Assembly: GCA_013286935.1 (NCBI GenBank)
Contig: JABDES010000001.1
Coordinates: 2,499-66,498 of the forward strand
Length of the DNA stretch: 64,000 nucleotides
Direction of reading: 5' to 3'
From: Candidatus Babelota bacterium
Lineage (GTDB): Bacteria; Babelota; Babeliae; Babelales; Vermiphilaceae
Under the pieces are notes generated by a model. The model saw nothing but the letters and a program-made list of their open reading frames with translations, did not search any database and was not told the DNA's origin. Positions 1 through 64,000 of the stretch are shown here, piece by piece. The translations under genes and the position numbers were made by a program. Every line of letters begins with the position of its first letter. Position 1 is the stretch's first letter.

Positions 1-1155
1 CCAGGCATTATAAATGACGTAGGCGTGTGAAATGGTAACTATTTTTTGTGTAACAATATCCTCTTGTGAGAATGAAAGTAGTTTTTTTGTGTATTCAATT
101 GCTTTATGCAAGAGTTGTTGCTGATCTTCTGTTGGGCGTTTTAGAAATGAACATTCTCCATAGAGTGAACTATATCCGTTGGGAACGCTTGCTCGAGAAA
201 AATTGTGTGGAAATCCAAGTCGATAAAACGGAATTTCCGTTTCTGGAAAATAGATCCAGTGTTTATCGCAAATATCAGGACGATTAAATCCAATATTAAA
301 ATTTATTACGCTATTGCATAGTAGATTCGGCTGAGATTTTTTAAAGTAGGTGGATGATTTGTCTTGTAAAAGGTCTATTAATCTGTCCAGGGGCATGGTG
401 TTAATAAGACGATCATAGCTTTGGGTGCGACCATTAGAAAATCTGATCTGTTTGGTGTTTAAGTTAATAGCGGTGACGGTGTGATTGAATTGTATAGGGT
501 TTATCAGATAGGAGGCAAATTTTTCTACCCAGGAGGCAATTCCGCCCTGTTTTGGATAGAAAAACTGTGCATTATAACCTACTTGTTCATTGCGGTTATC
601 ATTGACGATGCCGTCTATTATGTCAGCAAGTGTTGTTGGAGGTACAAAGCGACCTGTCCAGCTTGCAGTAAGATTGTTAATGTTGTAGGCAAATATTTTT
701 TCCTGATAAGGGAAGAAAAAATGTTTGCCAAAACCTTCTCCAAATTGATGTAAGACCCATTCGCGAAACGTTGATACTGCATGAATGGAATGTTTCCTTT
801 TTACAAAGCCTTCTATACATTCTGCAATAACGTTTGATGGCAGTCCTTTTAGGTTTCCTTGAAATGGGTATGCGGTGTATCTGTTGTGTGTGTAGACAAA
901 CGAGCGCCTTTGTATCTGCTCGAACATCTCAAAGCCGATTATGTTTGTAATGAGCGAACGAAAATAATGATCGTTGATGTGTAGTAGGTGGCCCGTAAAG
1001 TCAAAAGTAAAGCCGTCTTGAAACAAGGAGCGACATAATCCTCCTGGGCTATTTTCTTTTTCAAATAATAGGTAATCATAATAGCCTGCTTTTTCCAGGT
1101 GATAAGCTGCAGATATGCCCGTTAGCCCTGCTCCAAGAATGACTGTTTTGCTCAT
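1..1155 (-). CDS. FAD/NAD(P)-binding oxidoreductase (protoporphyrinogen-oxidase / amine-oxidase-like superfamily); 3' end lies outside the window
   Basis: Absent from the ORF track because it runs off the window edge. Manual reverse-strand translation from ATG (complement of 1153-1155, GGAGG-type RBS upstream) is stop-free to position 1 (385 codons). The N-terminus MSKTVILGAGLTGISAAYHLEKAG...FEKENSPGG is a GxGxxG dinucleotide-binding fold. The exact enzyme cannot be assigned. Confidence 0.75.
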   Translation of the reverse strand, partial: MSKTVILGAGLTGISAAYHLEKAGYYDYLLFEKENSPGGLCRSLFQDGFTFDFTGHLLHINDHYFRSLITNIIGFEMFEQIQRRSFVYTHNRYTAYPFQGNLKGLPSNVIAECIEGFVKRKHSIHAVSTFREWVLHQFGEGFGKHFFFPYQEKIFAYNINNLTASWTGRFVPPTTLADIIDGIVNDNRNEQVGYNAQFFYPKQGGIASWVEKFASYLINPIQFNHTVTAINLNTKQIRFSNGRTQSYDRLINTMPLDRLIDLLQDKSSTYFKKSQPNLLCNSVINFNIGFNRPDICDKHWIYFPETEIPFYRLGFPHNFSRASVPNGYSSLYGECSFLKRPTEDQQQLLHKAIEYTKKLLSFSQEDIVTQKIVTISHAYVIYNAW

Positions 1156-1333
1156 GACCCTCCTGTTTGACCTTTTTATATTGTTACCAGTCTATGTAAA
1201 AACAATGGTGGGTCAAGAGTGATTATTGTCAGGGCAAGCGTGATACATTCCGATATGCTGCAGGGTGTACATAAAAGCGTTTGCGGTAGGTCATTCGGTT
1301 GCCCAAACGGGTAGGCGCACATCAAGAAGCATT

Positions 1334-2083
1334 TTAAGATAGTGCGCAAGCATTATTCGAGCTTCGTTGTCTATTTTTTTTGGCTTCAGCCAAAAGCTCT
1401 CTGATGCGCCTATATTCGTCTTCTGTGCAGCCGGTTATTGCGATTTTCGTAGGCGTGATTCCCCATCTGTTTTCCAGGTTTATATCCGCCCCATTTTCTA
1501 ACAGTAATGTTACTATCGCATCGTTATTTTTACACTTTTTTGCGCACCATAGTGGTGTTTCTCCATTATGGTTAGGTTTATTAACGGATGCTCCCCGCTC
1601 TAGCAATATAGGTATGATGCTTTGGTATGATTGAGTAATTGCGTCACAAAGAATACGTTGCTCACCAGATGGCTGAATCCCGACTTCAAGCAGACAGGTA
1701 AAGATTGGCGCCATTATCGCATCAGACAGTGATTTGTGAGTTTCATTATAACTGGCTATGCGTATGGCGCGATCTAATGCCAGACTGTCATAGGCGCCGT
1801 TTGCCAGTAGGAGTTTCACTATCTCTAGATGGCCGCGGGCGCTTGCAAGAGATAACGGTGTGAATATGTTCCTCCATACATCTTTGCTTTCAGCATTTAC
1901 TGGAGCTCCCAGAGCGATCATTCTTTGAACGCTATACACATTACCCTCTTCTATCGCAGAGAGCAGCCCTGGTAGATGAAATAACGAACGGCTTTGTTCG
2001 TTCGCGCCACAAAGCCGTGAGCTATTAAGCGAGATTGAAAATAAAAACGCTACCAACCACATTGTTTTATTAAGAGATGTCAT
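1334..2083 (-). CDS. Exported ankyrin-repeat protein
   Basis: ORF 1334-2176. The internal ATG at 2083 gives MTSLNKTMWLVAFLFSISLNSS (signal-like). ANK consensus units are present: TPLSLASARGHLEIVKLLLANGA and ETPLWCAKKCKNNDAIVTLLLENGADINLENRWGITP. Confidence 0.8.
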   Translation of the reverse strand: MTSLNKTMWLVAFLFSISLNSSRLCGANEQSRSLFHLPGLLSAIEEGNVYSVQRMIALGAPVNAESKDVWRNIFTPLSLASARGHLEIVKLLLANGAYDSLALDRAIRIASYNETHKSLSDAIMAPIFTCLLEVGIQPSGEQRILCDAITQSYQSIIPILLERGASVNKPNHNGETPLWCAKKCKNNDAIVTLLLENGADINLENRWGITPTKIAITGCTEDEYRRIRELLAEAKKNRQRSSNNACALS

Positions 2084-2365
2084 GCGTATTCCTTTACATA
2101 CATTGTTTGTCGTTGTGTTATATGTGCTAAATGGCATTAGGCTCGTTGTAATTATTTCTATGTGGCATTTATGCATAAAAATACATCATAGTAAAATAGT
2201 TAAAAACGCTTTCTTATGCTTACAATATATGAAATATTGTTTATTTGCAACAGGTCGTCGGGTACGCTAAAAGTCTTGGTTATAAAAAATCCGGCTGAAC
2301 AGACAGAAAGCGCTAACGTGGCGATGCTACCAAATGATGTGCAGTTTTTGGAATTGTTCACCCGT

Positions 2366-3196
2366 TTATTTTTGTTTTAAAAGGCTGGCTGATACTGGAG
2401 CGTGAAAAACGTTGAGTAGATCTTGAATGATCAAAGTGTATTGTGGCAACATAAGTTCATCCGGGATAGAGGGATATGATCCCTGAGTATCGTAAAAAAT
2501 GGCAAGAGCAAACGTATCGAGGTCGGAAAAGCCAGAAGAGCGCATAAGAGCAACGTTGAGAAGTTTTCCGGATTTATCAAGCTGAACCGAAATCTCTATA
2601 GGATCACTTTTTCGAATGAGATTCATCGGCAGTGCATGACGATGAGCTCTAAAGCGAGTTTGCAGTGCCAGTATAATTTTTTGTGCATATCGTCGTAAAA
2701 TAAGTTGAGCAACAGAGGCTTTTCCAGACCGTGCTCCGTGCATTGCTATGCCATCGCTGCTGCTATTAGTTGTTGATGTTTGTTTACCGTTATCTGCATG
2801 ATGTAAAAATTTCTGAACAAATGATTTAAGTGAAATGGGAGATTTTTGTTTAGAGATTCTTTTTTTGTTAATTGTGTGTGTTGGCTTGGTATGAAGATTT
2901 ATGTTGTTATCGACACTTTGTGTCGTCTTTTCAGAGCTATTCGGTTTTGTTTTATGTTCGTTGGTCTCGCTTGCAACGTGAGCCCATGCATCCATTGAAA
3001 GCTGAGCTGGTTGGCTGTGTGTTTGTGTAACGGTTAGATCTTCAGTTGGGGTGTATTCTTGGGTTGGCATGGCTATCCATACCGTAGGCTCAGGTCCTAG
3101 CGTATAAAATAGTATTATGAGCCCTGTAGCATGTAGTAAAAGCGATATAGCGATTGCCAAAATTAGCAACTGTATGTGCGATGATTCTTCGCGCAT
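2366..3196 (-). CDS. TonB/TolA-like membrane protein (N-terminal TM anchor, low-complexity linker, TonB-type C-terminal domain)
   Basis: N-terminal TM segment IQLLILAIAISLLLHATGLIILFY. The C-terminus ISVQLDKSGKLLNVALMRSSGFSDLDTFALAIF resembles the TonB_C pattern (G-x-V-x-x-V-x-V-x-x-SSG-x-x-LD-x-A-A). Confidence 0.55.
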   Translation of the reverse strand: MREESSHIQLLILAIAISLLLHATGLIILFYTLGPEPTVWIAMPTQEYTPTEDLTVTQTHSQPAQLSMDAWAHVASETNEHKTKPNSSEKTTQSVDNNINLHTKPTHTINKKRISKQKSPISLKSFVQKFLHHADNGKQTSTTNSSSDGIAMHGARSGKASVAQLILRRYAQKIILALQTRFRAHRHALPMNLIRKSDPIEISVQLDKSGKLLNVALMRSSGFSDLDTFALAIFYDTQGSYPSIPDELMLPQYTLIIQDLLNVFHAPVSASLLKQK

Positions 3197-3364
3197 GATC
3201 TTCCTAATTTCGGTTCTGGCAACATCTCTTTTTTGGTTTACCGCTATGTTGAGTGGTAGTCTACTAGAAGTACTTCAAGAAAGAAAAAATTTCTGGCTAA
3301 AGCAGCATGTGCTGTGTTATTGTTGTGTTTTGTATAATGTCATCTTAAAAAAAGGAGTGATTGT

Positions 3365-4093
3365 ATGGTTACCTATTTTTTCGCTTATTGTATCATACAG
3401 ATTTTTTTCCCGTTGGGTTTATGTGCGATGGAAAAAGGTGTGAGCTGTTCTGAAGTGGAGCTTAATCCATTTGCAAAAATTCTTATCTGCTTAACAGAAT
3501 GTATCGAGAAAGTTGAAATCTCATACAAGGATCAAATACATAAAGAATGCAATCAATATTATAAAGATTGCATTGCCCAGGGCATAAAGCCGTACGCACG
3601 AGATGAACGTAGGGATCCGCTGCAAAACGTATTAAATCAAAAATTGCTTGACACATACGATGAGAATAATTGGATTGTCTCAACTATTTGTGGTGGTCAT
3701 TTTCGGGCCCTTGAAGAAGCGCTCACATTGGATCCTACTTTGATCGAGCAGGCCTTTAACGATAAAACCCCATTAATGCATGCCGCGGGAATTGGCCATA
3801 CGCAACTGCTTGAATGGTTACTTGGGCATAAAGCCGATGTTGCTAAGGAAAATACATCTGGTCAAACGGTTCTTCATATAGCCTATGACCGTTGTTTTGG
3901 TATGATGGATGCGTTATCTAAATATTCAACCCCACGTTTTTTTATGGGAGACTTTGAAACCTGTGTCGAGGTTTTGAGGTCAAGAGTGTCAATCAGCACA
4001 GACTTAACGACTTTTAAAGATGTCTCTAGGCTTTTTTGGAAGAAGAAAAGAAAAGAAAAAAAGGCTCTTAAAAGAACGGTTGTTGGTTGCTGA
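3365..4093 (+). CDS. Exported ankyrin-repeat protein, paralog of 4175-4900
   Basis: N-terminus MVTYFFAYCIIQIFFPLGLCAME. ANK unit KTPLMHAAGIGHTQLLEWLLGHKADVAKENTSGQTVLHIA. Basic C-terminal tail. Its leader and ANK core match the next gene. Confidence 0.75.
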   Translation: MVTYFFAYCIIQIFFPLGLCAMEKGVSCSEVELNPFAKILICLTECIEKVEISYKDQIHKECNQYYKDCIAQGIKPYARDERRDPLQNVLNQKLLDTYDENNWIVSTICGGHFRALEEALTLDPTLIEQAFNDKTPLMHAAGIGHTQLLEWLLGHKADVAKENTSGQTVLHIAYDRCFGMMDALSKYSTPRFFMGDFETCVEVLRSRVSISTDLTTFKDVSRLFWKKKRKEKKALKRTVVGC

Positions 4094-4174
4094 GCTTTGT
4101 AAATGTAACCAATTACCACAGTGTATATCATGTCATGTGTTGTTTATACTATTACGTGAGGGTGGAATTTTTTC

Positions 4175-4900
4175 ATGATTAACTATTTTACTGTTTGTTT
4201 TATTATGCATATTTTTTTTCCGTTGAGTTTATATGCGATGGAAGAAGATGATGGGTTACTACATTTGTTGGGTCGCTTGGGAGTGAGTGAGGGCTGTTCT
4301 CAAGCAGAGGTTAAAACGTTTTCAGATACTATTACCAGTTTGGTGAGAGATATTGAAGCAATTGAATTGATGACTAACAAAGTATTGTTGAATGCTAACA
4401 AAGAACGTACGGAGTTTCCTGTTGAGGATAGATTAACTGTTTTGTTAAGCGAAGAATCTCAGGTTATATCAACGATTTATGATGAATATATTCAGGTTCT
4501 TAGGGGACTGAGTAGCTCACATCCTGGTCTTATAAGACAAGAGCATAATGGTATTACGCCCTTAACGTATGCTGCAAATATAGGCTTTTCAGAATTGCTT
4601 GAATGGTTACTTGTCAATGGCGCAGACTCTTATAATAAAGATCAGAAAGGCTTGACTGCTATGGATGTTGCTTATGAGAATTATTTGTGCGTTAAGAAAA
4701 ACAGTCCTGGTTATCTTTCAAGCACACGGTATTTGGGCAATTTTGAACAGTGTGTGATTGTTTTAATAAAGCATATGGATGTTAGTTTTGTTTTACGGCT
4801 TTTTAGTGATGTTACGGATAGGGTCTATATGAAAAGACGGTCTCGATTGTTAAAGATCGTGACGGATATGTCGACTAGCGTCCCTTACATCGACGACTAA
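4175..4900 (+). CDS. Exported ankyrin-repeat protein, paralog of 3365-4093
   Basis: N-terminus MINYFTVCFIMHIFFPLSLYAME. ANK unit ITPLTYAANIGFSELLEWLLVNGADSYNKDQKGLTAMDVA. Confidence 0.75.
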   Translation: MINYFTVCFIMHIFFPLSLYAMEEDDGLLHLLGRLGVSEGCSQAEVKTFSDTITSLVRDIEAIELMTNKVLLNANKERTEFPVEDRLTVLLSEESQVISTIYDEYIQVLRGLSSSHPGLIRQEHNGITPLTYAANIGFSELLEWLLVNGADSYNKDQKGLTAMDVAYENYLCVKKNSPGYLSSTRYLGNFEQCVIVLIKHMDVSFVLRLFSDVTDRVYMKRRSRLLKIVTDMSTSVPYIDD

Positions 4901-5937
4901 CATGATATTCTTTTGTGGATAGCCACGAGCCCGTTTAGCTTTGAGAGTAGCCAGTCGTCAGATAGTTGATGAGATCTGCTTTTATTACATTGTAAAAAAT
5001 GTAAAATCTCCTGTAAAAAGCGATTTGATGGATTGAATTGCGCCTTGTTTGCAATAAGATAGTTGATTAAAATGCAATGTTGCAGATTAATTGGCTGGTC
5101 TAGAAGCGTTGAGATTGGTAGCCATGCTTGGTTGTCGATTACAACGCTTTTTTGATTTAAAAAGCGCTTTGCAACCGCAGTTATAGCTTCATCACCTTCT
5201 TGTAGTCGAGTGATAGTTTTTAAAAAATTTGTATCAAATCGGTTGTCGCACGATCTTAGGGCGGGTATGACATATTTGCGTAGGCGGTTGCGCAGAAAGC
5301 TGTCTGAATCGTTTGTTTTGTCGTGAATGAATTTTATATTATTCCTTACAAGATATTCTACGATATCGGCTTTGTGCAGTTCGAGTAGTGGGCGAATTAC
5401 ATGGCCTGAGCGAGCTTTCATGACCGTAAGCCCGGTCAAGGAACTTCCGCGAATTAATCGTATAAAAAAAGTTTCTTGTTGGTCCTGTAGATGGTGTCCT
5501 AATGCTACGGCGTCTGCATTAAACTTTTGATATAGGCTGTCGAAAAATAGTTTACGTGCAATCCGCCCCATATTTTCAAGAGATCCATTTTTATGGGTAA
5601 GCGTGTGTGGTAGCTCTGATAATTTTTGCGTGATAATTTTTATGCCCATCCGATTAGCGGCATCGATACAAAATTGTGCAGTTTTGTCAGAATCGAGCTG
5701 CCATTCATGGTCAAGATGCGCTGCAATTAGAGCTATCAGTCCATTTTGTGCAAGTCTGGCTAAAAAAATGAGTAAAAATAATGAATCAGGACCACCTGAA
5801 AAGCCGCATATAATTGTTGATTTTGCTTTTATCAGACAATGTTGGTCTATAAATCGTTGTGTTTTTGAAAATAATAGATTGGACTCACTGTCTTGATGGT
5901 GAGTCTGTTTGTTAATTGGCTTATACATGGCATTCAA
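4897..5937 (-). CDS. tilS: tRNA(Ile)-lysidine synthase
   Basis: PP-loop motif ICGFSGGPDSLFLL, followed by HLDH and GHHLDDQ-like (GHHLQDQQETF) motifs at the positions typical of TilS. Confidence 0.9.
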   Translation of the reverse strand: MNAMYKPINKQTHHQDSESNLLFSKTQRFIDQHCLIKAKSTIICGFSGGPDSLFLLIFLARLAQNGLIALIAAHLDHEWQLDSDKTAQFCIDAANRMGIKIITQKLSELPHTLTHKNGSLENMGRIARKLFFDSLYQKFNADAVALGHHLQDQQETFFIRLIRGSSLTGLTVMKARSGHVIRPLLELHKADIVEYLVRNNIKFIHDKTNDSDSFLRNRLRKYVIPALRSCDNRFDTNFLKTITRLQEGDEAITAVAKRFLNQKSVVIDNQAWLPISTLLDQPINLQHCILINYLIANKAQFNPSNRFLQEILHFLQCNKSRSHQLSDDWLLSKLNGLVAIHKRISC

Positions 5938-5979
5938 TCACCATTATGACCTGTGTGTTTGAGCGGAAATAGTGTGGGT

Positions 5980-6696
5980 TTATCTTGCTTGCTGGTTTGA
6001 TTGAGCATCTTCAGGGTCGTAGGTAGGCTTTGGCGCGCAGCAATAGAGTCTTTTGTATATTTTTACGCCGAAGTATGCGCAGATTGCAACTGCCCAAAAA
6101 TAGCCATTGGAACATAGTCGTATGAAAGGTGTTGAGTTATCTTCCGGGTTGCTTTGTTCTGATTGATCTGCTTGAAGCAGCGGTGTGCTGGTTAGTGGTG
6201 GTTCGGGTGCTTGGCTAGGTTCATTATCAATGTTGTTTTGTTTCGGTTGTTCTGGTTGCAGCAGCGATGTGCTGATTAGCGGTGATTGGGGTGATTGGTT
6301 TTTACTAGGTTCGTCAATATTTTGTTCATGCTTAGGGTCGCTTTGTTGCTCTGGGCCTTTTTTTTTCTCTCTGATTTCATTTAAGCAATCCTTAAATGGT
6401 TTATTGACACCTTTCATGCAATAAGCTTTCATCAATGTATAGACTTCGGTTTGTTCTGCAATCGTCGCATCTGAACCGGCAGGAACTTGTTCGTTCCTCT
6501 TATTTAGTGGAGACCTTTGAGTATCAAGATTTGTTTGCGAGGGTGAGAGTTCAGGCATTTCAAGCGTTTGAATATTAAGTTCATCGATATATGTATCATC
6601 ATCCTGTATACCAATACCATCATCCTGATCACTCGCCAAGCAGGAACTAGAGACTACAAGGCCTAGCAGTAGTAAAAGATCTTTATATGAACTCAT
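5980..6696 (-). CDS. Signal-peptide / C-terminal-TM protein with acidic, P/Q-rich duplicated low-complexity region
   Basis: The internal ATG at 6696 gives MSSYKDLLLLLGLVVSSSCLA. Duplicated segment SPLISTSLLQPEQPKQNN / PPLTSTPLLQADQSEQSN. C-terminal TM FWAVAICAYFGVKIYKRLYCC. Same architecture as the four genes at 9361-11172. Confidence 0.65.
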   Translation of the reverse strand: MSSYKDLLLLLGLVVSSSCLASDQDDGIGIQDDDTYIDELNIQTLEMPELSPSQTNLDTQRSPLNKRNEQVPAGSDATIAEQTEVYTLMKAYCMKGVNKPFKDCLNEIREKKKGPEQQSDPKHEQNIDEPSKNQSPQSPLISTSLLQPEQPKQNNIDNEPSQAPEPPLTSTPLLQADQSEQSNPEDNSTPFIRLCSNGYFWAVAICAYFGVKIYKRLYCCAPKPTYDPEDAQSNQQAR

Positions 6697-6797
6697 TGTC
6701 AATGCTCCTTTCAAGCGCGTTGGCATTATCAAGATGTTGTAAATATGCTTAATACACTATTGATAGTAGCATTTTATAGCATAACTGTCAAATTTGT

Positions 6798-9239
6798 TCA
6801 AATATCTAAGTTTTTTGCAAACTGTCCGTACTTTTCGATATATTCTTTGCGCCCACTGACGTCATCTCCCATTAATGAGGTAAACCAACGGTCAGCCTCC
6901 AGGGCATCCTCTATGTTTACTTTAAGCAACGAACGAACAGCAGGGTCCATTGCGGTTTCCCATAGCTGATCAGCATTCATTTCTCCCAAGCCTTTATAAC
7001 GTTGGATATTCAAGTATGGCTTACTTATAGCACTTATGGCGCGTACCAGCTCTATAATGGAGTGTCCAGCAATTGAGCGTTCTTTTTCTTTGATAAAAAG
7101 TGCCCATTGCTCTTCTTCTAGACGTATAATTGGTAAAATTAGAGTTGATACCAATCGTTTTACTTCCGCAGCCTCAAAAAAGGAATAAGGCACGCTCCAT
7201 TGCGTGTTTAGCAATGAAAAAGCAAAATACTCTTGTATGGCATCTTCAGCTTCAATTGCCTCTTGATTGACAGCGGTAGGAGCGGGCTCTTTAATGTGGA
7301 TGGTATATTCGGGGAACTCAGCTTTAAGTGCGGACAAAATGAATTCTTTTGACGCCCCAGGCTGCCACCCAGACTTGTACAACGCCACAATGAGGTGATC
7401 ACATCGTTCAGATGAAATATAGAATCTTGTTCCAATAACTGCTAAAAGCTCTTCATACTCTGCCAATGCATTTATAAGTGTGAGGCACTCTTCTGTTGTG
7501 CATTTTGTACCATCAAATGATAGTTCTGTCTGTTCACGTGCCCAATCAAATAGAAACGATTTGAACGCCTTATCATCCTTTAAATATTGTTCTTTTTTGC
7601 CGATTTTTGCTTTGTAAAGTGGCGGTTGAGCGATATACAAATATCCTGCCTCAATCAGTGGTGTCATATAGCGGAAAAAGAATGTGAGTAGCAAGGTGCG
7701 TATGTGTGAGCCATCTACGTCGGCATCTGTCATGAGGATAATTTTATGATATCGAGCTTTGGTTACGTCAAACTCAGTACCGATGCCACATCCGATTGCA
7801 GTGATGAGGGCTCGGATTTCTTCGTTGGACAAAATTTTATCAAATCGCGCCTTTTCTACGTTCAAAATTTTACCTTTGAGTGGTAAAATGGCCTGAATAA
7901 GGCGATCACGTCCTATTTTTGCAGATCCTCCTGCAGAATCACCTTCAACGATAAAAAGTTCCGTTTTGGCGGGCTCTTCACTGTTGCAATCAGCCAGCTT
8001 GCCTGGCAAGAGCGTAGATTCAAGAACGGTTTTTCTGCGCGTGAGATCTCGAGCTTTTTTTGCTGCTTCTCGAGCATGCTTTGCAAGTTCAGCTTTTTGC
8101 AAAATTTTACGGGCTATCGTTGGATTTTCTTCAAAAAATGTTTCTAGATTTGCAAAGCACCAGGAATCAACTATCCCCTTTATTTCGCTATTGCCAAGTT
8201 TTGTTTTTGTTTGTCCTTCAAATTGTGGCTCAGGTACTTTGATACTGATGACACCTACCAATCCTTCGCGAACATCCTCGCTTGAAAATCCTTCAGCGCC
8301 GCTTTTTATTAGATTGAATTCGGAAGCTTTTTTATTGCATATTTTAGTAAGCGCCGAACGAAAACCGGACACATGTGTTCCGCCTTCGACCGTATTGATA
8401 TTGTTTACAAAGGAAAAAAGTTGCTCTCCGTATCCGTCATTGTATTGCAGGGCAATATCAAGCAGCAGGCTTTCCGACTCGGATTCGAAATGAATTACCT
8501 CTGTAAACAGCGGATTCTTTTTTTTGTTGATAAATTCAACAAATGAAACGATGCCGCCTTCAAAATAAAATTCATGGAAGCGGTCGGTTCGTTCATCAGA
8601 GATTGATATTTTTAGCTTTTTATTTAAAAAAGCTAGCTCTCTCAGGCGGGCGGATAAAAGTTCAAAGCTAAACTCAGTTGTTTCTGTAAAAATAGTGGAA
8701 TCTGGCATAAATTGGATGAGGGTGCCGCGTTTTTCCGTATCCCCGGTGACATGAAGTGAATCTTTTGCGATTCCGCATTCAAAATATTGCTCATGAACTT
8801 TATGATGTTGAAAGACGGTTAACTTCAACCAAGATGATAATGCATTAACAACGGAGATTCCGACTCCGTGTAATCCGCCTGAAAATTTGTATGATTCTTT
8901 GTCAAATTTTCCTCCTGCGTGAAGTTTTGTAAGAACTACTTCCGCTGCAGACACACCTTCAGATGGATGAATGTCTGTTGGGATTCCTCGACCATTATCC
9001 TCAACAGAACAGGACCCATCAGTATGCAAAATAACTTTAACGTTGTCGCAATGTCCACCAAGGGCTTCGTCGACTGAATTGTCGACTACTTCATATACCA
9101 AATGGTGCAGCCCCTGCGGCCCTGTTGATCCGATGTACATGGCCGGTCTTTTACGGACAGCAGAAAGTCCTTCCATTACTCTGATTGATTGGGCGGAATA
9201 TTCGTTTGTTTTTTTTCCGGGATTATTATCATTTGCCAT
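6798..9239 (-). CDS. gyrB: DNA gyrase subunit B
   Basis: 813 aa. GHKL ATPase motifs ([22 protein letters not shown]), Toprim motifs [12 protein letters not shown] and [11 protein letters not shown]-terminal GLGEMN. Confidence 0.97.
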
Positions 9240-9360
9240 GGCGGCGATTCCCTAACTGTTTTTATATTTTGTGGCAAAACTAGGCGACACTAAGCAATGT
9301 ATTCACAGGAAAAGGATAGAGTATTTGCCAGAAAATGCAATATGAGCACGCCTGGGTCCT

Positions 9361-9810
9361 TTAGTTGATTTCTTCTGTTTCTTCTTCCTTTTTTGATACT
9401 TTGTAATACAAGTAGGCAGATGCAGTTATGATTAACATTGCGCCAACGACATAAACCGCAGCATAAGAGCTTTGATCGGTTGATTGTTTGCCATCTACTG
9501 CAGGTGACGGTGCCCGTTGTGAGGTGTTGCTGACCGCTGGTGTGTGATTAGGGCGCTGTTCTTCATAACATTTTGGATCCATATCGATGTTGTATTTTTT
9601 CAGCTTGAAATACCTAGCTGACTCAACGTCTGCTTCGGATATCTTTGTTGTTTTCTGAAGCGTGGTATCCCAATGGTACCATGCTTCATTATTTTTATAT
9701 AAGCATGTTTCATCAGTACCATTCGGTAATATTGAAATTTCGTCCATGGATAAAGCGTTTGTTGTAATAAGCATTGTTATGAAAACGATGCTGGATAATA
9801 GTTTCTTCAT
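9361..9810 (-). CDS. Small signal-peptide / C-terminal-TM protein (operon member 4)
   Basis: Leader MKKLLSSIVFITMLITTNALS. C-terminal TM VYVVGAMLIITASAYLYYKVSKK. Its start overlaps the upstream stop by 4 nt (ATGA). Confidence 0.65.
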   Translation of the reverse strand: MKKLLSSIVFITMLITTNALSMDEISILPNGTDETCLYKNNEAWYHWDTTLQKTTKISEADVESARYFKLKKYNIDMDPKCYEEQRPNHTPAVSNTSQRAPSPAVDGKQSTDQSSYAAVYVVGAMLIITASAYLYYKVSKKEEETEEIN

Positions 9811-10184
9811 AGTATGTTTTCCTTCATTGATGTTTTAGGGTTGTTTGTCTGTTCTGATTGTGTTTTTGATTGTAGAAATTTGTACATCTTTACGCCTAAA
9901 TAAACCGCTAACGATGCAACGATAATTGCGCAACTAGGCGCAATGACATCTTTGGCAAAATCAGGTGCCCTGACGTAGGGGTCCAGTGGTGTTGCTGATG
10001 GGAGAGGTGGGGTTTTTTGGCCTGGATAAATCTTCCATACAAACCCATTGCGGATTATAGGTTCGACTGGGTTCAGGTCAACGACTTCCCACTTTTTGGC
10101 TTGCACAGGCTCTGTTGACATGCCACTTGTGTCAATTGAAACTAGACTAATGATTAAGATGACCGTGTATCTTAAGTTTTTCAT
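9807..10184 (-). CDS. Small signal-peptide / C-terminal-TM protein (operon member 3)
   Basis: Leader MKNLRYTVILIISLVSIDTSG. C-terminal TM SCAIIVASLAVYLGVKMYKFLQSK. 4-nt overlaps at both ends. Confidence 0.65.
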   Translation of the reverse strand: MKNLRYTVILIISLVSIDTSGMSTEPVQAKKWEVVDLNPVEPIIRNGFVWKIYPGQKTPPLPSATPLDPYVRAPDFAKDVIAPSCAIIVASLAVYLGVKMYKFLQSKTQSEQTNNPKTSMKENIL

Positions 10185-10504
10185 GTTGGATCCTGCGGTT
10201 TATTGCGCATACTAGCTTTTTGTTTTCCAGAATAGAGTTGATATGCTTTGTAAGTGATGGCTAGTCCTATGATTATGCTTCCAATCAGACTGATGACAAT
10301 AACCTGTTCTTTATATTCCCATAGAGATGACGTTTCAGTTTTCGACCCTAAAGGTGGCTTTTCAGGTTTTGACCTTGGCGGCTCAAGGCTTTCAAATGCT
10401 TTTTGAATGCCTTGATTGTTACGGATTCTTTCCTGCATGCATACAGAATCGGTTGCAGTGGCTAAGAAAATTAAGATTGTGCTTAATAATAATAGCTTTT
10501 TCAT
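10181..10504 (-). CDS. Small signal-peptide / C-terminal-TM protein (operon member 2)
   Basis: Leader MKKLLLLSTILIFLATATDSVC. C-terminal TM VIVISLIGSIIIGLAITYKAYQLY. 4-nt overlaps at both ends. Confidence 0.65.
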   Translation of the reverse strand: MKKLLLLSTILIFLATATDSVCMQERIRNNQGIQKAFESLEPPRSKPEKPPLGSKTETSSLWEYKEQVIVISLIGSIIIGLAITYKAYQLYSGKQKASMRNKPQDPT

Positions 10505-11172
10505 GATACGCGTTCTTCTGATGGTGCCTGGCTTTTGTCTGAGTCTGTAGCCAAAGTCTTGTAAATTTTGTGGGCCACAAATACAGCGAGCGCAACCACC
10601 ACAACAAAGCCACTAACTCTACAAATGGGAGCGTTATACCAAGGGCTCTTCTGACCTATCGCTTGATCGCTCTCGGTGTTACTGTTTCGGCTTGGATTGT
10701 CTAAATCATTTACTGTATGCTCCTTGGTAAGGCTAATTGCATTGGGGAGCAATTTTGATCTTTCTCCAGTTGTCCAGACATAATAAAGCTGATTATTTTT
10801 TCGATAATAACCAGTTTTATTGGGAAGATATTCCGGAGTGGACTCTTCTTCTGTTTCGATTAGGTGATCTTTGCCCTCATTTTTCCATACTATTTTTTTA
10901 TCAAGATGTGATGTTTCGCAGGTATTGCCCAGGTCGCTGTGTACGTCTGTTGCTTTCTCGGGATCGTCAGGATTGAAAAGATCATCTGTATCATCATCAT
11001 CTGACTCATCCTGATCATCATCTGACTCATCCTGTTGGTTTTTTTCAGATTCTTCAGGACAATCATATATATGGCGTTTGACTTTATTATCAGGTCCTGT
11101 CTTGTTCATTCCGATGATATTGGTCGACATTATCCCAATGAGCAAAATGGCTACATGTATTGATTTTTTCAT
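10501..11172 (-). CDS. Signal-peptide / C-terminal-TM protein with poly-acidic tract (operon member 1)
   Basis: Leader MKKSIHVAILLIGIMSTNIIG. Acidic run DESDDDQDESDDDDTDD. C-terminal TM VSGFVVVVALAVFVAHKIYKTLA. Confidence 0.65.
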   Translation of the reverse strand: MKKSIHVAILLIGIMSTNIIGMNKTGPDNKVKRHIYDCPEESEKNQQDESDDDQDESDDDDTDDLFNPDDPEKATDVHSDLGNTCETSHLDKKIVWKNEGKDHLIETEEESTPEYLPNKTGYYRKNNQLYYVWTTGERSKLLPNAISLTKEHTVNDLDNPSRNSNTESDQAIGQKSPWYNAPICRVSGFVVVVALAVFVAHKIYKTLATDSDKSQAPSEERVS

Positions 11173-11243
11173 GCCAGATTCCCTATTTGATATTTTTATG
11201 CTAAGATTTGCCTTTATAAAGTATTTTACATTTTATTTTCAAT

Positions 11244-11765
11244 ATGTCAAACAATTATTTGTTAAAAGGAACTCAGCTTTTGGGTGAATCACGCTTTGGG
11301 GCAGCGCAAGATGCTATTTTCATGTCTCAGGCGCTGCGGTTTGCGGAGTTTGCCTACGATCAGGACGAAGTTCCTATAGGCGCCGTTGTTGTAAGCGAAG
11401 GTGGTGAGGTTATAGGGCGCGGTTACAATCAAGTTGAGTTACAACATTGTCAACTTGCTCATGCTGAAAGCATAGCCATTGAACAAGCAACGGGCCACAT
11501 GGGTGACTGGCGGTTGGATCGATGTTGGGTGTTTGTAACACTTGAACCGTGCTGCATGTGCATGTCATTGATTCGTTTGAGCAGATGTGAGGGGGTTGTG
11601 TATGGTGCGACCTCACCTTTATTTGGATATCATCTTGACAACATACAACAATCTCCAGTATACAAAAGGGGTACTTTTGTGGTAGTTAATGGCATTCTAC
11701 AGCAACAATCTAGCGCATTATTGCAGCGTTTTTTTCAAAAAAAAAGGAAAAACAACAGTGATTAG
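11244..11765 (+). CDS. tadA: tRNA-specific adenosine deaminase
   Basis: CDA zinc motifs HAESIAIEQA and LEPCCMCMSLI. VPIGAVVV near the N-terminus. The start (11244 or a later Met) is uncertain. Confidence 0.85.
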   Translation: MSNNYLLKGTQLLGESRFGAAQDAIFMSQALRFAEFAYDQDEVPIGAVVVSEGGEVIGRGYNQVELQHCQLAHAESIAIEQATGHMGDWRLDRCWVFVTLEPCCMCMSLIRLSRCEGVVYGATSPLFGYHLDNIQQSPVYKRGTFVVVNGILQQQSSALLQRFFQKKRKNNSD

Positions 11766-12114
11766 TCGAAATGGTGAGTTTGCTCAGATAAAAGATGATC
11801 TAACCAGAAGGAAAAATGAGCTGGAGGCTAAGCTTGTAGAGCTTACGCATGAGAAGATAACGGATGATCAGGTTCAAGATCCTGGTGATCAGGCTCTCAC
11901 GTCAACTATGGAGTCTGTAAGGACCTCTCTTCAGACGGCAGAAGCTGAAGAGTACAAGCGCATAGTTCATGCCCTTGAAAAACTAGAGGAAGGCATTTTT
12001 GGCGTGTGTTCAGATTGCGCCCAACAGATTTCTGACAAGCGCCTTAGGTCGTATCCGGATGCAGCTCGTTGTCTTGTCTGTCAGGAGTTGTTTGAGGATA
12101 AGGAAAAAAAATAG
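11758..12114 (+). CDS. DksA/TraR-family C4 zinc-finger protein
   Basis: A coiled-coil N-terminal part is followed by CSDCAQQI...AARCLVCQ (CxxC-x17-CxxC). I prefer the in-frame GTG at 11758 (RBS-like AAAGGAAAAA upstream). The longer ORF from 11689 would overlap the tadA 3' end. Confidence 0.7.
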   Translation: MISRNGEFAQIKDDLTRRKNELEAKLVELTHEKITDDQVQDPGDQALTSTMESVRTSLQTAEAEEYKRIVHALEKLEEGIFGVCSDCAQQISDKRLRSYPDAARCLVCQELFEDKEKK

Positions 12115-12240
12115 AAGCATGGCCTCTATAGATTTTTCGTTGACCGGTTGGTCCTTGCGCATATTTGTCTTGTGACGGCAAAGGACAACTAAACAGTTTT
12201 ATTTTACGCTTATTTTGGTACTATATATTTCTGTTCTTGT

Positions 12241-12316
<76 letters not shown>

Positions 12317-12418
12317 CAGAAGATCTTGTATTAGTTTTGACAATTTTTTTCTGGCCGGTATTATTGAAGATAATCGGATCCTAACAATGATGTGCGTTTG
12401 AAAGGCTTATAGAATTAT

Positions 12419-12871
12419 ATGATCCAAAAAAAGACTACTTTACCGGTTGCTAAGGCACCAAAAAAACAGCAGAAGAAAGCTTCTGCGCCCGTTTCCCATG
12501 GCGTTGGACGTCGGAAAAATGCCATTGCTCGTGTGTGGGTTTATAAAGGTTCAGGAAAGTTCACCGTAAATCACGGCGATCTGGGTGAATACTTTGACAC
12601 GAATGAGACGCGTGTCGTTGCAACAACTATTTCGAAGGTATATCCTGCGAGTGCGGATTATGATGTTGCTGTTAACGTTATCGGCGGCGGAAAAGTTGGT
12701 CAGGCTGCGGCTATTATGCTTGGTACTGCCAGAGCGTTTCTGCTTCTTGATGAAACTATGCGTCCATTATTTCGTCAACACAACATGTTGACTGTTGACT
12801 CAAGAAATAAAGAACGTAAAAAATATGGTCAGCGAGGCGCACGGCGTAAATTTCAGTTTGTGAAACGTTAA
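12419..12871 (+). CDS. rpsI: 30S ribosomal protein S9
   Basis: GVGRRKNAIARVWV, GGGKVGQAAAI, and a C-terminal GQRGARRKFQFVKR typical of S9. Extended Lys-rich N-terminus. Confidence 0.93.
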   Translation: MIQKKTTLPVAKAPKKQQKKASAPVSHGVGRRKNAIARVWVYKGSGKFTVNHGDLGEYFDTNETRVVATTISKVYPASADYDVAVNVIGGGKVGQAAAIMLGTARAFLLLDETMRPLFRQHNMLTVDSRNKERKKYGQRGARRKFQFVKR

Positions 12872-12931
12872 TTATTTTTTTAACGATTTTTTTTTCGATA
12901 CCACCTACAGGACGATATAGAAAAAAATAAC

Positions 12932-12968
12932 AAAAAACCGCTTGGATTAAAAAAGGGGCGGTTTTTTT
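12932..12968 (+). terminator. Candidate rho-independent terminator after rpsI
   Basis: AAAAAACCGC ... GCGGTTTTTTT inverted repeat followed by a T-run. The loop is long (~16 nt), so confidence is modest. Confidence 0.4.
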
Positions 12969-12995
12969 ACCTTATAAAGAAGAGTGGTAAAGAAG

Positions 12996-14846
12996 ATGTG
13001 TAGCGTTGCTGGGTATATCGGAAAAAATTATAGCAAATCATTTATTTTGGAAGGTCTTCGTCGGCTTGAATATCGCGGGTATGATTCAGCCGGATTTGCA
13101 TGCTTGAGTCCCTCTGACGGTCGGCTGTTGTACGCTAAGACGCAAGGGCGTTTAATCTGTCTGGAGGAACGTCTCAATCAGTTTCCTATCGATGGCTTCT
13201 TAGGCGTTGGTCACACGAGATGGTCTACTCATGGTTCATCCGCACGTTTGGACAATGCTCACCCTCATTTTGATTGTGAAAAAACTATTGCCATTGTCCA
13301 TAATGGCATTGTTGAAAATCATCACGAACTCAAAAAACAGCTCATAGAATACGGACATGTGTTTCATTCGCAAACAGACACAGAAGTTATAGCGCATCTT
13401 TTTGAAACAATGTTGGCCACTCATGTAACGTTCAAGGGCGCAGTTATTAGCTTGGTGGCGCGGCTTGAAGGGGCATATGCCTTTGTCTGTATTGTGCAGC
13501 AATACCCGGATCAAATGTTGCTTGTGCGCAGACACTCGCCGCTGTGTATAGGGATAGGTGATGATGAAATGTTTGTTGCTTCAGATCCTATTGCCTTTGC
13601 TGATAAAACGAAAAAAATCGTTTTTATGCCTGACGAGAGTATAGTCATTGCGCATAAAGATGTTCTTGAGATGTATGATTTTTCAGGAGCATCTTCAGCG
13701 ATTGTTCCCCAGACAGTCGAGTACGATTGGCGCACTGACGGGAAAAAAGACTATGAACATTATATGCTCAAGGAGATCTTTGACCAACGAACGGCAATAT
13801 GCGCAACCGTTGGATTTTTAAGATCTAACATGGATCACATTTGGGACCAGTTATCGATCTGGGCAGATAGCATTACGCAATTACAATGTATTCATCTGGT
13901 TGGTTGCGGGACATCCTGGCATGCTGCTCGCATGGCTCAATTTTTTTTCGAAACGATTTGTAAAATTCCCACACGAGTTCATTTGGCGTCAGAGTTTCGA
14001 TGTATGCCCTTTTTTGCAGAAAAAAATGCTATTTTTATTGCAATGTCTCAGTCGGGAGAAACAGCAGATACTTTGGCTGCTTTGCGCATTGTCAATGAGT
14101 CTGGTGGTATGCCAACTATTGGGTTGACAAATGTTGATTCTAGCACGCTTATGCGTGAGGCAGGTGGGTTTTTGCTTACCCAGGCTGGTCGAGAGATTGC
14201 GGTTGCTTCAACAAAGGCATTTTCTACACAACTGACGGTTCTGTACTGGTTGGCTCATTTTATAGCGCTGCAAAAGGGAATGATCTCTGACGGACAACTC
14301 GAGCAGGCAGAAGAGGAGTTGCGCACGTGTGCCCAAGTTCTTGAAAATGCAGTCGAGGAGTATAAATTTGAGATTATACACACACATGCACCGCACTATG
14401 CTCAATATGAAAGGGCGATTTTTTTGGGTCGCCATATCAGCTATCCATTTGCGCTTGAGGCGGCGCTCAAGCTTAAAGAGGTTGCGTATATTTTTTCGCA
14501 ATGCTATCCGGCTGGTGAGATCAAGCATGGACCGCTTGCATTAATAGATAAAAATACTCCTGTGTTTGTATTTTCGCATCAAGATGAACTGATTTATCGA
14601 AAGCTACTATCAAATGCTCAAGAAGTTAAAGCACGTGATGGGAGGTTGGCTGTTTTTGCATTCGAAGGACAACAAGAGCTCATATGTTTGGCAGATGTAT
14701 CTTTTGTTGTACCGCGTGTTAAACCATTATTGGGGCAACTTGCAATGACGGGTCTTATGCAGTTTTTTGTGTATGCGATTGCAAAAGAGCTTGGTAGACC
14801 AATAGATTATCCGCGCAACTTGGCAAAAGCCTTGACGGTCGAATAA
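12996..14846 (+). CDS. glmS: Glutamine--fructose-6-phosphate aminotransferase (isomerizing)
   Basis: The start at 12996 gives MCSVAGYIG, placing the Ntn Cys nucleophile right after Met. Two SIS domains (SQSGETADT). C-terminal NLAKALTVE matches the usual KSVTVE ending. Confidence 0.96.
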   Translation: MCSVAGYIGKNYSKSFILEGLRRLEYRGYDSAGFACLSPSDGRLLYAKTQGRLICLEERLNQFPIDGFLGVGHTRWSTHGSSARLDNAHPHFDCEKTIAIVHNGIVENHHELKKQLIEYGHVFHSQTDTEVIAHLFETMLATHVTFKGAVISLVARLEGAYAFVCIVQQYPDQMLLVRRHSPLCIGIGDDEMFVASDPIAFADKTKKIVFMPDESIVIAHKDVLEMYDFSGASSAIVPQTVEYDWRTDGKKDYEHYMLKEIFDQRTAICATVGFLRSNMDHIWDQLSIWADSITQLQCIHLVGCGTSWHAARMAQFFFETICKIPTRVHLASEFRCMPFFAEKNAIFIAMSQSGETADTLAALRIVNESGGMPTIGLTNVDSSTLMREAGGFLLTQAGREIAVASTKAFSTQLTVLYWLAHFIALQKGMISDGQLEQAEEELRTCAQVLENAVEEYKFEIIHTHAPHYAQYERAIFLGRHISYPFALEAALKLKEVAYIFSQCYPAGEIKHGPLALIDKNTPVFVFSHQDELIYRKLLSNAQEVKARDGRLAVFAFEGQQELICLADVSFVVPRVKPLLGQLAMTGLMQFFVYAIAKELGRPIDYPRNLAKALTVE

Positions 14847-14850
14847 TAGT

Positions 14851-16350
14851 CTACGTTGCTACTTCTTGCGCAGTAAGAGATTGTTGGCGAGCAAAAGCCG
14901 ATCCTAAGAACTCTAGGACCTTTTTTCTGCTTGTGACAAGTTCTGGAGATTTTTGTTTGATTGCATATATCATATCAATGAGTGTAATTGCTTGCTGTAA
15001 TTGATTATCACGTTCAAGCATCTGCTGTGCCCGCTGGGCTAGCCGCTCTTTACTTGTTTTCTTCTGATCATTGATTGCCGGAGTCGATGGTTTTTCTTTG
15101 GTCTTTTGGTAACAAGGAGGTTTTATAAAATTTTCAAGAGTATGTTCGTGGCCGTAATTTTTAGTTATCCATTGCATGTGTTCGGTTTGTGGTAACATAC
15201 GCTCGATATAAAAATCCGGCTCTATGCCCGTTCCTTGTACAGTGGTTGAGTCTGGCAAATAATACAGTTGTGTAGTGAGTTTTAGAGCGCAGTTATTGCC
15301 AATGGGTATTATCTCTTGAACGGACCCTTTTCCAAATGTTGGAGTTCCTATCAAAAATACTAACGGTGCTGCGCCAGGAGTATGTTGGGCGTTTTCAGAA
15401 TATGTTTTTAAATAACCGGCTAGTATCTCTGCTGCTGAGGCGGTGTAATTATTAATCATAATAAAGATTGGTATTGATACATTCGCCACAGGTGCACGCT
15501 TTGTTAGATGGCGTTCCGTTTCGTTGTTATTGCGATCCTTAGTGATTACGACAGTACTATTTTTTGGTCCAAAAAGACCTGCAATATCTATAGCAGATGT
15601 CAAAAGACCGCCAGAATTATTTCTTAGATCTAAAATGAGTCCTCTGCATGGACGAGTATTGGCGCCAATAAGCAGTTGTTCGACCTGCCGTGCAGCATTT
15701 TCGCAAAACATGCTGAGAGCAAGATAGTAAATATCATGATCTTTGATTTGAAAGCTCAGTAGGTTATGTTCTTTTATTAAGTCTCTTGGAATGATAAATT
15801 CAATTAAATCCTGTTGGTTTTCACGAAGAATCTTAACTTTAACCGTTGAATTACGTGCTCCTTTCAAAAGAGCGGTTATTTCCTCGGTTGTTAGTCCTTC
15901 AAGTGGTTTACCGTCAACGTCAACTATTTTATCAAGTGCCTTGAGTCCTGCTTTGTCTGCGGGGCCGTCTGGAATGGTATCGGCCACCAGTAAAAATCTG
16001 TCCTTTGATTTTCTTGTGTTGTCGATAATGATTCCTACTCCGCAAAATTCCCCATTGGTCGCTTCTATCATTGATCGATATGCTTTTGGGTCCAAAAAGG
16101 ATGAATGAGGATCGAGCGTGTAGCAAAATGTGTCGATAGACTTAATCATTGCTTGTTCAATGTTGGCCGGGTTGCAGTGTCTTTGACCCGAAAGTTGTAA
16201 CGTTTGAGCAAAGGTCCGAGACCAGTTGAAAATAATCTTTTCAATTTCATCATAGGTTAGAGGAGTGGGGGCGGTATCGCTTGTGTCGGTGACTTTGGCA
16301 AGTAAGATGAATGTTGTAATAAATGGTATTAAGCTAAGCTTTTTTTTCAT
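14851..16350 (-). CDS. ctpA: Carboxy-terminal processing protease (S41) with PDZ domain
   Basis: Signal peptide MKKKLSLIPFITTFILLA. PDZ segment GPADKAGLKALDKIVDVDG. S41 motifs GLILDLRNNSGGLL, YTASAAEILAG, TFGKGSVQ. Confidence 0.9.
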   Translation of the reverse strand: MKKKLSLIPFITTFILLAKVTDTSDTAPTPLTYDEIEKIIFNWSRTFAQTLQLSGQRHCNPANIEQAMIKSIDTFCYTLDPHSSFLDPKAYRSMIEATNGEFCGVGIIIDNTRKSKDRFLLVADTIPDGPADKAGLKALDKIVDVDGKPLEGLTTEEITALLKGARNSTVKVKILRENQQDLIEFIIPRDLIKEHNLLSFQIKDHDIYYLALSMFCENAARQVEQLLIGANTRPCRGLILDLRNNSGGLLTSAIDIAGLFGPKNSTVVITKDRNNNETERHLTKRAPVANVSIPIFIMINNYTASAAEILAGYLKTYSENAQHTPGAAPLVFLIGTPTFGKGSVQEIIPIGNNCALKLTTQLYYLPDSTTVQGTGIEPDFYIERMLPQTEHMQWITKNYGHEHTLENFIKPPCYQKTKEKPSTPAINDQKKTSKERLAQRAQQMLERDNQLQQAITLIDMIYAIKQKSPELVTSRKKVLEFLGSAFARQQSLTAQEVAT

Positions 16351-16520
16351 GAGATTTTCCTTACGTATACCAAATTAATTTTGCTACTTGGTGACGAGCT
16401 ATCTGAAATATGTTGGTAAAAATCGGCTTTGTTCTGACAAAGATTTTCTTTCTATTCTAGTCAAGGCAAAAAGTTATGTATAAAGTCAATATTGTGACCA
16501 AAAAATAGTTTCAAGAAGTA

Positions 16521-16549
16521 TTGGCCATGGAATATTTCTATGGTACAAT
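16521..16549 (+). promoter_or_regulatory. Candidate sigma70-type promoter (TTGGCC - 17 nt with TG - TACAAT) upstream of small ORF/sodA
   Basis: -35 TTGGCC at 16521-16526, 17-nt spacer ending in TGG, -10 TACAAT at 16544-16549. Pattern match only. Confidence 0.3.
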
Positions 16550-16596
16550 ATCCGCTCAATAATTATTTGACTAAAGAATTTTAAAAAGGCTATAAA

Positions 16597-16767
16597 GTGC
16601 GTCATTACAGAAAACAGTGGTTTAATTGGATATGGGTTAGTATAGGTGGAATTATTCTTTCAAGTAGTATCTTATTTTATTTAAAAGCGATCAAAGGAGA
16701 GTCTAGCCTTTTGGTATGCAGTGATATAAAAAATCGTTCAGAATTGATGCGTAACTCTTGCCAATAA
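16597..16767 (+). CDS. Possible small membrane protein (56 aa, GTG start)
   Basis: Below the ORF-track size cutoff. Translation VRHYRKQWFNWIWVSIGGIILSSSILFYLKAIKGESS... contains one clear TM segment and lies just upstream of sodA. No other support. Confidence 0.3.
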   Translation: MRHYRKQWFNWIWVSIGGIILSSSILFYLKAIKGESSLLVCSDIKNRSELMRNSCQ

Positions 16768-16786
16768 AAAAGAAAGGTGGAAAATT

Positions 16787-17407
16787 ATGGTGTATCCATA
16801 TGTTTTACCAAAGCTTTTGTACTCATATGATGCTTTGGAGCCCTACATTGATAAGCAAACGATGGAGATTCATTATACCAAGCATCATCAAGCGTACATA
16901 GACAATCTTAATAAAGCGTTGGAGCAATATCCGGATTTGCAAAAAAAAATGTTGGTTGATTTGTTAAAAGAGATTGACCAAGTGCCTGAAGCTATTCGAA
17001 CAACAGTGCGCAATAATGGTGGTGGACATTATAACCATAGTTTGTTTTGGAGGTATATAACTCCATGTATTGGTCAAGGACCGTTAACAAAGGTGAGCGC
17101 CGCTCTTGAGTCTGAATATGGTACATTTGATGCGTTCAAAGAGCTATTTATCGCTAAAGCAAAGTCTGTGTTTGGTAGTGGATGGGCATGGTTATGCGCA
17201 GATAAAAATAAAAAGATGGTAATTATCTCCAGCGCGAATCAGGATGCGCCAATTATGACCGGTTATGAACCGATTCTTGGGCTTGATGTGTGGGAACATG
17301 CTTATTATTTGAAGTATCAAAATAAACGTCCTGATTACATAGCAGCATGGTGGTCCTTAATTGATTGGGCCTATGTTGAAACAGAATTTGAGCATAAAAC
17401 GCTGTAA
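16787..17407 (+). CDS. sodA: Superoxide dismutase, Mn-type
   Basis: HYTKHHQAYIDNLN and DVWEHAYYLKYQNKRPDY. The segment NNGGGHYNHSLFW matches the Mn-SOD pattern (E. coli SodA NNAGGHANHSLFW) rather than the Fe-SOD AAQ..NH.F.W pattern. Confidence 0.9.
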   Translation: MVYPYVLPKLLYSYDALEPYIDKQTMEIHYTKHHQAYIDNLNKALEQYPDLQKKMLVDLLKEIDQVPEAIRTTVRNNGGGHYNHSLFWRYITPCIGQGPLTKVSAALESEYGTFDAFKELFIAKAKSVFGSGWAWLCADKNKKMVIISSANQDAPIMTGYEPILGLDVWEHAYYLKYQNKRPDYIAAWWSLIDWAYVETEFEHKTL

Positions 17408-17553
17408 GATAGCTCTAAAACAAAATTATTGAGCTATGGTTGACTTGTGCTATCGAGCGTGTTATTACGAAAGCTATGCTGATGTTCGTTACGTTACCGT
17501 TCGGTAATTATTTGGTGATGTAACAAAATCAGTAAATAAAGGAGAAGCTTTTG

Positions 17554-19431
17554 ATGAGGCGATTCAATTGTACAGTGTTTTTACTATTTGTTATGTTGTT
17601 TTCCGTTTTTCATCACGGCCTAATCTGTATGGATCTGTTGGTTGGGCATCAATGCACAAAGAGCGAAGATGCGGTCGCAGCAGCATCATCAGATGAAGAT
17701 CAATATGCTTTGGTTTATAATTTATTATTGTCCGTTGAAGGCCTGATAGATATTTATGAACGTGCATGCCATAAGGTCCAGGAGACGGTTACCCAAACTC
17801 GTGGTTGCTGTGATCAAGTAGATTTGTTTGGTTGCCATACAGAGATGTTGAGTATTCTTCTTATTTTGCAAAATCGTATAGATTTGGTTTTGGCTGAAAT
17901 TGCAGGTCTTGGTCAGAACATAAATATAGCAGTTGTACAAACGGTACAGCAATTATTTGTCCCCCTCTGTTCAAAGCTACAAGCAATAGAAACGAGCATT
18001 CAGAATCTAGACATAGATTTAACTTCACAAGTCAGTCAATTAGAACAAGAAATAGCTTTGCAAGGTGAAGAGCTACTGTCTGCCTTATCAGGCGTTGAAA
18101 CATTTATTGCTCTTGGCGATGATGCATTGTCTTCTCAGCTATCTTCCGTTCTTACCAGCCTTACACTGCAAAATAACTCTTTGATATTAGCTATATCAGC
18201 GTTGTCTGATCAATTAACTACACAAAATAATTTGCTATGTTCTAAGATAGCGACTTCTGAGAAAAATATTTCTAATCAACTAACTACTGGGTTTGCCACG
18301 CAACAGATATCGACAACATCGCAGTTAGACTCTATTAGTGGACAGATAAGCACTTCTAAATCGCAACTATCAAAACAAATTACCGCGCAAGGAGCATCGC
18401 TTAATACGGCAATTGTTAATGGTATTAATGATCTTTGCGCAAAGATCATTTGCGGCAACGAAGCATTAAGTGCTCAAATCAAAAAAAGTACTGGTCTTAT
18501 TCGTACAGATATAACCCTTCTTTCTGGTGCACTTGGTTCACAAATTTCCACAGTGGATAAAGATCTTGCATTGCAGACAGATAGGGTTTGTGCAAAGATT
18601 GCAAATTCTGCGGCAGCATCGGCTATCCAGTCTGAACGATTATCTGAAAATATTTTTGACGCGAAGGTTGATTTGAGTAATCAAATGACGGTTCAGGTTG
18701 CTGGAGTTGATAATAGTGTAAATGCACAAGGAAATGCTATTTCAGCAAAATTATGTGCATTGCAATCTGGGTTACGTGGTCAGCTTGCAGTTCAAGTTGC
18801 CGAGTTTAGTTCAGATTTTAACGTACAAACTACGCAATTGTGTTCAAAGTTGTCTACAATTTATACTAATTTGACCAATCAAATAGATACTGATTTTTCT
18901 AATTTGAGTTGTGATCTGGTTGAACAGATGGCCGTTTTATGTGCGAAATTAGTTGGAATTGATACGGATATAACAACCCAGTCAAGCAGGATTAATGCTC
19001 GATTGGCGAAGGTAGAATCTGATTTGTCAAGCCAAGTATGTGTCAAAGTTTCCAATATTGAGACAAATCAGGTTATAGGTAAGAATCAGTTGAGCGCTCA
19101 GATATCTAATTGTTGTTCTTTACTTAGCAATCAGCTAACTTCACAGCTTTCCTCTGTTGAAACGGACCTTACGTTACAAAATAATTCTCTTAGTTCACAA
19201 ATAGCTGCGGTGCAAACGGCTCTAGGCAACCAATTAACTGTTCAAATAGGAAGCGTTAACGGAGAAATTGTAAGCTTTGAAGGATCTGTAAACTCACAAT
19301 TATCTGCAATACAAACCGATCTGACGAATTTGATTACCGCCCAAATATCTTCCTTGGGCGCGAGTTTAACTATGCAAATTAATAATGTGCTGACAGCAGT
19401 GGCTGCGGTCTCTTGTCCTTCATGTACGTGA
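17554..19431 (+). CDS. Exported hendecad-repeat Cys-ladder protein, subfamily A, member 1
   Basis: ATG at 17554 after AAAGGAGAAG. Signal-like FNCTVFLLFVMLFSVFHHGLIC. N-terminal CC box RGCCDQVDLFGC. Dozens of consecutive 11-residue units. Cys codons at 18841, 18940 and 19039 are exactly 33 codons apart in LCSK/LCAK/VCVK contexts. Ends ...AVSCPSCT. Confidence 0.85.
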   Translation: MRRFNCTVFLLFVMLFSVFHHGLICMDLLVGHQCTKSEDAVAAASSDEDQYALVYNLLLSVEGLIDIYERACHKVQETVTQTRGCCDQVDLFGCHTEMLSILLILQNRIDLVLAEIAGLGQNINIAVVQTVQQLFVPLCSKLQAIETSIQNLDIDLTSQVSQLEQEIALQGEELLSALSGVETFIALGDDALSSQLSSVLTSLTLQNNSLILAISALSDQLTTQNNLLCSKIATSEKNISNQLTTGFATQQISTTSQLDSISGQISTSKSQLSKQITAQGASLNTAIVNGINDLCAKIICGNEALSAQIKKSTGLIRTDITLLSGALGSQISTVDKDLALQTDRVCAKIANSAAASAIQSERLSENIFDAKVDLSNQMTVQVAGVDNSVNAQGNAISAKLCALQSGLRGQLAVQVAEFSSDFNVQTTQLCSKLSTIYTNLTNQIDTDFSNLSCDLVEQMAVLCAKLVGIDTDITTQSSRINARLAKVESDLSSQVCVKVSNIETNQVIGKNQLSAQISNCCSLLSNQLTSQLSSVETDLTLQNNSLSSQIAAVQTALGNQLTVQIGSVNGEIVSFEGSVNSQLSAIQTDLTNLITAQISSLGASLTMQINNVLTAVAAVSCPSCT

Positions 19432-19493
19432 GAGGTTAGTTTGAGAGTAATAATCTAATAAATTCTTCAAAAAAAGAGTTAGCGGGAGAGAGT

Positions 19494-20555
19494 ATGAATG
19501 GTAAAATAGGCTTGTTATGTTCTAGCGTGATCACGATTTTTTGTACCGTTTTTGTTATGACAGTCGATGAGGTTTGCGCAAAAGCATATGATTGGACAGA
19601 GCAAAATGTTGAACGTATCCAGCAAGTGATAAAGGATCAACAAAAGACAGAGCAGGAAAATAGTAAGGGAGTTGATCAGCGGGGAGGATGTGCTGCTGGC
19701 GTGTGTCCTTCAACGGAAGGTTTATTGTTGCAGGAGATTATAACCTGCCTGAATATTATAAAGGCAAGGATAAATACTGTTATAAATGACATCACACAAG
19801 TTTCTCTACAAGATGTTGTTATTATAAGCAAAATTGAAGCGTTAAGCTCTCAGGTAGCACTATGTTGTTCGGAACTTGAAGCGGCCATTGAAACCTCTCT
19901 TGACTCGATTATTTCTGAATTAATAACGACTCAAGATTCAATAATTTCCGAGCTGATAACGGCTCAAGATTCAATAATTGCTGAAGTAAATACATGTTGT
20001 GCCGTAATCACCTCAGATCTGTCTGCCCTGGAAATCTCTCTGATCAGCGCCTTTGATTCTGGCCTTACTTCAGTAGAAAGTTCACTGGCATCAGACATCA
20101 ATAGCTGTTGCGCATCTATCACCTCAGATCTGTCTGCGCTGGAAACTTCTCTGATTGGTGCTTTTGATTCTGGTCTTGCTTCAGTCGAAAGTTCATTAGC
20201 CTCAGATATTAACAGTTGCTGTGCATCTATTACTTCAGATTTATCTGCGGTAGAAACTTCTCTGATCAGCGCTTTTGACTCTGGTCTTACTTCAGTAGAA
20301 AGTTCACTAGCGGCAGACATTAATAGTTGTTGTTCAACCATTACTTCAGATTTGTCCGCCTTGGAAAGTTCAATTATAAGTACTTTTATTAGTCAACTTG
20401 CTTTAGTAGAGTCTTCAATTATAAGTACCTTTTCTAGTGAGATTGCCTCTTTGGAAAGTGCAATAGATGCAAACTCATTTACATCTTGTTGTTCTGTGTT
20501 GAGTTCTCAAATTAATGCAATTCAAGAGATCTTGCTTGGTCAGCTATGCCCTTAG
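19494..20555 (+). CDS. Exported hendecad-repeat Cys-ladder protein, subfamily A, member 2 (short, internally tandem-repeated)
   Basis: Signal-like LLCSSVITIFCTVFVMTV. Cys box GGCAAGVCPS. Three 11-aa repeats (DSIISELITTQ), then four 37-aa repeats each with an INSCCASITSDL box. Ends LLGQLCP. Confidence 0.85.
   Translation: MNGKIGLLCSSVITIFCTVFVMTVDEVCAKAYDWTEQNVERIQQVIKDQQKTEQENSKGVDQRGGCAAGVCPSTEGLLLQEIITCLNIIKARINTVINDITQVSLQDVVIISKIEALSSQVALCCSELEAAIETSLDSIISELITTQDSIISELITAQDSIIAEVNTCCAVITSDLSALEISLISAFDSGLTSVESSLASDINSCCASITSDLSALETSLIGAFDSGLASVESSLASDINSCCASITSDLSAVETSLISAFDSGLTSVESSLAADINSCCSTITSDLSALESSIISTFISQLALVESSIISTFSSEIASLESAIDANSFTSCCSVLSSQINAIQEILLGQLCP
19902..20426 (+). repeat. 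In-frame tandem repeats inside member A2: 33 bp x ~3 (19902-19982), then 111 bp x 4 (19983-20426)
   Basis: Unit starts read directly: GACTCGATTATTTCT at 19902, GATTCAATAATTTCC at 19935, GATTCAATAATTGCT at 19968. The 111-bp units start at 19983, 20094, 20205 and 20316 (GACATCAATAGCTGTTGC / GATATTAACAGTTGCTGT / GACATTAATAGTTGTTGT). Confidence 0.9.
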
Positions 20556-20635
20556 TAAGATAATTCAAATGAAAAGATGGGCGCCATGATAATGAAGCGA
20601 TGTAGAGTAATTTTTATATATTATAAGGAGAAAAA

Positions 20636-21094
20636 ATGAAAAAAAAGCTGGTACATTATGTAACGCTATCTGTCGCTCTCATAAGCCTTATGTCGATACA
20701 GATGACAATGGCTACAGATACCGAACATAAGGCTGCAACTATTCAAAAGCAGCTGGAAGAGTCACTCGAGTCAGATGTTATAGTTTTGTCTCGAGAACAG
20801 GCAATGAAAATAATGCATGTGTTAGAATGCGTTGTAGAGACCTATCAGAAGGACGGCTCTCTGGATTTGCCAGGACAGGGAGCGCGTGCTGCCTTAAGTT
20901 GTTGTGCTCAGTTAGATGAGGTTGTCCAGTGCTTGTTGCTCATTAAATCCTCACTGGCTACTATTCAGGTAATAGATACTTCCATACTGGGTACAGTGGA
21001 AAGCTGCTGTAGCGTTATTGAAGGCCAAATAGCAACTAATCAATCTACACTTGTTTCACTTTTGCAGACAATTATTAGTTGTACATGTACCTAA
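20636..21094 (+). CDS. Exported mini-member of subfamily A (member 3, 152 aa)
   Basis: Signal peptide MKKKLVHYVTLSVALISLMSIQMTMA. N-terminal CC box LSCCAQLDEVVQCLLLIKSSL and C-terminal CC box VESCCSVIEGQI. Ends IISCTCT. Confidence 0.8.
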   Translation: MKKKLVHYVTLSVALISLMSIQMTMATDTEHKAATIQKQLEESLESDVIVLSREQAMKIMHVLECVVETYQKDGSLDLPGQGARAALSCCAQLDEVVQCLLLIKSSLATIQVIDTSILGTVESCCSVIEGQIATNQSTLVSLLQTIISCTCT

Positions 21095-21179
21095 GATTTC
21101 ATGTAAAGATAGAACACAGCAAAATTTTGAATATAAGTTTTGCTGTGTTCCCGTTGTAGTACCGTTGGTATAACAGAGG

Positions 21180-23180
21180 GTGAGAGTGAAATCAATGTTG
21201 TTTTTTTTCTGTGCTGTGTTATTGGTCTTTGTTAATTGGGCAAGCTACATAATTTGTAATAATGTGATCGAAAATAGTTGTGTATGTCAGGAGCGCAACG
21301 AAACGATTTTACTGATAGAAAGCATACAAAAAAGCATCGATGAGCTGTGCTCTCAACTTGCCTGCCTTGCACATCCCAGTTCCTGTGCGACTTGTGACGA
21401 TTTTACAAATTTTTTTATTGCTTTAGACGATCAAATTAGTGCGCTTGTCAAACTTTTGTTAGCCCAAAGCATTACGATTTGTAGTAAATTTACGACGCTT
21501 GAGCGTAGTTTATCCGAACAGGAAGAAGCGATTTGTAGACAGATCATCTCCATACAAAACCAACTTGGAATGAGCATAGATGATATTCTCACACTATTCA
21601 CCAAAACAGCAAGTCATAATAACATAAAAAGACAACACATTTTAGAAGCAATTGGAAAGCTAGGCGCTACCCTTCAGATTGAATTACAATGTGCGTTTAG
21701 TGCCCTCAGATCTGCTGTGCTTGTGCAAACTAATGGTATAAGCATATTGACTAACGATACAAAAACAGCTGTGGTAAAATCCATAGGTGAAATATCTACT
21801 CAGATAGTAAAGTTTGAACATGAAGTTATTGCTCTTATTAACATACTTTTTTCTTATATAGAGTCGGCTACTGCGAGCAATCTTTGCACGTGGTGTGCTG
21901 TATTAAAAGATGCTGGAACAACAATAACAAAAACTATTTTAGAGCAGAACGATACATTTGAATTGACAATGTCTGTCTTGCACGATGAGCTTGTTTCAAA
22001 ATTAAGTGGATTGGAAACGTTTCTGACGCAAAAAGATTCGCACTTATTGGCTCAGATTAATAAAGTAAAAGAGAGTGCGAAAACTGAGCAGTTACGGTTT
22101 GGCTCTGTGTTTGTTATGGCTAACAGTGAAATTAACAGCAGCATTCTTTCTACGTTTGGTAAAATGGATACAGATGTCGTATGTACGGTTGATAGCATTA
22201 GATTATGCTTAATTAGGTTGTGCACCGCTCTGCATACGGATTTGAATAATAATACATTGGCTTTTGCTACCAAATTAGTGGCCTGGTTGGATCAATTTTG
22301 TCTAAAGCTTTCCTGTCTGCAGTCAGCAATATGTGATGTGCTTGCTGCTCAATTTACGGCAACAGAATTGTTTGCTAGTAATAAATTGGATCGCATAAAA
22401 ATTAGAGTGGAGGAGATGCAAGATGGGGTGCAGGTGCAACAGGCTGAAGCACTTGGGAGCATTGATTGTTTAGGTGCTCTCTTAGAACAGGAAGTATGTA
22501 TAAAAATTTCAGGACTTGAAACATCGCAAGCCAAAGATACTGATCAGTTTTTACAGCAATTTGGTTATTTTCAGGCCAATTTGGTGAGTCAGCTGTGTTC
22601 AAAATTGGCCGCTATGGAGCTTGTATTGCTTGGAAAGGCTTCAGATATTATGAACAAAATTGTAAGGACGCAGGTTCAGTTAGATGAAAAAATTGATGAT
22701 ATTGCCGGACAGATAATCTCTGATACTATTGCTCGTGACGATCTTCTTTGTGCTCAGGTGCAAGCGGCTGCATTTGGATTAGAAAGTCAGTTGGTGGTAG
22801 CAATTTCAAATTTGGGCGTAGAATTAAAGAGCCAAGAACACAATCTGTGCGTTAAGGTTACACAAGAGTCTGCATCTCTCCAGCAGGAGACCAATGATAA
22901 TGTGCAAAACAGCGAAGCCGCTTTATTGTCATACAATCAAATGTTATCCACTCAGATAATGGATATGGGATCTACGGTTGACGAAGCATATGAAAACTTT
23001 CTTTCAAATATGGACGTTGTTCAAAATGAGATTATAGGAGATATAGTTGCCACAGGTGCTATTTTAGATAGTCGCCTACAGGATATTACTGCTGCGCTAG
23101 GAGCGGCTTATCTAGAATATTTGGGTGTGCTGACCACTCTGATACTTAATGTAGCAACAAATGGTAGTGCAATATTTTAA
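21180..23180 (+). CDS. Exported hendecad-repeat Cys-ladder protein, subfamily A, member 4
   Basis: Signal-like MLFFFCAVLLVFVNWASYI (GTG 21180 or ATG 21195 start). Cys box SSCATCDDF. Motifs ICSKFTTLERSL, QLCSKLAAMEL and LLCAQV...NLCVKV (the last pair 33 aa apart). Confidence 0.8.
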   Translation: MRVKSMLFFFCAVLLVFVNWASYIICNNVIENSCVCQERNETILLIESIQKSIDELCSQLACLAHPSSCATCDDFTNFFIALDDQISALVKLLLAQSITICSKFTTLERSLSEQEEAICRQIISIQNQLGMSIDDILTLFTKTASHNNIKRQHILEAIGKLGATLQIELQCAFSALRSAVLVQTNGISILTNDTKTAVVKSIGEISTQIVKFEHEVIALINILFSYIESATASNLCTWCAVLKDAGTTITKTILEQNDTFELTMSVLHDELVSKLSGLETFLTQKDSHLLAQINKVKESAKTEQLRFGSVFVMANSEINSSILSTFGKMDTDVVCTVDSIRLCLIRLCTALHTDLNNNTLAFATKLVAWLDQFCLKLSCLQSAICDVLAAQFTATELFASNKLDRIKIRVEEMQDGVQVQQAEALGSIDCLGALLEQEVCIKISGLETSQAKDTDQFLQQFGYFQANLVSQLCSKLAAMELVLLGKASDIMNKIVRTQVQLDEKIDDIAGQIISDTIARDDLLCAQVQAAAFGLESQLVVAISNLGVELKSQEHNLCVKVTQESASLQQETNDNVQNSEAALLSYNQMLSTQIMDMGSTVDEAYENFLSNMDVVQNEIIGDIVATGAILDSRLQDITAALGAAYLEYLGVLTTLILNVATNGSAIF

Positions 23181-23198
23181 ATTAGTGGAAAGGTGGAG

Positions 23199-25301
23199 AT
23201 GTCTGCTAGATTTTGCTCATTTTATGGTCTTGCCAACTGCTTGAGTATAGTAGCATTATGTATATGTATTTTGCGCGGCCAAGAGTCTGGCAAGATTTCT
23301 TCTTTTGCCAAGAACGATTTAGAACGGTTGTTAAGTGACATAGAGAACTTTGTTAAAGATAATCCGTACCTTTGTCAGTACAGAGGTGCGTTATGCAAGC
23401 AACCGAATGCTTGTTGCATAGACATTCAATTACTTAATGAGATTGATTCTTCTTTGTTTGTTATTAAGGCCAGGTTAATTGAATGCCTTTCTCAGATTAA
23501 TTTTTGTTGTGGCGGCGCTGAACAGATTATTGACGCAGAGATTGATCCTTTCTTTGCTAGAATCAACAATCTTATATGCGTATTGAATGATCTGATTATT
23601 GTGCAGCAGAGTAACACTAATTCTTTTGTAGACCAAATTAATACTGAGTTGGATGCAAATAATAATACGACCAAACAAAAACTTTATAGCCTGAATGCTG
23701 CGGTCTTGGCAAATTATGCGGCTTTGTCTGCGCAGATTACCAATGAAAAACAGTTGATTATAGAACAACAGAGGTTGCAAAAAAATGAGTTAGCCCTCGT
23801 GCAATCGAAATTAGATGTCCAAATAGTTACGGGTTGTCTTGAACTCAAAGAACAACTGTTCACTGCTATTGGCCAGATCAGTCAACAATCGATTGCATTA
23901 AACAATACTATTGTACGGGCAGATGAACAGTTAAATAGTGCATTATATGGCGCTCGGCATGCAATTACGAATGCCTTTATTAGTGGCAGTGCTCAACTGG
24001 CTGATTTGATCGAACAGCAATCTTGCGCATTTGATACCAAGATAAAAAAATTATTTGCAAAGCTTAGTGGTCAGTTGACTGGGCAAGTTTCACGTAGCGC
24101 CGTCAATAGCTCTATTCAAACAGATATGATCTGCCAAGGTATTTCAAATATAGGACGCTCACAACAGCGTCAGTCTAATGTTCTTATTCAAAAACTAGTT
24201 GATATTATAGCGCTTCTTGGAAAATTAACCGATGTTACGGTAGAACGAATTCTTGTTGCCACATCTGCTTTGACTACTCAAGTCAATGAGCAAAGTTCCC
24301 TTTTGGCCTCCACAATGTCTAATTCCATTCCCACTCTTATTACTCAATTAGTAAGTTGTCGGTCAAGTCTATACAATGCATTATGCGAGCAAGTATTGGG
24401 GCTAGAGATTCAAATGGTTGAAAGTAGTGACAAAGCCTGTGCCAAACTACAAAATTTTGAAACGGATTTTTGCCAGTTTTTTGAAATGCAAATTTCAAAG
24501 CTAAATAACAATGCTATTGTATCGATGGCAGATATCACTGGTCAACTCGCTGTTTTGGATGAATCTTTGCGCACGTATAAAACATATGTTTCCAGTCGTT
24601 TTTCTTGCGTCCAGCAGGGTGTGCAGTCGCAAATATGCCAAAAGCTTTCCAATCTTTCTACCGAAGAGCTTTTTAATAAAAATTGCATTCTTGGACAGTT
24701 AGTTAATGCAGATTTACAGATTACAGGACAGCTTTCAAATAAAATATCTACAATTTCTAAAAATTTGACCGCAGAAAATGCAGCTATCCAGGTTGGCATA
24801 AGCAATGCATTGCTGGATGTGTATAACCATTTGGGGCAAAATTTTTCTACACTCAATGGAGTGCTTGTTGCCAATAGCAATGCATTATGCGCAAAGCTGG
24901 CGGCAGCACAAACGGTTCTTGCCGGAGATCTTAATAACTCATTGGCGCAGTTATATACTGATTTGACAAATCGAAATAATATAATATCTCAAAGAATTAC
25001 GACGCTTGGTTTGGATTCTGGATTAGCAGTCAATGGTGGTCTATCTACCCTCTCTACGAGCATATTCGTCCAGAATCAAAGCCTATGTAACCAATTAGTT
25101 AATTTTTTAACAGAAGTTACGGCGGATAACAATGCTGTTATGACCAAATTATCAGGAATAGAATTGGCAATTACAACAACGTTGATCAATACAACCCAGG
25201 AGGTTGATAATGCTATTACTATGATTTATGCAGAGGTTCAGAACCTGCTATTAACGTTTGCGTATACCTATTCAGCCATACTGATTTATTTGTTGGTGTG
25301 A
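23199..25301 (+). CDS. Exported hendecad-repeat Cys-ladder protein, subfamily A, member 5
   Basis: ATG 23199 after AAAGGTGGAG. Signal-like FYGLANCLSIVALCICIL. CC box PNACCIDIQLLNEI. Clean hendecad run QLVNADLQITG/QLSNKISTISK/NLTAENAAIQV/... ALCAK to SLCNQ spacing is 66 aa. Hydrophobic C-terminus TFAYTYSAILIYLLV. Confidence 0.85.
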   Translation: MSARFCSFYGLANCLSIVALCICILRGQESGKISSFAKNDLERLLSDIENFVKDNPYLCQYRGALCKQPNACCIDIQLLNEIDSSLFVIKARLIECLSQINFCCGGAEQIIDAEIDPFFARINNLICVLNDLIIVQQSNTNSFVDQINTELDANNNTTKQKLYSLNAAVLANYAALSAQITNEKQLIIEQQRLQKNELALVQSKLDVQIVTGCLELKEQLFTAIGQISQQSIALNNTIVRADEQLNSALYGARHAITNAFISGSAQLADLIEQQSCAFDTKIKKLFAKLSGQLTGQVSRSAVNSSIQTDMICQGISNIGRSQQRQSNVLIQKLVDIIALLGKLTDVTVERILVATSALTTQVNEQSSLLASTMSNSIPTLITQLVSCRSSLYNALCEQVLGLEIQMVESSDKACAKLQNFETDFCQFFEMQISKLNNNAIVSMADITGQLAVLDESLRTYKTYVSSRFSCVQQGVQSQICQKLSNLSTEELFNKNCILGQLVNADLQITGQLSNKISTISKNLTAENAAIQVGISNALLDVYNHLGQNFSTLNGVLVANSNALCAKLAAAQTVLAGDLNNSLAQLYTDLTNRNNIISQRITTLGLDSGLAVNGGLSTLSTSIFVQNQSLCNQLVNFLTEVTADNNAVMTKLSGIELAITTTLINTTQEVDNAITMIYAEVQNLLLTFAYTYSAILIYLLV

Positions 25302-25323
25302 TGATTGACGAAAGAAGTGGACA

Positions 25324-27342
25324 ATGAACGTGAGTGGTTGGCATGCTATAGCTTTTCTAACGGTCTCTTTTATATATTGTTCAGTTTTGTCTGCTGATAC
25401 TGTTCAGACCAGAGTTGTCAATAACGGGGTACAGGGCTCAATGGAATGTATGAATACGGTAGTAGGCGTTGCATTGTACATTAAACTATTGCTTGAAGAT
25501 TTTATTGCCGTATTTGATTTATTCGAGACTACGAGTAGTCAATCCATAGGTCGCAAAGTTTTGGAGCGCTTCGCTCTTTTAAGTAGTAAGTTAAATGCCA
25601 TAGAAACTATGATCTCTAAAGAAGATGAATATTTGATTGCCCAATTCAACGCCCTTTCGATTGGCGCTGTACAGGATTACGACATGCGCACGCAACAGGT
25701 AGGCCAAGTAGGTCGCACTCTTGATGAGTCTCAGATGAGCTTTGTAGAACAACTCGCTCAATTACTGGTTGTGTCCAAAGTAATGGTTGAACAACTGTCT
25801 GTTCAGATAAACAGTTTTCAAAAAAGATTTTCTATCATATTTAACGATTGCTCTGCGGATTTATACAACACATTTGTCTACGAAAATCAACAACTTATTA
25901 CACAATACAATACCACTGCATCTCTATTGTCTGGATTTATTACAGATTTTTGTGAACATCTTTTTAATACTCAAGAAAATCTACAGGTACTTTTTAATAT
26001 TCAGGGAAATCAGATAACACGTATGCTTCATAATCAAAATGAATATGTAATAAAACTAATCAAGGAATTTGGTAGATCACTGGAGTTGCAGGCAGCTCGT
26101 CAGATTACCCTGATAGGTACCGATTTAACCGTTAATACTAATGCCATTTGCTCAAAATTATCAGGACTTGAGTTAGCATGTACACAGCAGGGCGATACAG
26201 TTTTATTAAATGAAAAGTTTATAGAGCAGGCAGAAAGTTTTTATGAGCAATCTGTAGAGCAAGCTCTTGTTCGTTATAATACACAAATTAATAGAATTAT
26301 GGTTCGTCAATTTTCACGCCTCCTGTTAGGTTTTACAGAACTTGCATCTCGATTCAACGTTGATTTATCGTTATTTGAAAACGACTTACGTGCTCGTATA
26401 GTGCAACAGCTTAGTATGAGCATGCAAACTTTAACTGGTGTTTCATCGACATTACAATCAAAGATATGTTTTATTTCTGCAGATTTGGGATGCAAGGTTC
26501 GAAAAAGTTTGTCTGATACCCGTCTTATCTTTGGAAAAACTGCATCCAAGACACTATCGCAGATAGCATTGCTCGAAGAGCATGTGCAGATATATACGGG
26601 TGATATAAAAAGACAGTTTGCCTGTGTAGATTCTCAATTACGTTCAACGGCATGCAAAAAGGTTTCTGATCTGGAATTACAGCAGGTCATGTATGCTCAA
26701 GCGATTACCGATCAGCTGGCAGCTATGTACTCAGGTATTAATCAACAGTCTAGTCTTCAATTATCCTCTTTGGAGATTGAGCTTAGCAGGCAAAATGACC
26801 AGATTTGTACACAACTTGTTAACTTTGATGCAAATCTTATAGCACTGCTTGCGCGACAATTTTCCAACGAGCAGTCATCTATTGCATCTAACAAAGCGCT
26901 TTTGTGCTCTAAAATAAATAGTATTCAGGTGAATACGCAGGCTGATATTAAAACAAAATTATCATCATTTGCTACCAATCTTGCAAAACAAGATTATTCA
27001 TTATGCGCACAGTTGGAATCTGCAGAATGCGATCTTATTGCTACTTCAACTACAGAGTTTACGAGTATCTTTGCTCAAATAGCACTAGCCAATGCTGCTT
27101 ATTGTTCAAAAATCGCTTCAATTGAAAATAATCTTGCCAGTCAAACTGACAATTTGTGTACTCAAATAATGATGTTTGATGCATCAATCATGGCCTCTAT
27201 TCAATCAGAGAGTGACTTTCTTCAGTCGCGCATAGGAGAAGTTATTACTCTGATTAATATGAATAATAATTTATTAACCGTAGCAAACCAAGTGTTTGGA
27301 GCTGTTGCAGCTGGTCAAGTTGCGTTGCCTGCTCAAGCATAA
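25324..27342 (+). CDS. Exported hendecad-repeat Cys-ladder protein, subfamily A, member 6
   Basis: Signal-like WHAIAFLTVSFIYCSVLSA. LLCSK -> SLCAQ -> AYCSK are each exactly 33 aa apart. Ends AAGQVALPAQA. Confidence 0.85.
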   Translation: MNVSGWHAIAFLTVSFIYCSVLSADTVQTRVVNNGVQGSMECMNTVVGVALYIKLLLEDFIAVFDLFETTSSQSIGRKVLERFALLSSKLNAIETMISKEDEYLIAQFNALSIGAVQDYDMRTQQVGQVGRTLDESQMSFVEQLAQLLVVSKVMVEQLSVQINSFQKRFSIIFNDCSADLYNTFVYENQQLITQYNTTASLLSGFITDFCEHLFNTQENLQVLFNIQGNQITRMLHNQNEYVIKLIKEFGRSLELQAARQITLIGTDLTVNTNAICSKLSGLELACTQQGDTVLLNEKFIEQAESFYEQSVEQALVRYNTQINRIMVRQFSRLLLGFTELASRFNVDLSLFENDLRARIVQQLSMSMQTLTGVSSTLQSKICFISADLGCKVRKSLSDTRLIFGKTASKTLSQIALLEEHVQIYTGDIKRQFACVDSQLRSTACKKVSDLELQQVMYAQAITDQLAAMYSGINQQSSLQLSSLEIELSRQNDQICTQLVNFDANLIALLARQFSNEQSSIASNKALLCSKINSIQVNTQADIKTKLSSFATNLAKQDYSLCAQLESAECDLIATSTTEFTSIFAQIALANAAYCSKIASIENNLASQTDNLCTQIMMFDASIMASIQSESDFLQSRIGEVITLINMNNNLLTVANQVFGAVAAGQVALPAQA

Positions 27343-27372
27343 TGTGGCTATGATGAAAGGGGTTGTAAAAAA

Positions 27373-29625
27373 ATGAAAAAAGCGACGATGCATGGCATAT
27401 TGATGGGCATATTTCTTGCGCTTTATTCGACCTCTTTGGTGGCTTGCGAGTCACTAAGGCTTGAGCAACTTGCTGATAAGTTGGCTTGTATAAATTCAAA
27501 ATCAGTTGAACGCGGTCACTTGAAAGAATGTTGTGAAGATCCAAGGATTTTAAATGAGATTTTTACTGATCTGTTTCGTTGTATATTTATTATCAGTAAC
27601 CGTTTAAGTTACCTAACAGAGGCAATTAGCTCTTTTGACACCTCACTGACCCAAGAGATTATTAATATTATTAATGATCAATTGCATTCTCAACTTCTTG
27701 CATGTCAAATTGATACCATTGAATCTGATCTGCGCCAGCAAGAACTTCTTATTTGTGAGCTAGTGTCTGCTTTTGATAGTCTTACTAAAATGTTAAACAC
27801 ACAATTGAGCGAATCTTTGAGTAGTTTGTCTGACGATATAGTGGTAGATGAGAGTTTAAATGACAGTGCCGTGTTAGTTTTTGCAACTCAATCTGCACAT
27901 CTTAATGATCGGGCTTTTTTTAGTGTTGAAAAGGCACAGGCAGAAACCGTTTCATTTATTGATCAATCAGAATCGTCGTTGTTAAATGTTTTTGCTACGG
28001 GTTTTAGTCAGACAGAACGGGTTATAACAGCAATTAACCAAACAGTTACAGATCAACTATCAGATGCAAAACTTTTGGTAATAAAAGCATTTGAGACGGA
28101 CAGTGCATTATTGCAGGAAATTTCACTACAAGCTGCGTTAGAGCTTAAGAATGCGCATACGGTTTCAGAAATTATATCCTCTGCTGCTATTCAGGTTGAT
28201 GCTGCACTCATAAAAGATTTTAATACTCTTTTGTCAATTGCGCAGGCCAATCAGGAACGATTATATGCTTCGATTGATAGGATAAAAAATAGTTGCTGTT
28301 GTCAAGATAGTAAGTTGAGTGATGCTTTAACTAAGAATCAATCAACTTTGGTCCAATCAACAGAGCGTCTTTTACAAGAATTGTCAAAAGACAAAAAAAC
28401 GATTATGAGTTTTTTAGGGAAGTCGGGAGATAATTTTATCGATAAGGTTAATCAATTTGGTTGCTGTGCATGTGAGCGCACAAATAAAATAGGCAAATCG
28501 CTTATTGCCGATATTGACGAACAGTATAAGCTACTGCAAGTACAGGCCTCAGAGCAGCTGTTTTGTTTAGTAGATCAGCTTTCTTGTTTACAAAAAGTAG
28601 CAATAAAAGAAACAGCAGAACAAATAGAGCTTTTACGTCCACAAATTGCTGGTACATGTACCACCATTGGTGGAAGATTGTCTCATTTGGATAAGGAAAT
28701 TTGTGCAGCAGATGCACAGGTTTTACAACAACTAAAGTGCATAGAAATGCAATTAATAGGGCAGTTATGTCTTAAATTGTCATCTCTTGAAAGCACGCGT
28801 ATTGTACAGAAAAATAGTTTGCTGATAGAGTCTTCCGACTTTCAAACTCATATTATAAACGAATTATGTTCAAAAATTTCAAGTATAGAAACTGATTTAG
28901 TAGTGCAGAATGGCATGCTCCGCTCCAGAGCCTCTTGCCTGGATACATCTATCTCGCGTGCATTGCTAGAAGGTTTTGGACAGGTTCGCTCAAGTCTGAA
29001 TGCGTTTAATGCAGCTATTTTTTCTAAAATTCTGACCTTTCAAAGTGGAGTGAGCACGACAATTGACAGTTCTGTTTCAGCGACTTTATCAGAGCTTTCA
29101 ACTCTTAATAGCTTGCTAAAGCAAAAAGTTGACCAGCTTGATTCTGGCGCGCAGTCGTCATTAAATCAGGGCTTTATTGCTTTATCGGGGCAGTTGGCTG
29201 CACGTAATGCGCTACTGTGTCAAAAAAATGCAAGTTTAGAGGCTATGGCTATTTCAGAAGTTGATTTCTTGTGTGAAAAATTCAGTAATGCTTCGTCGGA
29301 TATAAGTTTTTCTCTATTGCAGATGAGTACCACCTTATTAGAGTCAATTGCTAGTTTGGATACTGGCATAACGTTAAGTTTGCTGCTTATCAGCCAATTA
29401 AATGGCTTGGTAGATACTATGCAGCCAGGATTTTTAACCTTTAAGTATGACCCACTTGTAGGAGCAGGTTTGGTAGCGCTACTTTCAGCAGGATTTAATG
29501 CTATGGATGCTGAAGTTGCAGCAAATCCTTCGTTAGCATCGCTTCAAGCTGCGCTTTTAAATGCGGATTTTCTTGCAGCTGTAGCTATAATCACTGTTTT
29601 CTCTTTCCTTCCTCCACTCATTTAA
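27373..29625 (+). CDS. Exported hendecad-repeat Cys-ladder protein, subfamily A, member 7
   Basis: Signal peptide MKKATMHGILMGIFLALYSTSLVAC. CC box LKECCEDPRILNEI. QLCLKLSSLES -> ELCSKISSIET is 33 aa apart. Hydrophobic C-terminus AAVAIITVFSFLPPLI. Confidence 0.85.
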   Translation: MKKATMHGILMGIFLALYSTSLVACESLRLEQLADKLACINSKSVERGHLKECCEDPRILNEIFTDLFRCIFIISNRLSYLTEAISSFDTSLTQEIINIINDQLHSQLLACQIDTIESDLRQQELLICELVSAFDSLTKMLNTQLSESLSSLSDDIVVDESLNDSAVLVFATQSAHLNDRAFFSVEKAQAETVSFIDQSESSLLNVFATGFSQTERVITAINQTVTDQLSDAKLLVIKAFETDSALLQEISLQAALELKNAHTVSEIISSAAIQVDAALIKDFNTLLSIAQANQERLYASIDRIKNSCCCQDSKLSDALTKNQSTLVQSTERLLQELSKDKKTIMSFLGKSGDNFIDKVNQFGCCACERTNKIGKSLIADIDEQYKLLQVQASEQLFCLVDQLSCLQKVAIKETAEQIELLRPQIAGTCTTIGGRLSHLDKEICAADAQVLQQLKCIEMQLIGQLCLKLSSLESTRIVQKNSLLIESSDFQTHIINELCSKISSIETDLVVQNGMLRSRASCLDTSISRALLEGFGQVRSSLNAFNAAIFSKILTFQSGVSTTIDSSVSATLSELSTLNSLLKQKVDQLDSGAQSSLNQGFIALSGQLAARNALLCQKNASLEAMAISEVDFLCEKFSNASSDISFSLLQMSTTLLESIASLDTGITLSLLLISQLNGLVDTMQPGFLTFKYDPLVGAGLVALLSAGFNAMDAEVAANPSLASLQAALLNADFLAAVAIITVFSFLPPLI

Positions 29626-29640
29626 TGATATGGTGCTCTT

Positions 29641-31578
29641 ATGAACATTGCTTTTATGCGCTATATACGTTTGTGTAAGATGCGTTTTGTATGCGTCTTC
29701 TTGGTTACTTGTATGCAGGCCAATGCATCCGAATATGTAGATCAATCTGAACAGATGGCATATGAGATTATTTCCCTGCTGGTTTCTATGGAAAATAATC
29801 TTGAGTATTTGTGTCAACGTATGCGTTCCTCTATCGTTTCAAAAACCGATAGGCAGGCAAATTTTGCTGTGCCAGACAACATTATCAGCTCAAATGTGTG
29901 CGATAGACTTTTTGACTTGATTGATACAATGGAAGGTTTTATTAATGACGATCAATATCAATCTACTTTGTCGTTGCATAAGGATGCTGAAAGCATTCTC
30001 AAGGTAAAAACCTATTTTGAAAATCTTTTTTTACATATGCAATCCAATTATAAAACCTATCAGATGGCTATTAATTCGAATGTAGAGCGATTTAAGGCAG
30101 CAGTTGATCATGATAGATTTTTGATGCAAGAGGCGCAGGAAAAAGTTGCCTTGTACCTAAATTCTGCGTGTTCGAGTTTACTTGATAGGGTGCGTTGTAA
30201 TGTTGTAGAAAAAATAGGTGAACTTAGTGGTGGTTTACATATAGAGGAATGTGAACTAAAAATACGTGATGAATATCAAAAAAATATCTGTATTGGCGAT
30301 AGTATGTTCGGTCTCTTTAGAGATGAAATTGATCAGATATTGAATATGTTCGAAGAAAAATTCCACAACATGATGCTTCCTGATGATACATCAATCTTTG
30401 ATGCCTTAGACAAAAAAGGTGCTACGTTGCTAGAAGAGTTGCTGTCGGACTTTGAAATAAAAAATGCGCAGTTAAGAGTCATTTTCTGCGCGCAACGTTC
30501 TACATTTTATTCTACGTTTAATGATATGTGTGAATCGATGGCCGCAATCATTAATGGTGTAGTGCAAAATCGGATTTGCTTTGATACATATTCTGTGAAC
30601 AAATCAACCAGCTGTGAAAGATGTAAAGAGCAGTGTGATGTGTTAACAGAGCAATGTGCTTGTCTTAAGCAATCAATTTTTTCTGCGCTAGAGAACTGTG
30701 TTGTGAGACAGTGCAGTTTTTATGAAGAACAAATTGTTTTTGTGCAGCAAGAAATGAAATCTGCGCTCCAAAAAAATGCCGTAGCAAAAAATACATTGTG
30801 TAATAATTTAAAAAGGCATACAGATCTTGTGTGCCAATTTTGTTCGTCAATCTGCGGTAACGTTGCTCAGTATTTTTCAACCGCCGCCGCAGAGAGCATT
30901 TACAGCAAAAACGAACTTGTGCGAAACATTGCCTTATTTCAGACTGATATAGTGGATCAAATGAAAATCGTCTCTGAAAGATTTAATTTCGATATGCATG
31001 AGTATTTGGCTGACTGTCACGACATAATTTGTGTTATTGATACCATTGTGGACAATGCGTTATCAAAGATGAGCGGTGCATTTGATAGAGCACTGTTTTC
31101 TGCTGAAAGCGATTGCTCTTTAGTCAGTGCGCTTGCAATCGACATTATGGATGAGATTACTGTGCAACAGTCTCAAACACAATGTGTAGTGGCTGCCAGA
31201 ATAAAATCTTTCACTGATCTGTTGCATGAACAGGTTACCAACGTGGCAAATGTGCAGGCTTTGGCGGCGCAACAATGTTGTAATTTATCAATGATATTTA
31301 GCGACCTATGCCAAAAGATACTCAATGTAGAATGTGCATTGGCTCAGGAAGTTGCAGTGGTCGGTAATCAGTATAATGCCCTGACTGCTACTACTGTAAA
31401 TGAAATTAAGCTGATGGAAGACAACATAAATAGCTCGATTGTCCAAGCGCTTGCAGCCTTGGGCGGTATCCTAGGTGGTCTTATTGGTCAAGCAAAGACA
31501 TTGTTGATCTCAGAAGGAGCGAATGCAGACCTGCTAGCCAAGTCTGGCAAAGGAGGCAAAAAAAGCGGTGGAGGATAA
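29641..31578 (+). CDS. Exported Cys-rich helical protein, subfamily B, member 1
   Basis: Signal-like MRFVCVFLVTCMQANA. More charged and very Cys-rich. Shared C-terminal module LCQKILNVECALAQE...SSIVQALAALGGILGGLIG, then a basic Gly-rich tail KSGKGGKKSGGG. Confidence 0.8.
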   Translation: MNIAFMRYIRLCKMRFVCVFLVTCMQANASEYVDQSEQMAYEIISLLVSMENNLEYLCQRMRSSIVSKTDRQANFAVPDNIISSNVCDRLFDLIDTMEGFINDDQYQSTLSLHKDAESILKVKTYFENLFLHMQSNYKTYQMAINSNVERFKAAVDHDRFLMQEAQEKVALYLNSACSSLLDRVRCNVVEKIGELSGGLHIEECELKIRDEYQKNICIGDSMFGLFRDEIDQILNMFEEKFHNMMLPDDTSIFDALDKKGATLLEELLSDFEIKNAQLRVIFCAQRSTFYSTFNDMCESMAAIINGVVQNRICFDTYSVNKSTSCERCKEQCDVLTEQCACLKQSIFSALENCVVRQCSFYEEQIVFVQQEMKSALQKNAVAKNTLCNNLKRHTDLVCQFCSSICGNVAQYFSTAAAESIYSKNELVRNIALFQTDIVDQMKIVSERFNFDMHEYLADCHDIICVIDTIVDNALSKMSGAFDRALFSAESDCSLVSALAIDIMDEITVQQSQTQCVVAARIKSFTDLLHEQVTNVANVQALAAQQCCNLSMIFSDLCQKILNVECALAQEVAVVGNQYNALTATTVNEIKLMEDNINSSIVQALAALGGILGGLIGQAKTLLISEGANADLLAKSGKGGKKSGGG

Positions 31579-31583
31579 TTTAG

Positions 31584-33503
31584 ATGTTTAGCCTGCTATC
31601 CAATACAATGCGTAAGTTGTTAGTTGCGTGTTGCATTATTGCGACAATCCAGGATGTTTTTGGTGGTGATGAGCAGATAGCCAATGAGATTTTTGCCAAT
31701 TCTGTTCAAATTGCTCAGTTAGCTACATTATTAAAACATAGCATTGAAAATATTGAGTCCTCTGATGTAATCAACACTGAGAATCATGTTACACAACGGC
31801 TTGCAACGTTGACGTTGCAAGCCCTCGACCAGATTGTCTTGTCTGAAAGTAAAAAGGTTCAGAAATATATTGTTTTGTATGATAAGTGTGCCAAAGGGCA
31901 GGAGCTAATGGCTCGAGAATGCAGTGATGTATACAATGCTATCTTTAACCAAGTATGCAACATAAAAAAAAGGTGTAATGAATGCATTACCCAGCAAAAT
32001 TCTATGATCTTACAATTAGAAGAATGGACAGAACATTGCTCTAAAGAGTTGGTTTCTTTTAATGCAAAGCGCTATGAGTCGTATGTTTCCGATTGCAATG
32101 TCCACTTAGGACAATTGTCTGAAGAGTTGCAGGCTATTTTGACCTCCAAAGTATCTGCTGGTCAAGATAACGGTTATGTGTCGGATGATTTTATTGGTGA
32201 TTTACGTAATGTATCCACCATGTATGACGATGTGCGGTGTTCTGTTCGCGCTATATCGCAAGACGCTATAGGTAAAATTCGCCAATGGGATAAACAGGCA
32301 GAAGATGCCTTTTTGCAGTTTTCTCAGAATAACAAGAATGCTTTAAAAGATAGATTATCAATGGATATTAATACTCATTTGAGCAAACTTTATAACGATT
32401 ATTATGAAGAATTATGCGCCAAAGAGGCTATATTTTATCAGCATAGCTCTGAAAAAATTATTACATTATTAAGTGAACTTGATATATGGATGAGTAATGA
32501 TAATTTTGATTTTATAAAAGATATTTCTTTATATTCTTATGATGATTCGATACGAATGATACCCGATACAAATGTGCTTGTAGCTGAACGCCATCGTATG
32601 CAGGATCTTATCGCTAATTTTACTAAAGAATCCTATTTTTCTAACAAAGAATTATGTGCATTCAATAGTGATGAATTTACATCACCTTATCTTGTTCGTA
32701 TAAAAAAAGCCTATGATGAGATATGTCCAATTGTAGGTCAGATAAAAGAATGCTGTAATCAATCTACTGCGCTTTTATATTTATCTATTGAGAATATGAA
32801 TTCCATTATTGAGCTAGCTTGTTCTCAGGCAAAAAATGTTCAATCGAAAGCAATCGCTGATATTGCTACAACAGCGCAAGCTGATATAAAACGGGCGTTG
32901 TCGTGTGCGTCATATGAATTGGGATCTGAATATTGTCATGTCACAGAAAAACTTAATTGTTCAGCGGCTTGTTTGTTGTCCGAGCTACAAAATGCATTTT
33001 TACGCTCAAATTTACAAAATGATACATACAATAGCCAGAACGTAGAACAGATTAAGCGAGCAAAAGATGCATTTGTTGATAGCGCTTCAATAATTGTGGG
33101 TCGTGATTTGCCATGTGTATCATCAACAATTCTTTCATTTTGTAATCAAATTACCTCTGACAATCAAGAATCAGCGGTTATTTTTAGTCAAATGCTCGAG
33201 ACTCAGGAATCTCTCTTGTGCAAAGCTCAAGCAGTATTGTGCGAAAAAATCTTTGATATTCAAAATAATATTATTAATGATATAAATATGCTGAACAATA
33301 GATTAAACTCATCAACTGAGCGTATTATTAATCAGATAAAACGTTCAGAATTTGCTATCAATCAAGATATTGCCGCAATGATGAATTCTATACGAGGTAT
33401 TATCGGGGCATTTGGTAATTATTATTTTTATATTAATAGACAAACAGAGCGCAATATAGAGTTAGCTATAATACTTTTGGTCATAAAGATTTTAACGCTA
33501 TAA
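31584..33503 (+). CDS. Exported Cys-rich helical protein, subfamily B, member 2
   Basis: Starts 5 nt after the B1 stop. Signal-like LLVACCIIATIQDVFG. C-terminal module VLCEKIFDIQNNIINDI...IAAMMNSIRGIIGAFG and hydrophobic end IELAIILLVIKILTL. Confidence 0.8.
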   Translation: MFSLLSNTMRKLLVACCIIATIQDVFGGDEQIANEIFANSVQIAQLATLLKHSIENIESSDVINTENHVTQRLATLTLQALDQIVLSESKKVQKYIVLYDKCAKGQELMARECSDVYNAIFNQVCNIKKRCNECITQQNSMILQLEEWTEHCSKELVSFNAKRYESYVSDCNVHLGQLSEELQAILTSKVSAGQDNGYVSDDFIGDLRNVSTMYDDVRCSVRAISQDAIGKIRQWDKQAEDAFLQFSQNNKNALKDRLSMDINTHLSKLYNDYYEELCAKEAIFYQHSSEKIITLLSELDIWMSNDNFDFIKDISLYSYDDSIRMIPDTNVLVAERHRMQDLIANFTKESYFSNKELCAFNSDEFTSPYLVRIKKAYDEICPIVGQIKECCNQSTALLYLSIENMNSIIELACSQAKNVQSKAIADIATTAQADIKRALSCASYELGSEYCHVTEKLNCSAACLLSELQNAFLRSNLQNDTYNSQNVEQIKRAKDAFVDSASIIVGRDLPCVSSTILSFCNQITSDNQESAVIFSQMLETQESLLCKAQAVLCEKIFDIQNNIINDINMLNNRLNSSTERIINQIKRSEFAINQDIAAMMNSIRGIIGAFGNYYFYINRQTERNIELAIILLVIKILTL

Positions 33504-33517
33504 GCAAAAGGCGGATT

Positions 33518-35467
33518 GTGTGTAATGTTACTTTTATATTGAGACTAGTTTTATATTTTGTGATTATACCTGCTGTCAATTGTTTAGAAATTGGCAATGT
33601 GTATGGAGCAGATCTTAAGATGCAAAAAGATTCATCTATCGATAGTGGTAAAAAATCTGGTAGACATCTTTCCTCCCTAGTTCTTGCAGAGATTGCGTAT
33701 CATATCGCTAAGGTTGATGCCCAGCTGCGTGATGCATTATTTTTATGTGACTCTTTGACTAATAAAGATGCAAAAAAGCCGGAAGATATATTTGACTATC
33801 AACGCACAGCAGAACATTTAGTCGCTGCCAATCAGCTTATTGAGCGATTAAATAGTATGAGCCAGTTATGCAAAGAAGAGGATGCTCATATAGATTCAAT
33901 GCAAGAGGCATCTGTTACTATTCGCTCGCTGGTTGACGATATGCAGCTTCAAATAGGCAAAGTAGATAGTAGCATTACAAAAGATCAATCTTTAATCTGT
34001 GCTGAGCATGCGCAGATTATGAAATCATTACCGTGCAAGTACTTTGTGCATCTTAATGATGACAAGTCTGAAAAGGATCAATGTTCAATGTTTACTTTGC
34101 TTAAAAATGGTCTAATGCATTCTATCGACTTGTGTAGAGCTGATGATACTTTCAACCCCTCATGCAATGTATTGAAAGAGGCCCACTGTATAGTGCCGGC
34201 ACAAAAGGAGTTTGGTAATGCATTGAGCACGGTTGCTTTAAAAGATCAATTAGATGTTTTATTAAAAACGAAAAGTGTTAATATTCTTGCCCGTGAATGT
34301 CAGCACCGGGTTCTTGACAAAATTAATGTTGTCAAACAAAAGACAATGCCGATCTCTGAAGATATTGCTGTTGTTGTAGCTCGCGCACAGGAAGAGCTGA
34401 ATAATTTTAAAATGAACATAGATGTAGCATATAACAATTTAGACAAGCGATTTCACAAATCTTTTCAAAAAATAGAACAGATTCGTTCAAGCCTTTGTAC
34501 AGCATGTTCTAAGTGTGTCAATACGGTCAAAGAGCTGATGGAAAAAGAGATAGACACCTTATCTTGCAACGCTTGCCATCAGGCTGGAATCTGTAGGGAG
34601 CAGATCAATACCGGTTGTTTGCAGCTGGAAAATGAGCTTCACGTAATCATGAATGATATGTGCTTTAATGTTTTAAGTCACAAAAAAGCGGTAGTTTCTT
34701 GTGTTAATCAATTTGACAAAAATATGAATGTTGCTGTTCAAAACGTTATAGGCAGTATGACAGAAGGTGGTTCGAGTGTTGTTAAGACAATAAGCATTGA
34801 CAAGAATGAGATTTTACGATTTCTTAGTGAGCTGTCTGTGCAATTTTATACAATGTTTTCTGGTGGATTGAATTTGGCTAAGGCTGATTTTTCCTGCAAT
34901 GTCGGATCGTTAAGCAATCTTTCTGAAAAGGTTTGCTTGAATGGAGCTGCAAATATAGGAAATGCCTTGTCAGACTTTGAAAAGCTTAGCGCGTGCAATG
35001 AAGCCTGTATCAATAATGAAATTGATAAAATACAATTTTCACTAACAGATTTTTTCAAAAATACGTTTAGTCTGCTGTCTTGCCAGATTATATCTCATTT
35101 TAACGACAGTGTTAGTCAGATAAGACAGCAGCTTGCAGATGAAAACACAGCTATCCAACAGTCTGTTGTAGCGTGCTGCATACCAAGTTTAACTGATGCA
35201 CTTTGTATAAAACTGTTGGGTGTACAAAAAGAGATGGCGGTTGCTATAAACCAATTAGAGATTCAGATTGCCAACAATGAGCAGCTTATTATTAACGAAA
35301 TTATTGCAACGCAAGATGACATTGCCACTTCGCTTGCAAATATGATGGCCGCTATTACGGGTATATTTGGAGCTTTTGCTGCATTAACGTTTTCTATCGT
35401 TTCAGCCATTTTTGTTAATGAACAGTCATTTATAGAATTGATTATTACCCTAGGACTAGGGATTTGA
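33518..35467 (+). CDS. Exported Cys-rich helical protein, subfamily B, member 3
   Basis: GTG start. Signal-like FILRLVLYFVIIPAVNC. C-terminal module LCIKLLGVQKEMAVAINQLE...LANMMAAITGIFGAFAALTFSIVSAIF. Confidence 0.8.
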   Translation: MCNVTFILRLVLYFVIIPAVNCLEIGNVYGADLKMQKDSSIDSGKKSGRHLSSLVLAEIAYHIAKVDAQLRDALFLCDSLTNKDAKKPEDIFDYQRTAEHLVAANQLIERLNSMSQLCKEEDAHIDSMQEASVTIRSLVDDMQLQIGKVDSSITKDQSLICAEHAQIMKSLPCKYFVHLNDDKSEKDQCSMFTLLKNGLMHSIDLCRADDTFNPSCNVLKEAHCIVPAQKEFGNALSTVALKDQLDVLLKTKSVNILARECQHRVLDKINVVKQKTMPISEDIAVVVARAQEELNNFKMNIDVAYNNLDKRFHKSFQKIEQIRSSLCTACSKCVNTVKELMEKEIDTLSCNACHQAGICREQINTGCLQLENELHVIMNDMCFNVLSHKKAVVSCVNQFDKNMNVAVQNVIGSMTEGGSSVVKTISIDKNEILRFLSELSVQFYTMFSGGLNLAKADFSCNVGSLSNLSEKVCLNGAANIGNALSDFEKLSACNEACINNEIDKIQFSLTDFFKNTFSLLSCQIISHFNDSVSQIRQQLADENTAIQQSVVACCIPSLTDALCIKLLGVQKEMAVAINQLEIQIANNEQLIINEIIATQDDIATSLANMMAAITGIFGAFAALTFSIVSAIFVNEQSFIELIITLGLGI

Positions 35468-35494
35468 CATAGTTGTGCGTTTTATTGCCAAGGG

Positions 35495-37426
35495 ATGGAA
35501 ATGACAGCTGCTCTTAGACCAATATTAGGTGTTACCAGTTCATTGTTGTTATTGCACATCATCTATGCATCAGATGTTTATGATTTTCGTCTTATAGAAC
35601 CGCTGGCGCATCTTCTGGGGGCCAACCAAGACGTCAGCCAAACAACCGATGTTATTGATATTCTTGTTGACCCTGTTGTGTTCTATGAAACGAATACAGA
35701 CTCTCTATTGATTGAGTCTGAAGTGGATTACCTTGTCAGAAAGGTAGGTATCGACAGTGTATTATTGTCAAAGCGGCTTGATATGGCTATCGATCTTCAC
35801 AATACGGTTATTGCTTGTCAAGAAAAAATGCACAATGATGCTTGCGCTGCGCAGCATTCAATTACGAGCTTGTGCCAATCGTGCGTAGAACAACTCGATG
35901 TGCGAATGCCTAGTCATTTAGAGGTGCTTGATACGAACGGTGGTGTGTACGATATTAACGATGCCATATTAGGTATAGAATCTGGACTAGCCGCCTTGGA
36001 GTGTATGCTCGATAAAGCAGTTACTATATTTGTCCAACATAGCGTACAAGATACCAAAAAGCGTCTTGATCAAGCTGACAACGTTATTACTAGATTGCAA
36101 GAACAGCTGTGTGATCAGAGCCAAGATTTTGCACAAGAATGCAGTTCGCTCAAGGATGAGATAAACCATCAAGCAGAGCTTGCTGCTCAACATATTCAAA
36201 CCAATAAAAGTAATGCATATAAACAGATAGACGATGCTCTAAGGGCAGTTGAGGATGATAGAGGTGCAGCGATAACAGATGAGACTGCCTTAAAACATGC
36301 CCGTGCAATAGCTACTGTTAATAGTCACAATCAATCGGCGATTGTTGTACTCGAACAGGCGATTCACGAATCTGAAAAGGTGGTACAAAAAAAGGCGAAC
36401 GCATTATTACAACATTGTTCTGATGCTCAGAAAAAAATGCTGCAGTTTGACACTTTTTATAATGCTGAGCGTGATGCTCATGCTTTATTTCACGAGCAAG
36501 TCGAATCTTGTATGAGTGAATTTATTTGTCAGATACCGCTATTCTGTCAGGGGTGGAGTAAGTCATGTGATACATCACAGGAGCATCTTCAAGCGGAAAG
36601 TGAGCACATAATAAAAAGATGGTGTGATACATTGTCAAAAATCCCGTGGAAACAATGTGACTGCCGTATGGTGGCAGAGTGGGTAGAAAAATCGGCTGCA
36701 ATATTTGATAATTTTTTGTCTGGCATGGCATCAAATTTAAAGATTCATACGGTAGAATCAAAAAATGAGCTTAATCGGCAGCTAGGTCCGATGTTAGTCC
36801 TCTTGTCCGAGGTTATTCGTACTGGTTATGCACAGTTAGGCATTGATTTGACTGAACGTCAGGAGCAGCTTGGTGCTAATACTCAGCAACTTGCAGATTC
36901 GATAGCCAATGATACTGCTGCTTGGGCAGATTCATTTTCGGAAAATGTTGTATCGAATCACAATGCATTTGTTATGGCCTTAGAAGACTCTATGTCTGAT
37001 ATAAAACAAACGATTCAGGATACCTTTTTGTCGTTGCAATCTTTAGTGAGCTGTACATTAAAAGCATGTTCGCAGGAATTATCAGGCACGCAATCGGCGC
37101 AAGATGCCTCGGCGCAGATGGCAATTCAAAAGCAATTATGTCAGATCAGCGTGTTTGGTAACGTGTTGTGCGAGAAAATTTTCAATTTGCAAAACAATAT
37201 ACTATTTGCCTTCAACGAAAATCTAAAGTTGGCCTATCGAAATGAAGCGGCAATAGTAAATCAACTTATAGCATCCACCGACCAAATAAATCTTCTTATA
37301 GCTGCGATGGTTAGTGCGGTACAGAGCGATTTAGGTGGGGTGTCTGGCTTTATTGAGCAGGCAATAAAAAATTCAGAAAAAACAACAACAATTCTCGATG
37401 TTATTGTTATTTTAAGTATGTTGTAA
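35495..37426 (+). CDS. Exported Cys-rich helical protein, subfamily B, member 4
   Basis: Signal-like ILGVTSSLLLLHIIYA. C-terminal module VLCEKIFNLQNNILFAF...LIAAMVSAVQSDLGGVSGFI and hydrophobic end ILDVIVILSML. Confidence 0.8.
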   Translation: MEMTAALRPILGVTSSLLLLHIIYASDVYDFRLIEPLAHLLGANQDVSQTTDVIDILVDPVVFYETNTDSLLIESEVDYLVRKVGIDSVLLSKRLDMAIDLHNTVIACQEKMHNDACAAQHSITSLCQSCVEQLDVRMPSHLEVLDTNGGVYDINDAILGIESGLAALECMLDKAVTIFVQHSVQDTKKRLDQADNVITRLQEQLCDQSQDFAQECSSLKDEINHQAELAAQHIQTNKSNAYKQIDDALRAVEDDRGAAITDETALKHARAIATVNSHNQSAIVVLEQAIHESEKVVQKKANALLQHCSDAQKKMLQFDTFYNAERDAHALFHEQVESCMSEFICQIPLFCQGWSKSCDTSQEHLQAESEHIIKRWCDTLSKIPWKQCDCRMVAEWVEKSAAIFDNFLSGMASNLKIHTVESKNELNRQLGPMLVLLSEVIRTGYAQLGIDLTERQEQLGANTQQLADSIANDTAAWADSFSENVVSNHNAFVMALEDSMSDIKQTIQDTFLSLQSLVSCTLKACSQELSGTQSAQDASAQMAIQKQLCQISVFGNVLCEKIFNLQNNILFAFNENLKLAYRNEAAIVNQLIASTDQINLLIAAMVSAVQSDLGGVSGFIEQAIKNSEKTTTILDVIVILSML

Positions 37427-37485
37427 GTCCAGCAGCAGTTGTTTAAAGTGGATTAGCATCAACTGAAAGTGTATGGTTTTTTACC

Positions 37486-37992
37486 TCAAAGCCTGTCGCC
37501 ATTGCATGCCAAAATAGTATTAAATACTAAAAAAGTACCTGAAAAAAGAGTGGCCATTGTCATTCCCGTCCTGATAATTACACGTGTAGTCGCGTTTTCA
37601 TAAGCTTTGCGCACAATATCTAGTGGATTAATTATTGCGGGTTGTTTATCAACAAGAGCTTTTTCCTCATCGCCCATCTGCACAGACTCATCGTTTTGAC
37701 GAACTATTTTCTCCCAGGTATCGGCGGTAATTGTGGAAGGAAGTGCCATAAAATAATCAAGTAAAGGATAAACATTCACAAGTAATTGAGTTTTTTCAGG
37801 GTCTTTATCTGGCAGCAAAAGAACTTCTTCTAATTTTTTTTTGTTCGCCCACGAGATGGCGGTAAATGTTAAAAAGCTGACTCCACCCAGGACTGAGGCA
37901 GGAATTGGGGATGTCGATGTCCAATAGGACCAATCACAAGAAAAGGTAGTACTTGATATGCAAAATAATAACAGCAACACACTAGGCTTCAT
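37486..37992 (-). CDS. Hypothetical membrane protein (signal peptide plus internal and C-terminal hydrophobic segments)
   Basis: Leader MKPSVLLLLFCISSTTFSC. Hydrophobic segments VLGGVSFLTFTAISW and MTMATLFSGTFLVFNTILAC. No recognisable domain. Confidence 0.55.
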   Translation of the reverse strand: MKPSVLLLLFCISSTTFSCDWSYWTSTSPIPASVLGGVSFLTFTAISWANKKKLEEVLLLPDKDPEKTQLLVNVYPLLDYFMALPSTITADTWEKIVRQNDESVQMGDEEKALVDKQPAIINPLDIVRKAYENATTRVIIRTGMTMATLFSGTFLVFNTILACNGDRL

Positions 37993-38163
37993 GAATATTC
38001 CTTACAAAATTATATAATTTTAACTGGTGTTGGAAAATGATATACCATAATTTTTCATGCAGAGCTAGCTAGGATGCGGGGCGAATTTAGGATCGTCTAT
38101 TGCATTTTTATACCTTTTTTATAACATGTAACAGTTTTATATTGTTCAATACAAAAGGAGAGT

Positions 38164-38547
38164 ATGTTTATGAGATCAATCTATCTTATTCTAATTGTGC
38201 TGTTGGTAACATCCCCTGCAGGGGCTGTGCTTTATACCATAAAAATGTGTTATGACAACGAAAAAATGTCAGAGCCGCTTGCCTATGAGGCTCATGACGA
38301 ACCGAGCCTGATACAACAACTTTTTCAAGCCGGTTTTAATATAGCGGTGACTGATGACAATAAAACTATAATTCGATCAAAGAATGCCTCTTTAGGGGAA
38401 ACACGTTTAACTCTGGAATCGTTTTTGATTACTAAGTCTGGACCAGAAAAGGGATTATTGTTTTTTGAGAGCACATCTGGTAAAACACGTCGGGATACAT
38501 TAAGCCTTATTGATAGCATTATGGCCAAAAGAGGAGTTTATGTTTAG
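38164..38547 (+). CDS. Hypothetical small exported protein
   Basis: Leader MFMRSIYLILIVLLVTSPAGA after a GGAG RBS. No recognisable domain. Confidence 0.5.
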   Translation: MFMRSIYLILIVLLVTSPAGAVLYTIKMCYDNEKMSEPLAYEAHDEPSLIQQLFQAGFNIAVTDDNKTIIRSKNASLGETRLTLESFLITKSGPEKGLLFFESTSGKTRRDTLSLIDSIMAKRGVYV

Positions 38548-38566
38548 TTTGTTTGGTTGAATGACC

Positions 38567-39496
38567 CTATTTGCGATAAAGAAAAATCTTTCCGGATGCA
38601 TCTGTGCTGTAATTGGTATTCTTTTTACAAAAATTAAAGAGTTTAGCAATAAAAATACCTCTTAGGGTAATGGGTATGATCTTACCAATAGCAAGCGGCG
38701 GTAGTTTTTTAGGATTCTTAATAACGCTGCCGGAACTATTGCAATCTTTTTTGAGCAGATTTTTAGATGTTGTCTTGCGCATGGCTGCTTTAAGCTTATT
38801 CCAGGGTATCCAGGCGATTATATGAGCGTCTACAACATGCTCATGATGCGCTATGGCCTTCATAAGATAGTCCCATTTTACTAAGGCAATGGCATCCTTT
38901 TCTAAAAAACAGGATTTGTTTGCATGTTTGTTTTTATGTGTGTCGGTAAGTTCGGCAAATTTTTCTCCATATTTTTTTACAATATCTTCAGAAAATCTTG
39001 TTAGGTAGGCTACGTAATTACATCCACCCCAAAATGTGCCTGCTGCTTCCTGAGCGACGATCTGTTCGGTATTGTTATTATTTTGATGAATGTAATCAGC
39101 AAATTGTTTTTTGTTCATTCCAAAAATAAATTCAGAATTTAATTCCTCATATCCTTCTCGTGCAGCAGTTTGGATTGGAGTTTCACCATAATTAGCTTTA
39201 CCACCAAAATCATCCCATTGGCCCCTGTCTTTGCCTCGAGATTCGCGTGAAAGCATAACGTACTCTTCGCCATTGATTGTTATTACAGGCAACACAGATG
39301 CGGCAGCATGTTTAAAAGAGTTTAGGTTGCAATCTGATTGACGTTGTTTCTCGTATAGGAAATCAGAAATTTGGGTTCGTTTTGAGCATGGATTGTACTG
39401 TTGTGCTTTGATCTGATGTGACCAACTGGCAGATGAATAGCATATGCTGCCTGCTAATACTAAGTGACCGTAAAGAAATAAGTACCACTCGTACAA
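38567..39496 (-). CDS. Nudix-hydrolase-domain protein with hydrophobic N-terminus
   Basis: Nudix box GGKANYGETPIQTAAREGYEELN fits G-x5-E-x7-RE-x2-EE. N-terminus LFLYGHLVLAGSICYSSA is signal-like. The predicted start is TTG and therefore uncertain. Confidence 0.65.
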   Translation of the reverse strand: MYEWYLFLYGHLVLAGSICYSSASWSHQIKAQQYNPCSKRTQISDFLYEKQRQSDCNLNSFKHAAASVLPVITINGEEYVMLSRESRGKDRGQWDDFGGKANYGETPIQTAAREGYEELNSEFIFGMNKKQFADYIHQNNNNTEQIVAQEAAGTFWGGCNYVAYLTRFSEDIVKKYGEKFAELTDTHKNKHANKSCFLEKDAIALVKWDYLMKAIAHHEHVVDAHIIAWIPWNKLKAAMRKTTSKNLLKKDCNSSGSVIKNPKKLPPLAIGKIIPITLRGIFIAKLFNFCKKNTNYSTDASGKIFLYRK

Positions 39497-39827
39497 AAAG
39501 TTTTATGTAATGTTAGTTGTGCCATTATTTCCAAAAAGTGGAAGTTATTTCTTTACAATGGCTAACGGTTTCCATTTAAGATTTCTTAATGTGAGCATTA
39601 CCATTCTTATTTTTTAGCATTTTGGGGACAGAATAGATTGATTTGACCGTGCTGTACCGACTTTACATCTCATTGTATTAATAATAGCTTGTCTTGCGCA
39701 AAACTACAATCATAACAAAATGAAGTTCAGAGTGTAGAAGGCGAAAAATAGCAATGGAGAAAGTTTGATATGAAGCTTACGTAATCTTAATAAGCTGTTT
39801 GATTTTTTGTTGTTACAAGACAGAAAT

Positions 39828-41927
39828 TTAATAAGTAACAAGTTCCTTAACTTCTTTTAGGCGCGAAGACAGCAGATTGTTGATGTTGTTTTTAATTTTA
39901 AACCGTTGATCATTGGTTGTGTAAACGCTTCGTGCCAACTCGACGAACTCTTGATCGAATGTTTTTTTCTGTTCCTTGTAACGAATGTTATCTTCAATCT
40001 CCCACAACGTTTCATTTACCATGCGTAGTGCAATAGTAAGCTCATCAAGCTCTTTTGATGGCGTTACTATCTTTTGATAGGCGGTTTGCAAGGCGCTTCT
40101 TTCGTTTTTGAGATGATGTAATTTAGCATCATCCCTTATTTTAGATAGTTTAATATCCAAAATGGTCATTTTATCAATCAGCTCTCCCAGTGATACTTCT
40201 GCAACTGCAATGGTATTATTTTGTTGGTTTAAGTTTATCAGCGCGCTTAATTCGTTGTGTAAATAGCCGGTAACATCATCCCACACACCATTACGGCATT
40301 GCCTGAATAACGTCATTGAGGGATACCAAGGCGAATCTGTACGATGTTGCATCCACCGCCAATGTGCATTTTTTGGCAATAGTACCCATGTTAGCTTATC
40401 AAGCGCACCAGCGATGTGTGCGATGCTGTTATCAGCGCTCATAACAAGGTCTAGGTTATTTACAAGGCCGGAGATTTCAACTAGAGAATCTGCATTGATC
40501 CCCATGCCATTTAAGGTATTGATTTGTGGCAATGTTAGTTCGAGCTTTGACAGTTGATCAATGTCATGTTCTGAAGGGGTTTGCAATAAGTAAACCGTTA
40601 CATGATCTTTGGGCAGAGCCGAAAGAATGAGTGGGAGTGGTATTGTGTTTTCTGAAAAACCGTTTTCTTGTTTGTAATCGTACCATGAGATGCCTACTTT
40701 CAAGCGCACATCTGTTTTTAGTTTATGTTTCCACATGCGATTTATCGATGGCGGTATAGTAATGTATGGTGTTGAGTTTGGTATGGATTCTAAGGTTGTG
40801 TTGCATACATAAGGTAAGCTTGAAAGTGGAATTTGAATATCTGATTTAGGCAATTCATGGCAAGATTGAACTGCTGGAATGAATTCGTCAATAGATGGAT
40901 TTGTCTCCAGAAGCGTTGCAAGCTGTTCATTGCATTCTACGATTAACGATGAGGCGCCACGATTTTTAAGTAACTGCGCGTACCGTATGAATTGAACCAT
41001 ATCGCAGTCGGTTTCTGCTCCAGCGCGAATCGTTACCGTTTTTCCAACCAAATCATCGTTATTCCAATAGGAAGATGAAATATGTGGTTGATCTGTGTTT
41101 CCGGATAGCCTCCATTCTCTGTGCGCAAATCCTTTTTTGAACTCTCCAAGAGCCAAATAGGCTTCTGCTACGCTGCAATGAGCTGATCTGTGTTCTGGCC
41201 ATTGCTCGAGAGTTGAGTGAAAATGCGGGAGCGCTTCCTTGATTTTTCCAAGATAGGTATAGATATGAGCAATAGAAAGATGAGCTTCTGGGTGATTTGG
41301 ATTAATGCGTAACACCCGTCTGAAAAGATCTAATGCGTTTTGAAAATCCCCAGTACGCGCATTGATGCATCCGGCTTCAAACATGAGTGTCGTATCGCTT
41401 GGCTGGAACTCTATTGCGCGATTATATGCTTTTACAGCTTCTGGCAGTAGGTTAGCAACCGTGTACAACCGAGAAAGATTTGCATGTGCTTGTGCATGAG
41501 TTGGATCTATGGTAAGCGCGCGCTTGAGAGCTGCGATACTTTTGGCTATGTCTCCCTGTTCTTGCCATATTGATGCTAAAAAAAGATGCGGCTGTGCTTT
41601 TGATGGATCTAGCTCTGCTGATTTTTCAAGTGCGGCTGCAGCCGTTTTACTGTCTTTATGCATTAAAAAAATAAGCCCAATATTAAAATATGCTTCAGCG
41701 CAGTCCGGTTTTTTCATAATAACTTGTTGAAAACCGATGAGCGCTTCTTTATATTGTTTGTTTGCCAAAAATTGAAGGCTTTTTTTAAATTCTTCGTCGA
41801 CAGAGACTAGCTCTTGCAGGGTTTGCACAGCAGGCATTGACTGGATAAGATCCGCTTTTATGTAACCTGAAAAAATTAAGCCGGATGCCAAAAGAAGGGG
41901 GATAGTAAAATAGTTTTTTGCTTTCAT
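39828..41927 (-). CDS. TPR-repeat protein with degenerate GT9-like glycosyltransferase domain and extra C-terminal helical domain
   Basis: Signal-like FTIPLLLASGLIFSGYIKA. Multiple TPR units (AEAYFNIGLIF, AQAHANLSRLY, PEAHLSIAHIY). GT region VQFIRYAQLLKNRGA, SIAHIAGAL, HWRWM...SPWYPSMTLFRQ, but the GLGD motif is replaced by AETDCD. A ~130-aa extra C-terminus is present (GELIDKMTILDIKL...LWEIEDNIR...LARSVYTTNDQRFKIKN). Confidence 0.75.
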   Translation of the reverse strand: MKAKNYFTIPLLLASGLIFSGYIKADLIQSMPAVQTLQELVSVDEEFKKSLQFLANKQYKEALIGFQQVIMKKPDCAEAYFNIGLIFLMHKDSKTAAAALEKSAELDPSKAQPHLFLASIWQEQGDIAKSIAALKRALTIDPTHAQAHANLSRLYTVANLLPEAVKAYNRAIEFQPSDTTLMFEAGCINARTGDFQNALDLFRRVLRINPNHPEAHLSIAHIYTYLGKIKEALPHFHSTLEQWPEHRSAHCSVAEAYLALGEFKKGFAHREWRLSGNTDQPHISSSYWNNDDLVGKTVTIRAGAETDCDMVQFIRYAQLLKNRGASSLIVECNEQLATLLETNPSIDEFIPAVQSCHELPKSDIQIPLSSLPYVCNTTLESIPNSTPYITIPPSINRMWKHKLKTDVRLKVGISWYDYKQENGFSENTIPLPLILSALPKDHVTVYLLQTPSEHDIDQLSKLELTLPQINTLNGMGINADSLVEISGLVNNLDLVMSADNSIAHIAGALDKLTWVLLPKNAHWRWMQHRTDSPWYPSMTLFRQCRNGVWDDVTGYLHNELSALINLNQQNNTIAVAEVSLGELIDKMTILDIKLSKIRDDAKLHHLKNERSALQTAYQKIVTPSKELDELTIALRMVNETLWEIEDNIRYKEQKKTFDQEFVELARSVYTTNDQRFKIKNNINNLLSSRLKEVKELVTY

Positions 41928-41987
41928 ATACTCTCTTTTTTAATTAAAGTTGCCAAGCACGTAAAATAAGTTAGAACTCCTCATTAT

Positions 41988-43379
41988 TTATTGTGTAATA
42001 AATGCTTCAGACAGTATGTTTAATTCCCAGCGAACGCGTTGGATAACGCTATGCCAATCAAATGGCATAGGCTGCTTGAACAAAGTCATTGTTGGATACC
42101 ACTCAGAACTTGTTTTTCCACTTACCCATCGCCAGTCAGAACTATAAGGTAACAAAAGCCAAACACGACAACCAAGGCCTCCTGCAAGATGACCTACGGC
42201 GGAGTCTACGCATATGATTAAATCTAAATTATTAATAACAGCGGCGGTGTCTGAAAAGTTTCCATGAATTTGATCGAATGTGTCATCAAAGGTCGTTACG
42301 CGAAAATTGTTTGATATATGTTGGATGTCGTTGGCACCATCTTTTTGTTGCAGGCTGTACAACGATACATTGGGCAAGGTGCTCAAGCTTGCCAACAGCT
42401 CACACGGTATTCCTCTTCGTGCCATTGGCAAACGCGAAGAATCATTATGGATGTCTACTTGCCAGCAAATTCCGACCTTACATTTTTTATCTGATGCAAA
42501 AAATGCTTTCCATTTTTCTTGTAATATTTTGTTTGCAGTAATGTATGGAACATCGCGCTGTAGCGTTTCCTGGGAACAATGTAGTATTGATGGCAAGCTC
42601 ATATACGTTACTCGCGCGTCATGAGGTGGAATGTGAGAACCAGCTTCTATTACACAGTCATAGTAATTACAATTTTTTAATAGCTCATATAACGGTTTTT
42701 GTACGAGCGCAATAATGCGAGCTCCACGTTGTTTTAACTCTTTAGCGCATGGAAAAAAATTGATAGTGTCGCCCAATCCGCCTTCTGGAATCAGTAAAAT
42801 TGTTTTTCCGGCTATAGTATTTTCAGCCAATAGTGCGCGCAGTTCCGGTGCATTTTTTCCTTGTTTGATTAAATTCCATTCATGTGCTTTGAACCCTTCT
42901 TGAAAAGACCCCTTAGTGATCAAAGCAAACGAAAGCCCCAGTCGTGCTGCTTCATACTCCGGGTTTACAAGAATTATTTTTCTGAAAATTTCAATTGCCT
43001 TATCAATATATCCCGCAGTCTTTAGGGCGTATCCTATGTTATACAATGCCGAAGTTGAATATTGTGGAAAATGCTTTATGAGTGAATAGTATGCATGCAG
43101 TGCCTGTGGGACATCGCCGCGACAAAGGTGAATGTGTCCAAGCTTGAAAAGCAACTCTATATTAATAGGGTCAAGAGATTGCGCCTGATTTAAATAGAGT
43201 AAGGCTGTGTCAAAATCCTCAGTTTCGCAGGCTTTTGCGCCCTGCGCCAAAAGCGTTGCTACGGTTGGTTGTTCATTTTGATGACCGCACAGCGCAATGT
43301 GTGCGTTGATGATACATATAAGGCATATGACTTTTGCCCATAATGCTTCTTTTTTTATTACTATTGTTTTTGTAATCAT
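41988..43379 (-). CDS. TPR + GT9-like (heptosyltransferase-fold) glycosyltransferase paralog
   Basis: TPR units followed by EGGLGDTINFFPCAKELKQRGA, VGICWQ, VDSAVGHLAGGLG and DWRWV...EWYPTMTLFKQ. The ATG directly abuts the stop of the upstream paralog. Confidence 0.8.
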   Translation of the reverse strand: MITKTIVIKKEALWAKVICLICIINAHIALCGHQNEQPTVATLLAQGAKACETEDFDTALLYLNQAQSLDPINIELLFKLGHIHLCRGDVPQALHAYYSLIKHFPQYSTSALYNIGYALKTAGYIDKAIEIFRKIILVNPEYEAARLGLSFALITKGSFQEGFKAHEWNLIKQGKNAPELRALLAENTIAGKTILLIPEGGLGDTINFFPCAKELKQRGARIIALVQKPLYELLKNCNYYDCVIEAGSHIPPHDARVTYMSLPSILHCSQETLQRDVPYITANKILQEKWKAFFASDKKCKVGICWQVDIHNDSSRLPMARRGIPCELLASLSTLPNVSLYSLQQKDGANDIQHISNNFRVTTFDDTFDQIHGNFSDTAAVINNLDLIICVDSAVGHLAGGLGCRVWLLLPYSSDWRWVSGKTSSEWYPTMTLFKQPMPFDWHSVIQRVRWELNILSEAFITQ

Positions 43380-45020
43380 TTACTCACCGTTATTTAAAGA
43401 CGAACCTGTTTTTTGTTCGACAAATCGTACGAGTTCCTGTTTGATCGTTTCAAATACCTGATCCCAATTGCCGGCGGTTTCCTGCCTGAAAAGACGCATA
43501 TTTGGATACCACGGTGTTTTTGCGGTATACAACATCCAGCGCCAATCTGCAGGTTCTGGTAAAAATACCCAGGTTTCTATTCCAAGACCCGCTGCAAGGT
43601 GAGCCATAGAGGTGTCGACTGTAATGAAAAGATCCATATTTTTTAGTACTGCAGCGGTATCCATAAAGCGTCCATTCGTGCTGTCAAAGCTATCATCAAA
43701 GATATGGATTTCCGGTGGAAGGGCTGCTGCCTGATCAACACCAGTCTCTTTTTGTAGGGAATATAATTTGATATGCGGTACTTGGCAAAGCTTTGCAAAT
43801 TTCACTGCAGGGATTGACTTTGCAGCCACTACAGAGCGAAGTGCAGCGGTTCGATAATTTGCATTTCCTTGCCAGCAAATACCGATCTTAACTCGCTTTT
43901 CGTGCGATAATTTCTGTTTCCACTCATGTTCAAGTGATGCGGATGCATACAGATAAGGTATGACATTTGGGGTAGTTTCAACGGTAGTTTTTAAGATATA
44001 AGGCAGTGTCATAAGTGGTGCTTGGTAATCATATTTGACTGGCTGCTGATTCATAGCAATTACTTTATCTATGTATGGACACAACGCAATAATGGACAAA
44101 AGTGGATTTTGAACACTTACTACAACGCGAGCTCCTTTGTTTTTGAGTATGCGTGCATAACGGATAAATTGAAATGTGTCACCCAGCCCCTGTTCTGCAT
44201 ATAAATAAACGATTTTTCCGTTTAAATCGGCATCTTTGTCAAGCATTGGTTCGCTCAACGTCCTTTGTGGGGGGTACCCGGGACGTTTCCATCTATATTC
44301 ATATTCTGGCCACCCACGATCCCAGTCCCCTATGGTTAGGTATGCCAAGCCTCTGCTAAAACGAGCTTCAGCGTATTCAGGGTCCTGCTCGAGCGATGCG
44401 TTATAAAAAACCATAGCTTCATCTACTCGATTTATTTTTTTTAAGGTGTATGCAGTGTTGTAAAGGATTGTTTTATTGGTGGGAAATTTATCCAACAATT
44501 TGTAATACCAAAATAAAGATTCGTCATTTTCATTTGCCATATTTAAGGTATTTGCAAGATCGAACATGAGATGAGCATTGTCGGGCCGTATTCGAAGTGC
44601 TTCTTTTGTATACAAAATTGCCTGCGCATGATTTTGTGATTCTCGTAAGGAGTTAGCAGTTGCTATGTACATATCCGCCAGAGAGTCTTGCTCGTTTGGC
44701 ATTGGCTCAACTGTTTGACTGTTAGCGATATTGAATGCGGCATCTTTCGGGTCTAATTTAGCAAGTAATAGGCTGGCAGCAGACGTCAAAGATGGATCTG
44801 ATGGGCGCAAACGAGCAGCCTCTTTAAGGTATATTAAAGCAGTTTTATATTCTTTTTTTGTTTGAAGTTCTTCAGATAGGGTTAAATATGAATCTACCAA
44901 AATCTCTTGTTCGTTTTTTGGTAGTAATTCGCTATCAGTTTGTTCGCATAGTGATATTGATGATGTAATGATATGTAGTATGCAAAGGGCATGGTGTAAA
45001 ATTAACTTTATGGTCTTCAT
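43380..45020 (-). CDS. TPR + GT9-like glycosyltransferase paralog
   Basis: Motifs EQGLGDTFQFIRYARILKNKGA, IGICWQGN, VDTSMAHLAAGLG and DWRWM...PWYPNMRLFRQ. N-terminal hydrophobic segment plus TPR units. Confidence 0.8.
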   Translation of the reverse strand: MKTIKLILHHALCILHIITSSISLCEQTDSELLPKNEQEILVDSYLTLSEELQTKKEYKTALIYLKEAARLRPSDPSLTSAASLLLAKLDPKDAAFNIANSQTVEPMPNEQDSLADMYIATANSLRESQNHAQAILYTKEALRIRPDNAHLMFDLANTLNMANENDESLFWYYKLLDKFPTNKTILYNTAYTLKKINRVDEAMVFYNASLEQDPEYAEARFSRGLAYLTIGDWDRGWPEYEYRWKRPGYPPQRTLSEPMLDKDADLNGKIVYLYAEQGLGDTFQFIRYARILKNKGARVVVSVQNPLLSIIALCPYIDKVIAMNQQPVKYDYQAPLMTLPYILKTTVETTPNVIPYLYASASLEHEWKQKLSHEKRVKIGICWQGNANYRTAALRSVVAAKSIPAVKFAKLCQVPHIKLYSLQKETGVDQAAALPPEIHIFDDSFDSTNGRFMDTAAVLKNMDLFITVDTSMAHLAAGLGIETWVFLPEPADWRWMLYTAKTPWYPNMRLFRQETAGNWDQVFETIKQELVRFVEQKTGSSLNNGE

Positions 45021-45044
45021 AGTTACTGCTCCTAATATTGTAAT

Positions 45045-46865
45045 CTAACGTTGTGTACCAAATCGATGTTGATAGCGCGCTAACTCCTCTTGGACTATAT
45101 GCCTTGTTTTATCCGTAAAAGAAATGGTTGATGTGCTTGTGGATTGATTTTCAGAGGTATCGTCACTGGTTGGGATTGTAGGCCTTGCTTGGGTTACCGG
45201 TTCTGTTGATTGGGCAGGACTAGGGTCATTTTTTGATTTATGCTCACTATTTTTATCTTTACTATCCGCTTTATGGCAGACAATCTGTGCGATGATGTTA
45301 GTGATATTTTTTTCAAGCGCGGCAGGGTCGATAATATTTTTTTTTAATTTTGTTGCATTGTCATTTACAAGTGACTCTACCGTATTTTTAATGCGTTGTA
45401 TTACCGGCCCCCATTCACCGGGGGTTTCTTGCTGAAAAATGCGTATTTTTGGATACCATGGAGAATCTTGTCTGTCTACAATCCACCGCCAATCTGCTGG
45501 TGTTGGTAAAATAAGGAATGCATTTACATCAAGTCCTCCTGCAAGATGAATTATGGAGGTATCAACAGAAACAACTAAATCCAAATTTTTCATTACGGCT
45601 GCTGTATCCATAAAGCGGCCATGCGTTTTATCAAAATCACCAGAAAATTGATGTATTGCTATTGAGGGGTCAAGTTCATTTAACTGGTTTAGGCCATCCA
45701 CTTGTTGCAAGCTATAGACCGATACGTTTGGTATTTTTGCAAGGCTTGCAAAAAGATTAAGAGGAACAGACTTTGCAGCTACTGCCCTGCGCAACGCTTG
45801 GGTTGGGTAGTTGCCATTGCCATGCCAGCAGATACCGATTTTGAAATTTTTATCCGAGGATAATCGTTGCTTCCAATAATCGATTAGTTTTGCATCCGCA
45901 TGCAGATAGGGGATATTATTTGGCACGGTTTCAATGGTGGTTCCAAGGATGAGTGGTAGGCTCATGAGTGGAACTTGATAATCGAATTGTGGTAGCGGTT
46001 GATTGCGCACTACGACCTGATCAATATACTTACACAGTCGTAATATATCTGCGGCGGCCGCTTGGGTTTCAAAAATGACGTGAGCACCTTTTTCTTTCAG
46101 GATTTGCGCATATCTAATAAATTCAAACGTATCTCCTAGCCCTTGCTCTGAATAGATTAATATTTTTTTTCCTGCAATATCTGCGCCGTCCCAGAGTGGC
46201 TGAGAAAATCGTTTTGGTGATTCTCCATATGCCTGCCATCGCCATTCATATTCTGACCAACCTTCTTTAAAGTTACCAATTGTCAAAAGAGTGGCTGCCA
46301 AGTTAAAATGCCCAAGTCCATAGTTAGGTGTTATTTCTAATAATTTTCTAAATACTTTAATTGCATCTTCATAGCGGCCCATTTTTTTTAGAGTAAAGCC
46401 AAAGTTGTGTAGTGCGGATACCATGTCCGGCTTTAGCTCAAGAACACGCATGTATAGCGTTATTGACTCCGGATCGCGATCCAGCATGTTAAGCGTATTG
46501 CCAAGTTCCATTAATGCGGTCAAATGGGTTGGGTGTAGCTGTAAGGCCTGTGCATAATGTTTTAATGCAGCATCAAAAGAATCTTTTTCTCGTAAAATGT
46601 TTCCAGCATTGATATGTATGTCAGCCAACCGAGCGCTATCCATGCCAGATGATACAGCAATTGTTTTTTCATAGTAGGCAAGAGCTTTTTCCTTATCTGA
46701 TTTTTCAGCGTAAAATTTGGCAAGCTCAAGATATTCTTCTGCGCTAGGATTGATCGATGGCGTAGATGATTCAATCTCTGACTGACCATATGCATGCGTT
46801 ATGCAAACAAGAAATAGACAAAGGACATAAGACCGGAGAAATGCCAGAGATTTGTTATGCTTCAT
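45045..46865 (-). CDS. TPR + GT9-like glycosyltransferase paralog with S/T/P-rich C-terminal extension
   Basis: Motifs EQGLGDTFEFIRYAQILKEKGA, IGICWHGN, VDTSIIHLAGGL and DWRWI...PWYPKIRIFQQ. Tail DPSPAQSTEPVTQARPTIPTSDDTSENQSTSTSTIS. Confidence 0.8.
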   Translation of the reverse strand: MKHNKSLAFLRSYVLCLFLVCITHAYGQSEIESSTPSINPSAEEYLELAKFYAEKSDKEKALAYYEKTIAVSSGMDSARLADIHINAGNILREKDSFDAALKHYAQALQLHPTHLTALMELGNTLNMLDRDPESITLYMRVLELKPDMVSALHNFGFTLKKMGRYEDAIKVFRKLLEITPNYGLGHFNLAATLLTIGNFKEGWSEYEWRWQAYGESPKRFSQPLWDGADIAGKKILIYSEQGLGDTFEFIRYAQILKEKGAHVIFETQAAAADILRLCKYIDQVVVRNQPLPQFDYQVPLMSLPLILGTTIETVPNNIPYLHADAKLIDYWKQRLSSDKNFKIGICWHGNGNYPTQALRRAVAAKSVPLNLFASLAKIPNVSVYSLQQVDGLNQLNELDPSIAIHQFSGDFDKTHGRFMDTAAVMKNLDLVVSVDTSIIHLAGGLDVNAFLILPTPADWRWIVDRQDSPWYPKIRIFQQETPGEWGPVIQRIKNTVESLVNDNATKLKKNIIDPAALEKNITNIIAQIVCHKADSKDKNSEHKSKNDPSPAQSTEPVTQARPTIPTSDDTSENQSTSTSTISFTDKTRHIVQEELARYQHRFGTQR

Positions 46866-46929
46866 TAACTTTCCTTAGCGCGTGATAGGTGATTTAGTTC
46901 ATCTTGATAAAATTGTTCATACTACAAAA

Positions 46930-48063
46930 TTATGTTGATGTAAATTCTGTTTTTTTGGAAGAGGTCCATTGTAATAAAAGATCAATTAATGGTTGCAATC
47001 CTGATTTTGAGCGAGCATCAATGACTACATGTGGCTGATAACGTTCAATCATTTTTTCTATAAGTGGCGTTAGTTCAATTTTGTCACATTTATTGAATGC
47101 GTATATGATCGGTTTTTCTGTCAGTGAAAGATCATCGAGCAACTCTTGGACCGTCCTAATATGTTGTTGCCACGAATGGCTTGAAATATCTACGACATGA
47201 ATTAATAAGGAGGCGTAAGATAGTTCTGCCAACGTTGATTTAAATGCGTCTATCAATCGAGTAGGTAACTCTTGAATAAATCCAACAGTATCAGACAATA
47301 GTGCTACTTTTTCAGAACCTATAAACAGCTCGCGCGTTGTTGTATCAAGCGTTGCAAATAGTTTGTCTTGTGCGAGTACATTGCTTTTGGTCAAAGTATT
47401 TAAAATGGTAGATTTGCCTGAATTTGTATAACCGATCAATGAGATGAGCGGTAGTGAGCTTGAAAGACGCTGTTTGCGTTGTGTTTGGCGAGTTGTTTCA
47501 ATTTTTTTAAGTTGACTTTTAAGTTTATTAATGAGCAGCTCTATGTGCCGTCGTTCGCGTTCTTTGAGCGTCTCGCCCGGTCCACCGCGCGCACCTGCAA
47601 CACCTAACTGCTGAGAGAGCGTTACGCCTTTTCCTGCCAACCGTGTTTTTTCGTGAGAAAGGAGGGCAATGGCGACTTGTGTTTTCCCTTCAGCTGAATG
47701 AGCAGCTTTTTCAAAAATCTCCAAAATAAGCCGTGTGCGATCGATGATTGTGCATTCAAGATAGTCTGAAGCATTGCGCTCTTGCTGCGGGGAAAGTGAT
47801 TCAGAGATGATGACACGCTCAATAGCATGTTCTTGGCAGAATTTTTTTACATCTTCTAGCTTGCCAGTAGTTAGTAGGTATGCATTGTCGATTGTGCGTA
47901 GTTTTAAAAATAAGACATGGTCTGCGCAGGATCCGTGTGTTTTTACAAGATTGAGAAATTCGTCAAAATAAGATTGAATATCCTCATGTTTTTTTGTTGC
48001 GATATCAAGACCCAAAATGAGCGTTTTTGGTTCTTGTAGGTTGTTTGTTGCTATCCTGGTCAT
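46930..48063 (-). CDS. hflX: GTPase HflX
   Basis: HflX N-terminal domain followed by a G domain: GYTNSGKSTILN (G1), LSDTVGFI (G3), NKCD (G4). I prefer the ATG at 48063 over the TTG at 48087. Confidence 0.9.
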   Translation of the reverse strand: MTRIATNNLQEPKTLILGLDIATKKHEDIQSYFDEFLNLVKTHGSCADHVLFLKLRTIDNAYLLTTGKLEDVKKFCQEHAIERVIISESLSPQQERNASDYLECTIIDRTRLILEIFEKAAHSAEGKTQVAIALLSHEKTRLAGKGVTLSQQLGVAGARGGPGETLKERERRHIELLINKLKSQLKKIETTRQTQRKQRLSSSLPLISLIGYTNSGKSTILNTLTKSNVLAQDKLFATLDTTTRELFIGSEKVALLSDTVGFIQELPTRLIDAFKSTLAELSYASLLIHVVDISSHSWQQHIRTVQELLDDLSLTEKPIIYAFNKCDKIELTPLIEKMIERYQPHVVIDARSKSGLQPLIDLLLQWTSSKKTEFTST

Positions 48064-48143
48064 ACGTATGCGCTTTCTGGCAGTCAATTCGATTAATTAA
48101 ATGTACACATCTTATAATACAAGATTTCTAAAAAACATATATC

Positions 48144-49418
48144 TCATCCACCAGGCGTGCAAAATGTTTCAATGATGGCCTTAATCTCCTCCTCTGCGGG
48201 GTTGTGTTTCGTTCCCAAGGAATCGAGAATATGTAATGCGTATTGAGAATCGTTATTCTCCATGACCGCCAAATACCAGTGGCCGTCCTTTATTAAAGGA
48301 TCAGGACTTCCCCTACGAATAAGAAATGAATGTCTATCTCCGATGGGTAGATTTCTGGCAATATTTTTATAATTGTTAGGACGAGCATCATTAGCCCAGT
48401 GCTTGTCCGATGCGCGCCTAGAATAACTTAGCACCTTGTAACTGTCATATACAAAGCTTGTATTACTTGTTGATGGTAATTGATTTGCCATATCTAACTG
48501 ATATGTGTGAATAAAATGATAATGTAAAAATGCGTCCTGTTGGCATTTGTCAGACATCTCTAAGAGATTATGTTTTATTGTTCTAGCGATCTGCGCAACA
48601 TCTTCTTGTGTAATCTGCTCAATACCAAGTGCATCATTAGGGGATTGAAGAGATGGAAATCTATCTGTGCATATTTCGATTGCCCATCTGTTTATGTTGG
48701 CTTGGGTGACAGCTTTTCGAAACTCATCGACCGATGGAATTTTGTCATTTTCAAACAGATGGACTATTTTATTTGCCCACGGATAGATACTATTATTTGC
48801 ATTAAGTAGAGTCGTCATACGTAATAGGAGTTTTGGGTGATACGCTTTGTTTAGGTTGATTATTTTTCCACAAAAAAACCACGCAATGGGATTTGGAATG
48901 TACTTCAAGGCAGCCATGTTTTTTAAGTAGTCATTAACGTATGCACTAAATTGATCGCGATTAATCGTGCTCAGATAGCCTTCAGGGGATCCATTGTTTT
49001 TATTAAGGTGTTCATTAAATCTCATACAATTAAACATTGCCTGATGATGGCATTCTGTTCCATTTGGTTGACGTAGCGTTTTTACGTTAACAATCTTTAC
49101 ACGGTCATTATATGGGCAGTCGATGCCTTGCAGCTCGGGCTGTGGTGAAGGTCTCGTTTTATTAGCGCTGGTTGTGGTTTGTGGGTTGTGTAATAGCCTG
49201 ACAATCGCAGCTTGATGGTACAAGGCTATGGTAGAGATTACTAGCAGCGTTGCTGCAACGATGATCTTTTTCCTATGAGTATAGCAAAACGCTTTGACTG
49301 AATCGGTCAGTGAATATTCCGGCTCACTATCGCATTCCTGTGGCAATGCACCGTTAGACTCGAAGGCAATCAAAAAGAGTACGGTAAAAAGAGGGATTAA
49401 TATTGAGCGTACATTCAT
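48144..49418 (-). CDS. Membrane-anchored/exported putative papain-fold Cys peptidase (paralog P1)
   Basis: Leader MNVRSILIPLFTVLFLIAFES and a second hydrophobic segment. Conserved LRQPNGTECHHQAMFNC and, near the C-terminus, GHWYLAVMENNDSQYALHILDSLGT. Confidence 0.75.
   Translation of the reverse strand: MNVRSILIPLFTVLFLIAFESNGALPQECDSEPEYSLTDSVKAFCYTHRKKIIVAATLLVISTIALYHQAAIVRLLHNPQTTTSANKTRPSPQPELQGIDCPYNDRVKIVNVKTLRQPNGTECHHQAMFNCMRFNEHLNKNNGSPEGYLSTINRDQFSAYVNDYLKNMAALKYIPNPIAWFFCGKIINLNKAYHPKLLLRMTTLLNANNSIYPWANKIVHLFENDKIPSVDEFRKAVTQANINRWAIEICTDRFPSLQSPNDALGIEQITQEDVAQIARTIKHNLLEMSDKCQQDAFLHYHFIHTYQLDMANQLPSTSNTSFVYDSYKVLSYSRRASDKHWANDARPNNYKNIARNLPIGDRHSFLIRRGSPDPLIKDGHWYLAVMENNDSQYALHILDSLGTKHNPAEEEIKAIIETFCTPGG
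48909..49380. repeat. Near-identical duplicated block, copy 1 (5' third of P1)
   Basis: Aligns base-for-base with 50180-50657 apart from scattered substitutions and one 6-bp indel. The remaining parts of P1 and P2 are much more diverged. Confidence 0.85.
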
Positions 49419-50695
49419 AGTCCATCTCCTGCGGGCTTAGCGTCGGGGGTGCAAAATGTTTCAATGATTGTTTTAATTCCCTCTTCTGTGGCCGTGTGTT
49501 CCGTGCCAAGAGAGTCAAGAATGTGTAGATTGTATTGATTGTTATCATTGTGTATAACGATTAGGTACCAGTGATTATTATCCCCAGAATGAGAGATTAG
49601 CCAATGTTTGCTTCCAGCCGGCAAAGTTCTAAGAGTGTTTTGATGATTTGGTAGTGCACACGGATCGCCTGATTGATCTTGTCTACTAAAATAATTTAGT
49701 ATGTTGGTACAAAGACCTTTCCGAGAATACGCAAAACTCGTATCATTTTTTGAGGGCAATTGCTTTGCTATATCTAGCTGGTATGCGTGAATTCGATCAT
49801 AATGACCAAATGCGTCTGATTGGCACTCGCTAGTTATCGTTAAGAGACGATTTTTGATAGTGCTCGCAATCTCTGCAATATCTTTTTTTGTAATCCGTTC
49901 AATATCAGCGGGTTGGAGCGATGGAGAAATATACGCGCATGTTTCGATTATCCATCTGTTTACGTTTGCTTTGGTTACAGCCTCTTGAAACTCTTTGACC
50001 GATGGGATTTTGCCATGCTCAAACAAAGAGGCTATTTCTTTGCCTGCCCATGGATAGATAACATTCTTTTCTTCGGTAAATTGGCTCATATGGTCTTGAA
50101 GCTTTCTATCATGTGTTTGGTTTTGTTTGATTATTTCGCGACCAAAAAACCAAGCAATGCTATCAGCAATGCATTTTAAGGCAGCCATGTTTTTTAAGTA
50201 GTCATTAACGTATGCATTAAATTGATCGCGATTAATCGTGCTCAGATAGCCTTCAGGGGATCCATTGTTTTTATTAAGGTGTTCATTAAATTTCATACAA
50301 TTAAACATTGCCTGATGATGGCATTCTGTTCCATTTGGTTGACGTAGCGTTTTTACGTTAAAAATCTTTACACGGTCATTATAGGGGCAGTCGATGGCTT
50401 GCAGCTCGGGCTGTGGCGAAGGCCTCGTTTTATTAGCGCTGGTTGTGGTTTGTGGGTTGTGTAATAGCCTGGCAATCGCAGCTTTATGGTACAAGGCTAT
50501 AGTAATAGTAGAGGTTACTAGCAGCGTTGTTGCAATGATGATCTTTTTTCTATGTGTATAGCAAAACGTTTTGACTGAATCAGTCAGTGAATATTCCGGT
50601 TCACTATCACATTCCTGCGGTAATGCACCGTCAGACTCGAAGGCAATCAAAAAGAGTGCGGTCAGACAAAAGACTGTTGCTTTATTAAAGTTCAT
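49415..50695 (-). CDS. Membrane-anchored/exported putative papain-fold Cys peptidase (paralog P2)
   Basis: Conserved LRQPNGTECHHQAMFNC and NHWYLIVIHNDNNQYNLHILDSLGT. 4-nt overlap with P1 and 11-nt overlap with P3. Confidence 0.75.
   Translation of the reverse strand: MNFNKATVFCLTALFLIAFESDGALPQECDSEPEYSLTDSVKTFCYTHRKKIIIATTLLVTSTITIALYHKAAIARLLHNPQTTTSANKTRPSPQPELQAIDCPYNDRVKIFNVKTLRQPNGTECHHQAMFNCMKFNEHLNKNNGSPEGYLSTINRDQFNAYVNDYLKNMAALKCIADSIAWFFGREIIKQNQTHDRKLQDHMSQFTEEKNVIYPWAGKEIASLFEHGKIPSVKEFQEAVTKANVNRWIIETCAYISPSLQPADIERITKKDIAEIASTIKNRLLTITSECQSDAFGHYDRIHAYQLDIAKQLPSKNDTSFAYSRKGLCTNILNYFSRQDQSGDPCALPNHQNTLRTLPAGSKHWLISHSGDNNHWYLIVIHNDNNQYNLHILDSLGTEHTATEEGIKTIIETFCTPDAKPAGDGL
50180..50657. 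repeat. Near-identical duplicated block, copy 2 (5' third of P2)
   Basis: See 48909-49380. The offset between copies is about 1271 bp. Confidence 0.85.
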
Positions 50696-51887
50696 TTAAT
50701 ACCTGCACAATAGTCTTAATCTCAGGCTCTGCTGAGCTGTGTCCGGTACTCAAAGAATCAAGCATATAGAGCTTATATCGATCATTACTTTTTTGTATGG
50801 CCCCAAAAAACCAGTGCGCGTATGATTCTTTGAAACAGAATAACGAATGTATGTCGTCTCTAGATAGTGTATTTCTCACATGTTGAGTATGGTCTTCATA
50901 CTGATTGAAAACATTACTTATATAGACTTGCTTTGCCTTACCATCATAGTACAGTAAACTTATATCATCTTTTGATGTTGATGAATTACACACATCTGGT
51001 GGAGCTTTAGAGCAGACGTACGTTAAATGATGAATGATCGTACCGGGTATGTTTGGCAACAGGTGGCCATCGTACATTTTTATTGTTTCAGCAATCTTGT
51101 AAATATCCTTTGTCGTAATATCTTTAATAGGGAAAGATCCAAATGATGCAGAGAACGGTTTGATTTTTTCTGTAAGCCATGTTTGCATAGCAGATTCGTC
51201 TATGGCTTTTTGCCATTCTTGTACAGAGGGTATCTTGTTGTTGGAAAACAGAGGGACTATTGCGCTCGCCCATGGGTATCTAAGGCTATAATTTTTTTTA
51301 CTTATTGGGTTAGAATCACCGTTCATTGTTGCGAAGTAGAACTTGTCGAGCTCCTCTGCATTCTGGTCTGTTGCGTGTTTTGAAATCAAAAAACGCACGA
51401 TTGTGTTAGGAATTGTTTTTAAGGTACTTACCTCATCTCTGAAGCTATCAACGAACTCTTTAAATGAACTTTCTGTTATGCTACTGATGTAGCCATCATG
51501 GCATCCGTTGTGTTCTTTTAGATATTCATTAAATTTTATAAAATTAAATACTGTTCGCCAATGGCAGTCGGTCGCATTTGGCTGAAGCAGTGTGCGCACA
51601 TTGATAATGTCTACCTTGCCATCCCTGATTATTTGGTCGCCGCTTATCGGTAGTAGGCTGCCAAATAGTCGTCCAATCGCATCTTTATGGTATAAACCCG
51701 TTATGCATCCCACCAACAATGTGCAAGCGGCAAGTATCTTCCTATGGTTGTAGAAAAACGCTTGAACTGAATTTTTAATGGAGGCTTTAGGCTCACTATC
51801 GCATTCCTGTGATAGTGCAGGGTTAAATCCGACCGTTACCAGAGAGAGTACGGTAAAAAAAGGGATTAATATTGAGCGTACATTCAT
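50685..51887 (-). CDS. Membrane-anchored/exported putative papain-fold Cys peptidase (divergent paralog P3)
   Basis: The internal ATG at 51887 gives MNVRSILIPFFTVLSLV, with the same AGGAGATGGACT leader as P1. Conserved LLQPNATDCHWRTVFN and AHWFFGAIQKSNDRYKLYMLDSLST. Confidence 0.7.
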   Translation of the reverse strand: MNVRSILIPFFTVLSLVTVGFNPALSQECDSEPKASIKNSVQAFFYNHRKILAACTLLVGCITGLYHKDAIGRLFGSLLPISGDQIIRDGKVDIINVRTLLQPNATDCHWRTVFNFIKFNEYLKEHNGCHDGYISSITESSFKEFVDSFRDEVSTLKTIPNTIVRFLISKHATDQNAEELDKFYFATMNGDSNPISKKNYSLRYPWASAIVPLFSNNKIPSVQEWQKAIDESAMQTWLTEKIKPFSASFGSFPIKDITTKDIYKIAETIKMYDGHLLPNIPGTIIHHLTYVCSKAPPDVCNSSTSKDDISLLYYDGKAKQVYISNVFNQYEDHTQHVRNTLSRDDIHSLFCFKESYAHWFFGAIQKSNDRYKLYMLDSLSTGHSSAEPEIKTIVQVLNEL

Positions 51888-52150
51888 AGTCCATCTCCTG
51901 TGTGTGCTTTGCACTAGATGCGCGTGCCATATTGAGCATTTCGTAGTATTATAGAGTATAGCAATTATAATTATATTATGCAAATTGGCAAATTGGAGGG
52001 CTCTGGACTACTCAGGCCAGGCTTGGTTGCATGTGTGGCAGGTTGATATGAATGGGAAATGGGCCCTGTGGCTAGATTGATGGGGCTTGTTGGCTGGATT
52101 ATTGAAGGTTGTCAGAACGGTACAGATAGATTGAGGGGCTGTACAAAACG

Positions 52151-52188
52151 CTCCACCCTGATCGCAATATATTGCGATCAGGGTGGAG
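52151..52188. terminator. Perfect 38-nt palindrome, likely terminator hairpin downstream of 52226-53161
   Basis: CTCCACCCTGATCGCAATA|TATTGCGATCAGGGTGGAG. T-rich sequence follows on the + strand and CGTTTTG on the - strand. It sits between two minus-strand genes. Confidence 0.5.
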
Positions 52189-52225
52189 TTTGGTGTTTGT
52201 GGCCTGTTTTTTTAGAGTGTCAAAG

Positions 52226-53161
52226 TTATGATTTGCCTTGTGGCGCCTGTGTGGCTACGCCCTGCTGCGCTTCAATTTTTTTGACCTTGTCTGGGTTTTG
52301 CTTGGCCCATTCGTTAATTTTTTCATTTATTGTGTTACGATCCATGTTTTTAATAGAGAGTCGCTCGAATATCCCCGCGCTATTTAACTCTATATAGCGG
52401 TTGTCGCTATCATTATCAATGCACCTACAGTCTATCTGGCACAATAGATCATCGTATCCTGCAAATGCACCAGAGCCTTTGTAAGAAATCGTATATTTTT
52501 GTTTAATATCAAGCACTAATTGCCAACCATAACTATATGAGATTTTTAATAGGCTTAAGGGTATCCGTTTTGTTACATAAGTGTCAGATTGAATCTCTAT
52601 TTTGTGTTCATTTCTATCGTTATACCATTGGTCAGGCAGTGCTTGCCCTGGTTTTGAAACGCCAAACTCCATAGTGCTTCCACCGACAGTGCCTTTTGTA
52701 CGAATTTGCAGCTTAGCAGGAGAAGTTACTCCAGGCAGATAAAGCTCTATGATAAAGTCATACGTATCGCCTCGTTTTTCAGTTTTACGTGAAAAGCTCA
52801 TAACTTTTGCTTTGTCTGGCTTTGCAAATGCGTTTTCCCAAGGAACAATATCTGAGTCCCATTTGGCCCAAACATCTTTATTTCCATCCTTAAAAAAATT
52901 AAAAAATTGATGGTCATTATAAAAGCACCTAAACTTTATATCTTCCGACAGCTTTGGACAGTTGCCCGAGAAAGTACTTCTGGCGATTCCAGAGCTACCA
53001 CCTTCATAAGCACTCGACCCACCGCAATGCCCGTCGGACCTACTATCCTGCCCAACATATACATAGGTAGTTGAAGCCCAGATGCTGACAGTATTGATAC
53101 CGCATAGCAGTGCAATGGCTGCCATGTTGCGTAGTCGTTTTATAGTGCATATAGTGATCAT
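52226..53161 (-). CDS. Hypothetical exported protein
   Basis: Signal-like NMAAIALLCGINTVSIWA. 311-aa ORF with no recognisable motif. The start (53161 or Met at 53125) is uncertain. Confidence 0.55.
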   Translation of the reverse strand: MITICTIKRLRNMAAIALLCGINTVSIWASTTYVYVGQDSRSDGHCGGSSAYEGGSSGIARSTFSGNCPKLSEDIKFRCFYNDHQFFNFFKDGNKDVWAKWDSDIVPWENAFAKPDKAKVMSFSRKTEKRGDTYDFIIELYLPGVTSPAKLQIRTKGTVGGSTMEFGVSKPGQALPDQWYNDRNEHKIEIQSDTYVTKRIPLSLLKISYSYGWQLVLDIKQKYTISYKGSGAFAGYDDLLCQIDCRCIDNDSDNRYIELNSAGIFERLSIKNMDRNTINEKINEWAKQNPDKVKKIEAQQGVATQAPQGKS

Positions 53162-53398
53162 CCTTTATCCTCCTTATTGTTACGTAATTGAAATAATCAT
53201 AAGGATTATAAGATAAACAATAATTAATAGTCAATATTTGAGTGGAAAATGGTCGGTAATATCTGCTGAATACCGTATTCCGAAGCTTTGTTAAAATTGA
53301 CTAATTGGCTAGCAACAATTATTAAGGTAGGCTTTGGTTACATGTTGCTTTTTTGTATTATGAAAATGTTTACCTGCTTATTTGAAAAATGGATCTTT

Positions 53399-53917
53399 AT
53401 GCTTAAAAAATTACCTCTAGCTCTAAGTGATTTTCGTAGATTACGGGAATCTAACTGTCTTTATGTTGATAAAACAAAGTATGTCTACGAGCTTATTACC
53501 GGTTATGGGCGTTACTTTTTGTCCCGCCCGAGGCGGTTTGGCAAATCGCTATTAGTTTCAACGCTCAAGCAGGCTCTGGAAGGCAACAAGGGGCTTTTTG
53601 CTGGCCTATGGATTGCCGATAGTGACTATACATGGGAAAAACATGCGGTGGTGTTTCTTGATTTTTCAACGCTTGGTGGGATTGGAACTCCCCAGGAATT
53701 CCTTTTATGCATGGTTAATGCGTTAGTGCTGAATGGAAATCAACATGGCATTGAGTTGGATACAAGTTCGCAATCAGTTAGTATAATTTTTCAAAATTAC
53801 CTGATTGCTATGCATAAAAAATATGGCAAAGTCGCCATATTGATTGATGAATATGATCGTCCAATTTTGCATAATCTGCATAACATTGAACTTGCTAAAT
53901 CGATCAGGCGTCTTTAA
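53399..53917 (+). pseudogene. Truncated AAA-ATPase-like gene (N-terminal ~170 aa only)
   Basis: LSDFRRLRESNCLYVDKTKYVYELI...YFLSRPRRFGKSLLVSTL...ILIDEYDRP matches the predicted AAA-ATPase N-terminal domain. As I recall, this is normally followed by a PD-(D/E)XK-type domain in ~500+ aa proteins. Here a stop follows shortly after the IDEYD motif and ffh starts 170 bp later. Confidence 0.55.
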
Positions 53918-54090
53918 ATCTCTATAGTGCATTGCAGATTGGGCGTTTCGTGTCACTATTCTTTCTGTTTGAAAAAATCTGTTTTTTTGATAGGCTCTTA
54001 ACTCATAGAAGCTTTTACTTTACAAAAACGTACTGTTAGTAATTGTTTATAGTCATAATTCGTAGAAAAAACTAATTTGAGTTGTATTAT

Positions 54091-55422
54091 ATGTTTGATT
54101 TTATATCTAAGAAATTTTCCTCTATGATTTCAGAGCTAACGCGGGCAAAAAAGCTTACTTTCGCTCATGTTGATGAATGGCTTTCTCGCATTAAAGATAC
54201 ATTGATAGAGGCTGATGTGTCGCTAGAGGTCGTTCAGGCGTTTATAGAGTCAGTCAAACGAGAGGCGATTGGAAAGCGCATAGAGGTGGCATTAAAGCCT
54301 GGTGAACAGTTTGTTACCGTTGTGCGTGATCAATTAATTACGTTTATGGGTGGCGCTCAGGAACCGTTTACATTTGATAAGGGTGCTACCGTCTTGATGA
54401 TGGGTCTGCAGGGGGCAGGCAAAACAACCACTATTGGCAAATTGGCCCACCTGATTGCAAAAACTGCTCAGGTTTCGGCAAAGAAGGACTCTGTTATGGT
54501 TGCCTCTGTTGATTTTAATCGACCGGCTGCTATTGATCAATTGGAACAACTGGCCAAGCAGGTTGGAATCGTTTTTTACAGAGCGGCTTCAACAAGTATC
54601 ATGGATGCGGTTGGTGAAATTGTTGCGTATCGTAATCAGAATAGATTCGACTATCTTTTTTTGGATACGGCTGGTCGTCTTCAGGTGGATGAGTGCCTGA
54701 TGGATGAGCTTGTCAAAATAAAAAAAGCATTGAATCCGTCTTGTACGATTATGGTCATTGATGGTATGACCGGTCAAGAAGGCCTTTCTGTCGCTCGTTC
54801 TTTTCAGAATCAGCTTTCATTTGATGGTGCAATAATTACTAAGATGGACAGCGATGCCCGTGGAGGCATTGCCTTTTCGTTTTCATATGCTTTGGGCAAA
54901 AAAGTATTGTTTTTAGCTGAAGGAGAAAAGGTCGCAGATCTTTTGCCATTTGACGCTAAAAGAATGACGAGCCGTATTTTAGGGATGGGCGATATTGCAA
55001 CATTATCTGAGCGCGCAAGTGAGAAGATGTCGCAGTTTGATGCTCAAAAGGCAACCTCCTCTTTGGAGGAAGGCAGATTGTCATTTCGTGATTTTTCAAA
55101 ACAGCTTGCAATGATGAGCCAGTTGGGCTCTATGTCACAACTTATTAAATATTTGCCAACATCCTTGGTTGGCAATGTTTCCGCTACAGCTCTGCGCAAA
55201 AGTGAAATTGATATGAAAAAGCATAATGCTATATTTTCATCTTTGAGTAAAAAAGAGCTTGATAGTGGGCGCAGTCCAAGCGGTTATAGAAAAAAACAGA
55301 TAGCATTTGGGGCTGGAGTATCGGTAAAAGATATCGACTTACTTTTTGAGCGCTTTGCACAAGCTCAACAGTATGTTAAGTTATTAAAAGGTAACAATTA
55401 TATGAAAAACAACGTTCGCTGA
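54091..55422 (+). CDS. ffh: Signal recognition particle protein Ffh
   Basis: MFDFISKKFSS start (ATG 54091). GTPase motifs GLQGAGKTTT, DTAGR, TKMDSDARGG. Met-rich M domain. Confidence 0.95.
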   Translation: MFDFISKKFSSMISELTRAKKLTFAHVDEWLSRIKDTLIEADVSLEVVQAFIESVKREAIGKRIEVALKPGEQFVTVVRDQLITFMGGAQEPFTFDKGATVLMMGLQGAGKTTTIGKLAHLIAKTAQVSAKKDSVMVASVDFNRPAAIDQLEQLAKQVGIVFYRAASTSIMDAVGEIVAYRNQNRFDYLFLDTAGRLQVDECLMDELVKIKKALNPSCTIMVIDGMTGQEGLSVARSFQNQLSFDGAIITKMDSDARGGIAFSFSYALGKKVLFLAEGEKVADLLPFDAKRMTSRILGMGDIATLSERASEKMSQFDAQKATSSLEEGRLSFRDFSKQLAMMSQLGSMSQLIKYLPTSLVGNVSATALRKSEIDMKKHNAIFSSLSKKELDSGRSPSGYRKKQIAFGAGVSVKDIDLLFERFAQAQQYVKLLKGNNYMKNNVR

Positions 55423-55455
55423 GGATGTGCGAATCTATTTTAACCAAAGGATTAT

Positions 55456-55740
55456 ATGTCAGTCAGAATTCGTCTTGCTCGGATAGGAAAAAAGCAGGTT
55501 CCGTTTTATAAATTAGTTGCAATTGACTCACGCAAGAAGCGTGACGGTGCCTATCTTGCCAACATAGGGACTTTTGATGGCCTCAATGGCGTCGTTGTGA
55601 CGTTTTACGAAGAAATATATAATGAATGGATATCAAAAGGCGCTTTGCCTACAGATAGTGCTAAAAAGATATACAAGCTCTATAAAAAACAACAAAGCAT
55701 CGAAAAGCCACTTGCGCAACCGGTTGGCGTTAGCAGTTAA
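55456..55740 (+). CDS. rpsP: 30S ribosomal protein S16
   Basis: MSVRIRLARIGKKQVPFYKLVAIDSRKKRDG is the canonical S16 N-terminus. Confidence 0.93.
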   Translation: MSVRIRLARIGKKQVPFYKLVAIDSRKKRDGAYLANIGTFDGLNGVVVTFYEEIYNEWISKGALPTDSAKKIYKLYKKQQSIEKPLAQPVGVSS

Positions 55741-55760
55741 TCATCAAAGGTTTTATACAC

Positions 55761-55994
55761 GTGTCCAAAGAACTTATTGAATATGTCGTTAAAAGTATAG
55801 TTGGAGAAGCTCCAATTATAGATATTGATAAAAGCAGTCAGGATGGAGTTATTAGTTTCAAGGTTAAGGTCAATCGAGAAGATCGTGGCCGCCTGATAGG
55901 AAGAGAAGGAAGAACGATTCGTTCTTTGAAGGCTCTGGTGCAAAATTTAAAAGAAAATGCGCACCGACATTGCAGCATAGAGCTTATTGATTAA
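55761..55994 (+). CDS. KH-domain RNA-binding protein (YlqC/UPF0109-like)
   Basis: GTG start. The motif GRLIGREGRTIRSLKALV and the position between rpsP and trmD are both typical. Confidence 0.8.
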   Translation: MSKELIEYVVKSIVGEAPIIDIDKSSQDGVISFKVKVNREDRGRLIGREGRTIRSLKALVQNLKENAHRHCSIELID

Positions 55995-56046
55995 CTATTA
56001 TTGCAATGTGAGCTCAGTATAAAGATTTAAGCGAAAGACTCATCTG

Positions 56047-56097
56047 GATCGTCGTTTTGAGCTGGATTGCTTCGGATGAATCCTCGCAACGACGATC
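56047..56097 (+). other. Structured hairpin in the KH-trmD spacer
   Basis: 10-bp perfect arms GATCGTCGTT / AACGACGATC enclose a nested GGATT...AATCC stem with a C-TTCG-G tetraloop-like centre. No T-run follows. Confidence 0.4.
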
Positions 56098-56192
56098 TGT
56101 ATGTCCCATTGTCAATTCCTTAACCCGAATTAGCGTTATCGTACTAATCTTGGGTGAAATGAAATGTACGGATCACTCAATATATACATTTT

Positions 56193-56236
56193 AATAAAAG
56201 CGTTATTTTCGTTACGGCTAAGATAACGCTTTTATT
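56193..56236 (+). other. Second hairpin immediately upstream of trmD
   Basis: 14-bp arms AATAAAAGCGTTAT / ATAACGCTTTTATT with a ~16-nt loop, followed by T-rich sequence. Possible terminator or attenuator. Confidence 0.35.
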
Positions 56237-56267
56237 GATTTACCACACTTCCAAGGCCAAGATTCTC

Positions 56268-57575
56268 ATGCCAATTTTAGTATCCATTATTACTGTTTTT
56301 GAAGAGCTCTATAAGCCCTTTTTGCAAACAAGTCTTCTCGGGCGTGCTTGCCAGGCAAAATTAATTGACGTATTTGTTGAAAATTTATTTTCACATGCCC
56401 AGCCAAAGAAACGCATAGATGCCCCTGCTTATGGTCCTGGGGCTGGAATGCTTATTCGTCCTGACATAGTTCAAAGGGCCATCGAGAAGCGAGAACAAGA
56501 GTCTGGCAAGGCCTTTAAAATATTTTTCTCTCCACAGGGTCAAAAGATTGATCAGCGCCTTTTAGAGCGATTGGCTGAAAAAATCAGAAGTATTGGGCAT
56601 GTAATGCTGATTGCGCCCAGATACGAAGGAGTTGACGCGCGGGCCGAGGAGGTATACGCCGATAGCGTATTGTCGATTGGTGATTTTGTGTTAATGGGCG
56701 GAGATTTACCAGCGCTACTGTTTTTAGAGGCGTTTTTGAGGCTCATCCCAGGAGTGGTTGGTTGTAAGGAGTCTGTTGAACGCGACTCATTTTCCGGTCC
56801 ATTTGTTGACTACCCCTCATTTACTGAGCCGCTTGTGTGGCTCGGCAGACAAGTGCCGGACATACTTCGTTCTGGCAACCATGATCTTATTGAAAAATGG
56901 CGATTAGACCAAGCAGCTAAAAAGACGGTTTTGCAGCATTTTGCTTGGTTGCGCGTCACGCGAACGAATGACTATCAACAAGAAAGCGCATGGAAGCATA
57001 TACCGCCTCACTATGTTGTGCTATTGCATTCTGATGTTTTGGTTGGTCCTGATTTGGTTGAAGGTACAACCTCTGTTACCTCTTTGGATATTCACGACAT
57101 AGCGCGGTCGGCTACGACGTATGGATTTAAGAAATTTTTTATCGTTACGCCCCTGTTAGACCAACAAAAAATTGTTAATAAATTACTTGATTTTTGGCAA
57201 AATGAGGAAGGTAAGGACTACAATCCGAATCGTTATCAGGCGCTTGAACGTGTGCTTTTGCTTAGCTCTCTTGATGAAGTGGTTGCGTATATACACAAAA
57301 TGGAAAACGAGTTTGCGCTTTTGATTGGTACGTCTGCGGATCGAAAAGAGCATACCAACGCAATAACGTTCTTTGATCAAGAAAAAGTATGGGCTGCTAA
57401 GCGGCCTGTGTTATTTTTGCTCGGCACAGGCAATGGGTTGAGCGGGTCCGTTATTCAGAAAACGGACTTTTTTTTAGAGCCGATTTACGGATTTATGAAG
57501 TTTAATCATTTGTCAGTGCGTTCTGCAGCAGCAATATTATTTGATCGTTGGCTGGGGCTCAGTCCGCGGTCATGA
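56268..57575 (+). CDS. trmD: tRNA (guanine37-N1)-methyltransferase TrmD fused to a C-terminal second SPOUT-like RNA methyltransferase domain
   Basis: ATG 56268 gives MPILVSIITVFEE. TrmD motifs GPGAGMLIRPD, PRYEGVDAR, SIGDFVLMGGDLPAL, RSGNH. An extra ~200 aa follows (VVLLHSDVL...TSLDIHDIARSATTYGF...LLGTGNGLS...FNHLSVRSAAAILFDRWLG). Confidence 0.85.
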   Translation: MPILVSIITVFEELYKPFLQTSLLGRACQAKLIDVFVENLFSHAQPKKRIDAPAYGPGAGMLIRPDIVQRAIEKREQESGKAFKIFFSPQGQKIDQRLLERLAEKIRSIGHVMLIAPRYEGVDARAEEVYADSVLSIGDFVLMGGDLPALLFLEAFLRLIPGVVGCKESVERDSFSGPFVDYPSFTEPLVWLGRQVPDILRSGNHDLIEKWRLDQAAKKTVLQHFAWLRVTRTNDYQQESAWKHIPPHYVVLLHSDVLVGPDLVEGTTSVTSLDIHDIARSATTYGFKKFFIVTPLLDQQKIVNKLLDFWQNEEGKDYNPNRYQALERVLLLSSLDEVVAYIHKMENEFALLIGTSADRKEHTNAITFFDQEKVWAAKRPVLFLLGTGNGLSGSVIQKTDFFLEPIYGFMKFNHLSVRSAAAILFDRWLGLSPRS

Positions 57576-57658
57576 CAGATAGTGGACAAATGAATGACAA
57601 TAGGCCAAAATAAGAATAACGTTTCGTACGATTTATGGTTTTTACATCAGGAAGGCTC

Positions 57659-58066
57659 ATGAAGGCGCAAAAATATACTAAAGAGACAATTCGCACCATC
57701 GGTACTGAAGATCGAGGGTTCCCTGAATTTTTTGTTGGAGATACTATTTCAGTGTCTCAACGAATACGGGAGGCAGATAAGGAGCGTATCCAGCTCTTTG
57801 AGGGTGATGTAATTGCAATGAAGCGCCGTGGTGTCGCATCGACATTTACGGTTAGAAAGATCGGGGCGCATGGAATTGCGGTTGAAAGAATTTTTCCATA
57901 CTATTCTCCACTGGTAAAGGAAGTTGCAGTCGTCAGATCTGGCGATGTGCGTCGTGCCAAGCTGTATTACATTCGAGATCGTGTTGGCAAATCTGCTCGC
58001 TTGAAGGAGCGAGTAAAAAGAAAGATTGACGTGAAGAGTCAGCCCTCAGCTGCTCTGACAGAATAG
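57659..58066 (+). CDS. rplS: 50S ribosomal protein L19
   Basis: ATG 57659 after AGGAAGG. Motifs GDTISVSQRIREADKERIQLFEGDVIA, FTVRKIGAHGIAVERIFP, VRRAKLYYIRDRVGK. Confidence 0.92.
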   Translation: MKAQKYTKETIRTIGTEDRGFPEFFVGDTISVSQRIREADKERIQLFEGDVIAMKRRGVASTFTVRKIGAHGIAVERIFPYYSPLVKEVAVVRSGDVRRAKLYYIRDRVGKSARLKERVKRKIDVKSQPSAALTE

Positions 58067-58094
58067 GTCGACTCATCTTACGTATGTCTATGTA

Positions 58095-58134
58095 CGAGGT
58101 GCTTCATTTTTTATGTAAAAAATGAAGCACCTCG
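58095..58134. terminator. Bidirectional rho-independent terminator between convergent rplS and 58167-58586
   Basis: Perfect 18-bp arms CGAGGTGCTTCATTTTTT / AAAAAATGAAGCACCTCG with a 4-nt loop ATGT. A/T runs on both sides. Confidence 0.8.
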
Positions 58135-58166
58135 CCGCGTTTGGGGTAATGCTTTTGCCCGCGCGC

Positions 58167-58586
58167 TCAATCTCTTAATTTTTTACGCATTCCTGTTCGT
58201 CCAGAGGTGCGTCTATAGTGTACTTGATCAACAGCTGGTTCCTCCTCCTGCTCATATATCACATTAGGGTCCGTTTCTGGTTCATATTCTGCCGTTGAAT
58301 AGTGATAATGATGAATAACTTTTACAGGACGCTTGTCATAATAATACCTTCGTCGTCTTCGACGCTCATTTTCCGCGCTGCTTCCAACCAATAGGCCCGT
58401 GCCAACCCCGACAGCTGCTCCTATGCCGGCCCCTCTTCCGCCTCCGATAATACCTCCAACGCCTGCACCTAATATGCCAAGGCCAAGCGCCCCCGTAGCG
58501 GTTTCATTATCGGCTTTAAGATCAATGCTGGTATGTCCGCTTATAATTATTGATATCAAAAGTGACAAAATATATTTTTTTTGCAT
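58167..58586 (-). CDS. Exported glycine-zipper protein
   Basis: Leader MQKKYILSLLISIIISG. Glycine zipper GLGILGAGVGGIIGGGRGAGIGAAVGVGTGLLVG, followed by an RRRRRYYY basic/aromatic tract. Confidence 0.7.
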   Translation of the reverse strand: MQKKYILSLLISIIISGHTSIDLKADNETATGALGLGILGAGVGGIIGGGRGAGIGAAVGVGTGLLVGSSAENERRRRRRYYYDKRPVKVIHHYHYSTAEYEPETDPNVIYEQEEEPAVDQVHYRRTSGRTGMRKKLRD

Positions 58587-58901
58587 TATGTTCTCCTTGT
58601 TTTGAGCACGGTATGAATAATCAGCCTGCTATGCATTGTTACATGTTGTTTAGCTTCTTAGATCGCATTTTTTAATTTTGGGCCCCCTTAAGGGGATTGT
58701 TGATATAAGTGTAATAATTTTCCTATTGAAATTTCAATAGTTATTTAAAATTGGTTTTTTACTCCTTTTATACGCTGCTATTAGGAAAACTGTAATGTCT
58801 AGATTGAGCAGCGCACTATTGAAATAGATAAAAGCAGTTTTTTTTGCTATCTTTAATACATTCTTTATATATGTAACACTTATTTTTCCTGAGTTTTTAT
58901 T

Positions 58902-60584
58902 ATGAACTTACCCATTCCGTTTGTTGTTTTTACAACTGCTCTTATAGTCTTTTGTATGCTTGCTGACTTGTTTTTGCAACATGTTGCAAGACTTGCAAAT
59001 CCGGTCTACCGTATGTTGTTGATATTTGGAGCCTTTTTTATTATTCAACATATTTTTTATCCGCCCAAGCCTTTAGCGGTTGAGGATTTAGCATCAACGG
59101 TAGCCGTTGAACAGGTTTCGGTTTGTAAAAATGTTGATTATGCATCAACGTACATCTCTGGCAACAACTGTTCAAATGCCGCTCAAAACAATATCGAGGT
59201 TAATACGCATTGGGGAAAGGTAGCTTTTTCCGGGTGGGATGCGACAATCTCGTCGCTAGAGTTTAGCCGTGTTGGTCAACGCCAGCTAGATCGACCGTTG
59301 TTTACTACGACATCAAAACTTCCTGATATAGTGCCGATGTTTCTTGTTGGGGCTGGCAGTCAGATTATTACCAAGTATGAGTGCGAGGGTGTTACAGAAG
59401 CACCGGAGGCATTTACCGTTACGTATAAAGCAGATTTTGAAAAAAATAGCACCATACGTAAAACATTTATAGTTGATAAAAATCTACATCGCATTGATCT
59501 ACAGATACAGATTAAGTCTGAGCATGACAAAGATTGTGCGCTGCCTATCCATATTTTTTTTCCGGCACCAACGCTCTATGCTCCACATGGTGAGTCTGGT
59601 GATACGGCTGAGTTTAGCTCTGCTGTTAAAGAACAATTGTCTGCCGTCGTAATATCAGAAGACAATAGGTTTGAACAAACACTCCGTGATCCTTTGGTTA
59701 GCACGAAGCAAATATGGAAACATCCAGCTTTGTTTGGTATGGATACACGTTATATTGTGTACGCGATGCTCAAGGATAAAAATAACTTTGTACAAAATGC
59801 TTCTTTTTTGTTTAACAACATAAGCGGTATGACCGCTGTTTTGGAAGGATCGATGTCAACAAAACAGGCATCTTGGAGCTTTTCTTTCTATGTGGGACCA
59901 AAAGAGACAAAAGCGCTTAACCAGGTAGATGTTCGACTTGATAAAACGCTCAACAACTACTGGTGGCCATTTGGGCCGTTTATGCGGTTTTTGTTGAGTG
60001 TGGTTAATATGCTATTTTCTATATTGGGCAGTTATGGATGGGCCATTGTTGTTTTAACTCTTTTATTCAATCTGTTGTTGCTGCCTCTTACGGTTGATAA
60101 TAGTGTAGCAGTCAAAAAGCAAGAAGAGCAGGCAAAAAAAATGGCATACATCAAGCAAAAATACAAAAATGACCCGGAGGTATTAAAAAGAGAGCAGGCG
60201 TCGCTGATGATGGACTCTTTTTCTGGTGGCGCTATTGGAAAAGGGATAGGAACTATTTTACAAACAGGCATATTTCTTACATGTAATCGTTTATTTGCAA
60301 ACGCGGTTGAAATGCACGGTTCTTCATGGTTATGGATTTCTGACCTGTCTGCATCAGATCCGTACTATGTATTACCTATTGCAGTCATCATCCTTGGCCT
60401 CGCACGTGTGATTTTGCTTTCCGATCGCAAGCAGTCAAGCAGCGTTATCGTAACCGGATTAGTCTTCGGATTGGTTTTTGGGGTAGTTATGGTTTACTTT
60501 TCTGCAGGAACCGTTCTGTATGTTGCCACCAATACATTGGCGGCTTTGCTGCTTACCCCAGTTATCAAAATGTTAAAAAAATAA
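58902..60584 (+). CDS. yidC: Membrane protein insertase YidC
   Basis: N-terminal TM, a large periplasmic domain, then SYGWAIVVLTLLFNLLLLPLT and further TM segments. Gram-negative-type architecture. Confidence 0.9.
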   Translation: MNLPIPFVVFTTALIVFCMLADLFLQHVARLANPVYRMLLIFGAFFIIQHIFYPPKPLAVEDLASTVAVEQVSVCKNVDYASTYISGNNCSNAAQNNIEVNTHWGKVAFSGWDATISSLEFSRVGQRQLDRPLFTTTSKLPDIVPMFLVGAGSQIITKYECEGVTEAPEAFTVTYKADFEKNSTIRKTFIVDKNLHRIDLQIQIKSEHDKDCALPIHIFFPAPTLYAPHGESGDTAEFSSAVKEQLSAVVISEDNRFEQTLRDPLVSTKQIWKHPALFGMDTRYIVYAMLKDKNNFVQNASFLFNNISGMTAVLEGSMSTKQASWSFSFYVGPKETKALNQVDVRLDKTLNNYWWPFGPFMRFLLSVVNMLFSILGSYGWAIVVLTLLFNLLLLPLTVDNSVAVKKQEEQAKKMAYIKQKYKNDPEVLKREQASLMMDSFSGGAIGKGIGTILQTGIFLTCNRLFANAVEMHGSSWLWISDLSASDPYYVLPIAVIILGLARVILLSDRKQSSSVIVTGLVFGLVFGVVMVYFSAGTVLYVATNTLAALLLTPVIKMLKK

Positions 60585-60636
60585 GAGCATTCAGATATTA
60601 AAACTATTAAGCGTTGCAAGCTGTAAAGGGGTAAGT

Positions 60637-61932
60637 ATGTCTTTGAGTCAGTTGGACATGTCATCATCATTGGTATTGCGCAAAGAACAGCTTTGCAAAC
60701 GTATTAACGAACAACTAGGCTGCAAAGCCACGGGTGCTCTTCTGTTATTTGGTGGATTGGATTTTGGGCATAAGGCTTTTGTACAGGAAAGCAGCTTCTA
60801 TTATGTAACAGGCTTGAGCGACCCGGGACTTGTTTGGCTGCATGAGATAGAAAGTAAATCCACTATATACATGCCCGAATATAGGTATGATAAATCAGCA
60901 TGGTCACCTATGAAAGTGTCACTCAATACAGCGCCCGACCAGGTGTATGTTGACCATATCAAGCCTCTAGGGGCAGCGCTCAGAACGAATGAGCTTACAT
61001 TGCTTTTTGACAAAGAAGAGGTTGCGTCACTACTTATAGCAATAGAGCGCTTATTGCGCGACCGCAAAACATTATTTGTTTTAAACCCTCATGGTGGAAG
61101 TGAATATATAGAACAGCGCATATTTTTGAATAGACTTATTCAGTTTATGCCCGATATTGCAGATGCATTAGTGGATATATCTCCGTTGATTGCTGACTTG
61201 CGACGTACTAAAGAGTCCTTGGAGATAGACTCGATTTTTCATGCTGTTCAGCTAGGTATAGCCGCCCAGCGATTAGCGGCAGACTCGATTGCAGACAATG
61301 AGCCCGAAAGTCTTGTGCAAGCGTCTGCTGAATGGGTGATGACTGCCGCTGGTGCGCAGCCTTCATTTACAAGCATAGTAGCTGGTGGGAAAAATGCGAC
61401 TGTTTTGCATTACGCGAACAATAACGGATTCTTGAAAAATGGACAGATGGTTGTTGTTGATATAGGCGCGCGATTAGAGGGTTACTGCTCTGATTTGACT
61501 AGATCATATCCGGTGTCAGGAAAGTTTAATAAGCGCCAAAAAGAACTCTATTCGATAGTGTTGGAGGTACAAAGACACATAGAAGAGGTTGCAAAACCAG
61601 GTTTTTGGTTATCTAACAAGGAGTATCCGGAAAAATCGCTCCACCACATTGCACAAACGGTTTTCGCGCGTTATGGTTTGGATGCATATTTTATCCACAA
61701 CATAGGTCATTTTTTAGGGCTTGACGTTCATGATGTGGGCGATGTATCTCAGCCTCTCAGGCCGGGGGATGTTATAACAATTGAGCCCGGGCTTTATATC
61801 CCAGACGAGGAGATTGGTATACGCATAGAGGATGACTATTGGATGGCAGGTCGTGGCCTTGTTTGTTTGAGCGATGATCTTGAAAAGGATATAGAGGCTA
61901 TTGAAGATTTAATGCGTAAAAAAAATGGTTAG
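60637..61932 (+). CDS. Xaa-Pro aminopeptidase (M24B family)
   Basis: Metal-ligand motifs VVDIGARLEGYCSDLTR, HNIGHFLGLDVHD, TIEPGLYIP, IRIEDD. Confidence 0.88.
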   Translation: MSLSQLDMSSSLVLRKEQLCKRINEQLGCKATGALLLFGGLDFGHKAFVQESSFYYVTGLSDPGLVWLHEIESKSTIYMPEYRYDKSAWSPMKVSLNTAPDQVYVDHIKPLGAALRTNELTLLFDKEEVASLLIAIERLLRDRKTLFVLNPHGGSEYIEQRIFLNRLIQFMPDIADALVDISPLIADLRRTKESLEIDSIFHAVQLGIAAQRLAADSIADNEPESLVQASAEWVMTAAGAQPSFTSIVAGGKNATVLHYANNNGFLKNGQMVVVDIGARLEGYCSDLTRSYPVSGKFNKRQKELYSIVLEVQRHIEEVAKPGFWLSNKEYPEKSLHHIAQTVFARYGLDAYFIHNIGHFLGLDVHDVGDVSQPLRPGDVITIEPGLYIPDEEIGIRIEDDYWMAGRGLVCLSDDLEKDIEAIEDLMRKKNG

Positions 61933-62065
61933 GGAAGTTGCTTGATCAATTTGACTGATTGTGTTTTTTAGATTACCCTTTCTGAAAACTGTTATATTAA
62001 AAAAAAACTTAATTTTCACTTAAATAGTAGGAATGTTTGTGGATAGTAATAGATTTCATGCAGAT

Positions 62066-62494
62066 ATGAATAAAACGTATTTTTTGCGCAAAGAAGATAG
62101 AGAGCCACGATGGTTTGTCATAGATGCAGCTGGTCAAGTACTTGGTAGATTGGCCACGCATGTAGCAAATATGTTGCGCGGCAAAGATAAGCCAAATTAC
62201 ACTCCTCATACCGATGGTGGTGATTATGTAGTGGTTATCAATGTTAATAAAATAGTTTTGACCGGTAATAAATGGAATGCCAAAATGTATCAACGGTATA
62301 CCGGTTATATTGCAGGACTCAGAGAAATTTCAGCAAAAGATCTTTTGAAAAAACGTCCAACGGATCTTATCAAAATTGCGGTTAAAGGAATGCTGCCTAA
62401 AAACAAATTGAGCGATCAGGTTATAAAAAAGCTTAAAGTATACGCAACAGCTGATCATCCACATCAAGCTCATAATATTCAATCGACAGTATAA
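62066..62494 (+). CDS. rplM: 50S ribosomal protein L13
   Basis: ATG 62066 gives MNKTYFLRKEDREPRWFVIDAAGQVLGRLA. Motifs RGKDKPNYTPHTDGGDYVVVIN, GMLPKN. Confidence 0.93.
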   Translation: MNKTYFLRKEDREPRWFVIDAAGQVLGRLATHVANMLRGKDKPNYTPHTDGGDYVVVINVNKIVLTGNKWNAKMYQRYTGYIAGLREISAKDLLKKRPTDLIKIAVKGMLPKNKLSDQVIKKLKVYATADHPHQAHNIQSTV

Positions 62495-62531
62495 TTATAT
62501 TTCATCACTTAAGATTATATTAAAAAACTAC

Positions 62532-62927
62532 ATGAATCATAATCGCAATCATCCATTAACGCTTGTTGTTCTTCCAGAGAAATTAGCGGTCTGCAGGCTT
62601 GATGCAGATTCTCAAATTCCTGATTGGGCGATAAAATCAGCCTTTTTTTCAATTACAAAGACTTTGGATGAGCTTTCCATTGTTTTAATTGACAATGATG
62701 TGCCAGCAGAGATTAAGGCTGAGAAATATTGGCGCTCGCTAAAGGTGCAAGGGCCACTTGATTTTGCTTTGACCGGCGTATTGGTTTCGTTGATTGCGCC
62801 GTTAGCGGAAGCACGCATTAGTATTTTTGCTCTTTCAACGTTTGACACTGATTATATTTTGGTTAAGGAAGAGCGGTTAGAAGAATCAATTAAAATATTG
62901 AGCCAATTTTGTACGGTGATCTGTTGA
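62532..62927 (+). CDS. ACT-domain protein (small, stand-alone)
   Basis: The pattern LAVCRL...WA...FFSITKTLDELSIV...W..LKVQGPLDFALTGVL..L...LAEA.ISIFALSTFDTDYILVK matches stand-alone ACT_7-type proteins as I recall them. Confidence 0.6.
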   Translation: MNHNRNHPLTLVVLPEKLAVCRLDADSQIPDWAIKSAFFSITKTLDELSIVLIDNDVPAEIKAEKYWRSLKVQGPLDFALTGVLVSLIAPLAEARISIFALSTFDTDYILVKEERLEESIKILSQFCTVIC

Positions 62928-63067
62928 ATACAGGCATTAAGTATTGGGCATACAGCAGAAATGGGCATTGCATTCGGCATTGCATCTGCCATCGCATATG
63001 TGCCTTTATCAAAACCTACGTTTTATTCAGACTCAACCAGTTGCTAATAGCAACCTTGTAATTTTTC

Positions 63068-63097
63068 TTGACAAGGTGTGAATATTTTTGCTACAGT
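63068..63097 (+). promoter_or_regulatory. Candidate sigma70-type promoter (TTGACA - 18 nt - TACAGT)
   Basis: TTGACA at 63068-63073 and TACAGT at 63092-63097, about 80 bp upstream of the ATG at 63175. Pattern match only. Confidence 0.3.
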
Positions 63098-63174
63098 TTA
63101 TTTAACTGAAAATATGCCCCATGGTACATGAGATTGTCAAATAGGGATTATAAATCTTAGCAAGAGGTCAAGCT

Positions 63175-64000
63175 ATGAACTTTTCTATCTATCTATCTAT
63201 CTATTTAGCCCTAGTGCCGTGTGTCATCTTGCCCAAGGCGCATGTTGGTAGTTTGCTCAATGTTGGTCGAACGCTTGTGCATGTGCTATATGATGAGCAA
63301 AGTGAGGCTGAAAATCGCCCTTTGGAGATGTCCTTTAACGGTGTAAAAGCAGCAAATACTACTACTCCACTTGCCGACAGTAAGTTTTGGCCTGCTAAAG
63401 GCGATGTAGTTGCTATTAACAAATCTGAAGACGTAGTTATAGCCGAAATTACACGTTCCGTAGGGCTTAAAAATGGCATTGCTTACCACATGCAGGAGGT
63501 TATACAGTTACCAGGAGTTGGGCCGGTTAGTTTGATACAACAGATAACCGGGACAAAGTTAGGTAGTAGCATGAAAATTGGCATCTCTGCCCCAGAATTA
63601 TCAATTGAAACTCAGCTGTTTGACGACAGCGATTGGCATACTGTCACTCTTGACCATAAAGATCAAGATGGGATTGTCCTTGGGCAATGGACAATAGATT
63701 TCTGTCGATATTACTTTGGGTCATTTTTTTCTAGAAATCTGAAACATAAGAATAGTCCGTTGTGGGAAAGATTAGGAAAAATAAGAAGAACGATATGGAA
63801 TATGCAGTTATTAAGCATGGTTGCAGGAGCTATCGATACTAGTTTCAAGCTTCCCACGCCTCAAAGTAAAGCTACAGCCATAGAAAGCGAGGCCAAGTTA
63901 TTTGAAAATATCGAGACCCATATTAAAAAGGCATATACCACCCTGGGGCTTGATCCAGAAGAGGCAATTAATGTAGAAACTGCAAAAAAAACGTATTATA
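63175..64000 (+). CDS. Hypothetical protein with hydrophobic N-terminus and probable J-domain beginning at the window edge (partial)
   Basis: Absent from the ORF track because it runs off the window. Manual translation from ATG 63175 is stop-free to 64000. N-terminus MNFSIYLSIYLALVPCVILP. The last residues KKAYTTLGLDPEEAINVETAKKTYY resemble the start of helix I/II of a DnaJ J-domain. Confidence 0.6.
   Translation, partial: MNFSIYLSIYLALVPCVILPKAHVGSLLNVGRTLVHVLYDEQSEAENRPLEMSFNGVKAANTTTPLADSKFWPAKGDVVAINKSEDVVIAEITRSVGLKNGIAYHMQEVIQLPGVGPVSLIQQITGTKLGSSMKIGISAPELSIETQLFDDSDWHTVTLDHKDQDGIVLGQWTIDFCRYYFGSFFSRNLKHKNSPLWERLGKIRRTIWNMQLLSMVAGAIDTSFKLPTPQSKATAIESEAKLFENIETHIKKAYTTLGLDPEEAINVETAKKTYY
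63184..63203 (+). repeat. (TCTA)5 tetranucleotide microsatellite within codons 4-10 of the 63175 CDS
   Basis: Read directly: TCTATCTATCTATCTATCTA. Confidence 0.9.

Follow-up and report, generated by a model that had tools for sequence, protein, structure and literature searches.

Within the window, the 64-kb stretch of DNA that was analysed, four co-oriented ORFs (G4, G3, G2 and G1) occupy positions 39828-46865 of the minus strand, exactly where the sequence-only reading had placed four consecutive genes with one pair joined stop to start. G2 starts immediately after the stop codon of G3, and the other two junctions leave 24 bp and 60 bp between genes. The genes and their neighbours are as follows.

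46930..48087, minus strand: hflX (Pfam), conserved same-strand neighbour upstream; listed as context rather than as a functional part
45045-46865, minus strand: G4, 606 aa; signal-peptide-like N-terminus, TPR, GT9-like GT-B domain and tail (ORF, TPR Pfam matches)
43380-45020, minus strand: G3, 546 aa; signal-peptide-like N-terminus, TPR and GT9-like GT-B domain (ORF)
41988-43379, minus strand: G2, 463 aa; signal-peptide-like N-terminus, short TPR and GT9-like GT-B domain (ORF)
39828-41927, minus strand: G1, 699 aa; signal-peptide-like N-terminus, long TPR, divergent GT9-like domain and C-terminal DUF6165 (ORF)
38567..39496, minus strand: NUDIX hydrolase with a hydrophobic N-terminus (Pfam NUDIX, 32.9 bits), 331 bp downstream of G1
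17551..37426, plus strand: array of ten exported-looking, Cys-rich, helical paralogues (composition), convergent to the GT operon

On the upstream side, hflX ends 64 bp from G4 and is possibly co-transcribed with the TPR-glycosyltransferase (TPR-GT) genes; no terminator-like site was found on the minus strand within the cluster. The hflX-to-TPR-GT arrangement was present in four other Dependentiae loci (L002, L004, L005 and L156), such hflX-linked clusters having 2-7 copies, and two of these genomes (L004 and L005) contained collinear 1:1 orthologues of all four genes. G1-G4, which come from an intracellular parasite of the Dependentiae (TM6, probably Babeliales), make up an operon that is old, collinear and placed after hflX. 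The NUDIX hydrolase, absent from the corresponding position in L004 and L005, is a possible and uncertain accessory to the operon. The 64-kb window also encodes glmS, while no other glycan-assembly genes, no flagellar genes and no autotransporter were found in it.

Domain architecture and conserved motifs

The architecture proposed in the sequence-only reading, a hydrophobic N-terminus followed by TPRs and a GT-B-like domain, was found in all four proteins by Pfam and alignment, with AlphaFold (AF2) models of G3 and G1. TPR Pfam models matched all four strongly, and the GT-B domain measured ~300 aa in each.

45333-46250, minus strand: GT-B domain of G4 (alignment)
43380..44303, minus strand: GT9-like GT-B catalytic domain of G3, aa 240-546 (alignment, Pfam GT9, hhalign, Foldseek)
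41997-42854, minus strand: GT-B domain of G2 (alignment)
40209-41126, minus strand: GT-B domain of G1 (alignment)
39831..40211, minus strand: DUF6165 module of G1, aa 573-699 (Pfam PF19662, 41 bits over aa 577-690)

In the AF2 model of G3 (pLDDT 92.6), the chain runs from an N-terminal helix through ~12 TPR helices into a pair of Rossmann lobes. G3 and G4 were 41% identical over their full length and 52% in the C-domain, the other three proteins were 28-30% identical to G1, and 59 alignment columns were invariant across all four; judged from the sequences, their paralogy is far beyond chance. The motifs described earlier as common to the four (GLGDT..F.RYA, IGICW[QH]G, VD[TS]xxxHLA[AG]GL and DWRW...PWYP) held strictly in G3 and G4, whereas G2 deviated slightly (FFPCA, VGICWQV and EWYP) and G1 clearly (AETDCDM, VGISWYD, ADNSIAHIAGAL and HWRW). 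At the 25 positions near-invariant in the family, G3 kept 25/25, G4 all except W484F, and G2 23/25 (exceptions Q277G and R287P); with their orthologues included, G2-G4 retained 23-25 of the 25. Orthologues were 54-59% identical to G3, 50% to G4 (L004_a and L005_a) and 44-46% to G2. The exact G3 sequence is also contained in public assemblies, and G4 ends in a low-complexity, S/T/P/K-rich tail of 95 aa.

In G1, the EQGLGD loop is changed to AETDCD and R395 to N, while the equivalents of D281, D469, H474, WRW and WY are retained, and both AF2 and Foldseek pointed to GT9 for its catalytic domain. Its orthologues in L004 and L005 (35-36% identical) likewise lack the EQGLGD loop and R395, and carry the same DUF6165 fusion. 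The DUF6165 of G1 was modelled, with low confidence, as the end of the last helix of the GT domain plus two further long helices; its conserved motifs are GELIDK.TIL.IK and LW.IED.IR.KE..FD.EF.ELAR.VY..ND.R. In several other phyla, too, DUF6165 repeatedly accompanies this GT domain, fused or adjacent to it in Gemmataceae, other Planctomycetota, Bradyrhizobium, Rhizomicrobium and Paracoccus. Stand-alone DUF6165 proteins have a hydrophobic, signal-peptide-like N-terminus in Dependentiae-type genomes and lack it in Paracoccus and Gemmataceae. We propose that G1, with its altered glycine loop and fused DUF6165, is a specialised or regulatory subunit.

Family membership and fold

At 50% identity the family falls into no fewer than 37,905 clusters; it is mostly uncharacterised and is named by NCBI 'tetratricopeptide repeat-containing glycosyltransferase family protein'. 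JGI annotates two homologues as 'ADP-heptose:LPS heptosyltransferase'. Members on Azospirillum and Paracoccus plasmids sit in sugar-nucleotide or polysaccharide-type clusters, and one on an Arcobacter plasmid lies between a giant protein of >8500 aa and a type I secretion system.

Using the C-domain as a Foldseek query, the best solved structures were 3tov (E 9e-9), WaaF (1psw), WaaC and TibC (E 1e-5), and the plant NDH-PSI chains 9grx_1 and 7wff_a were also among the matches. Pfam GT9 was detected in 20 of 22 diverse family members. By hhalign, the family aligned with WaaC/WaaF/WaaU at 94% over the GD motif, with the invariant D placed on WaaC D13; the equivalents of WaaC D13 and D261/H266 are conserved, and the family consensus reads VITVDTxxAHLAGALG as compared with VSVDTGLxHxAAAL in GT9. 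A PDB profile search gave marginal similarity to heptosyltransferases (E 1.3). Profile and fold searches returned a glycosyltransferase fold, and family membership with a GT9-like fold can be taken as nearly certain. The earlier assignment to the GT9 fold family stood as regards the GT-B fold and the nearest structures (GT9 and TibC), but the window proteins fell below the Pfam GT9 cut-off (the best, G2, at 21.7 bits versus 22). Identity as LPS heptosyltransferases or BAHTs was rejected. The retained residues suggest that G2-G4 are probably catalytically active.

An FlmG orthologue, found via primer-derived peptides, is a 596-aa Caulobacter-type ORF that adjoins flagellin genes and a probable acetyltransferase gene, likely FlmH-like. 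It matched the family HMM (E 6e-38), the family profile (hhalign 99.9%, E 4e-32, 301 columns) and, by BLASTP, G3 (E 1e-16, an alignment spanning TPR and GT), so that what had been offered as an analogy with FlmG is upgraded to homology. By these alignments FlmG of Caulobacter belongs to the family, with the same TPR and GT-B architecture, and it is the only characterised member identified. Its TPR is the flagellin-binding part, and the choice of donor depends on its GT-B domain (PMC7591256; bioRxiv 10.1101/2022.03.25.485807). The homology makes the protein-glycosyltransferase reading of the window proteins reasonable, but a heptose donor is no more than a candidate, FlmG using CMP-pseudaminic acid.

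Predicted export

Each protein begins with an n-region of net charge +2 to +3; 18-24 residues without charge come next, and after them an acidic stretch.

46785..46865, minus strand: signal-peptide-like segment of G4, aa 1-27, MKHNKSLAFLRSYVLCLFLVCITHAYG followed by Q (cleavage position guessed); hydropathy 2.50, n-region +3, acidic flank
44946..45020, minus strand: signal-peptide-like segment of G3, aa 1-25; hydropathy 2.03, n-region +2
43287..43379, minus strand: signal-peptide-like segment of G2, aa 1-31; hydropathy 2.65, n-region +3/-1
41853..41927, minus strand: signal-peptide-like segment of G1, aa 1-25, ...SGYIKA followed by D; hydropathy 2.11, n-region +2

In the AF2 model of G3, residues 2-25 form a separate helix and 26-30 a disordered linker. 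Export was called by hydropathy, charge and conservation heuristics, which rejected GyrB, GlmS, HflX, Ffh and SOD, accepted S41 peptidase and YidC, and gave TrmD and an AAA-like ORF as false positives. The heuristic was passed by 63 of 100 full-length Dependentiae homologues and, in a genome scan, by 4/4 Dependentiae-type loci and 0/39 members from other phyla. All eight orthologues in L004 and L005 were signal-peptide-like, as judged by sequence inspection rather than scoring, as were most of the six TPR-GT N-termini of L156 by eye. Among the members checked, such N-termini (N-in/C-out) appear to be restricted to the Dependentiae-type lineage. A lipobox motif was present in only 2/63, suggesting that most are soluble exported proteins.

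Hydrophobic N-termini acting as anchors that keep the enzymes cytoplasmic, as previously considered, are contradicted by the charges: positive n-regions and acidic flanks predict an N-in/C-out topology, which would leave the catalytic part outside the cytoplasm, either anchored or cleaved. We consider export of the enzymes probable, although bacterial GT-B enzymes are not known to act outside the cytoplasm, which counts against it. In Chromulinavorax, 44% of CDS have signal peptides, including ankyrin effectors (PMC6561590), and since they are common in the phylum, a signal peptide on these GTs is less specific. The core gene set of TM6 includes a type II secretion system with gspD in two copies, and most LPS genes are missing in Babeliales (PMC4776705).

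The adjacent array

The array was correctly placed by the sequence-only reading on the opposite strand, with three unrelated genes between it and the GT operon. Its description as Ser/Thr-rich and exported held in that the proteins look exported, but Ser+Thr is modest, amounting to 12-25% overall and to 12-13% in the four paralogues closest to the GT operon, a background level equal to that of the GT proteins themselves (11-13%), with very few Ser/Thr-dense windows. The case for the array as substrate is its adjacency, which is kept in two close relatives (L004 and L005, HflX 62-65% identical), where distant array homologues (20-31% identity) adjoin the GT operon, but is replaced in three further Dependentiae loci (L002, L156 and L157), where homologues are absent beside the GT genes. 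In L156 and L157 the neighbour is a large Beta_helix/NosD protein, signal-peptide-like at its N-terminus in L157; in L156 the N-terminus lies outside the locus sequence examined. Since ~30 of the 48 scored window ORFs look exported by the same heuristic, an exported neighbour is expected by chance, and the link between operon and array is weak.

Proposed function and alternatives

The reading that we favour, with a probability of roughly 0.45, is that the four genes are an ancient Dependentiae operon of exported TPR-GTs acting outside the bacterial cytoplasm. A predicted Sec-type signal peptide would direct each protein across the inner membrane, and the type II secretion system described for the phylum would probably release it. 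The TPR superhelix may then bind a protein acceptor outside the cytoplasm, acceptor binding having been shown for FlmG, and the GT9-like GT-B domain would move a sugar onto it from a nucleotide sugar, with the invariant Asp of the EQGLGD loop as the putative counterpart of the general base D13 of WaaC, and VDTSxAH as that of D261/H266 in donor-sugar binding. Since nucleotide sugars are not made in the bacterial periplasm and the metabolism of these parasites is minimal, the host cell would most likely supply the nucleotide sugar that serves as donor. The enzymes could work in the host cytosol or on the surface of the bacterium, with either host proteins or bacterial proteins secreted alongside them as acceptors. 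Individual conservation of the four paralogues suggests that they are non-redundant; they may differ in acceptor or sugar, or work in successive steps. A protein acceptor seems somewhat favoured; since TPRs also occur in polysaccharide machinery (Cps3D), it is deduced from one characterised relative, FlmG, which is only ~22% identical and differs in its donor-site motif. Action in or at the host cell with host sugars is a more tentative proposal. If the enzymes are exported, the proteins that they glycosylate probably lie beyond the bacterial cytoplasm, perhaps inside the host cell.

It appears unlikely that the four GTs instead glycosylate the ~650-aa paralogues of the array, the candidate substrates of the sequence-only reading, before export or after it (in the periplasm or at the surface). 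The convergent arrangement in the window and two other genomes, the signal-peptide-like N-termini on both sets of proteins, the Beta_helix/NosD neighbours and the giant Arcobacter protein agree with such a role, beta-helical adhesins being the targets of TibC and Aah; background Ser/Thr near the GT genes, adjacency confined to close relatives, the frequency of exported-looking ORFs, and the opposite strands with intervening genes argue against it. Slightly less likely still is a role in envelope biogenesis, in which membrane-associated GT9-like transferases would act on a glycolipid, an LPS-like core or a polysaccharide, with the TPR serving assembly or oligomerisation instead of recognising a protein acceptor. 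LPS heptosyltransferases are the nearest solved structures, and the JGI names, the Azospirillum and Paracoccus clusters, the TPR of the capsule polymerase Cps3D and glmS in the window fit this role. However, most LPS biosynthesis genes are missing in Babeliales, GT-B assembly of lipid-linked glycans takes place on the cytoplasmic face whereas the window proteins are predicted to be N-in/C-out, the one characterised homologue of the same architecture acts on protein, and the window lacks other glycan-assembly genes.

We give the lowest probability to exported TPR scaffolds with a non-catalytic GT-like domain in a binding or adaptor role, in the periplasm or the host. The GT9-like subunit of chloroplast NDH (plant NDH-PSI), without known transferase activity, is a precedent, the EQGLGD loop and R395 are lost in G1 and its orthologues, and an extracytoplasmic site without an obvious donor argues against catalysis; yet G2-G4 and their orthologues keep nearly every residue invariant across many phyla, the two Asp and the His among them, which is not expected of pseudoenzymes, and four separately conserved copies suggest enzymatic specialisation. 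To the sequence-only reading, the exported TPR-GT operon that we favour adds its age and collinearity, the DUF6165 fusion and the lineage-restricted signal-peptide-like N-termini.

Comparison with known systems

The GT9 heptosyltransferases WaaC, WaaF and WaaQ (PDB 2H1H, 1PSW and 3TOV) are the closest solved folds and have in common with the family an N-terminal 'xGD' loop that carries the catalytic Asp, as well as the 'VDTGxxH' motif, but sequence similarity is marginal, and they lack TPR and signal peptide and modify Kdo2-lipid A on the cytoplasmic side. TibC and Aah (BAHTs; PDB 4RAP and 4RB4), which have a GT9-related GT-B fold, are protein O-glycosyltransferases whose targets are Ser residues in large adhesins that are secreted (Lu et al. 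2014, cited in PMC7591256). TibC forms a cytoplasmic dodecamer that binds iron and has no TPR, whereas the window family has TPRs and signal-peptide-like N-termini, and its members lack the four-Cys iron site, with only two near-invariant Cys.

OGT, SPINDLY (GT41) and XCC0866 likewise feed a GT-B catalytic domain from a TPR superhelix; OGT was the best natural TPR match by sequence, and OGT/SPINDLY-type structures were the top Foldseek matches of the full-length G3 model, with TM-scores of only 0.2-0.3. OGT and SPY are nucleocytoplasmic eukaryotic enzymes, and the ~300-aa catalytic domain of the window proteins is about half the post-TPR length of their chains. No Pfam GT41 match was found in the window proteins, and on these three counts (Pfam, TM-scores and length) a GT41 identity was rejected. 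Legionella Lgt1-3 and SetA, EPEC NleB, Salmonella SseK and the clostridial toxins glycosylate proteins of the host with nucleotide sugars taken from it; these secreted effectors of intracellular pathogens offer a functional analogy for the host-directed reading, but have a GT-A fold, use T3SS/T4SS or self-translocation, lack TPR and are unrelated in sequence and fold.

The FlmG class (Caulobacter crescentus and Brevundimonas subvibrioides) shares the N-terminal TPR, the 'GW.(E)YE.R...W.G..L.GK' linker and the ~300-aa GT-B domain, and FlmG has the EQGLGD loop and the C-terminal ...PWYP...F... motif in common with the window proteins. Donors of this class are CMP-pseudaminic or CMP-legionaminic acid; FlmG has FSNATIN and SWTRL where the window proteins keep the GT9-type VDTSxAH and DWRW, suggesting that the donor is probably different. 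FlmG lies beside flagellin genes, in contrast to the four tandem paralogues, one with a DUF6165 fusion, of the window. It is cytoplasmic and starts, without a signal peptide, MSRKSALETSAS..., and it is the putative export signals that set the window proteins apart from their relatives in other bacteria.

Organization and conservation of the gene cluster

The four minus-strand genes were recovered as ORFs exactly where the sequence-only reading had placed them, and the abutting pair that it described proved to be G3 and G2, the start of G2 lying immediately after the G3 stop codon. The remaining intergenic gaps in the cluster are 24 and 60 bp, and a promoter and terminator scan returned fewer matches than shuffled sequence.

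Features of the cluster
39828-41927, minus strand, G1 (699 aa)
39831-40211, minus strand, DUF6165 module at the C-terminus of G1 (Pfam, 41 bits)
41988-43379, minus strand, G2 (463 aa)
43380-45020, minus strand, G3 (546 aa)
45045-46865, minus strand, G4 (606 aa)
46930-48087, minus strand, hflX, ending 64 bp upstream of G4

G2, G3 and G4 are each 28–30% identical to G1, with 59 alignment columns invariant in all four proteins, and G3 and G4 are the closer pair (41% identity over the full length and 52% in the C-domain). TPR models of Pfam (TPR_1, TPR_2 and related ones) matched all four genes strongly. The sequence motifs quoted previously for the glycosyltransferase domain hold strictly in G3 and G4 and nearly so in G2, and only part of them is found in G1. 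An AlphaFold model of G3 built with 54 sequences (pLDDT 92.6, pTM 0.83) presented an isolated N-terminal helix, a disordered linker, approximately 12 TPR helices (residues 35–245) and two Rossmann lobes. G4 ends in a low-complexity tail of about 95 aa, rich in Ser, Thr, Pro and Lys (45045-45332, aa 511–606; …DPSPAQSTEPVTQARPTIPTSDDTSENQSTSTSTISF…), that is present in none of G1–G3; it is probably disordered and could plausibly be an O-glycosylation site itself.

In two other assemblies, GCA_964575265.1 and GCA_048222815.1 (loci L004 and L005), hflX (62–65% identity) is followed by four TPR-glycosyltransferase (TPR-GT) genes in the same order as in the window, with one-to-one best matches at 50% identity for G4, 54–59% for G3, 44–46% for G2 and 35–36% for G1; both G1 orthologues bear DUF6165. 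At more distant Dependentiae loci, hflX precedes either two GT genes and a separate DUF6165 gene (L002) or six TPR-GT genes interrupted by a single short ORF (L156). The operon thus appears to be ancient and its members non-redundant. Assignment of the window to Dependentiae is based on the names of homologues, on its ankyrin and signal-peptide content and on synteny with MAGs of this phylum.

Using a DUF6165 HMM built from four Dependentiae sequences, we found the module at the C-terminal end of TPR-GT fusion proteins in Gemmataceae and further Planctomycetota, in Bradyrhizobium (within a 2333-aa reading frame) and in Rhizomicrobium; one Gemmataceae MAG and one unclassified MAG instead encode it as a gene of its own beside the GT gene (fusions at loci L010, L012, L014, L015, L027, L048 and L083; adjacent genes at L002, L022, L046 and L089). 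A Paracoccus plasmid encodes a TPR-less GT domain of 296 aa whose reading frame overlaps the start of one annotated 'DUF6165 family protein'. Fusion to or location beside the GT9-like domain recurs in no fewer than five lineages of phylum or class rank, suggesting that DUF6165 is a recurrent partner of this domain, which would be its first functional context. Our literature search on DUF6165 gave nothing useful. In a low-confidence model the module comprises the end of the last helix of the GT domain and two further long helices, and a PDB search with this tail found no relative.

The catalytic domain is a distant relative of GT9

PDB sequence searches were nearly blind to the catalytic domain: the C-domain of G3 alone gave no match (phmmer) and the family profile gave one marginal match, to the GT9 structure 3TOV (E 1.3), so that a structure model was needed to assign the fold. 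With full-length G3, Foldseek placed SPINDLY, OGT and designed TPR proteins on top, but these matches were driven by the TPR part (TM 0.2–0.3) and are of no use for classifying the catalytic domain. A second model, comprising residues 268–699 of G1 with the TPR part removed (pLDDT 81.8), matched GT9 enzymes best, namely 3TOV (E 9e-9), WaaF (1PSW) and WaaC (2H1H/2GT1), followed by TibC; E-values for 3tov, 1psw and 2h1h ranged from 9e-9 to 4e-6, with TM-scores of 0.5–0.56 normalised on the target. The Pfam model Glyco_transf_9 (PF01075) scored 21.7 bits with G2 and 18.5 bits with G3, both under the gathering cut-off of 22, and did not match G1 or G4, and it was found at E<=1 in 20 of 22 diverse family members (best E 6.9e-9). 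In profile–profile comparison with E. coli WaaC/WaaF/WaaU (hhalign, 94% probability over the N-terminal loop), D281 of G3, the family-invariant Asp of EQGLGD, aligned with WaaC D13. The family consensus 'VITVDTxxAHLAGALG' parallels 'VSVDTGLxHxAAAL', the site of WaaC D261 and H266 (D469 and H474 in G3 numbering). Foldseek, Pfam and the profile comparison therefore agree with the GT9-like fold that had been proposed from the sequence alone, and the C-terminal domain is a distant sister clade of GT9 rather than GT9 proper.

Among 25 near-invariant family positions (EQGxGD, W, R, Q, D..VDTSxAH, DWRW, WY, Q, W), G3 retains 25, G4 24 and G2 23, and the orthologues of G2–G4 likewise keep 23–25, suggesting that a GT9-type active site is intact in these three proteins. 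In G1-type proteins the EQGLG loop is systematically replaced (AETDC, EDIQ, EDLQ), as is R395; both Asp, WRW and WY are retained, and the His is found in G1 and in one of its orthologues, the other having Gln at this position.

Two other assignments were considered and rejected. Identity with GT41 (OGT, SPINDLY) found no Pfam match (Glyco_transf_41 on G1–G4), and the structural similarity is TPR-driven, with TM 0.2–0.3 and an rmsd of 14–25 A. The bacterial autotransporter heptosyltransferases (BAHTs; TibC, Aah) have an iron-binding Cys cluster, a dodecameric assembly, no TPR and a neighbouring autotransporter substrate. Unlike them, the window proteins bear TPR, the window holds no autotransporter, and only two Cys (C314 and C382, G3 numbering) are near-invariant in 54 Dependentiae sequences, all of which contradict BAHT membership.

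FlmG belongs to a very large TPR-GT family

The Caulobacter protein FlmG is a cytoplasmic flagellin O-glycosyltransferase of 596 residues; it binds flagellin through its TPR half, and its GT-B half determines whether pseudaminic or legionaminic acid is preferred (PMC7591256; bioRxiv 10.1101/2022.03.25.485807). Our literature search found no paper naming the fold family of its GT domain. We translated the flmG cloning primers given in the paper supplement into peptides (MSRKSAL, FQIPGVR, WSGQDL, AKEELGV); a metagenome scan with the exact primers gave no match, and one with a codon-degenerate version of a single primer succeeded. On contigs L097 and L148, the four peptides all occur in one ORF, which is exactly 596 aa long and adjoins flagellin genes and a likely acetyltransferase gene, probably FlmH-like. 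This FlmG orthologue matched the family HMM over the whole domain (E 6e-38), the family profile over 301 columns (hhalign 99.9%, E 4e-32) and G3 over 445 residues across TPR, linker and GT domain (BLASTP E 1e-16). On these alignments, FlmG is a divergent member of the TPR-GT family. The likeness to FlmG proposed from shared TPR + GT-B architecture is therefore one of homology over both domains, and it gives experimental backing to a division of labour in which the TPR part selects the protein and the GT domain glycosylates it.

Unlike G1–G4, which have signal-peptide-like N-termini, the FlmG orthologue has no signal peptide, and it lies beside flagellin genes, whereas the 64-kb window contains no flagellar gene. 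The presumed donor site also differs, with FSNATIN and SWTRL in FlmG and VDTSxAH and DWRW in the window family, so that the donor of G1–G4 is probably not a nonulosonic acid; this hints at a donor other than the CMP-pseudaminic or CMP-legionaminic acid of FlmG. A heptose donor does not appear to be implied either.

G1–G4 all carry the TPR array and the domain residues and show full-length homology to this family, G1 being divergent at the EQGLG loop and R395. An indexed search with the G3 C-domain returned 999 proteins, the best 58% identical, and several of the best matches, from Candidatus Dependentiae/Babeliales, carry the NCBI name 'tetratricopeptide repeat-containing glycosyltransferase family protein'. 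The exhaustive search gave at least 37,905 cluster representatives at E<=1e-3, and the stricter threshold of E<=1e-30 left 14,847. Members occur in Planctomycetota, Cyanobacteria, Alphaproteobacteria, Burkholderiales, Geobacter, Ignavibacteria and Dependentiae (genome scan and plasmid search), and one Azospirillum replicon holds 12 copies; among the matches listed in the genome-collection scan most were from Planctomycetota and Cyanobacteria, which gives no basis for a copy number per Dependentiae genome. No paper on the family as such came up in literature searches, which also gave nothing useful on Dependentiae TPR-glycosyltransferases, TPR + GT9 protein glycosylation or DUF4254.

Giant proteins of 2000–3100 aa with three to six consecutive TPR-GT modules and no signal peptide were found among representatives P0121–P0270 (e.g. 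P0121, 3114 aa), apparently from cyanobacteria and other free-living phyla, and three Dependentiae-like representatives (P0126, P0132 and P0139) combine two or three modules with a signal peptide. Annotated contexts differ, from a flagellar cluster (Salipiger plasmid) to sugar-nucleotide or GT clusters (Azospirillum, Paracoccus). On an Arcobacter plasmid (L006, CP146529.1, 1-16867), a family member is flanked on one side by genes for a hypothetical protein of more than 8500 aa, SapC and an FkbM methyltransferase and on the other by a complete type I secretion system (ABC, HlyD, TolC), making the locus a candidate for the glycosylation of a giant T1SS substrate. On Salipiger abyssi plasmid pPABY5 (L088, 6605-9801), a flagellar cluster includes an FkbM methyltransferase gene and, after it, a distant member of the family (27.6% identity), suggesting that FlmG-like flagellin glycosylation reaches past Caulobacterales, against the narrow range in the literature.

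Signal-like N-termini appear confined to Dependentiae

The N-termini of G1–G4 consist of 2–3 net positive charges, 18–24 uncharged residues and an acidic stretch, a pattern that by the positive-inside rule predicts an N-in/C-out topology, whether cleaved or not. The simple N-terminus measure that we applied rejected the cytoplasmic housekeeping proteins of the window (GyrB, GlmS, SOD, HflX, Ffh and S9) and accepted its S41 peptidase and YidC; TrmD and an AAA-like ORF also passed, both probably as false positives. It was passed by 63 of 100 full-length Dependentiae homologues; all eight orthologues in the closest syntenic relatives, L004 and L005, have a similar N-terminus by inspection, and most of the six in L156 look alike by eye. 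Among members fetched in the genome scan, none of 39 from other phyla passed, versus four of four from Dependentiae-type loci. Only 15 of the best 142 cluster representatives passed, including G3 itself; one of these (P0168, 2025 aa) did so through an internal hydrophobic stretch, and the remainder look like Dependentiae proteins. A lipoprotein reading of G2 and G3, which have a Cys at the end of the h-region, was rejected as a family trait, a strict lipobox being found in only 2 of 63 sequences.

Stand-alone DUF6165 proteins follow the same division, with a hydrophobic N-terminus in Dependentiae-type genomes and none in Paracoccus and Gemmataceae. At L157, a further Dependentiae locus, a GT34-like gene (a eukaryote-type GT-A) with a signal-peptide-like N-terminus adjoins the TPR-GT cluster. 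Taken together, the lineage-limited signals on the GTs and on DUF6165, along with that on the GT34-like protein, suggest that the whole module has been re-targeted out of the cytoplasm in the Dependentiae lineage. The export call is the main weakness of this picture, since it rests on heuristics, and donor and acceptor are not derivable from sequence. Published data fit it. Signal peptides are found on 44% of Chromulinavorax CDS, candidate effectors with ankyrin repeats among them (PMC6561590); a T2SS that has gspD in two copies belongs to the TM6 core, and most LPS genes are missing from Babeliales (PMC4776705).

Neighbouring genes and candidate substrates

Features around the cluster
1334-2176, ankyrin-repeat protein
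3365-4093 and 4175-4900, ankyrin-repeat proteins, tandem paralogues with signal-peptide-like N-termini
12984-14846, plus strand, glmS (GATase + SIS domains)
17551-37426, plus strand, array of ten tandem paralogues
38567-39496, minus strand, NUDIX hydrolase (Pfam, 32.9 bits), 331 bp downstream of G1, N-terminus hydrophobic
48144-49418, 49415-50695 and 50685-51983, minus strand, three tandem paralogues of ~425 aa directly upstream of hflX

The proteins of the array (353–750 aa) all have signal-peptide-like N-termini; they are helical, contain 16–31 Cys each, are rich in Leu and Gln, and weakly resemble Apolipoprotein-type Pfam models. They had been put forward as Ser/Thr-rich substrates of the glycosyltransferases, and their composition speaks against this, as Ser+Thr makes up 12–25%, is 12–13% in the four members nearest the GT genes, no higher than in the GT proteins themselves, and is hardly ever concentrated in dense windows. 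Distant array homologues adjoin the operon convergently in L004 and L005 at only 20–31% identity, suggesting that the array evolves fast, and in L002, L156 and L157 the operon has other neighbours. Large Beta_helix/NosD proteins lie beside the TPR-GT clusters in L156 (18949-21368) and L157, that of L157 with a signal-peptide-like N-terminus; the L157 neighbours, this protein and the GT34-like gene, are at 864-3098 and 6688-7455. Since approximately 30 of 48 scored window ORFs look exported, an exported neighbour is expected by chance, and a link between the GTs and the array is possible but weak.

The NUDIX gene, absent from this position in L004 and L005, would encode an exported nucleoside-diphosphate-X hydrolase beside exported glycosyltransferases, which is suggestive. 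The three paralogues upstream of hflX have signal-peptide-like N-termini and two conserved motifs, 'RQPNGTECHHQAMFNC' and C-terminal 'GHWYL...LHILDSLG'; one has a Peptidase_C48 (Ulp1) Pfam match on the His region (18.7 bits, under the cut-off of 20.7), and they may be exported cysteine-protease or deubiquitinase/deSUMOylase-like effectors. The signal-bearing ankyrin proteins resemble the candidate effectors reported in Chromulinavorax. Since glmS is present, at least the entry into hexosamine and UDP-GlcNAc synthesis is available to the organism.

Discussion

Our analyses describe G1–G4 as homologous to FlmG across the whole architecture, GT9-like in fold and bearing predicted lineage-specific N-in/C-out signals, and as encoded in a conserved operon with DUF6165 as partner. 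We propose that they would be exported by Sec and probably released via the T2SS, that the TPR part would bind protein acceptors, either host proteins or co-secreted bacterial proteins, and that the GT domain would transfer a sugar to them from a nucleotide sugar. The latter would have to be of host origin, because there is no periplasmic source and the metabolism of these parasites is minimal. We give this explanation as a whole a probability of about 0.45. In a more specific version, Dependentiae would have added Sec signals to a normally cytoplasmic TPR + GT9-like + DUF6165 module and so turned its products into effectors; after export by Sec and T2SS these would select host proteins through their TPR repeats and glycosylate them in the host cytosol with host nucleotide sugars, like an imported OGT. 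This version we regard as doubtful.

Dedication of G1–G4 to the adjacent array would account for the convergent arrangement kept in L004 and L005, but with its ordinary Ser/Thr content and its absence from the other Dependentiae loci it is unlikely. The resemblance to WaaC and WaaF might instead point to a role in an envelope glycolipid or polysaccharide; the 64-kb window has no gmhA, hldE, gmhB or LPS-core gene, published Babeliales genomes lack most LPS genes, and the one characterized homologue of this architecture modifies protein, so that we judge this role distinctly unlikely. Least probable is that the four proteins are exported pseudoenzyme scaffolds: the altered loop of G1 would agree with it, and the near-complete set of conserved residues in G2–G4 argues for enzymes.

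Protein glycosylation by Sec/T2SS-exported TPR-GT proteins would bear on a widespread phylum of obligate protist parasites, the Dependentiae, for which, to our knowledge, host-manipulation tools are essentially unknown beyond ankyrin-repeat counts. The operon of predicted exported, apparently active GTs offers a concrete, biochemically testable candidate effector system. All glycosyltransferase effectors that we know of are GT-A, so that effectors of this kind would be the first GT-B/TPR-type class. They would also be delivered by Sec/T2SS and encoded, throughout a phylum that parasitises protists, in conserved operons of several paralogues. If they act in the host, they would represent both a new fold and a new delivery route for glycosyltransferase effectors, and a natural mimic of OGT-type signalling.

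FlmG, confined to Caulobacterales in the literature, is now tied to tens of thousands of uncharacterised TPR-GT proteins, including the giant (TPR-GT)x3-6 forms, and bacteria may thus carry out TPR-guided glycosylation of proteins in their cytoplasm far more often than assumed. TPR-guided GT-B protein glycosyltransferases of the FlmG type were already known, and the family had been named by annotation pipelines; what is new with respect to them is a version that bears signal peptides and is apparently exported, the arrangement of its paralogues in a conserved operon of a protist-parasitic phylum, the partnership with DUF6165 and the placement of FlmG in a very large family.

Follow-up and report, generated by a model that had tools for sequence, protein, structure and literature searches.

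What function could be served by three neighboring bacterial genes whose products carry motifs much like those of Ulp1/SENP proteases, yet in exchanged order along the chain? The array lies within the window, which is the whole 64,000-nucleotide stretch of DNA analyzed here. The explanation we favor, and hold to be reasonably probable, is that each gene encodes a papain-fold cysteine (iso)peptidase with a signal or anchor segment and a circularly permuted, Ulp1/SENP-related core, whose likely task is to remove ubiquitin or a ubiquitin-like modifier (Ubl).

A tandem array of a very rare family

The array consists of three head-to-tail open reading frames, all on the minus strand and in the order P3-P2-P1, with coordinates that agree with those of a preliminary description of this DNA. 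The first gene, P3 (50685..51887, 400 aa), encodes the most divergent paralogue and is followed by P2 (49415..50695, 426 aa) and P1 (48144..49418, 424 aa). The start of P2 and the stop of P3 share 11 nt, and the P1/P2 junction is an ATGA overlap. Exactly the same three proteins are already on record. Specifically, P3 is recorded with the ATG start at 51887, which is preceded by AGGAG at 51899-51895, whereas a longer version with a TTG start is absent from the record. A promoter-like site, TTGCCA-16-TATAAT (51964..51991, minus strand), precedes the P3 start by about 75 nt and matches 11 of 12 positions; it is a consensus match only, and such sites are no more numerous in the region than in shuffled sequences. 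Judged from its sequence, a 17-bp perfect hairpin with a T-rich tail (52151..52188, minus strand), located downstream of the preceding gene (52226-53161), sets that gene apart from the array. At the other end, hflX follows P1 on the same strand after a gap of 56 nt, and no terminator was found between the array and hflX. The neighbors of the array are the housekeeping genes hflX, ffh, trmD and yidC, and the closest named GyrB relatives of the source organism are metagenome-assembled genomes of Dependentiae/Babeliales.

Among approximately 15 billion proteins searched, the family comprises only four members, three of which are P1, P2 and P3, and it was not found in other Dependentiae. The sole outside homologue (P0004) keeps the conserved Gln and Cys described below and retains the rest of the protein, but carries Thr-Phe in place of His-Trp and Ser in place of Asp. 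P1 shares 67% identity with P2 and 39% with P3. The ratio of nonsynonymous to synonymous divergence (dN/dS) between the paralogues is 0.25-0.45, and thus the three are maintained genes under purifying selection. In the His/Asp segment, synonymous change is saturated while pN is 0.20. One tract of P1 (48976..49100, minus strand; residues 107-148, covering the strand, Gln, Cys and helix of the proposed active site) is 98% identical in nucleotide sequence to P2 50247-50371, which therefore points to recent recombination or gene conversion between these two genes.

Catalytic-type motifs and the order of the two halves

Two motifs noted in the preliminary description are indeed present in all three proteins, although its consensus for the second needs amendment, since position 6 is Ala in P3 rather than Val or Ile. 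Motif 1, L-x-Q-P-N-[GA]-T-[DE]-C-H, lies near residue 100-125 and reads LRQPNGTECH in P1 (residues 115-124; 49047..49076, minus strand) and P2 (117-126; 50318-50347), and LLQPNATDCH in P3 (100-109; 51561-51590). It aligns with QQPNGYDC of Ulp1, QQMNGSDC of SENP1 and QQTDQSAC of RickCE. In P1, this motif would supply the oxyanion Gln117 and the nucleophile Cys123, the latter at the N-terminus of helix 124-140; the equivalent residues are Gln119 and Cys125 in P2, and Gln102 and Cys108 in P3. Motif 2, H-W-[YF]...[IM]-L-D-S-L-[GS]-T, lies about 45 aa from the C-terminus and aligns with HWALGIID...VDSLS of Ulp1 and HWCLAVVD...YDSMG of SENP1. It corresponds to HWYLAVMENNDSQYALHILDSLGT in P1 (residues 380-403; 48210..48281, minus strand), to residues 375-398 of P2 (49502-49573), and to HWFFGAIQKSNDRYKLYMLDSLST in P3 (358-381; 50745-50816). 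Here the proposed general base is His380, followed by the aromatic 'gatekeeper' Trp381, with Asp399 on the next strand (His375-Trp376 and Asp394 in P2; His358-Trp359 and Asp377 in P3). A Trp immediately after the His forms the aromatic motif characteristic of deubiquitinases (DUBs) and Ubl proteases (ULPs) cleaving after Gly-Gly; the gatekeeper concept comes from the same work (PMC7391069).

In their native order, P1, P2 and P3 are recognized by no profile library. The only Pfam signal is that of the His/Asp half of P2 to Peptidase_C48, whose 18.7 bits fall below the gathering score of 20.7 bits. When aligned by hhalign with a SENP1/2 profile, the native family matches as two non-collinear pieces: query 10-41 pairs with template 168-196 (Gln/Cys), and query 266-297 with template 110-139 (His/Asp). 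Likewise, a PDB profile search with the native-order core finds no protease.

A different outcome is obtained with re-permuted constructs, in which the C-terminal half is joined in silico before the N-terminal half. All three proteins then match clan-CE families in alignments that cover the stretch between His and Cys and cross the junction. Specifically, P2 matches Peptidase_C48 with 27.8-28.4 bits (E 2.7e-6 to 1.8e-6, profile positions 93-186) and RickCE_cat with an E-value of 4e-4, the P1 core matches Peptidase_C48 with 21.6 bits (E 2.1e-4, positions 91-185), and the P3 core matches RickCE_cat (E 0.0057). Controls for P2 locate the source of the gain. The C-terminal half scores 19.2 bits alone, 18.1 bits with a shuffled N-terminal half and 19.4 bits with a reversed one; the N-terminal half alone has no match. 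Insertion of a 15-aa linker at the junction lowers the score to 22.4 bits, and deletion of a strand lowers it to 20.5 bits. Thus, the gain of about 9 bits appears only when the halves follow the CE order and are correctly spaced, and is lost upon shuffling, reversal or wrong spacing.

Profile-profile comparison agrees with these data. The re-permuted family aligns with the SENP1/2 profile with a score of 38.0 (P 9e-5) over 78 columns from His to Cys, whereas 240 column shuffles give a mean of 15.1 (sd 3.0) and a maximum of 28.3, and therefore the resemblance to Ulp1/SENP exceeds chance. In the PDB, the re-permuted core retrieves RickCE (5ham, E 0.064) and ULP_PROTEASE structures (7fiu, 0.13; 6ups, 0.16), all across the His-Cys span, and residues H514, D531, Q574 and C580 of Ulp1 (1euv) align with the H, D, Q and C of the family. 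Taken singly, these statistics are moderate (best E about 2e-6; PDB matches 0.06-0.17), and the re-permuted matches of P1 and P3 are far weaker than those of P2. The preliminary description had recognized Ulp1/SENP-type motifs in the order Gln-Cys...His-Asp, as borne out here, and had left the choice between a permuted CE-like fold and a distinct papain-fold family; every sequence test that was run favors the permuted CE fold. We found no report in the literature of such an exchange of the His-Asp and Gln-Cys halves in clan CE.

Membrane segments, predicted fold and proposed function

Residues 1-23 are strongly hydrophobic in P1, P2 and P3 (19-residue Kyte-Doolittle means up to 2.0). In P1, this leader (49350..49418, minus strand) resembles a Sec signal peptide or signal anchor, and the S-N-G preceding Ala24 forms a putative cleavage site. 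A second hydrophobic segment at about residues 50-68 has a mean above 1.5 in P1 and P2 but is less pronounced in P3. Its P1 version (residues 51-68, KIIVAATLLVISTIALYH; 49215..49268, minus strand) is likely a membrane anchor and corresponds to helices 49-67 in the AlphaFold model. These two segments had been reported previously for all three proteins, and they fit the suggestion made then that the proteins are exported or membrane-anchored. A basic HRKK cluster that precedes this second segment is compatible with more than one topology. After this segment comes a Pro/Ser/Thr-rich linker (P1 residues 76-103), modeled with low confidence and about 14 aa shorter in P3. One consequence counts against our preferred explanation: if both segments cross the bacterial inner membrane, the catalytic-type domain would face the bacterial cytoplasm.

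AlphaFold yields a poor model of the native sequence (mean pLDDT 59.6 from a four-sequence alignment), and a pLDDT of 39.7 for the permuted one. In the native model the Cys sits at the N-terminus of a helix, the His begins a strand and the Asp ends the next strand, a predicted topology that fits a papain-type active site. Foldseek searches of PDB and BFVD with this model returned nothing significant; the CE matches, themselves non-significant, were HopZ1a (E 2.6) and ASFV S273R (E 1.1). The Cys helix and the His/Asp sheet are separated by an all-helical lobe (P1 residues ~154-313; 48477..48957, minus strand; pLDDT 70-93) with conserved YPWA and KIPSV-E-F motifs. We propose that this lobe could correspond to the helical lobe that binds the substrate at the N-terminus of CE proteases, to which similarity is undetectable, the lobe being outside every profile alignment.

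According to the permuted-CE model, the chain would begin with a strand, the oxyanion Gln117 and the helix bearing Cys123, continue through a roughly 190-aa helical lobe, and end with the sheet that carries His380, Trp381 and, on a neighboring strand, Asp399, plus one last helix. If the C-terminus were connected to the beginning of the domain, the CE order His-Asp-helix-strand-Gln-Cys would be restored with normal spacing. The signal/anchor segment, second hydrophobic helix and Pro/Ser/Thr linker may act as a membrane tether or provide a Sec route. Removal of ubiquitin or a Ubl is the most likely job because the source is an amoeba-dependent member of the Dependentiae (TM6), a group whose known representatives are, to our knowledge, all intracellular parasites of protists. 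The enzymes would cut after Gly-Gly to strip the modifier from host or bacterial-surface targets, and the three diverging copies possibly serve different modifiers or linkages. P1-P3 are thus probably Ub/Ubl-directed effectors against a protist host, and the source organism fits the earlier proposal of effectors from an intracellular bacterium. In one cultured member of the Dependentiae, signal peptides occur on 44% of proteins, putative secreted or membrane proteases among them (PMC6561590).

Alternative explanations and known systems

An unlikely alternative is that these proteins are clan CA papain-like peptidases of non-CE origin (a Josephin-like DUB or clippase, a UCH-like enzyme, or a double-glycine peptidase of the C39 type) with a large helical insert, whose likeness to Ulp1 reflects convergence on an active site that recognizes Gly-Gly. 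Because Gln-Cys...His-Asp is the CA order, no rearrangement is required. The motifs of Josephins (HW...NL[ND]S-L) and of C39 peptidases (Q-x5-C and H-[FY]) resemble those of the family, and bacterial Josephins occur in other protist- or host-associated bacteria. Furthermore, CA and CE share one fold apart from the permutation (PMC7391069), and therefore topology alone cannot separate the two possibilities. The sequence comparisons point elsewhere. No CA family is matched in Pfam at E-values up to 10 by full-length or insert-deleted native-order constructs, and the native-order PDB search retrieves no Josephin, UCH, C39 or other protease chain. Scores of 12-15.6 in hhalign against Josephins, represented by an alignment of only three sequences, equal the shuffle background, and so the Josephin comparison made in the preliminary description does not hold up; the dependence of the CE gain on order and spacing likewise argues against a CA origin.

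Somewhat less probable still is a CE-type fold with other chemistry or none, such as a YopJ/ChlaDUB-like acetyltransferase, a deamidase, a pseudo-enzyme or a binding module in which Cys, His and Asp are structural. The term protease is not guaranteed, because the CE triad also supports the acetyltransferase chemistry of the YopJ family, and CE effectors with this activity are documented. The best Foldseek 'probability' among the non-significant PDB matches belongs to the YopJ-family acetyltransferase HopZ1a, and the lack of His and Asp in P0004, which keeps the rest of the protein, is as expected if catalysis is dispensable and also counts against the explanation we favor. However, neither order yields a Pfam match to the YopJ family (Peptidase_C55), and Gln, Cys, His-Trp and Asp persist in all three paralogues even though identity is as low as 39% and synonymous divergence is saturated. 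The His-Trp motif is moreover typical of hydrolases that cleave after Gly-Gly (PMC7391069). We consider it least probable that these are envelope housekeeping enzymes of the bacterium itself (periplasmic or membrane cysteine amidases or peptidases acting on bacterial substrates) rather than host-directed effectors. A leader like a signal peptide and a location among housekeeping genes, on the same strand as hflX with no terminator found in between, would suit such a role, but a housekeeping function should be widespread, whereas this family is almost unique. In addition, there are no matches to NlpC/P60, CHAP or other cell-wall hydrolase profiles, and tandem amplification with rapid divergence would be typical of host-interaction genes.

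The permuted-CE explanation places P1-P3 closest to Ulp1/SENP (MEROPS C48, Pfam PF02902, clan CE), with which they share the near-identical motifs QPNG[TY][DE]C and HW-L...[IV]-DS[LM], the Q-x5-C spacing, a Trp after the catalytic-type His and a similar distance from His to Asp (19 residues, versus 17 in Ulp1). Once the termini are joined, the order of elements from His onward is also the same: strand, strand, helix, strand, Gln loop and Cys helix. In contrast to the His-Asp-Gln-Cys order of Ulp1/SENP, P1-P3 have Gln-Cys...His-Asp with a Cys-to-His gap of about 257 residues, a helical lobe lacking detectable similarity, native scores below the Pfam gathering score, an N-terminal signal/anchor segment and a source in the phylum Dependentiae.

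Bacterial CE effector DUBs and ULPs (RickCE, PF22179; OtDUB-type ULP_PROTEASE, 6ups/7fiu; ChlaDUB, SseL and XopD) also come from intracellular bacteria and give weak yet repeated profile matches from His to Cys. ChlaDUB1 reportedly has an N-terminal membrane anchor, as proposed for P1-P3. Unlike P1-P3, every member described so far follows the CE order. Type III or IV secretion delivers most of them, whereas a reliance on Sec signal peptides has been proposed for Dependentiae (PMC6561590).

The Josephin/MJD family (C86), whose bacterial DUB-like members, including ubiquitin C-terminal clippases, occur in Simkania, Parachlamydia and Burkholderia, shares the order Gln, Cys, His, Asn/Asp, the HW at the base, L-[ND]-S-L at the third residue and an inserted helical region that separates Cys from His. 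The spacings differ, with Q-x4-C and a His-to-Asn distance of 15 in Josephins; they differ further in the absence of any native-order profile or PDB sequence match, and in a domain of about 180 aa versus about 320 aa here.

Finally, the permuted OTU deubiquitinases (EschOTU and the Coxiella EmcB family) are likewise bacterial DUB-type papain folds with the Cys helix at the other end of the domain, and an engineered permuted vOTU stayed active. They share no sequence relationship with P1-P3 but set a bacterial precedent for the permutation of a DUB fold. The rearrangement is a mirror image of the one proposed here: a CA-clan OTU gained the order His...Cys, whereas P1-P3 would present a CE-like core with the order Cys...His.

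Organization of the tandem array

The three paralogous genes, termed P1 through P3, form a head-to-tail array on the minus strand of 48144-51887. Specifically, P3 (50685-51887, 400 aa) is followed by P2 (49415-50695, 426 aa) and P1 (48144-49418, 424 aa), with an 11-nt overlap between P3 and P2 and an ATGA overlap between P2 and P1. For P3, the 400-aa product is on record and a longer TTG-initiated ORF is not. An AGGAG sequence (51899-51895, minus strand) is located seven bases before the P3 ATG at 51887, and a promoter-like TTGCCA-16-TATAAT element lies at 51991-51964 (minus strand); both are likely start signals of the array itself. A perfect palindrome of 17-18 bp (52150-52189), which would form a terminator-like hairpin on both strands (17 bp at 52151-52188 when read for the minus strand), closes the gene preceding the array; it sits between an ORFan with a signal peptide (52226-53161) and P1 through P3. 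No terminator-like site was found in the 56-nt gap between P1 and the downstream hflX gene.

The neighbors of the array are the housekeeping genes hflX, ffh, trmD, yidC, gyrB and glmS, interspersed with ORFan and TPR arrays. Directly downstream of hflX are four tandem genes for TPR-repeat proteins of 463-699 aa (39828-46865, minus strand), one with a weak Glyco_transf_9 match and another with C-terminal DUF6165/DUF4254 matches. Eight consecutive plus-strand ORFs of 639-750 aa occupy 21180-37426. None of the four that were scanned carries a Pfam domain, and the first shares only 12-17% identity with the other seven. These ORFs could represent an array of ORFans that evolve fast, or merely unrelated genes of like size. 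On the plus strand at 56235-57575, a 446-aa ORF encodes a fusion between TrmD (tRNA m1G methyltransferase) and another SAM-dependent RNA methyltransferase domain (PF09936). Also on the plus strand, a 209-aa ORF at 53288-53917 covers only the first 167 of the 201 positions of AAA-ATPase_like (PF09820), and is probably a truncated remnant.

Each array protein carries two motifs that resemble the active site of Ulp1/SENP proteases. The first, with the proposed oxyanion Gln and nucleophile Cys, is found in all three proteins where the preliminary description had placed it, as LRQPNGTECH in P1 (115-124) and P2 (117-126) and as LLQPNATDCH in P3 (100-109). The second, HW[YF]...[IM]LDSL[GS]T, includes the proposed general base His and Asp, and is also present in all three (P1 380-403, P2 375-398 and P3 358-381); the longer pattern originally described for it stands except at position 6, which is Ala in P3. 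Every paralogue has the Cys-before-His order that drew attention to the family (Gln117-Cys123 ... His380-Asp399, P1 numbering). The four catalytic-type residues are invariant across P1 through P3, are not all kept in P0004 (the single homologue found outside the window), and align with Ulp1 H514/D531/Q574/C580 and the equivalent SENP1 residues. Both hydrophobic segments of the preliminary description are likewise present. Residues 1-23 form a strongly hydrophobic leader in P1 through P3, with S-N-G or S-D-G preceding Ala24 in P1 and P2, and a second hydrophobic helix at about residues 50-68 occurs in all three, though weaker in P3. This helix is followed by a Pro/Ser/Thr-rich linker that is shorter in P3.

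P1 is 67% identical to P2 and 39% identical to P3. Nei-Gojobori dN/dS values among the three range from 0.25 to 0.45, and therefore these are maintained genes. One tract (P1 48976-49100 versus P2 50247-50371) has 98% nucleotide identity and corresponds to P1 residues 107-148, which is exactly the segment with the strand, the proposed Gln and Cys, and the helix. It is flanked by tracts of 89-91% (also 48815-49114 / 50086-50385 and 49228-49385 / 50505-50662 for P1 / P2). In the 3′ halves, by contrast, synonymous sites are saturated between P1 and P2. The pattern suggests that gene conversion or recombination has recently taken place within the array and has partly homogenized P1 and P2.

Profile matches in native and permuted order

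When full-length proteins are searched as encoded, only P2 matches Peptidase_C48 (Pfam PF02902), through its His/Asp segment and with 18.7 bits, below the gathering score of 20.7 bits; full-length native P1 and P3 have no PF02902 match. An NCBIfam search with the three native proteins yields nothing relevant, and neither the native family profile nor the native-order core matches any protease among PDB sequences. Native constructs reduced to the core match only the His/Asp half of C48 in Pfam for P2 and P1, and nothing for P3. Alignment of the native family by hhalign to a SENP1/2 profile, built from 24 sequences, yields two non-collinear pieces, with Gln/Cys placed on template positions 168-196 and His/Asp on positions 110-139. 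In alignment terms, this is the signature of circular permutation.

The permutation idea of the preliminary description is put to the test by moving the C-terminal half ahead of the N-terminal half in silico and rescoring. Full-length permuted P2 matches Peptidase_C48 with an E-value of 2.7e-6 and 27.8 bits, above the 20.7-bit cut-off, in a single alignment (profile positions 93-186) that links the His to the Cys helix through the artificial junction. When the C-terminal tail is shortened by nine residues, the score is 28.4 bits and a match to RickCE_cat also emerges. The C-terminal half scores 19.2 bits alone, 18.1 bits when joined to a shuffled N-terminal half, and 19.4 bits when joined to a reversed one, and the N-terminal half alone has no match. 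Insertion of a 15-residue linker gives 22.4 bits, and removal of the strand before the Gln gives 20.5 bits. These controls show that the gain of about 9 bits, as a profile score, is specific to the permuted P2 arrangement. Similar searches with permuted cores match P2 to C48 (E 2e-6), RickCE_cat (4e-4) and LupA (0.05), P1 to C48 (E 2.1e-4; 21.6 bits, above the cut-off), and P3 to RickCE_cat (E 0.0057) in an alignment spanning His to Cys.

The permuted family aligns to the SENP1/2 profile with an hhalign score of 38.0 (P 9e-5) over 78 columns that cover the His, Asp, Gln and Cys. Scores from 240 column-shuffled alignments have a mean of 15.1, a standard deviation of 3.0 and a maximum of 28.3, and the reversed alignment scores 15.8. 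A comparison with the single SENP1 sequence is uninformative because both profiles are too thin. Among PDB sequences, three of the ten matches of the permuted core belong to clan CE, namely RickCE 5ham (E 0.064), ULP_PROTEASE 7fiu (0.13) and 6ups (0.16), each in an alignment that extends from before the His to after the Cys. The full permuted profile also aligns its four residues with H514/D531/Q574/C580 of yeast Ulp1. These PDB E-values are individually weak, and a flavin reductase outscores the clan CE chains by chance; the weight of this evidence lies in the recurrence of one small clan, solely in permuted order. At the sequence level, the re-permuted matches to CE profiles support the Ulp1/SENP kinship, in permuted order, that was originally claimed.

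Rival families, structural model and distribution

The preliminary description offered Josephin/MJD (C86) proteases as an alternative, and P1 through P3 do share their residue order of Gln, Cys, His and Asn/Asp. However, Pfam searches at E<=10 with native or insert-deleted constructs return no Josephin match, nor do PDB searches with native profiles. The hhalign scores of 12-15.6, obtained with ATXN3 alone and with three Josephins, are at background level, although this comparison is not symmetric with the 24-sequence SENP1/2 test because the Josephin alignment comprises only three sequences. Josephin kinship is rejected at the sequence level. Core constructs in either order likewise match no Josephin, C39, UCH or other clan CA family in Pfam. 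Peptidase C39 enzymes cleave double-glycine leaders, and their domain is usually fused to an ABC transporter; P1 through P3 have no Peptidase_C39 match, and neither they nor the adjoining genes carry an ABC transporter domain. YopJ-type acetyltransferases (C55) belong to clan CE and use a His-Glu-Cys triad in CE order. P1 through P3 have no Pfam match to this family in either order, and the Foldseek value for HopZ1a is non-significant (E 2.6). Finally, the His/Asp of one gene and the Gln/Cys of the next might together form a canonical CE domain across gene boundaries. This arrangement is rejected on two grounds: the two parts are separated by about 115 residues that make up leader, anchor and linker, and each gene has its own start.

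An AlphaFold2 model of the native protein from a four-sequence alignment has a mediocre mean pLDDT of 59.6, with values of 70-93 in its helical lobe. In P1 numbering, a strand (107-112) precedes the loop with Gln117, Cys123 caps helix 124-140 at its N-terminus, and further helices occupy 154-313. A sheet follows in which His380 opens strand 381-389 and Asp399 closes the adjacent strand 392-399, and a final helix spans 410-420. The topology of this low-confidence model is compatible with what a papain-type active site requires. Read from the His onward and re-entering at the N-terminus, the elements are strand, strand, helix, strand, Gln loop and Cys helix, and this stretch across the joined termini aligns to Ulp1 without large gaps. 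The 25 residues after Asp399, together with about 13 structured residues ahead of Gln117, approximate the 43-47 residues that separate Asp from Gln in Ulp1 and SENP1. Foldseek searches of the native model against PDB and BFVD give no match at E<=0.001; the sole suggestive rows, themselves non-significant, are HopZ1a (E 2.6) and ASFV S273R (E 1.1), both of clan CE. The permuted sequence yields an unusable model (pLDDT 39.7).

The phyletic distribution, a check proposed in the preliminary description, is confined in the collections searched to P1 through P3 and P0004. A word-indexed search of 5.8 billion clusters recovers only the paralogues, an exhaustive search of 1.84 billion representative sequences with an HMM recovers P0004 as the one real homologue plus one spurious repeat protein, and two metagenome scans and one viral contig scan yield no further family member. 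P0004 (422 aa, E 2.5e-53, 31% identity) is encoded on a 59-kb JGI contig. It retains the Gln and Cys (Q-x6-C), with Thr-Phe in place of His-Trp and Ser in place of Asp, and is either a pseudo-enzyme or a warning on the triad assignment. All four proteins share His405 and His299 (P1 numbering).

The GyrB protein encoded in the window (6798-9239) has its closest relatives in Candidatus Dependentiae / Babeliales MAGs, whose proteins are 66-69% identical to it (nearest relative 78%), and thus the source is a TM6-type bacterium. Dependentiae are a widespread, almost unstudied phylum of protist parasites, and those in culture depend on an intracellular, obligately parasitic life in protists. Sec signal peptides occur in 44% of the proteins of Chromulinavorax, among them putative peptidases that are secreted or bound to the membrane (PMC6561590).

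Predicted function and relation to clans CA and CE

We consider it highly probable that P1 through P3 are papain-type Cys/His/Asp hydrolases. The fuller explanation, in which a permuted CE relative serves as an anchored or exported isopeptidase, is favored with less assurance. In such an enzyme, the leader would insert the protein in the inner membrane or take it across, and the second hydrophobic helix and flexible linker would anchor the catalytic domain, which is about 320 aa long. Cys123 would attack the (iso)peptide bond, with His380 activating it, Asp399 orienting His380, and Gln117 forming the oxyanion hole. Trp381, immediately after the base His380, could serve as an aromatic gatekeeper, a feature that in DUBs and ULPs lets only Gly-Gly tails into the S2 site (PMC7391069). 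The presence of Trp381 in this position favors ubiquitin or a Ubl as the putative substrate. The helical lobe between the two halves probably stands in for the lobe with which CE proteases bind the Ubl at their N-terminus. Two bacterial membrane spans would leave the catalytic domain in the cytoplasm, whereas it would face the host if the signal peptide is cleaved and the protein later inserts into membranes of vesicles or of the host.

The predicted role as effectors directed at ubiquitin or a Ubl, as first proposed, falls a little short of an even chance. More tentative still is the most complete scenario. The three proteins would be the first clan CE (Ulp1-like) proteases with Cys ahead of His, arising by natural back-permutation or as a surviving CA-CE intermediate, and would mirror the permuted OTUs. 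They would also be active Ub/Ubl isopeptidases, Sec-exported and membrane-anchored, that edit the ubiquitin system of a protist host, with the copies differing in modifier or linkage specificity. If true, they give a first concrete candidate for the way in which Dependentiae might manipulate the ubiquitin system, and a direct test of how well the Ulp1 fold tolerates re-threading. Because such proteins escape profile libraries entirely, permuted queries should be part of any search for effector DUBs and ULPs.

P1 through P3 share with Peptidase C48 (Ulp1/SENP) the His, Asp, oxyanion Gln and nucleophile Cys, each within a motif typical of that family. However, they lack the His-Asp-Gln-Cys order of C48 and clan CE, and the PF02902 gathering score is missed by all three native proteins and passed only by permuted P2 and the permuted P1 core. 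Because the order that defines clan CE is absent and the native proteins stay below the Pfam threshold, we do not file them as C48, and treat them instead as a putative new permuted variant related to that family.

Clan CE has itself been described as a papain fold in circularly permuted form. Clans CA and CE are told apart mainly by whether Cys or His comes first, and a circular permutation linking the two has long been proposed (PMC7391069, PMC7396840). Among bacterial OTUs, EschOTU and the EmcB family are known to be permuted, and a vOTU permuted by engineering is still active (PMC7396840 among the sources). In a 2023 survey of papain-like families, the cluster with the CE effector families C55 and C122 is described as having the permuted helix, and the account of that cluster mentions no canonical-order member (PMC10318531). 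Relative to EschOTU and EmcB, P1 through P3 would represent the converse, a CE-like sequence with CA order. If true, a natural enzyme of this kind blurs the CA/CE boundary from the CE side, whereas EschOTU and EmcB blur it from the CA side.
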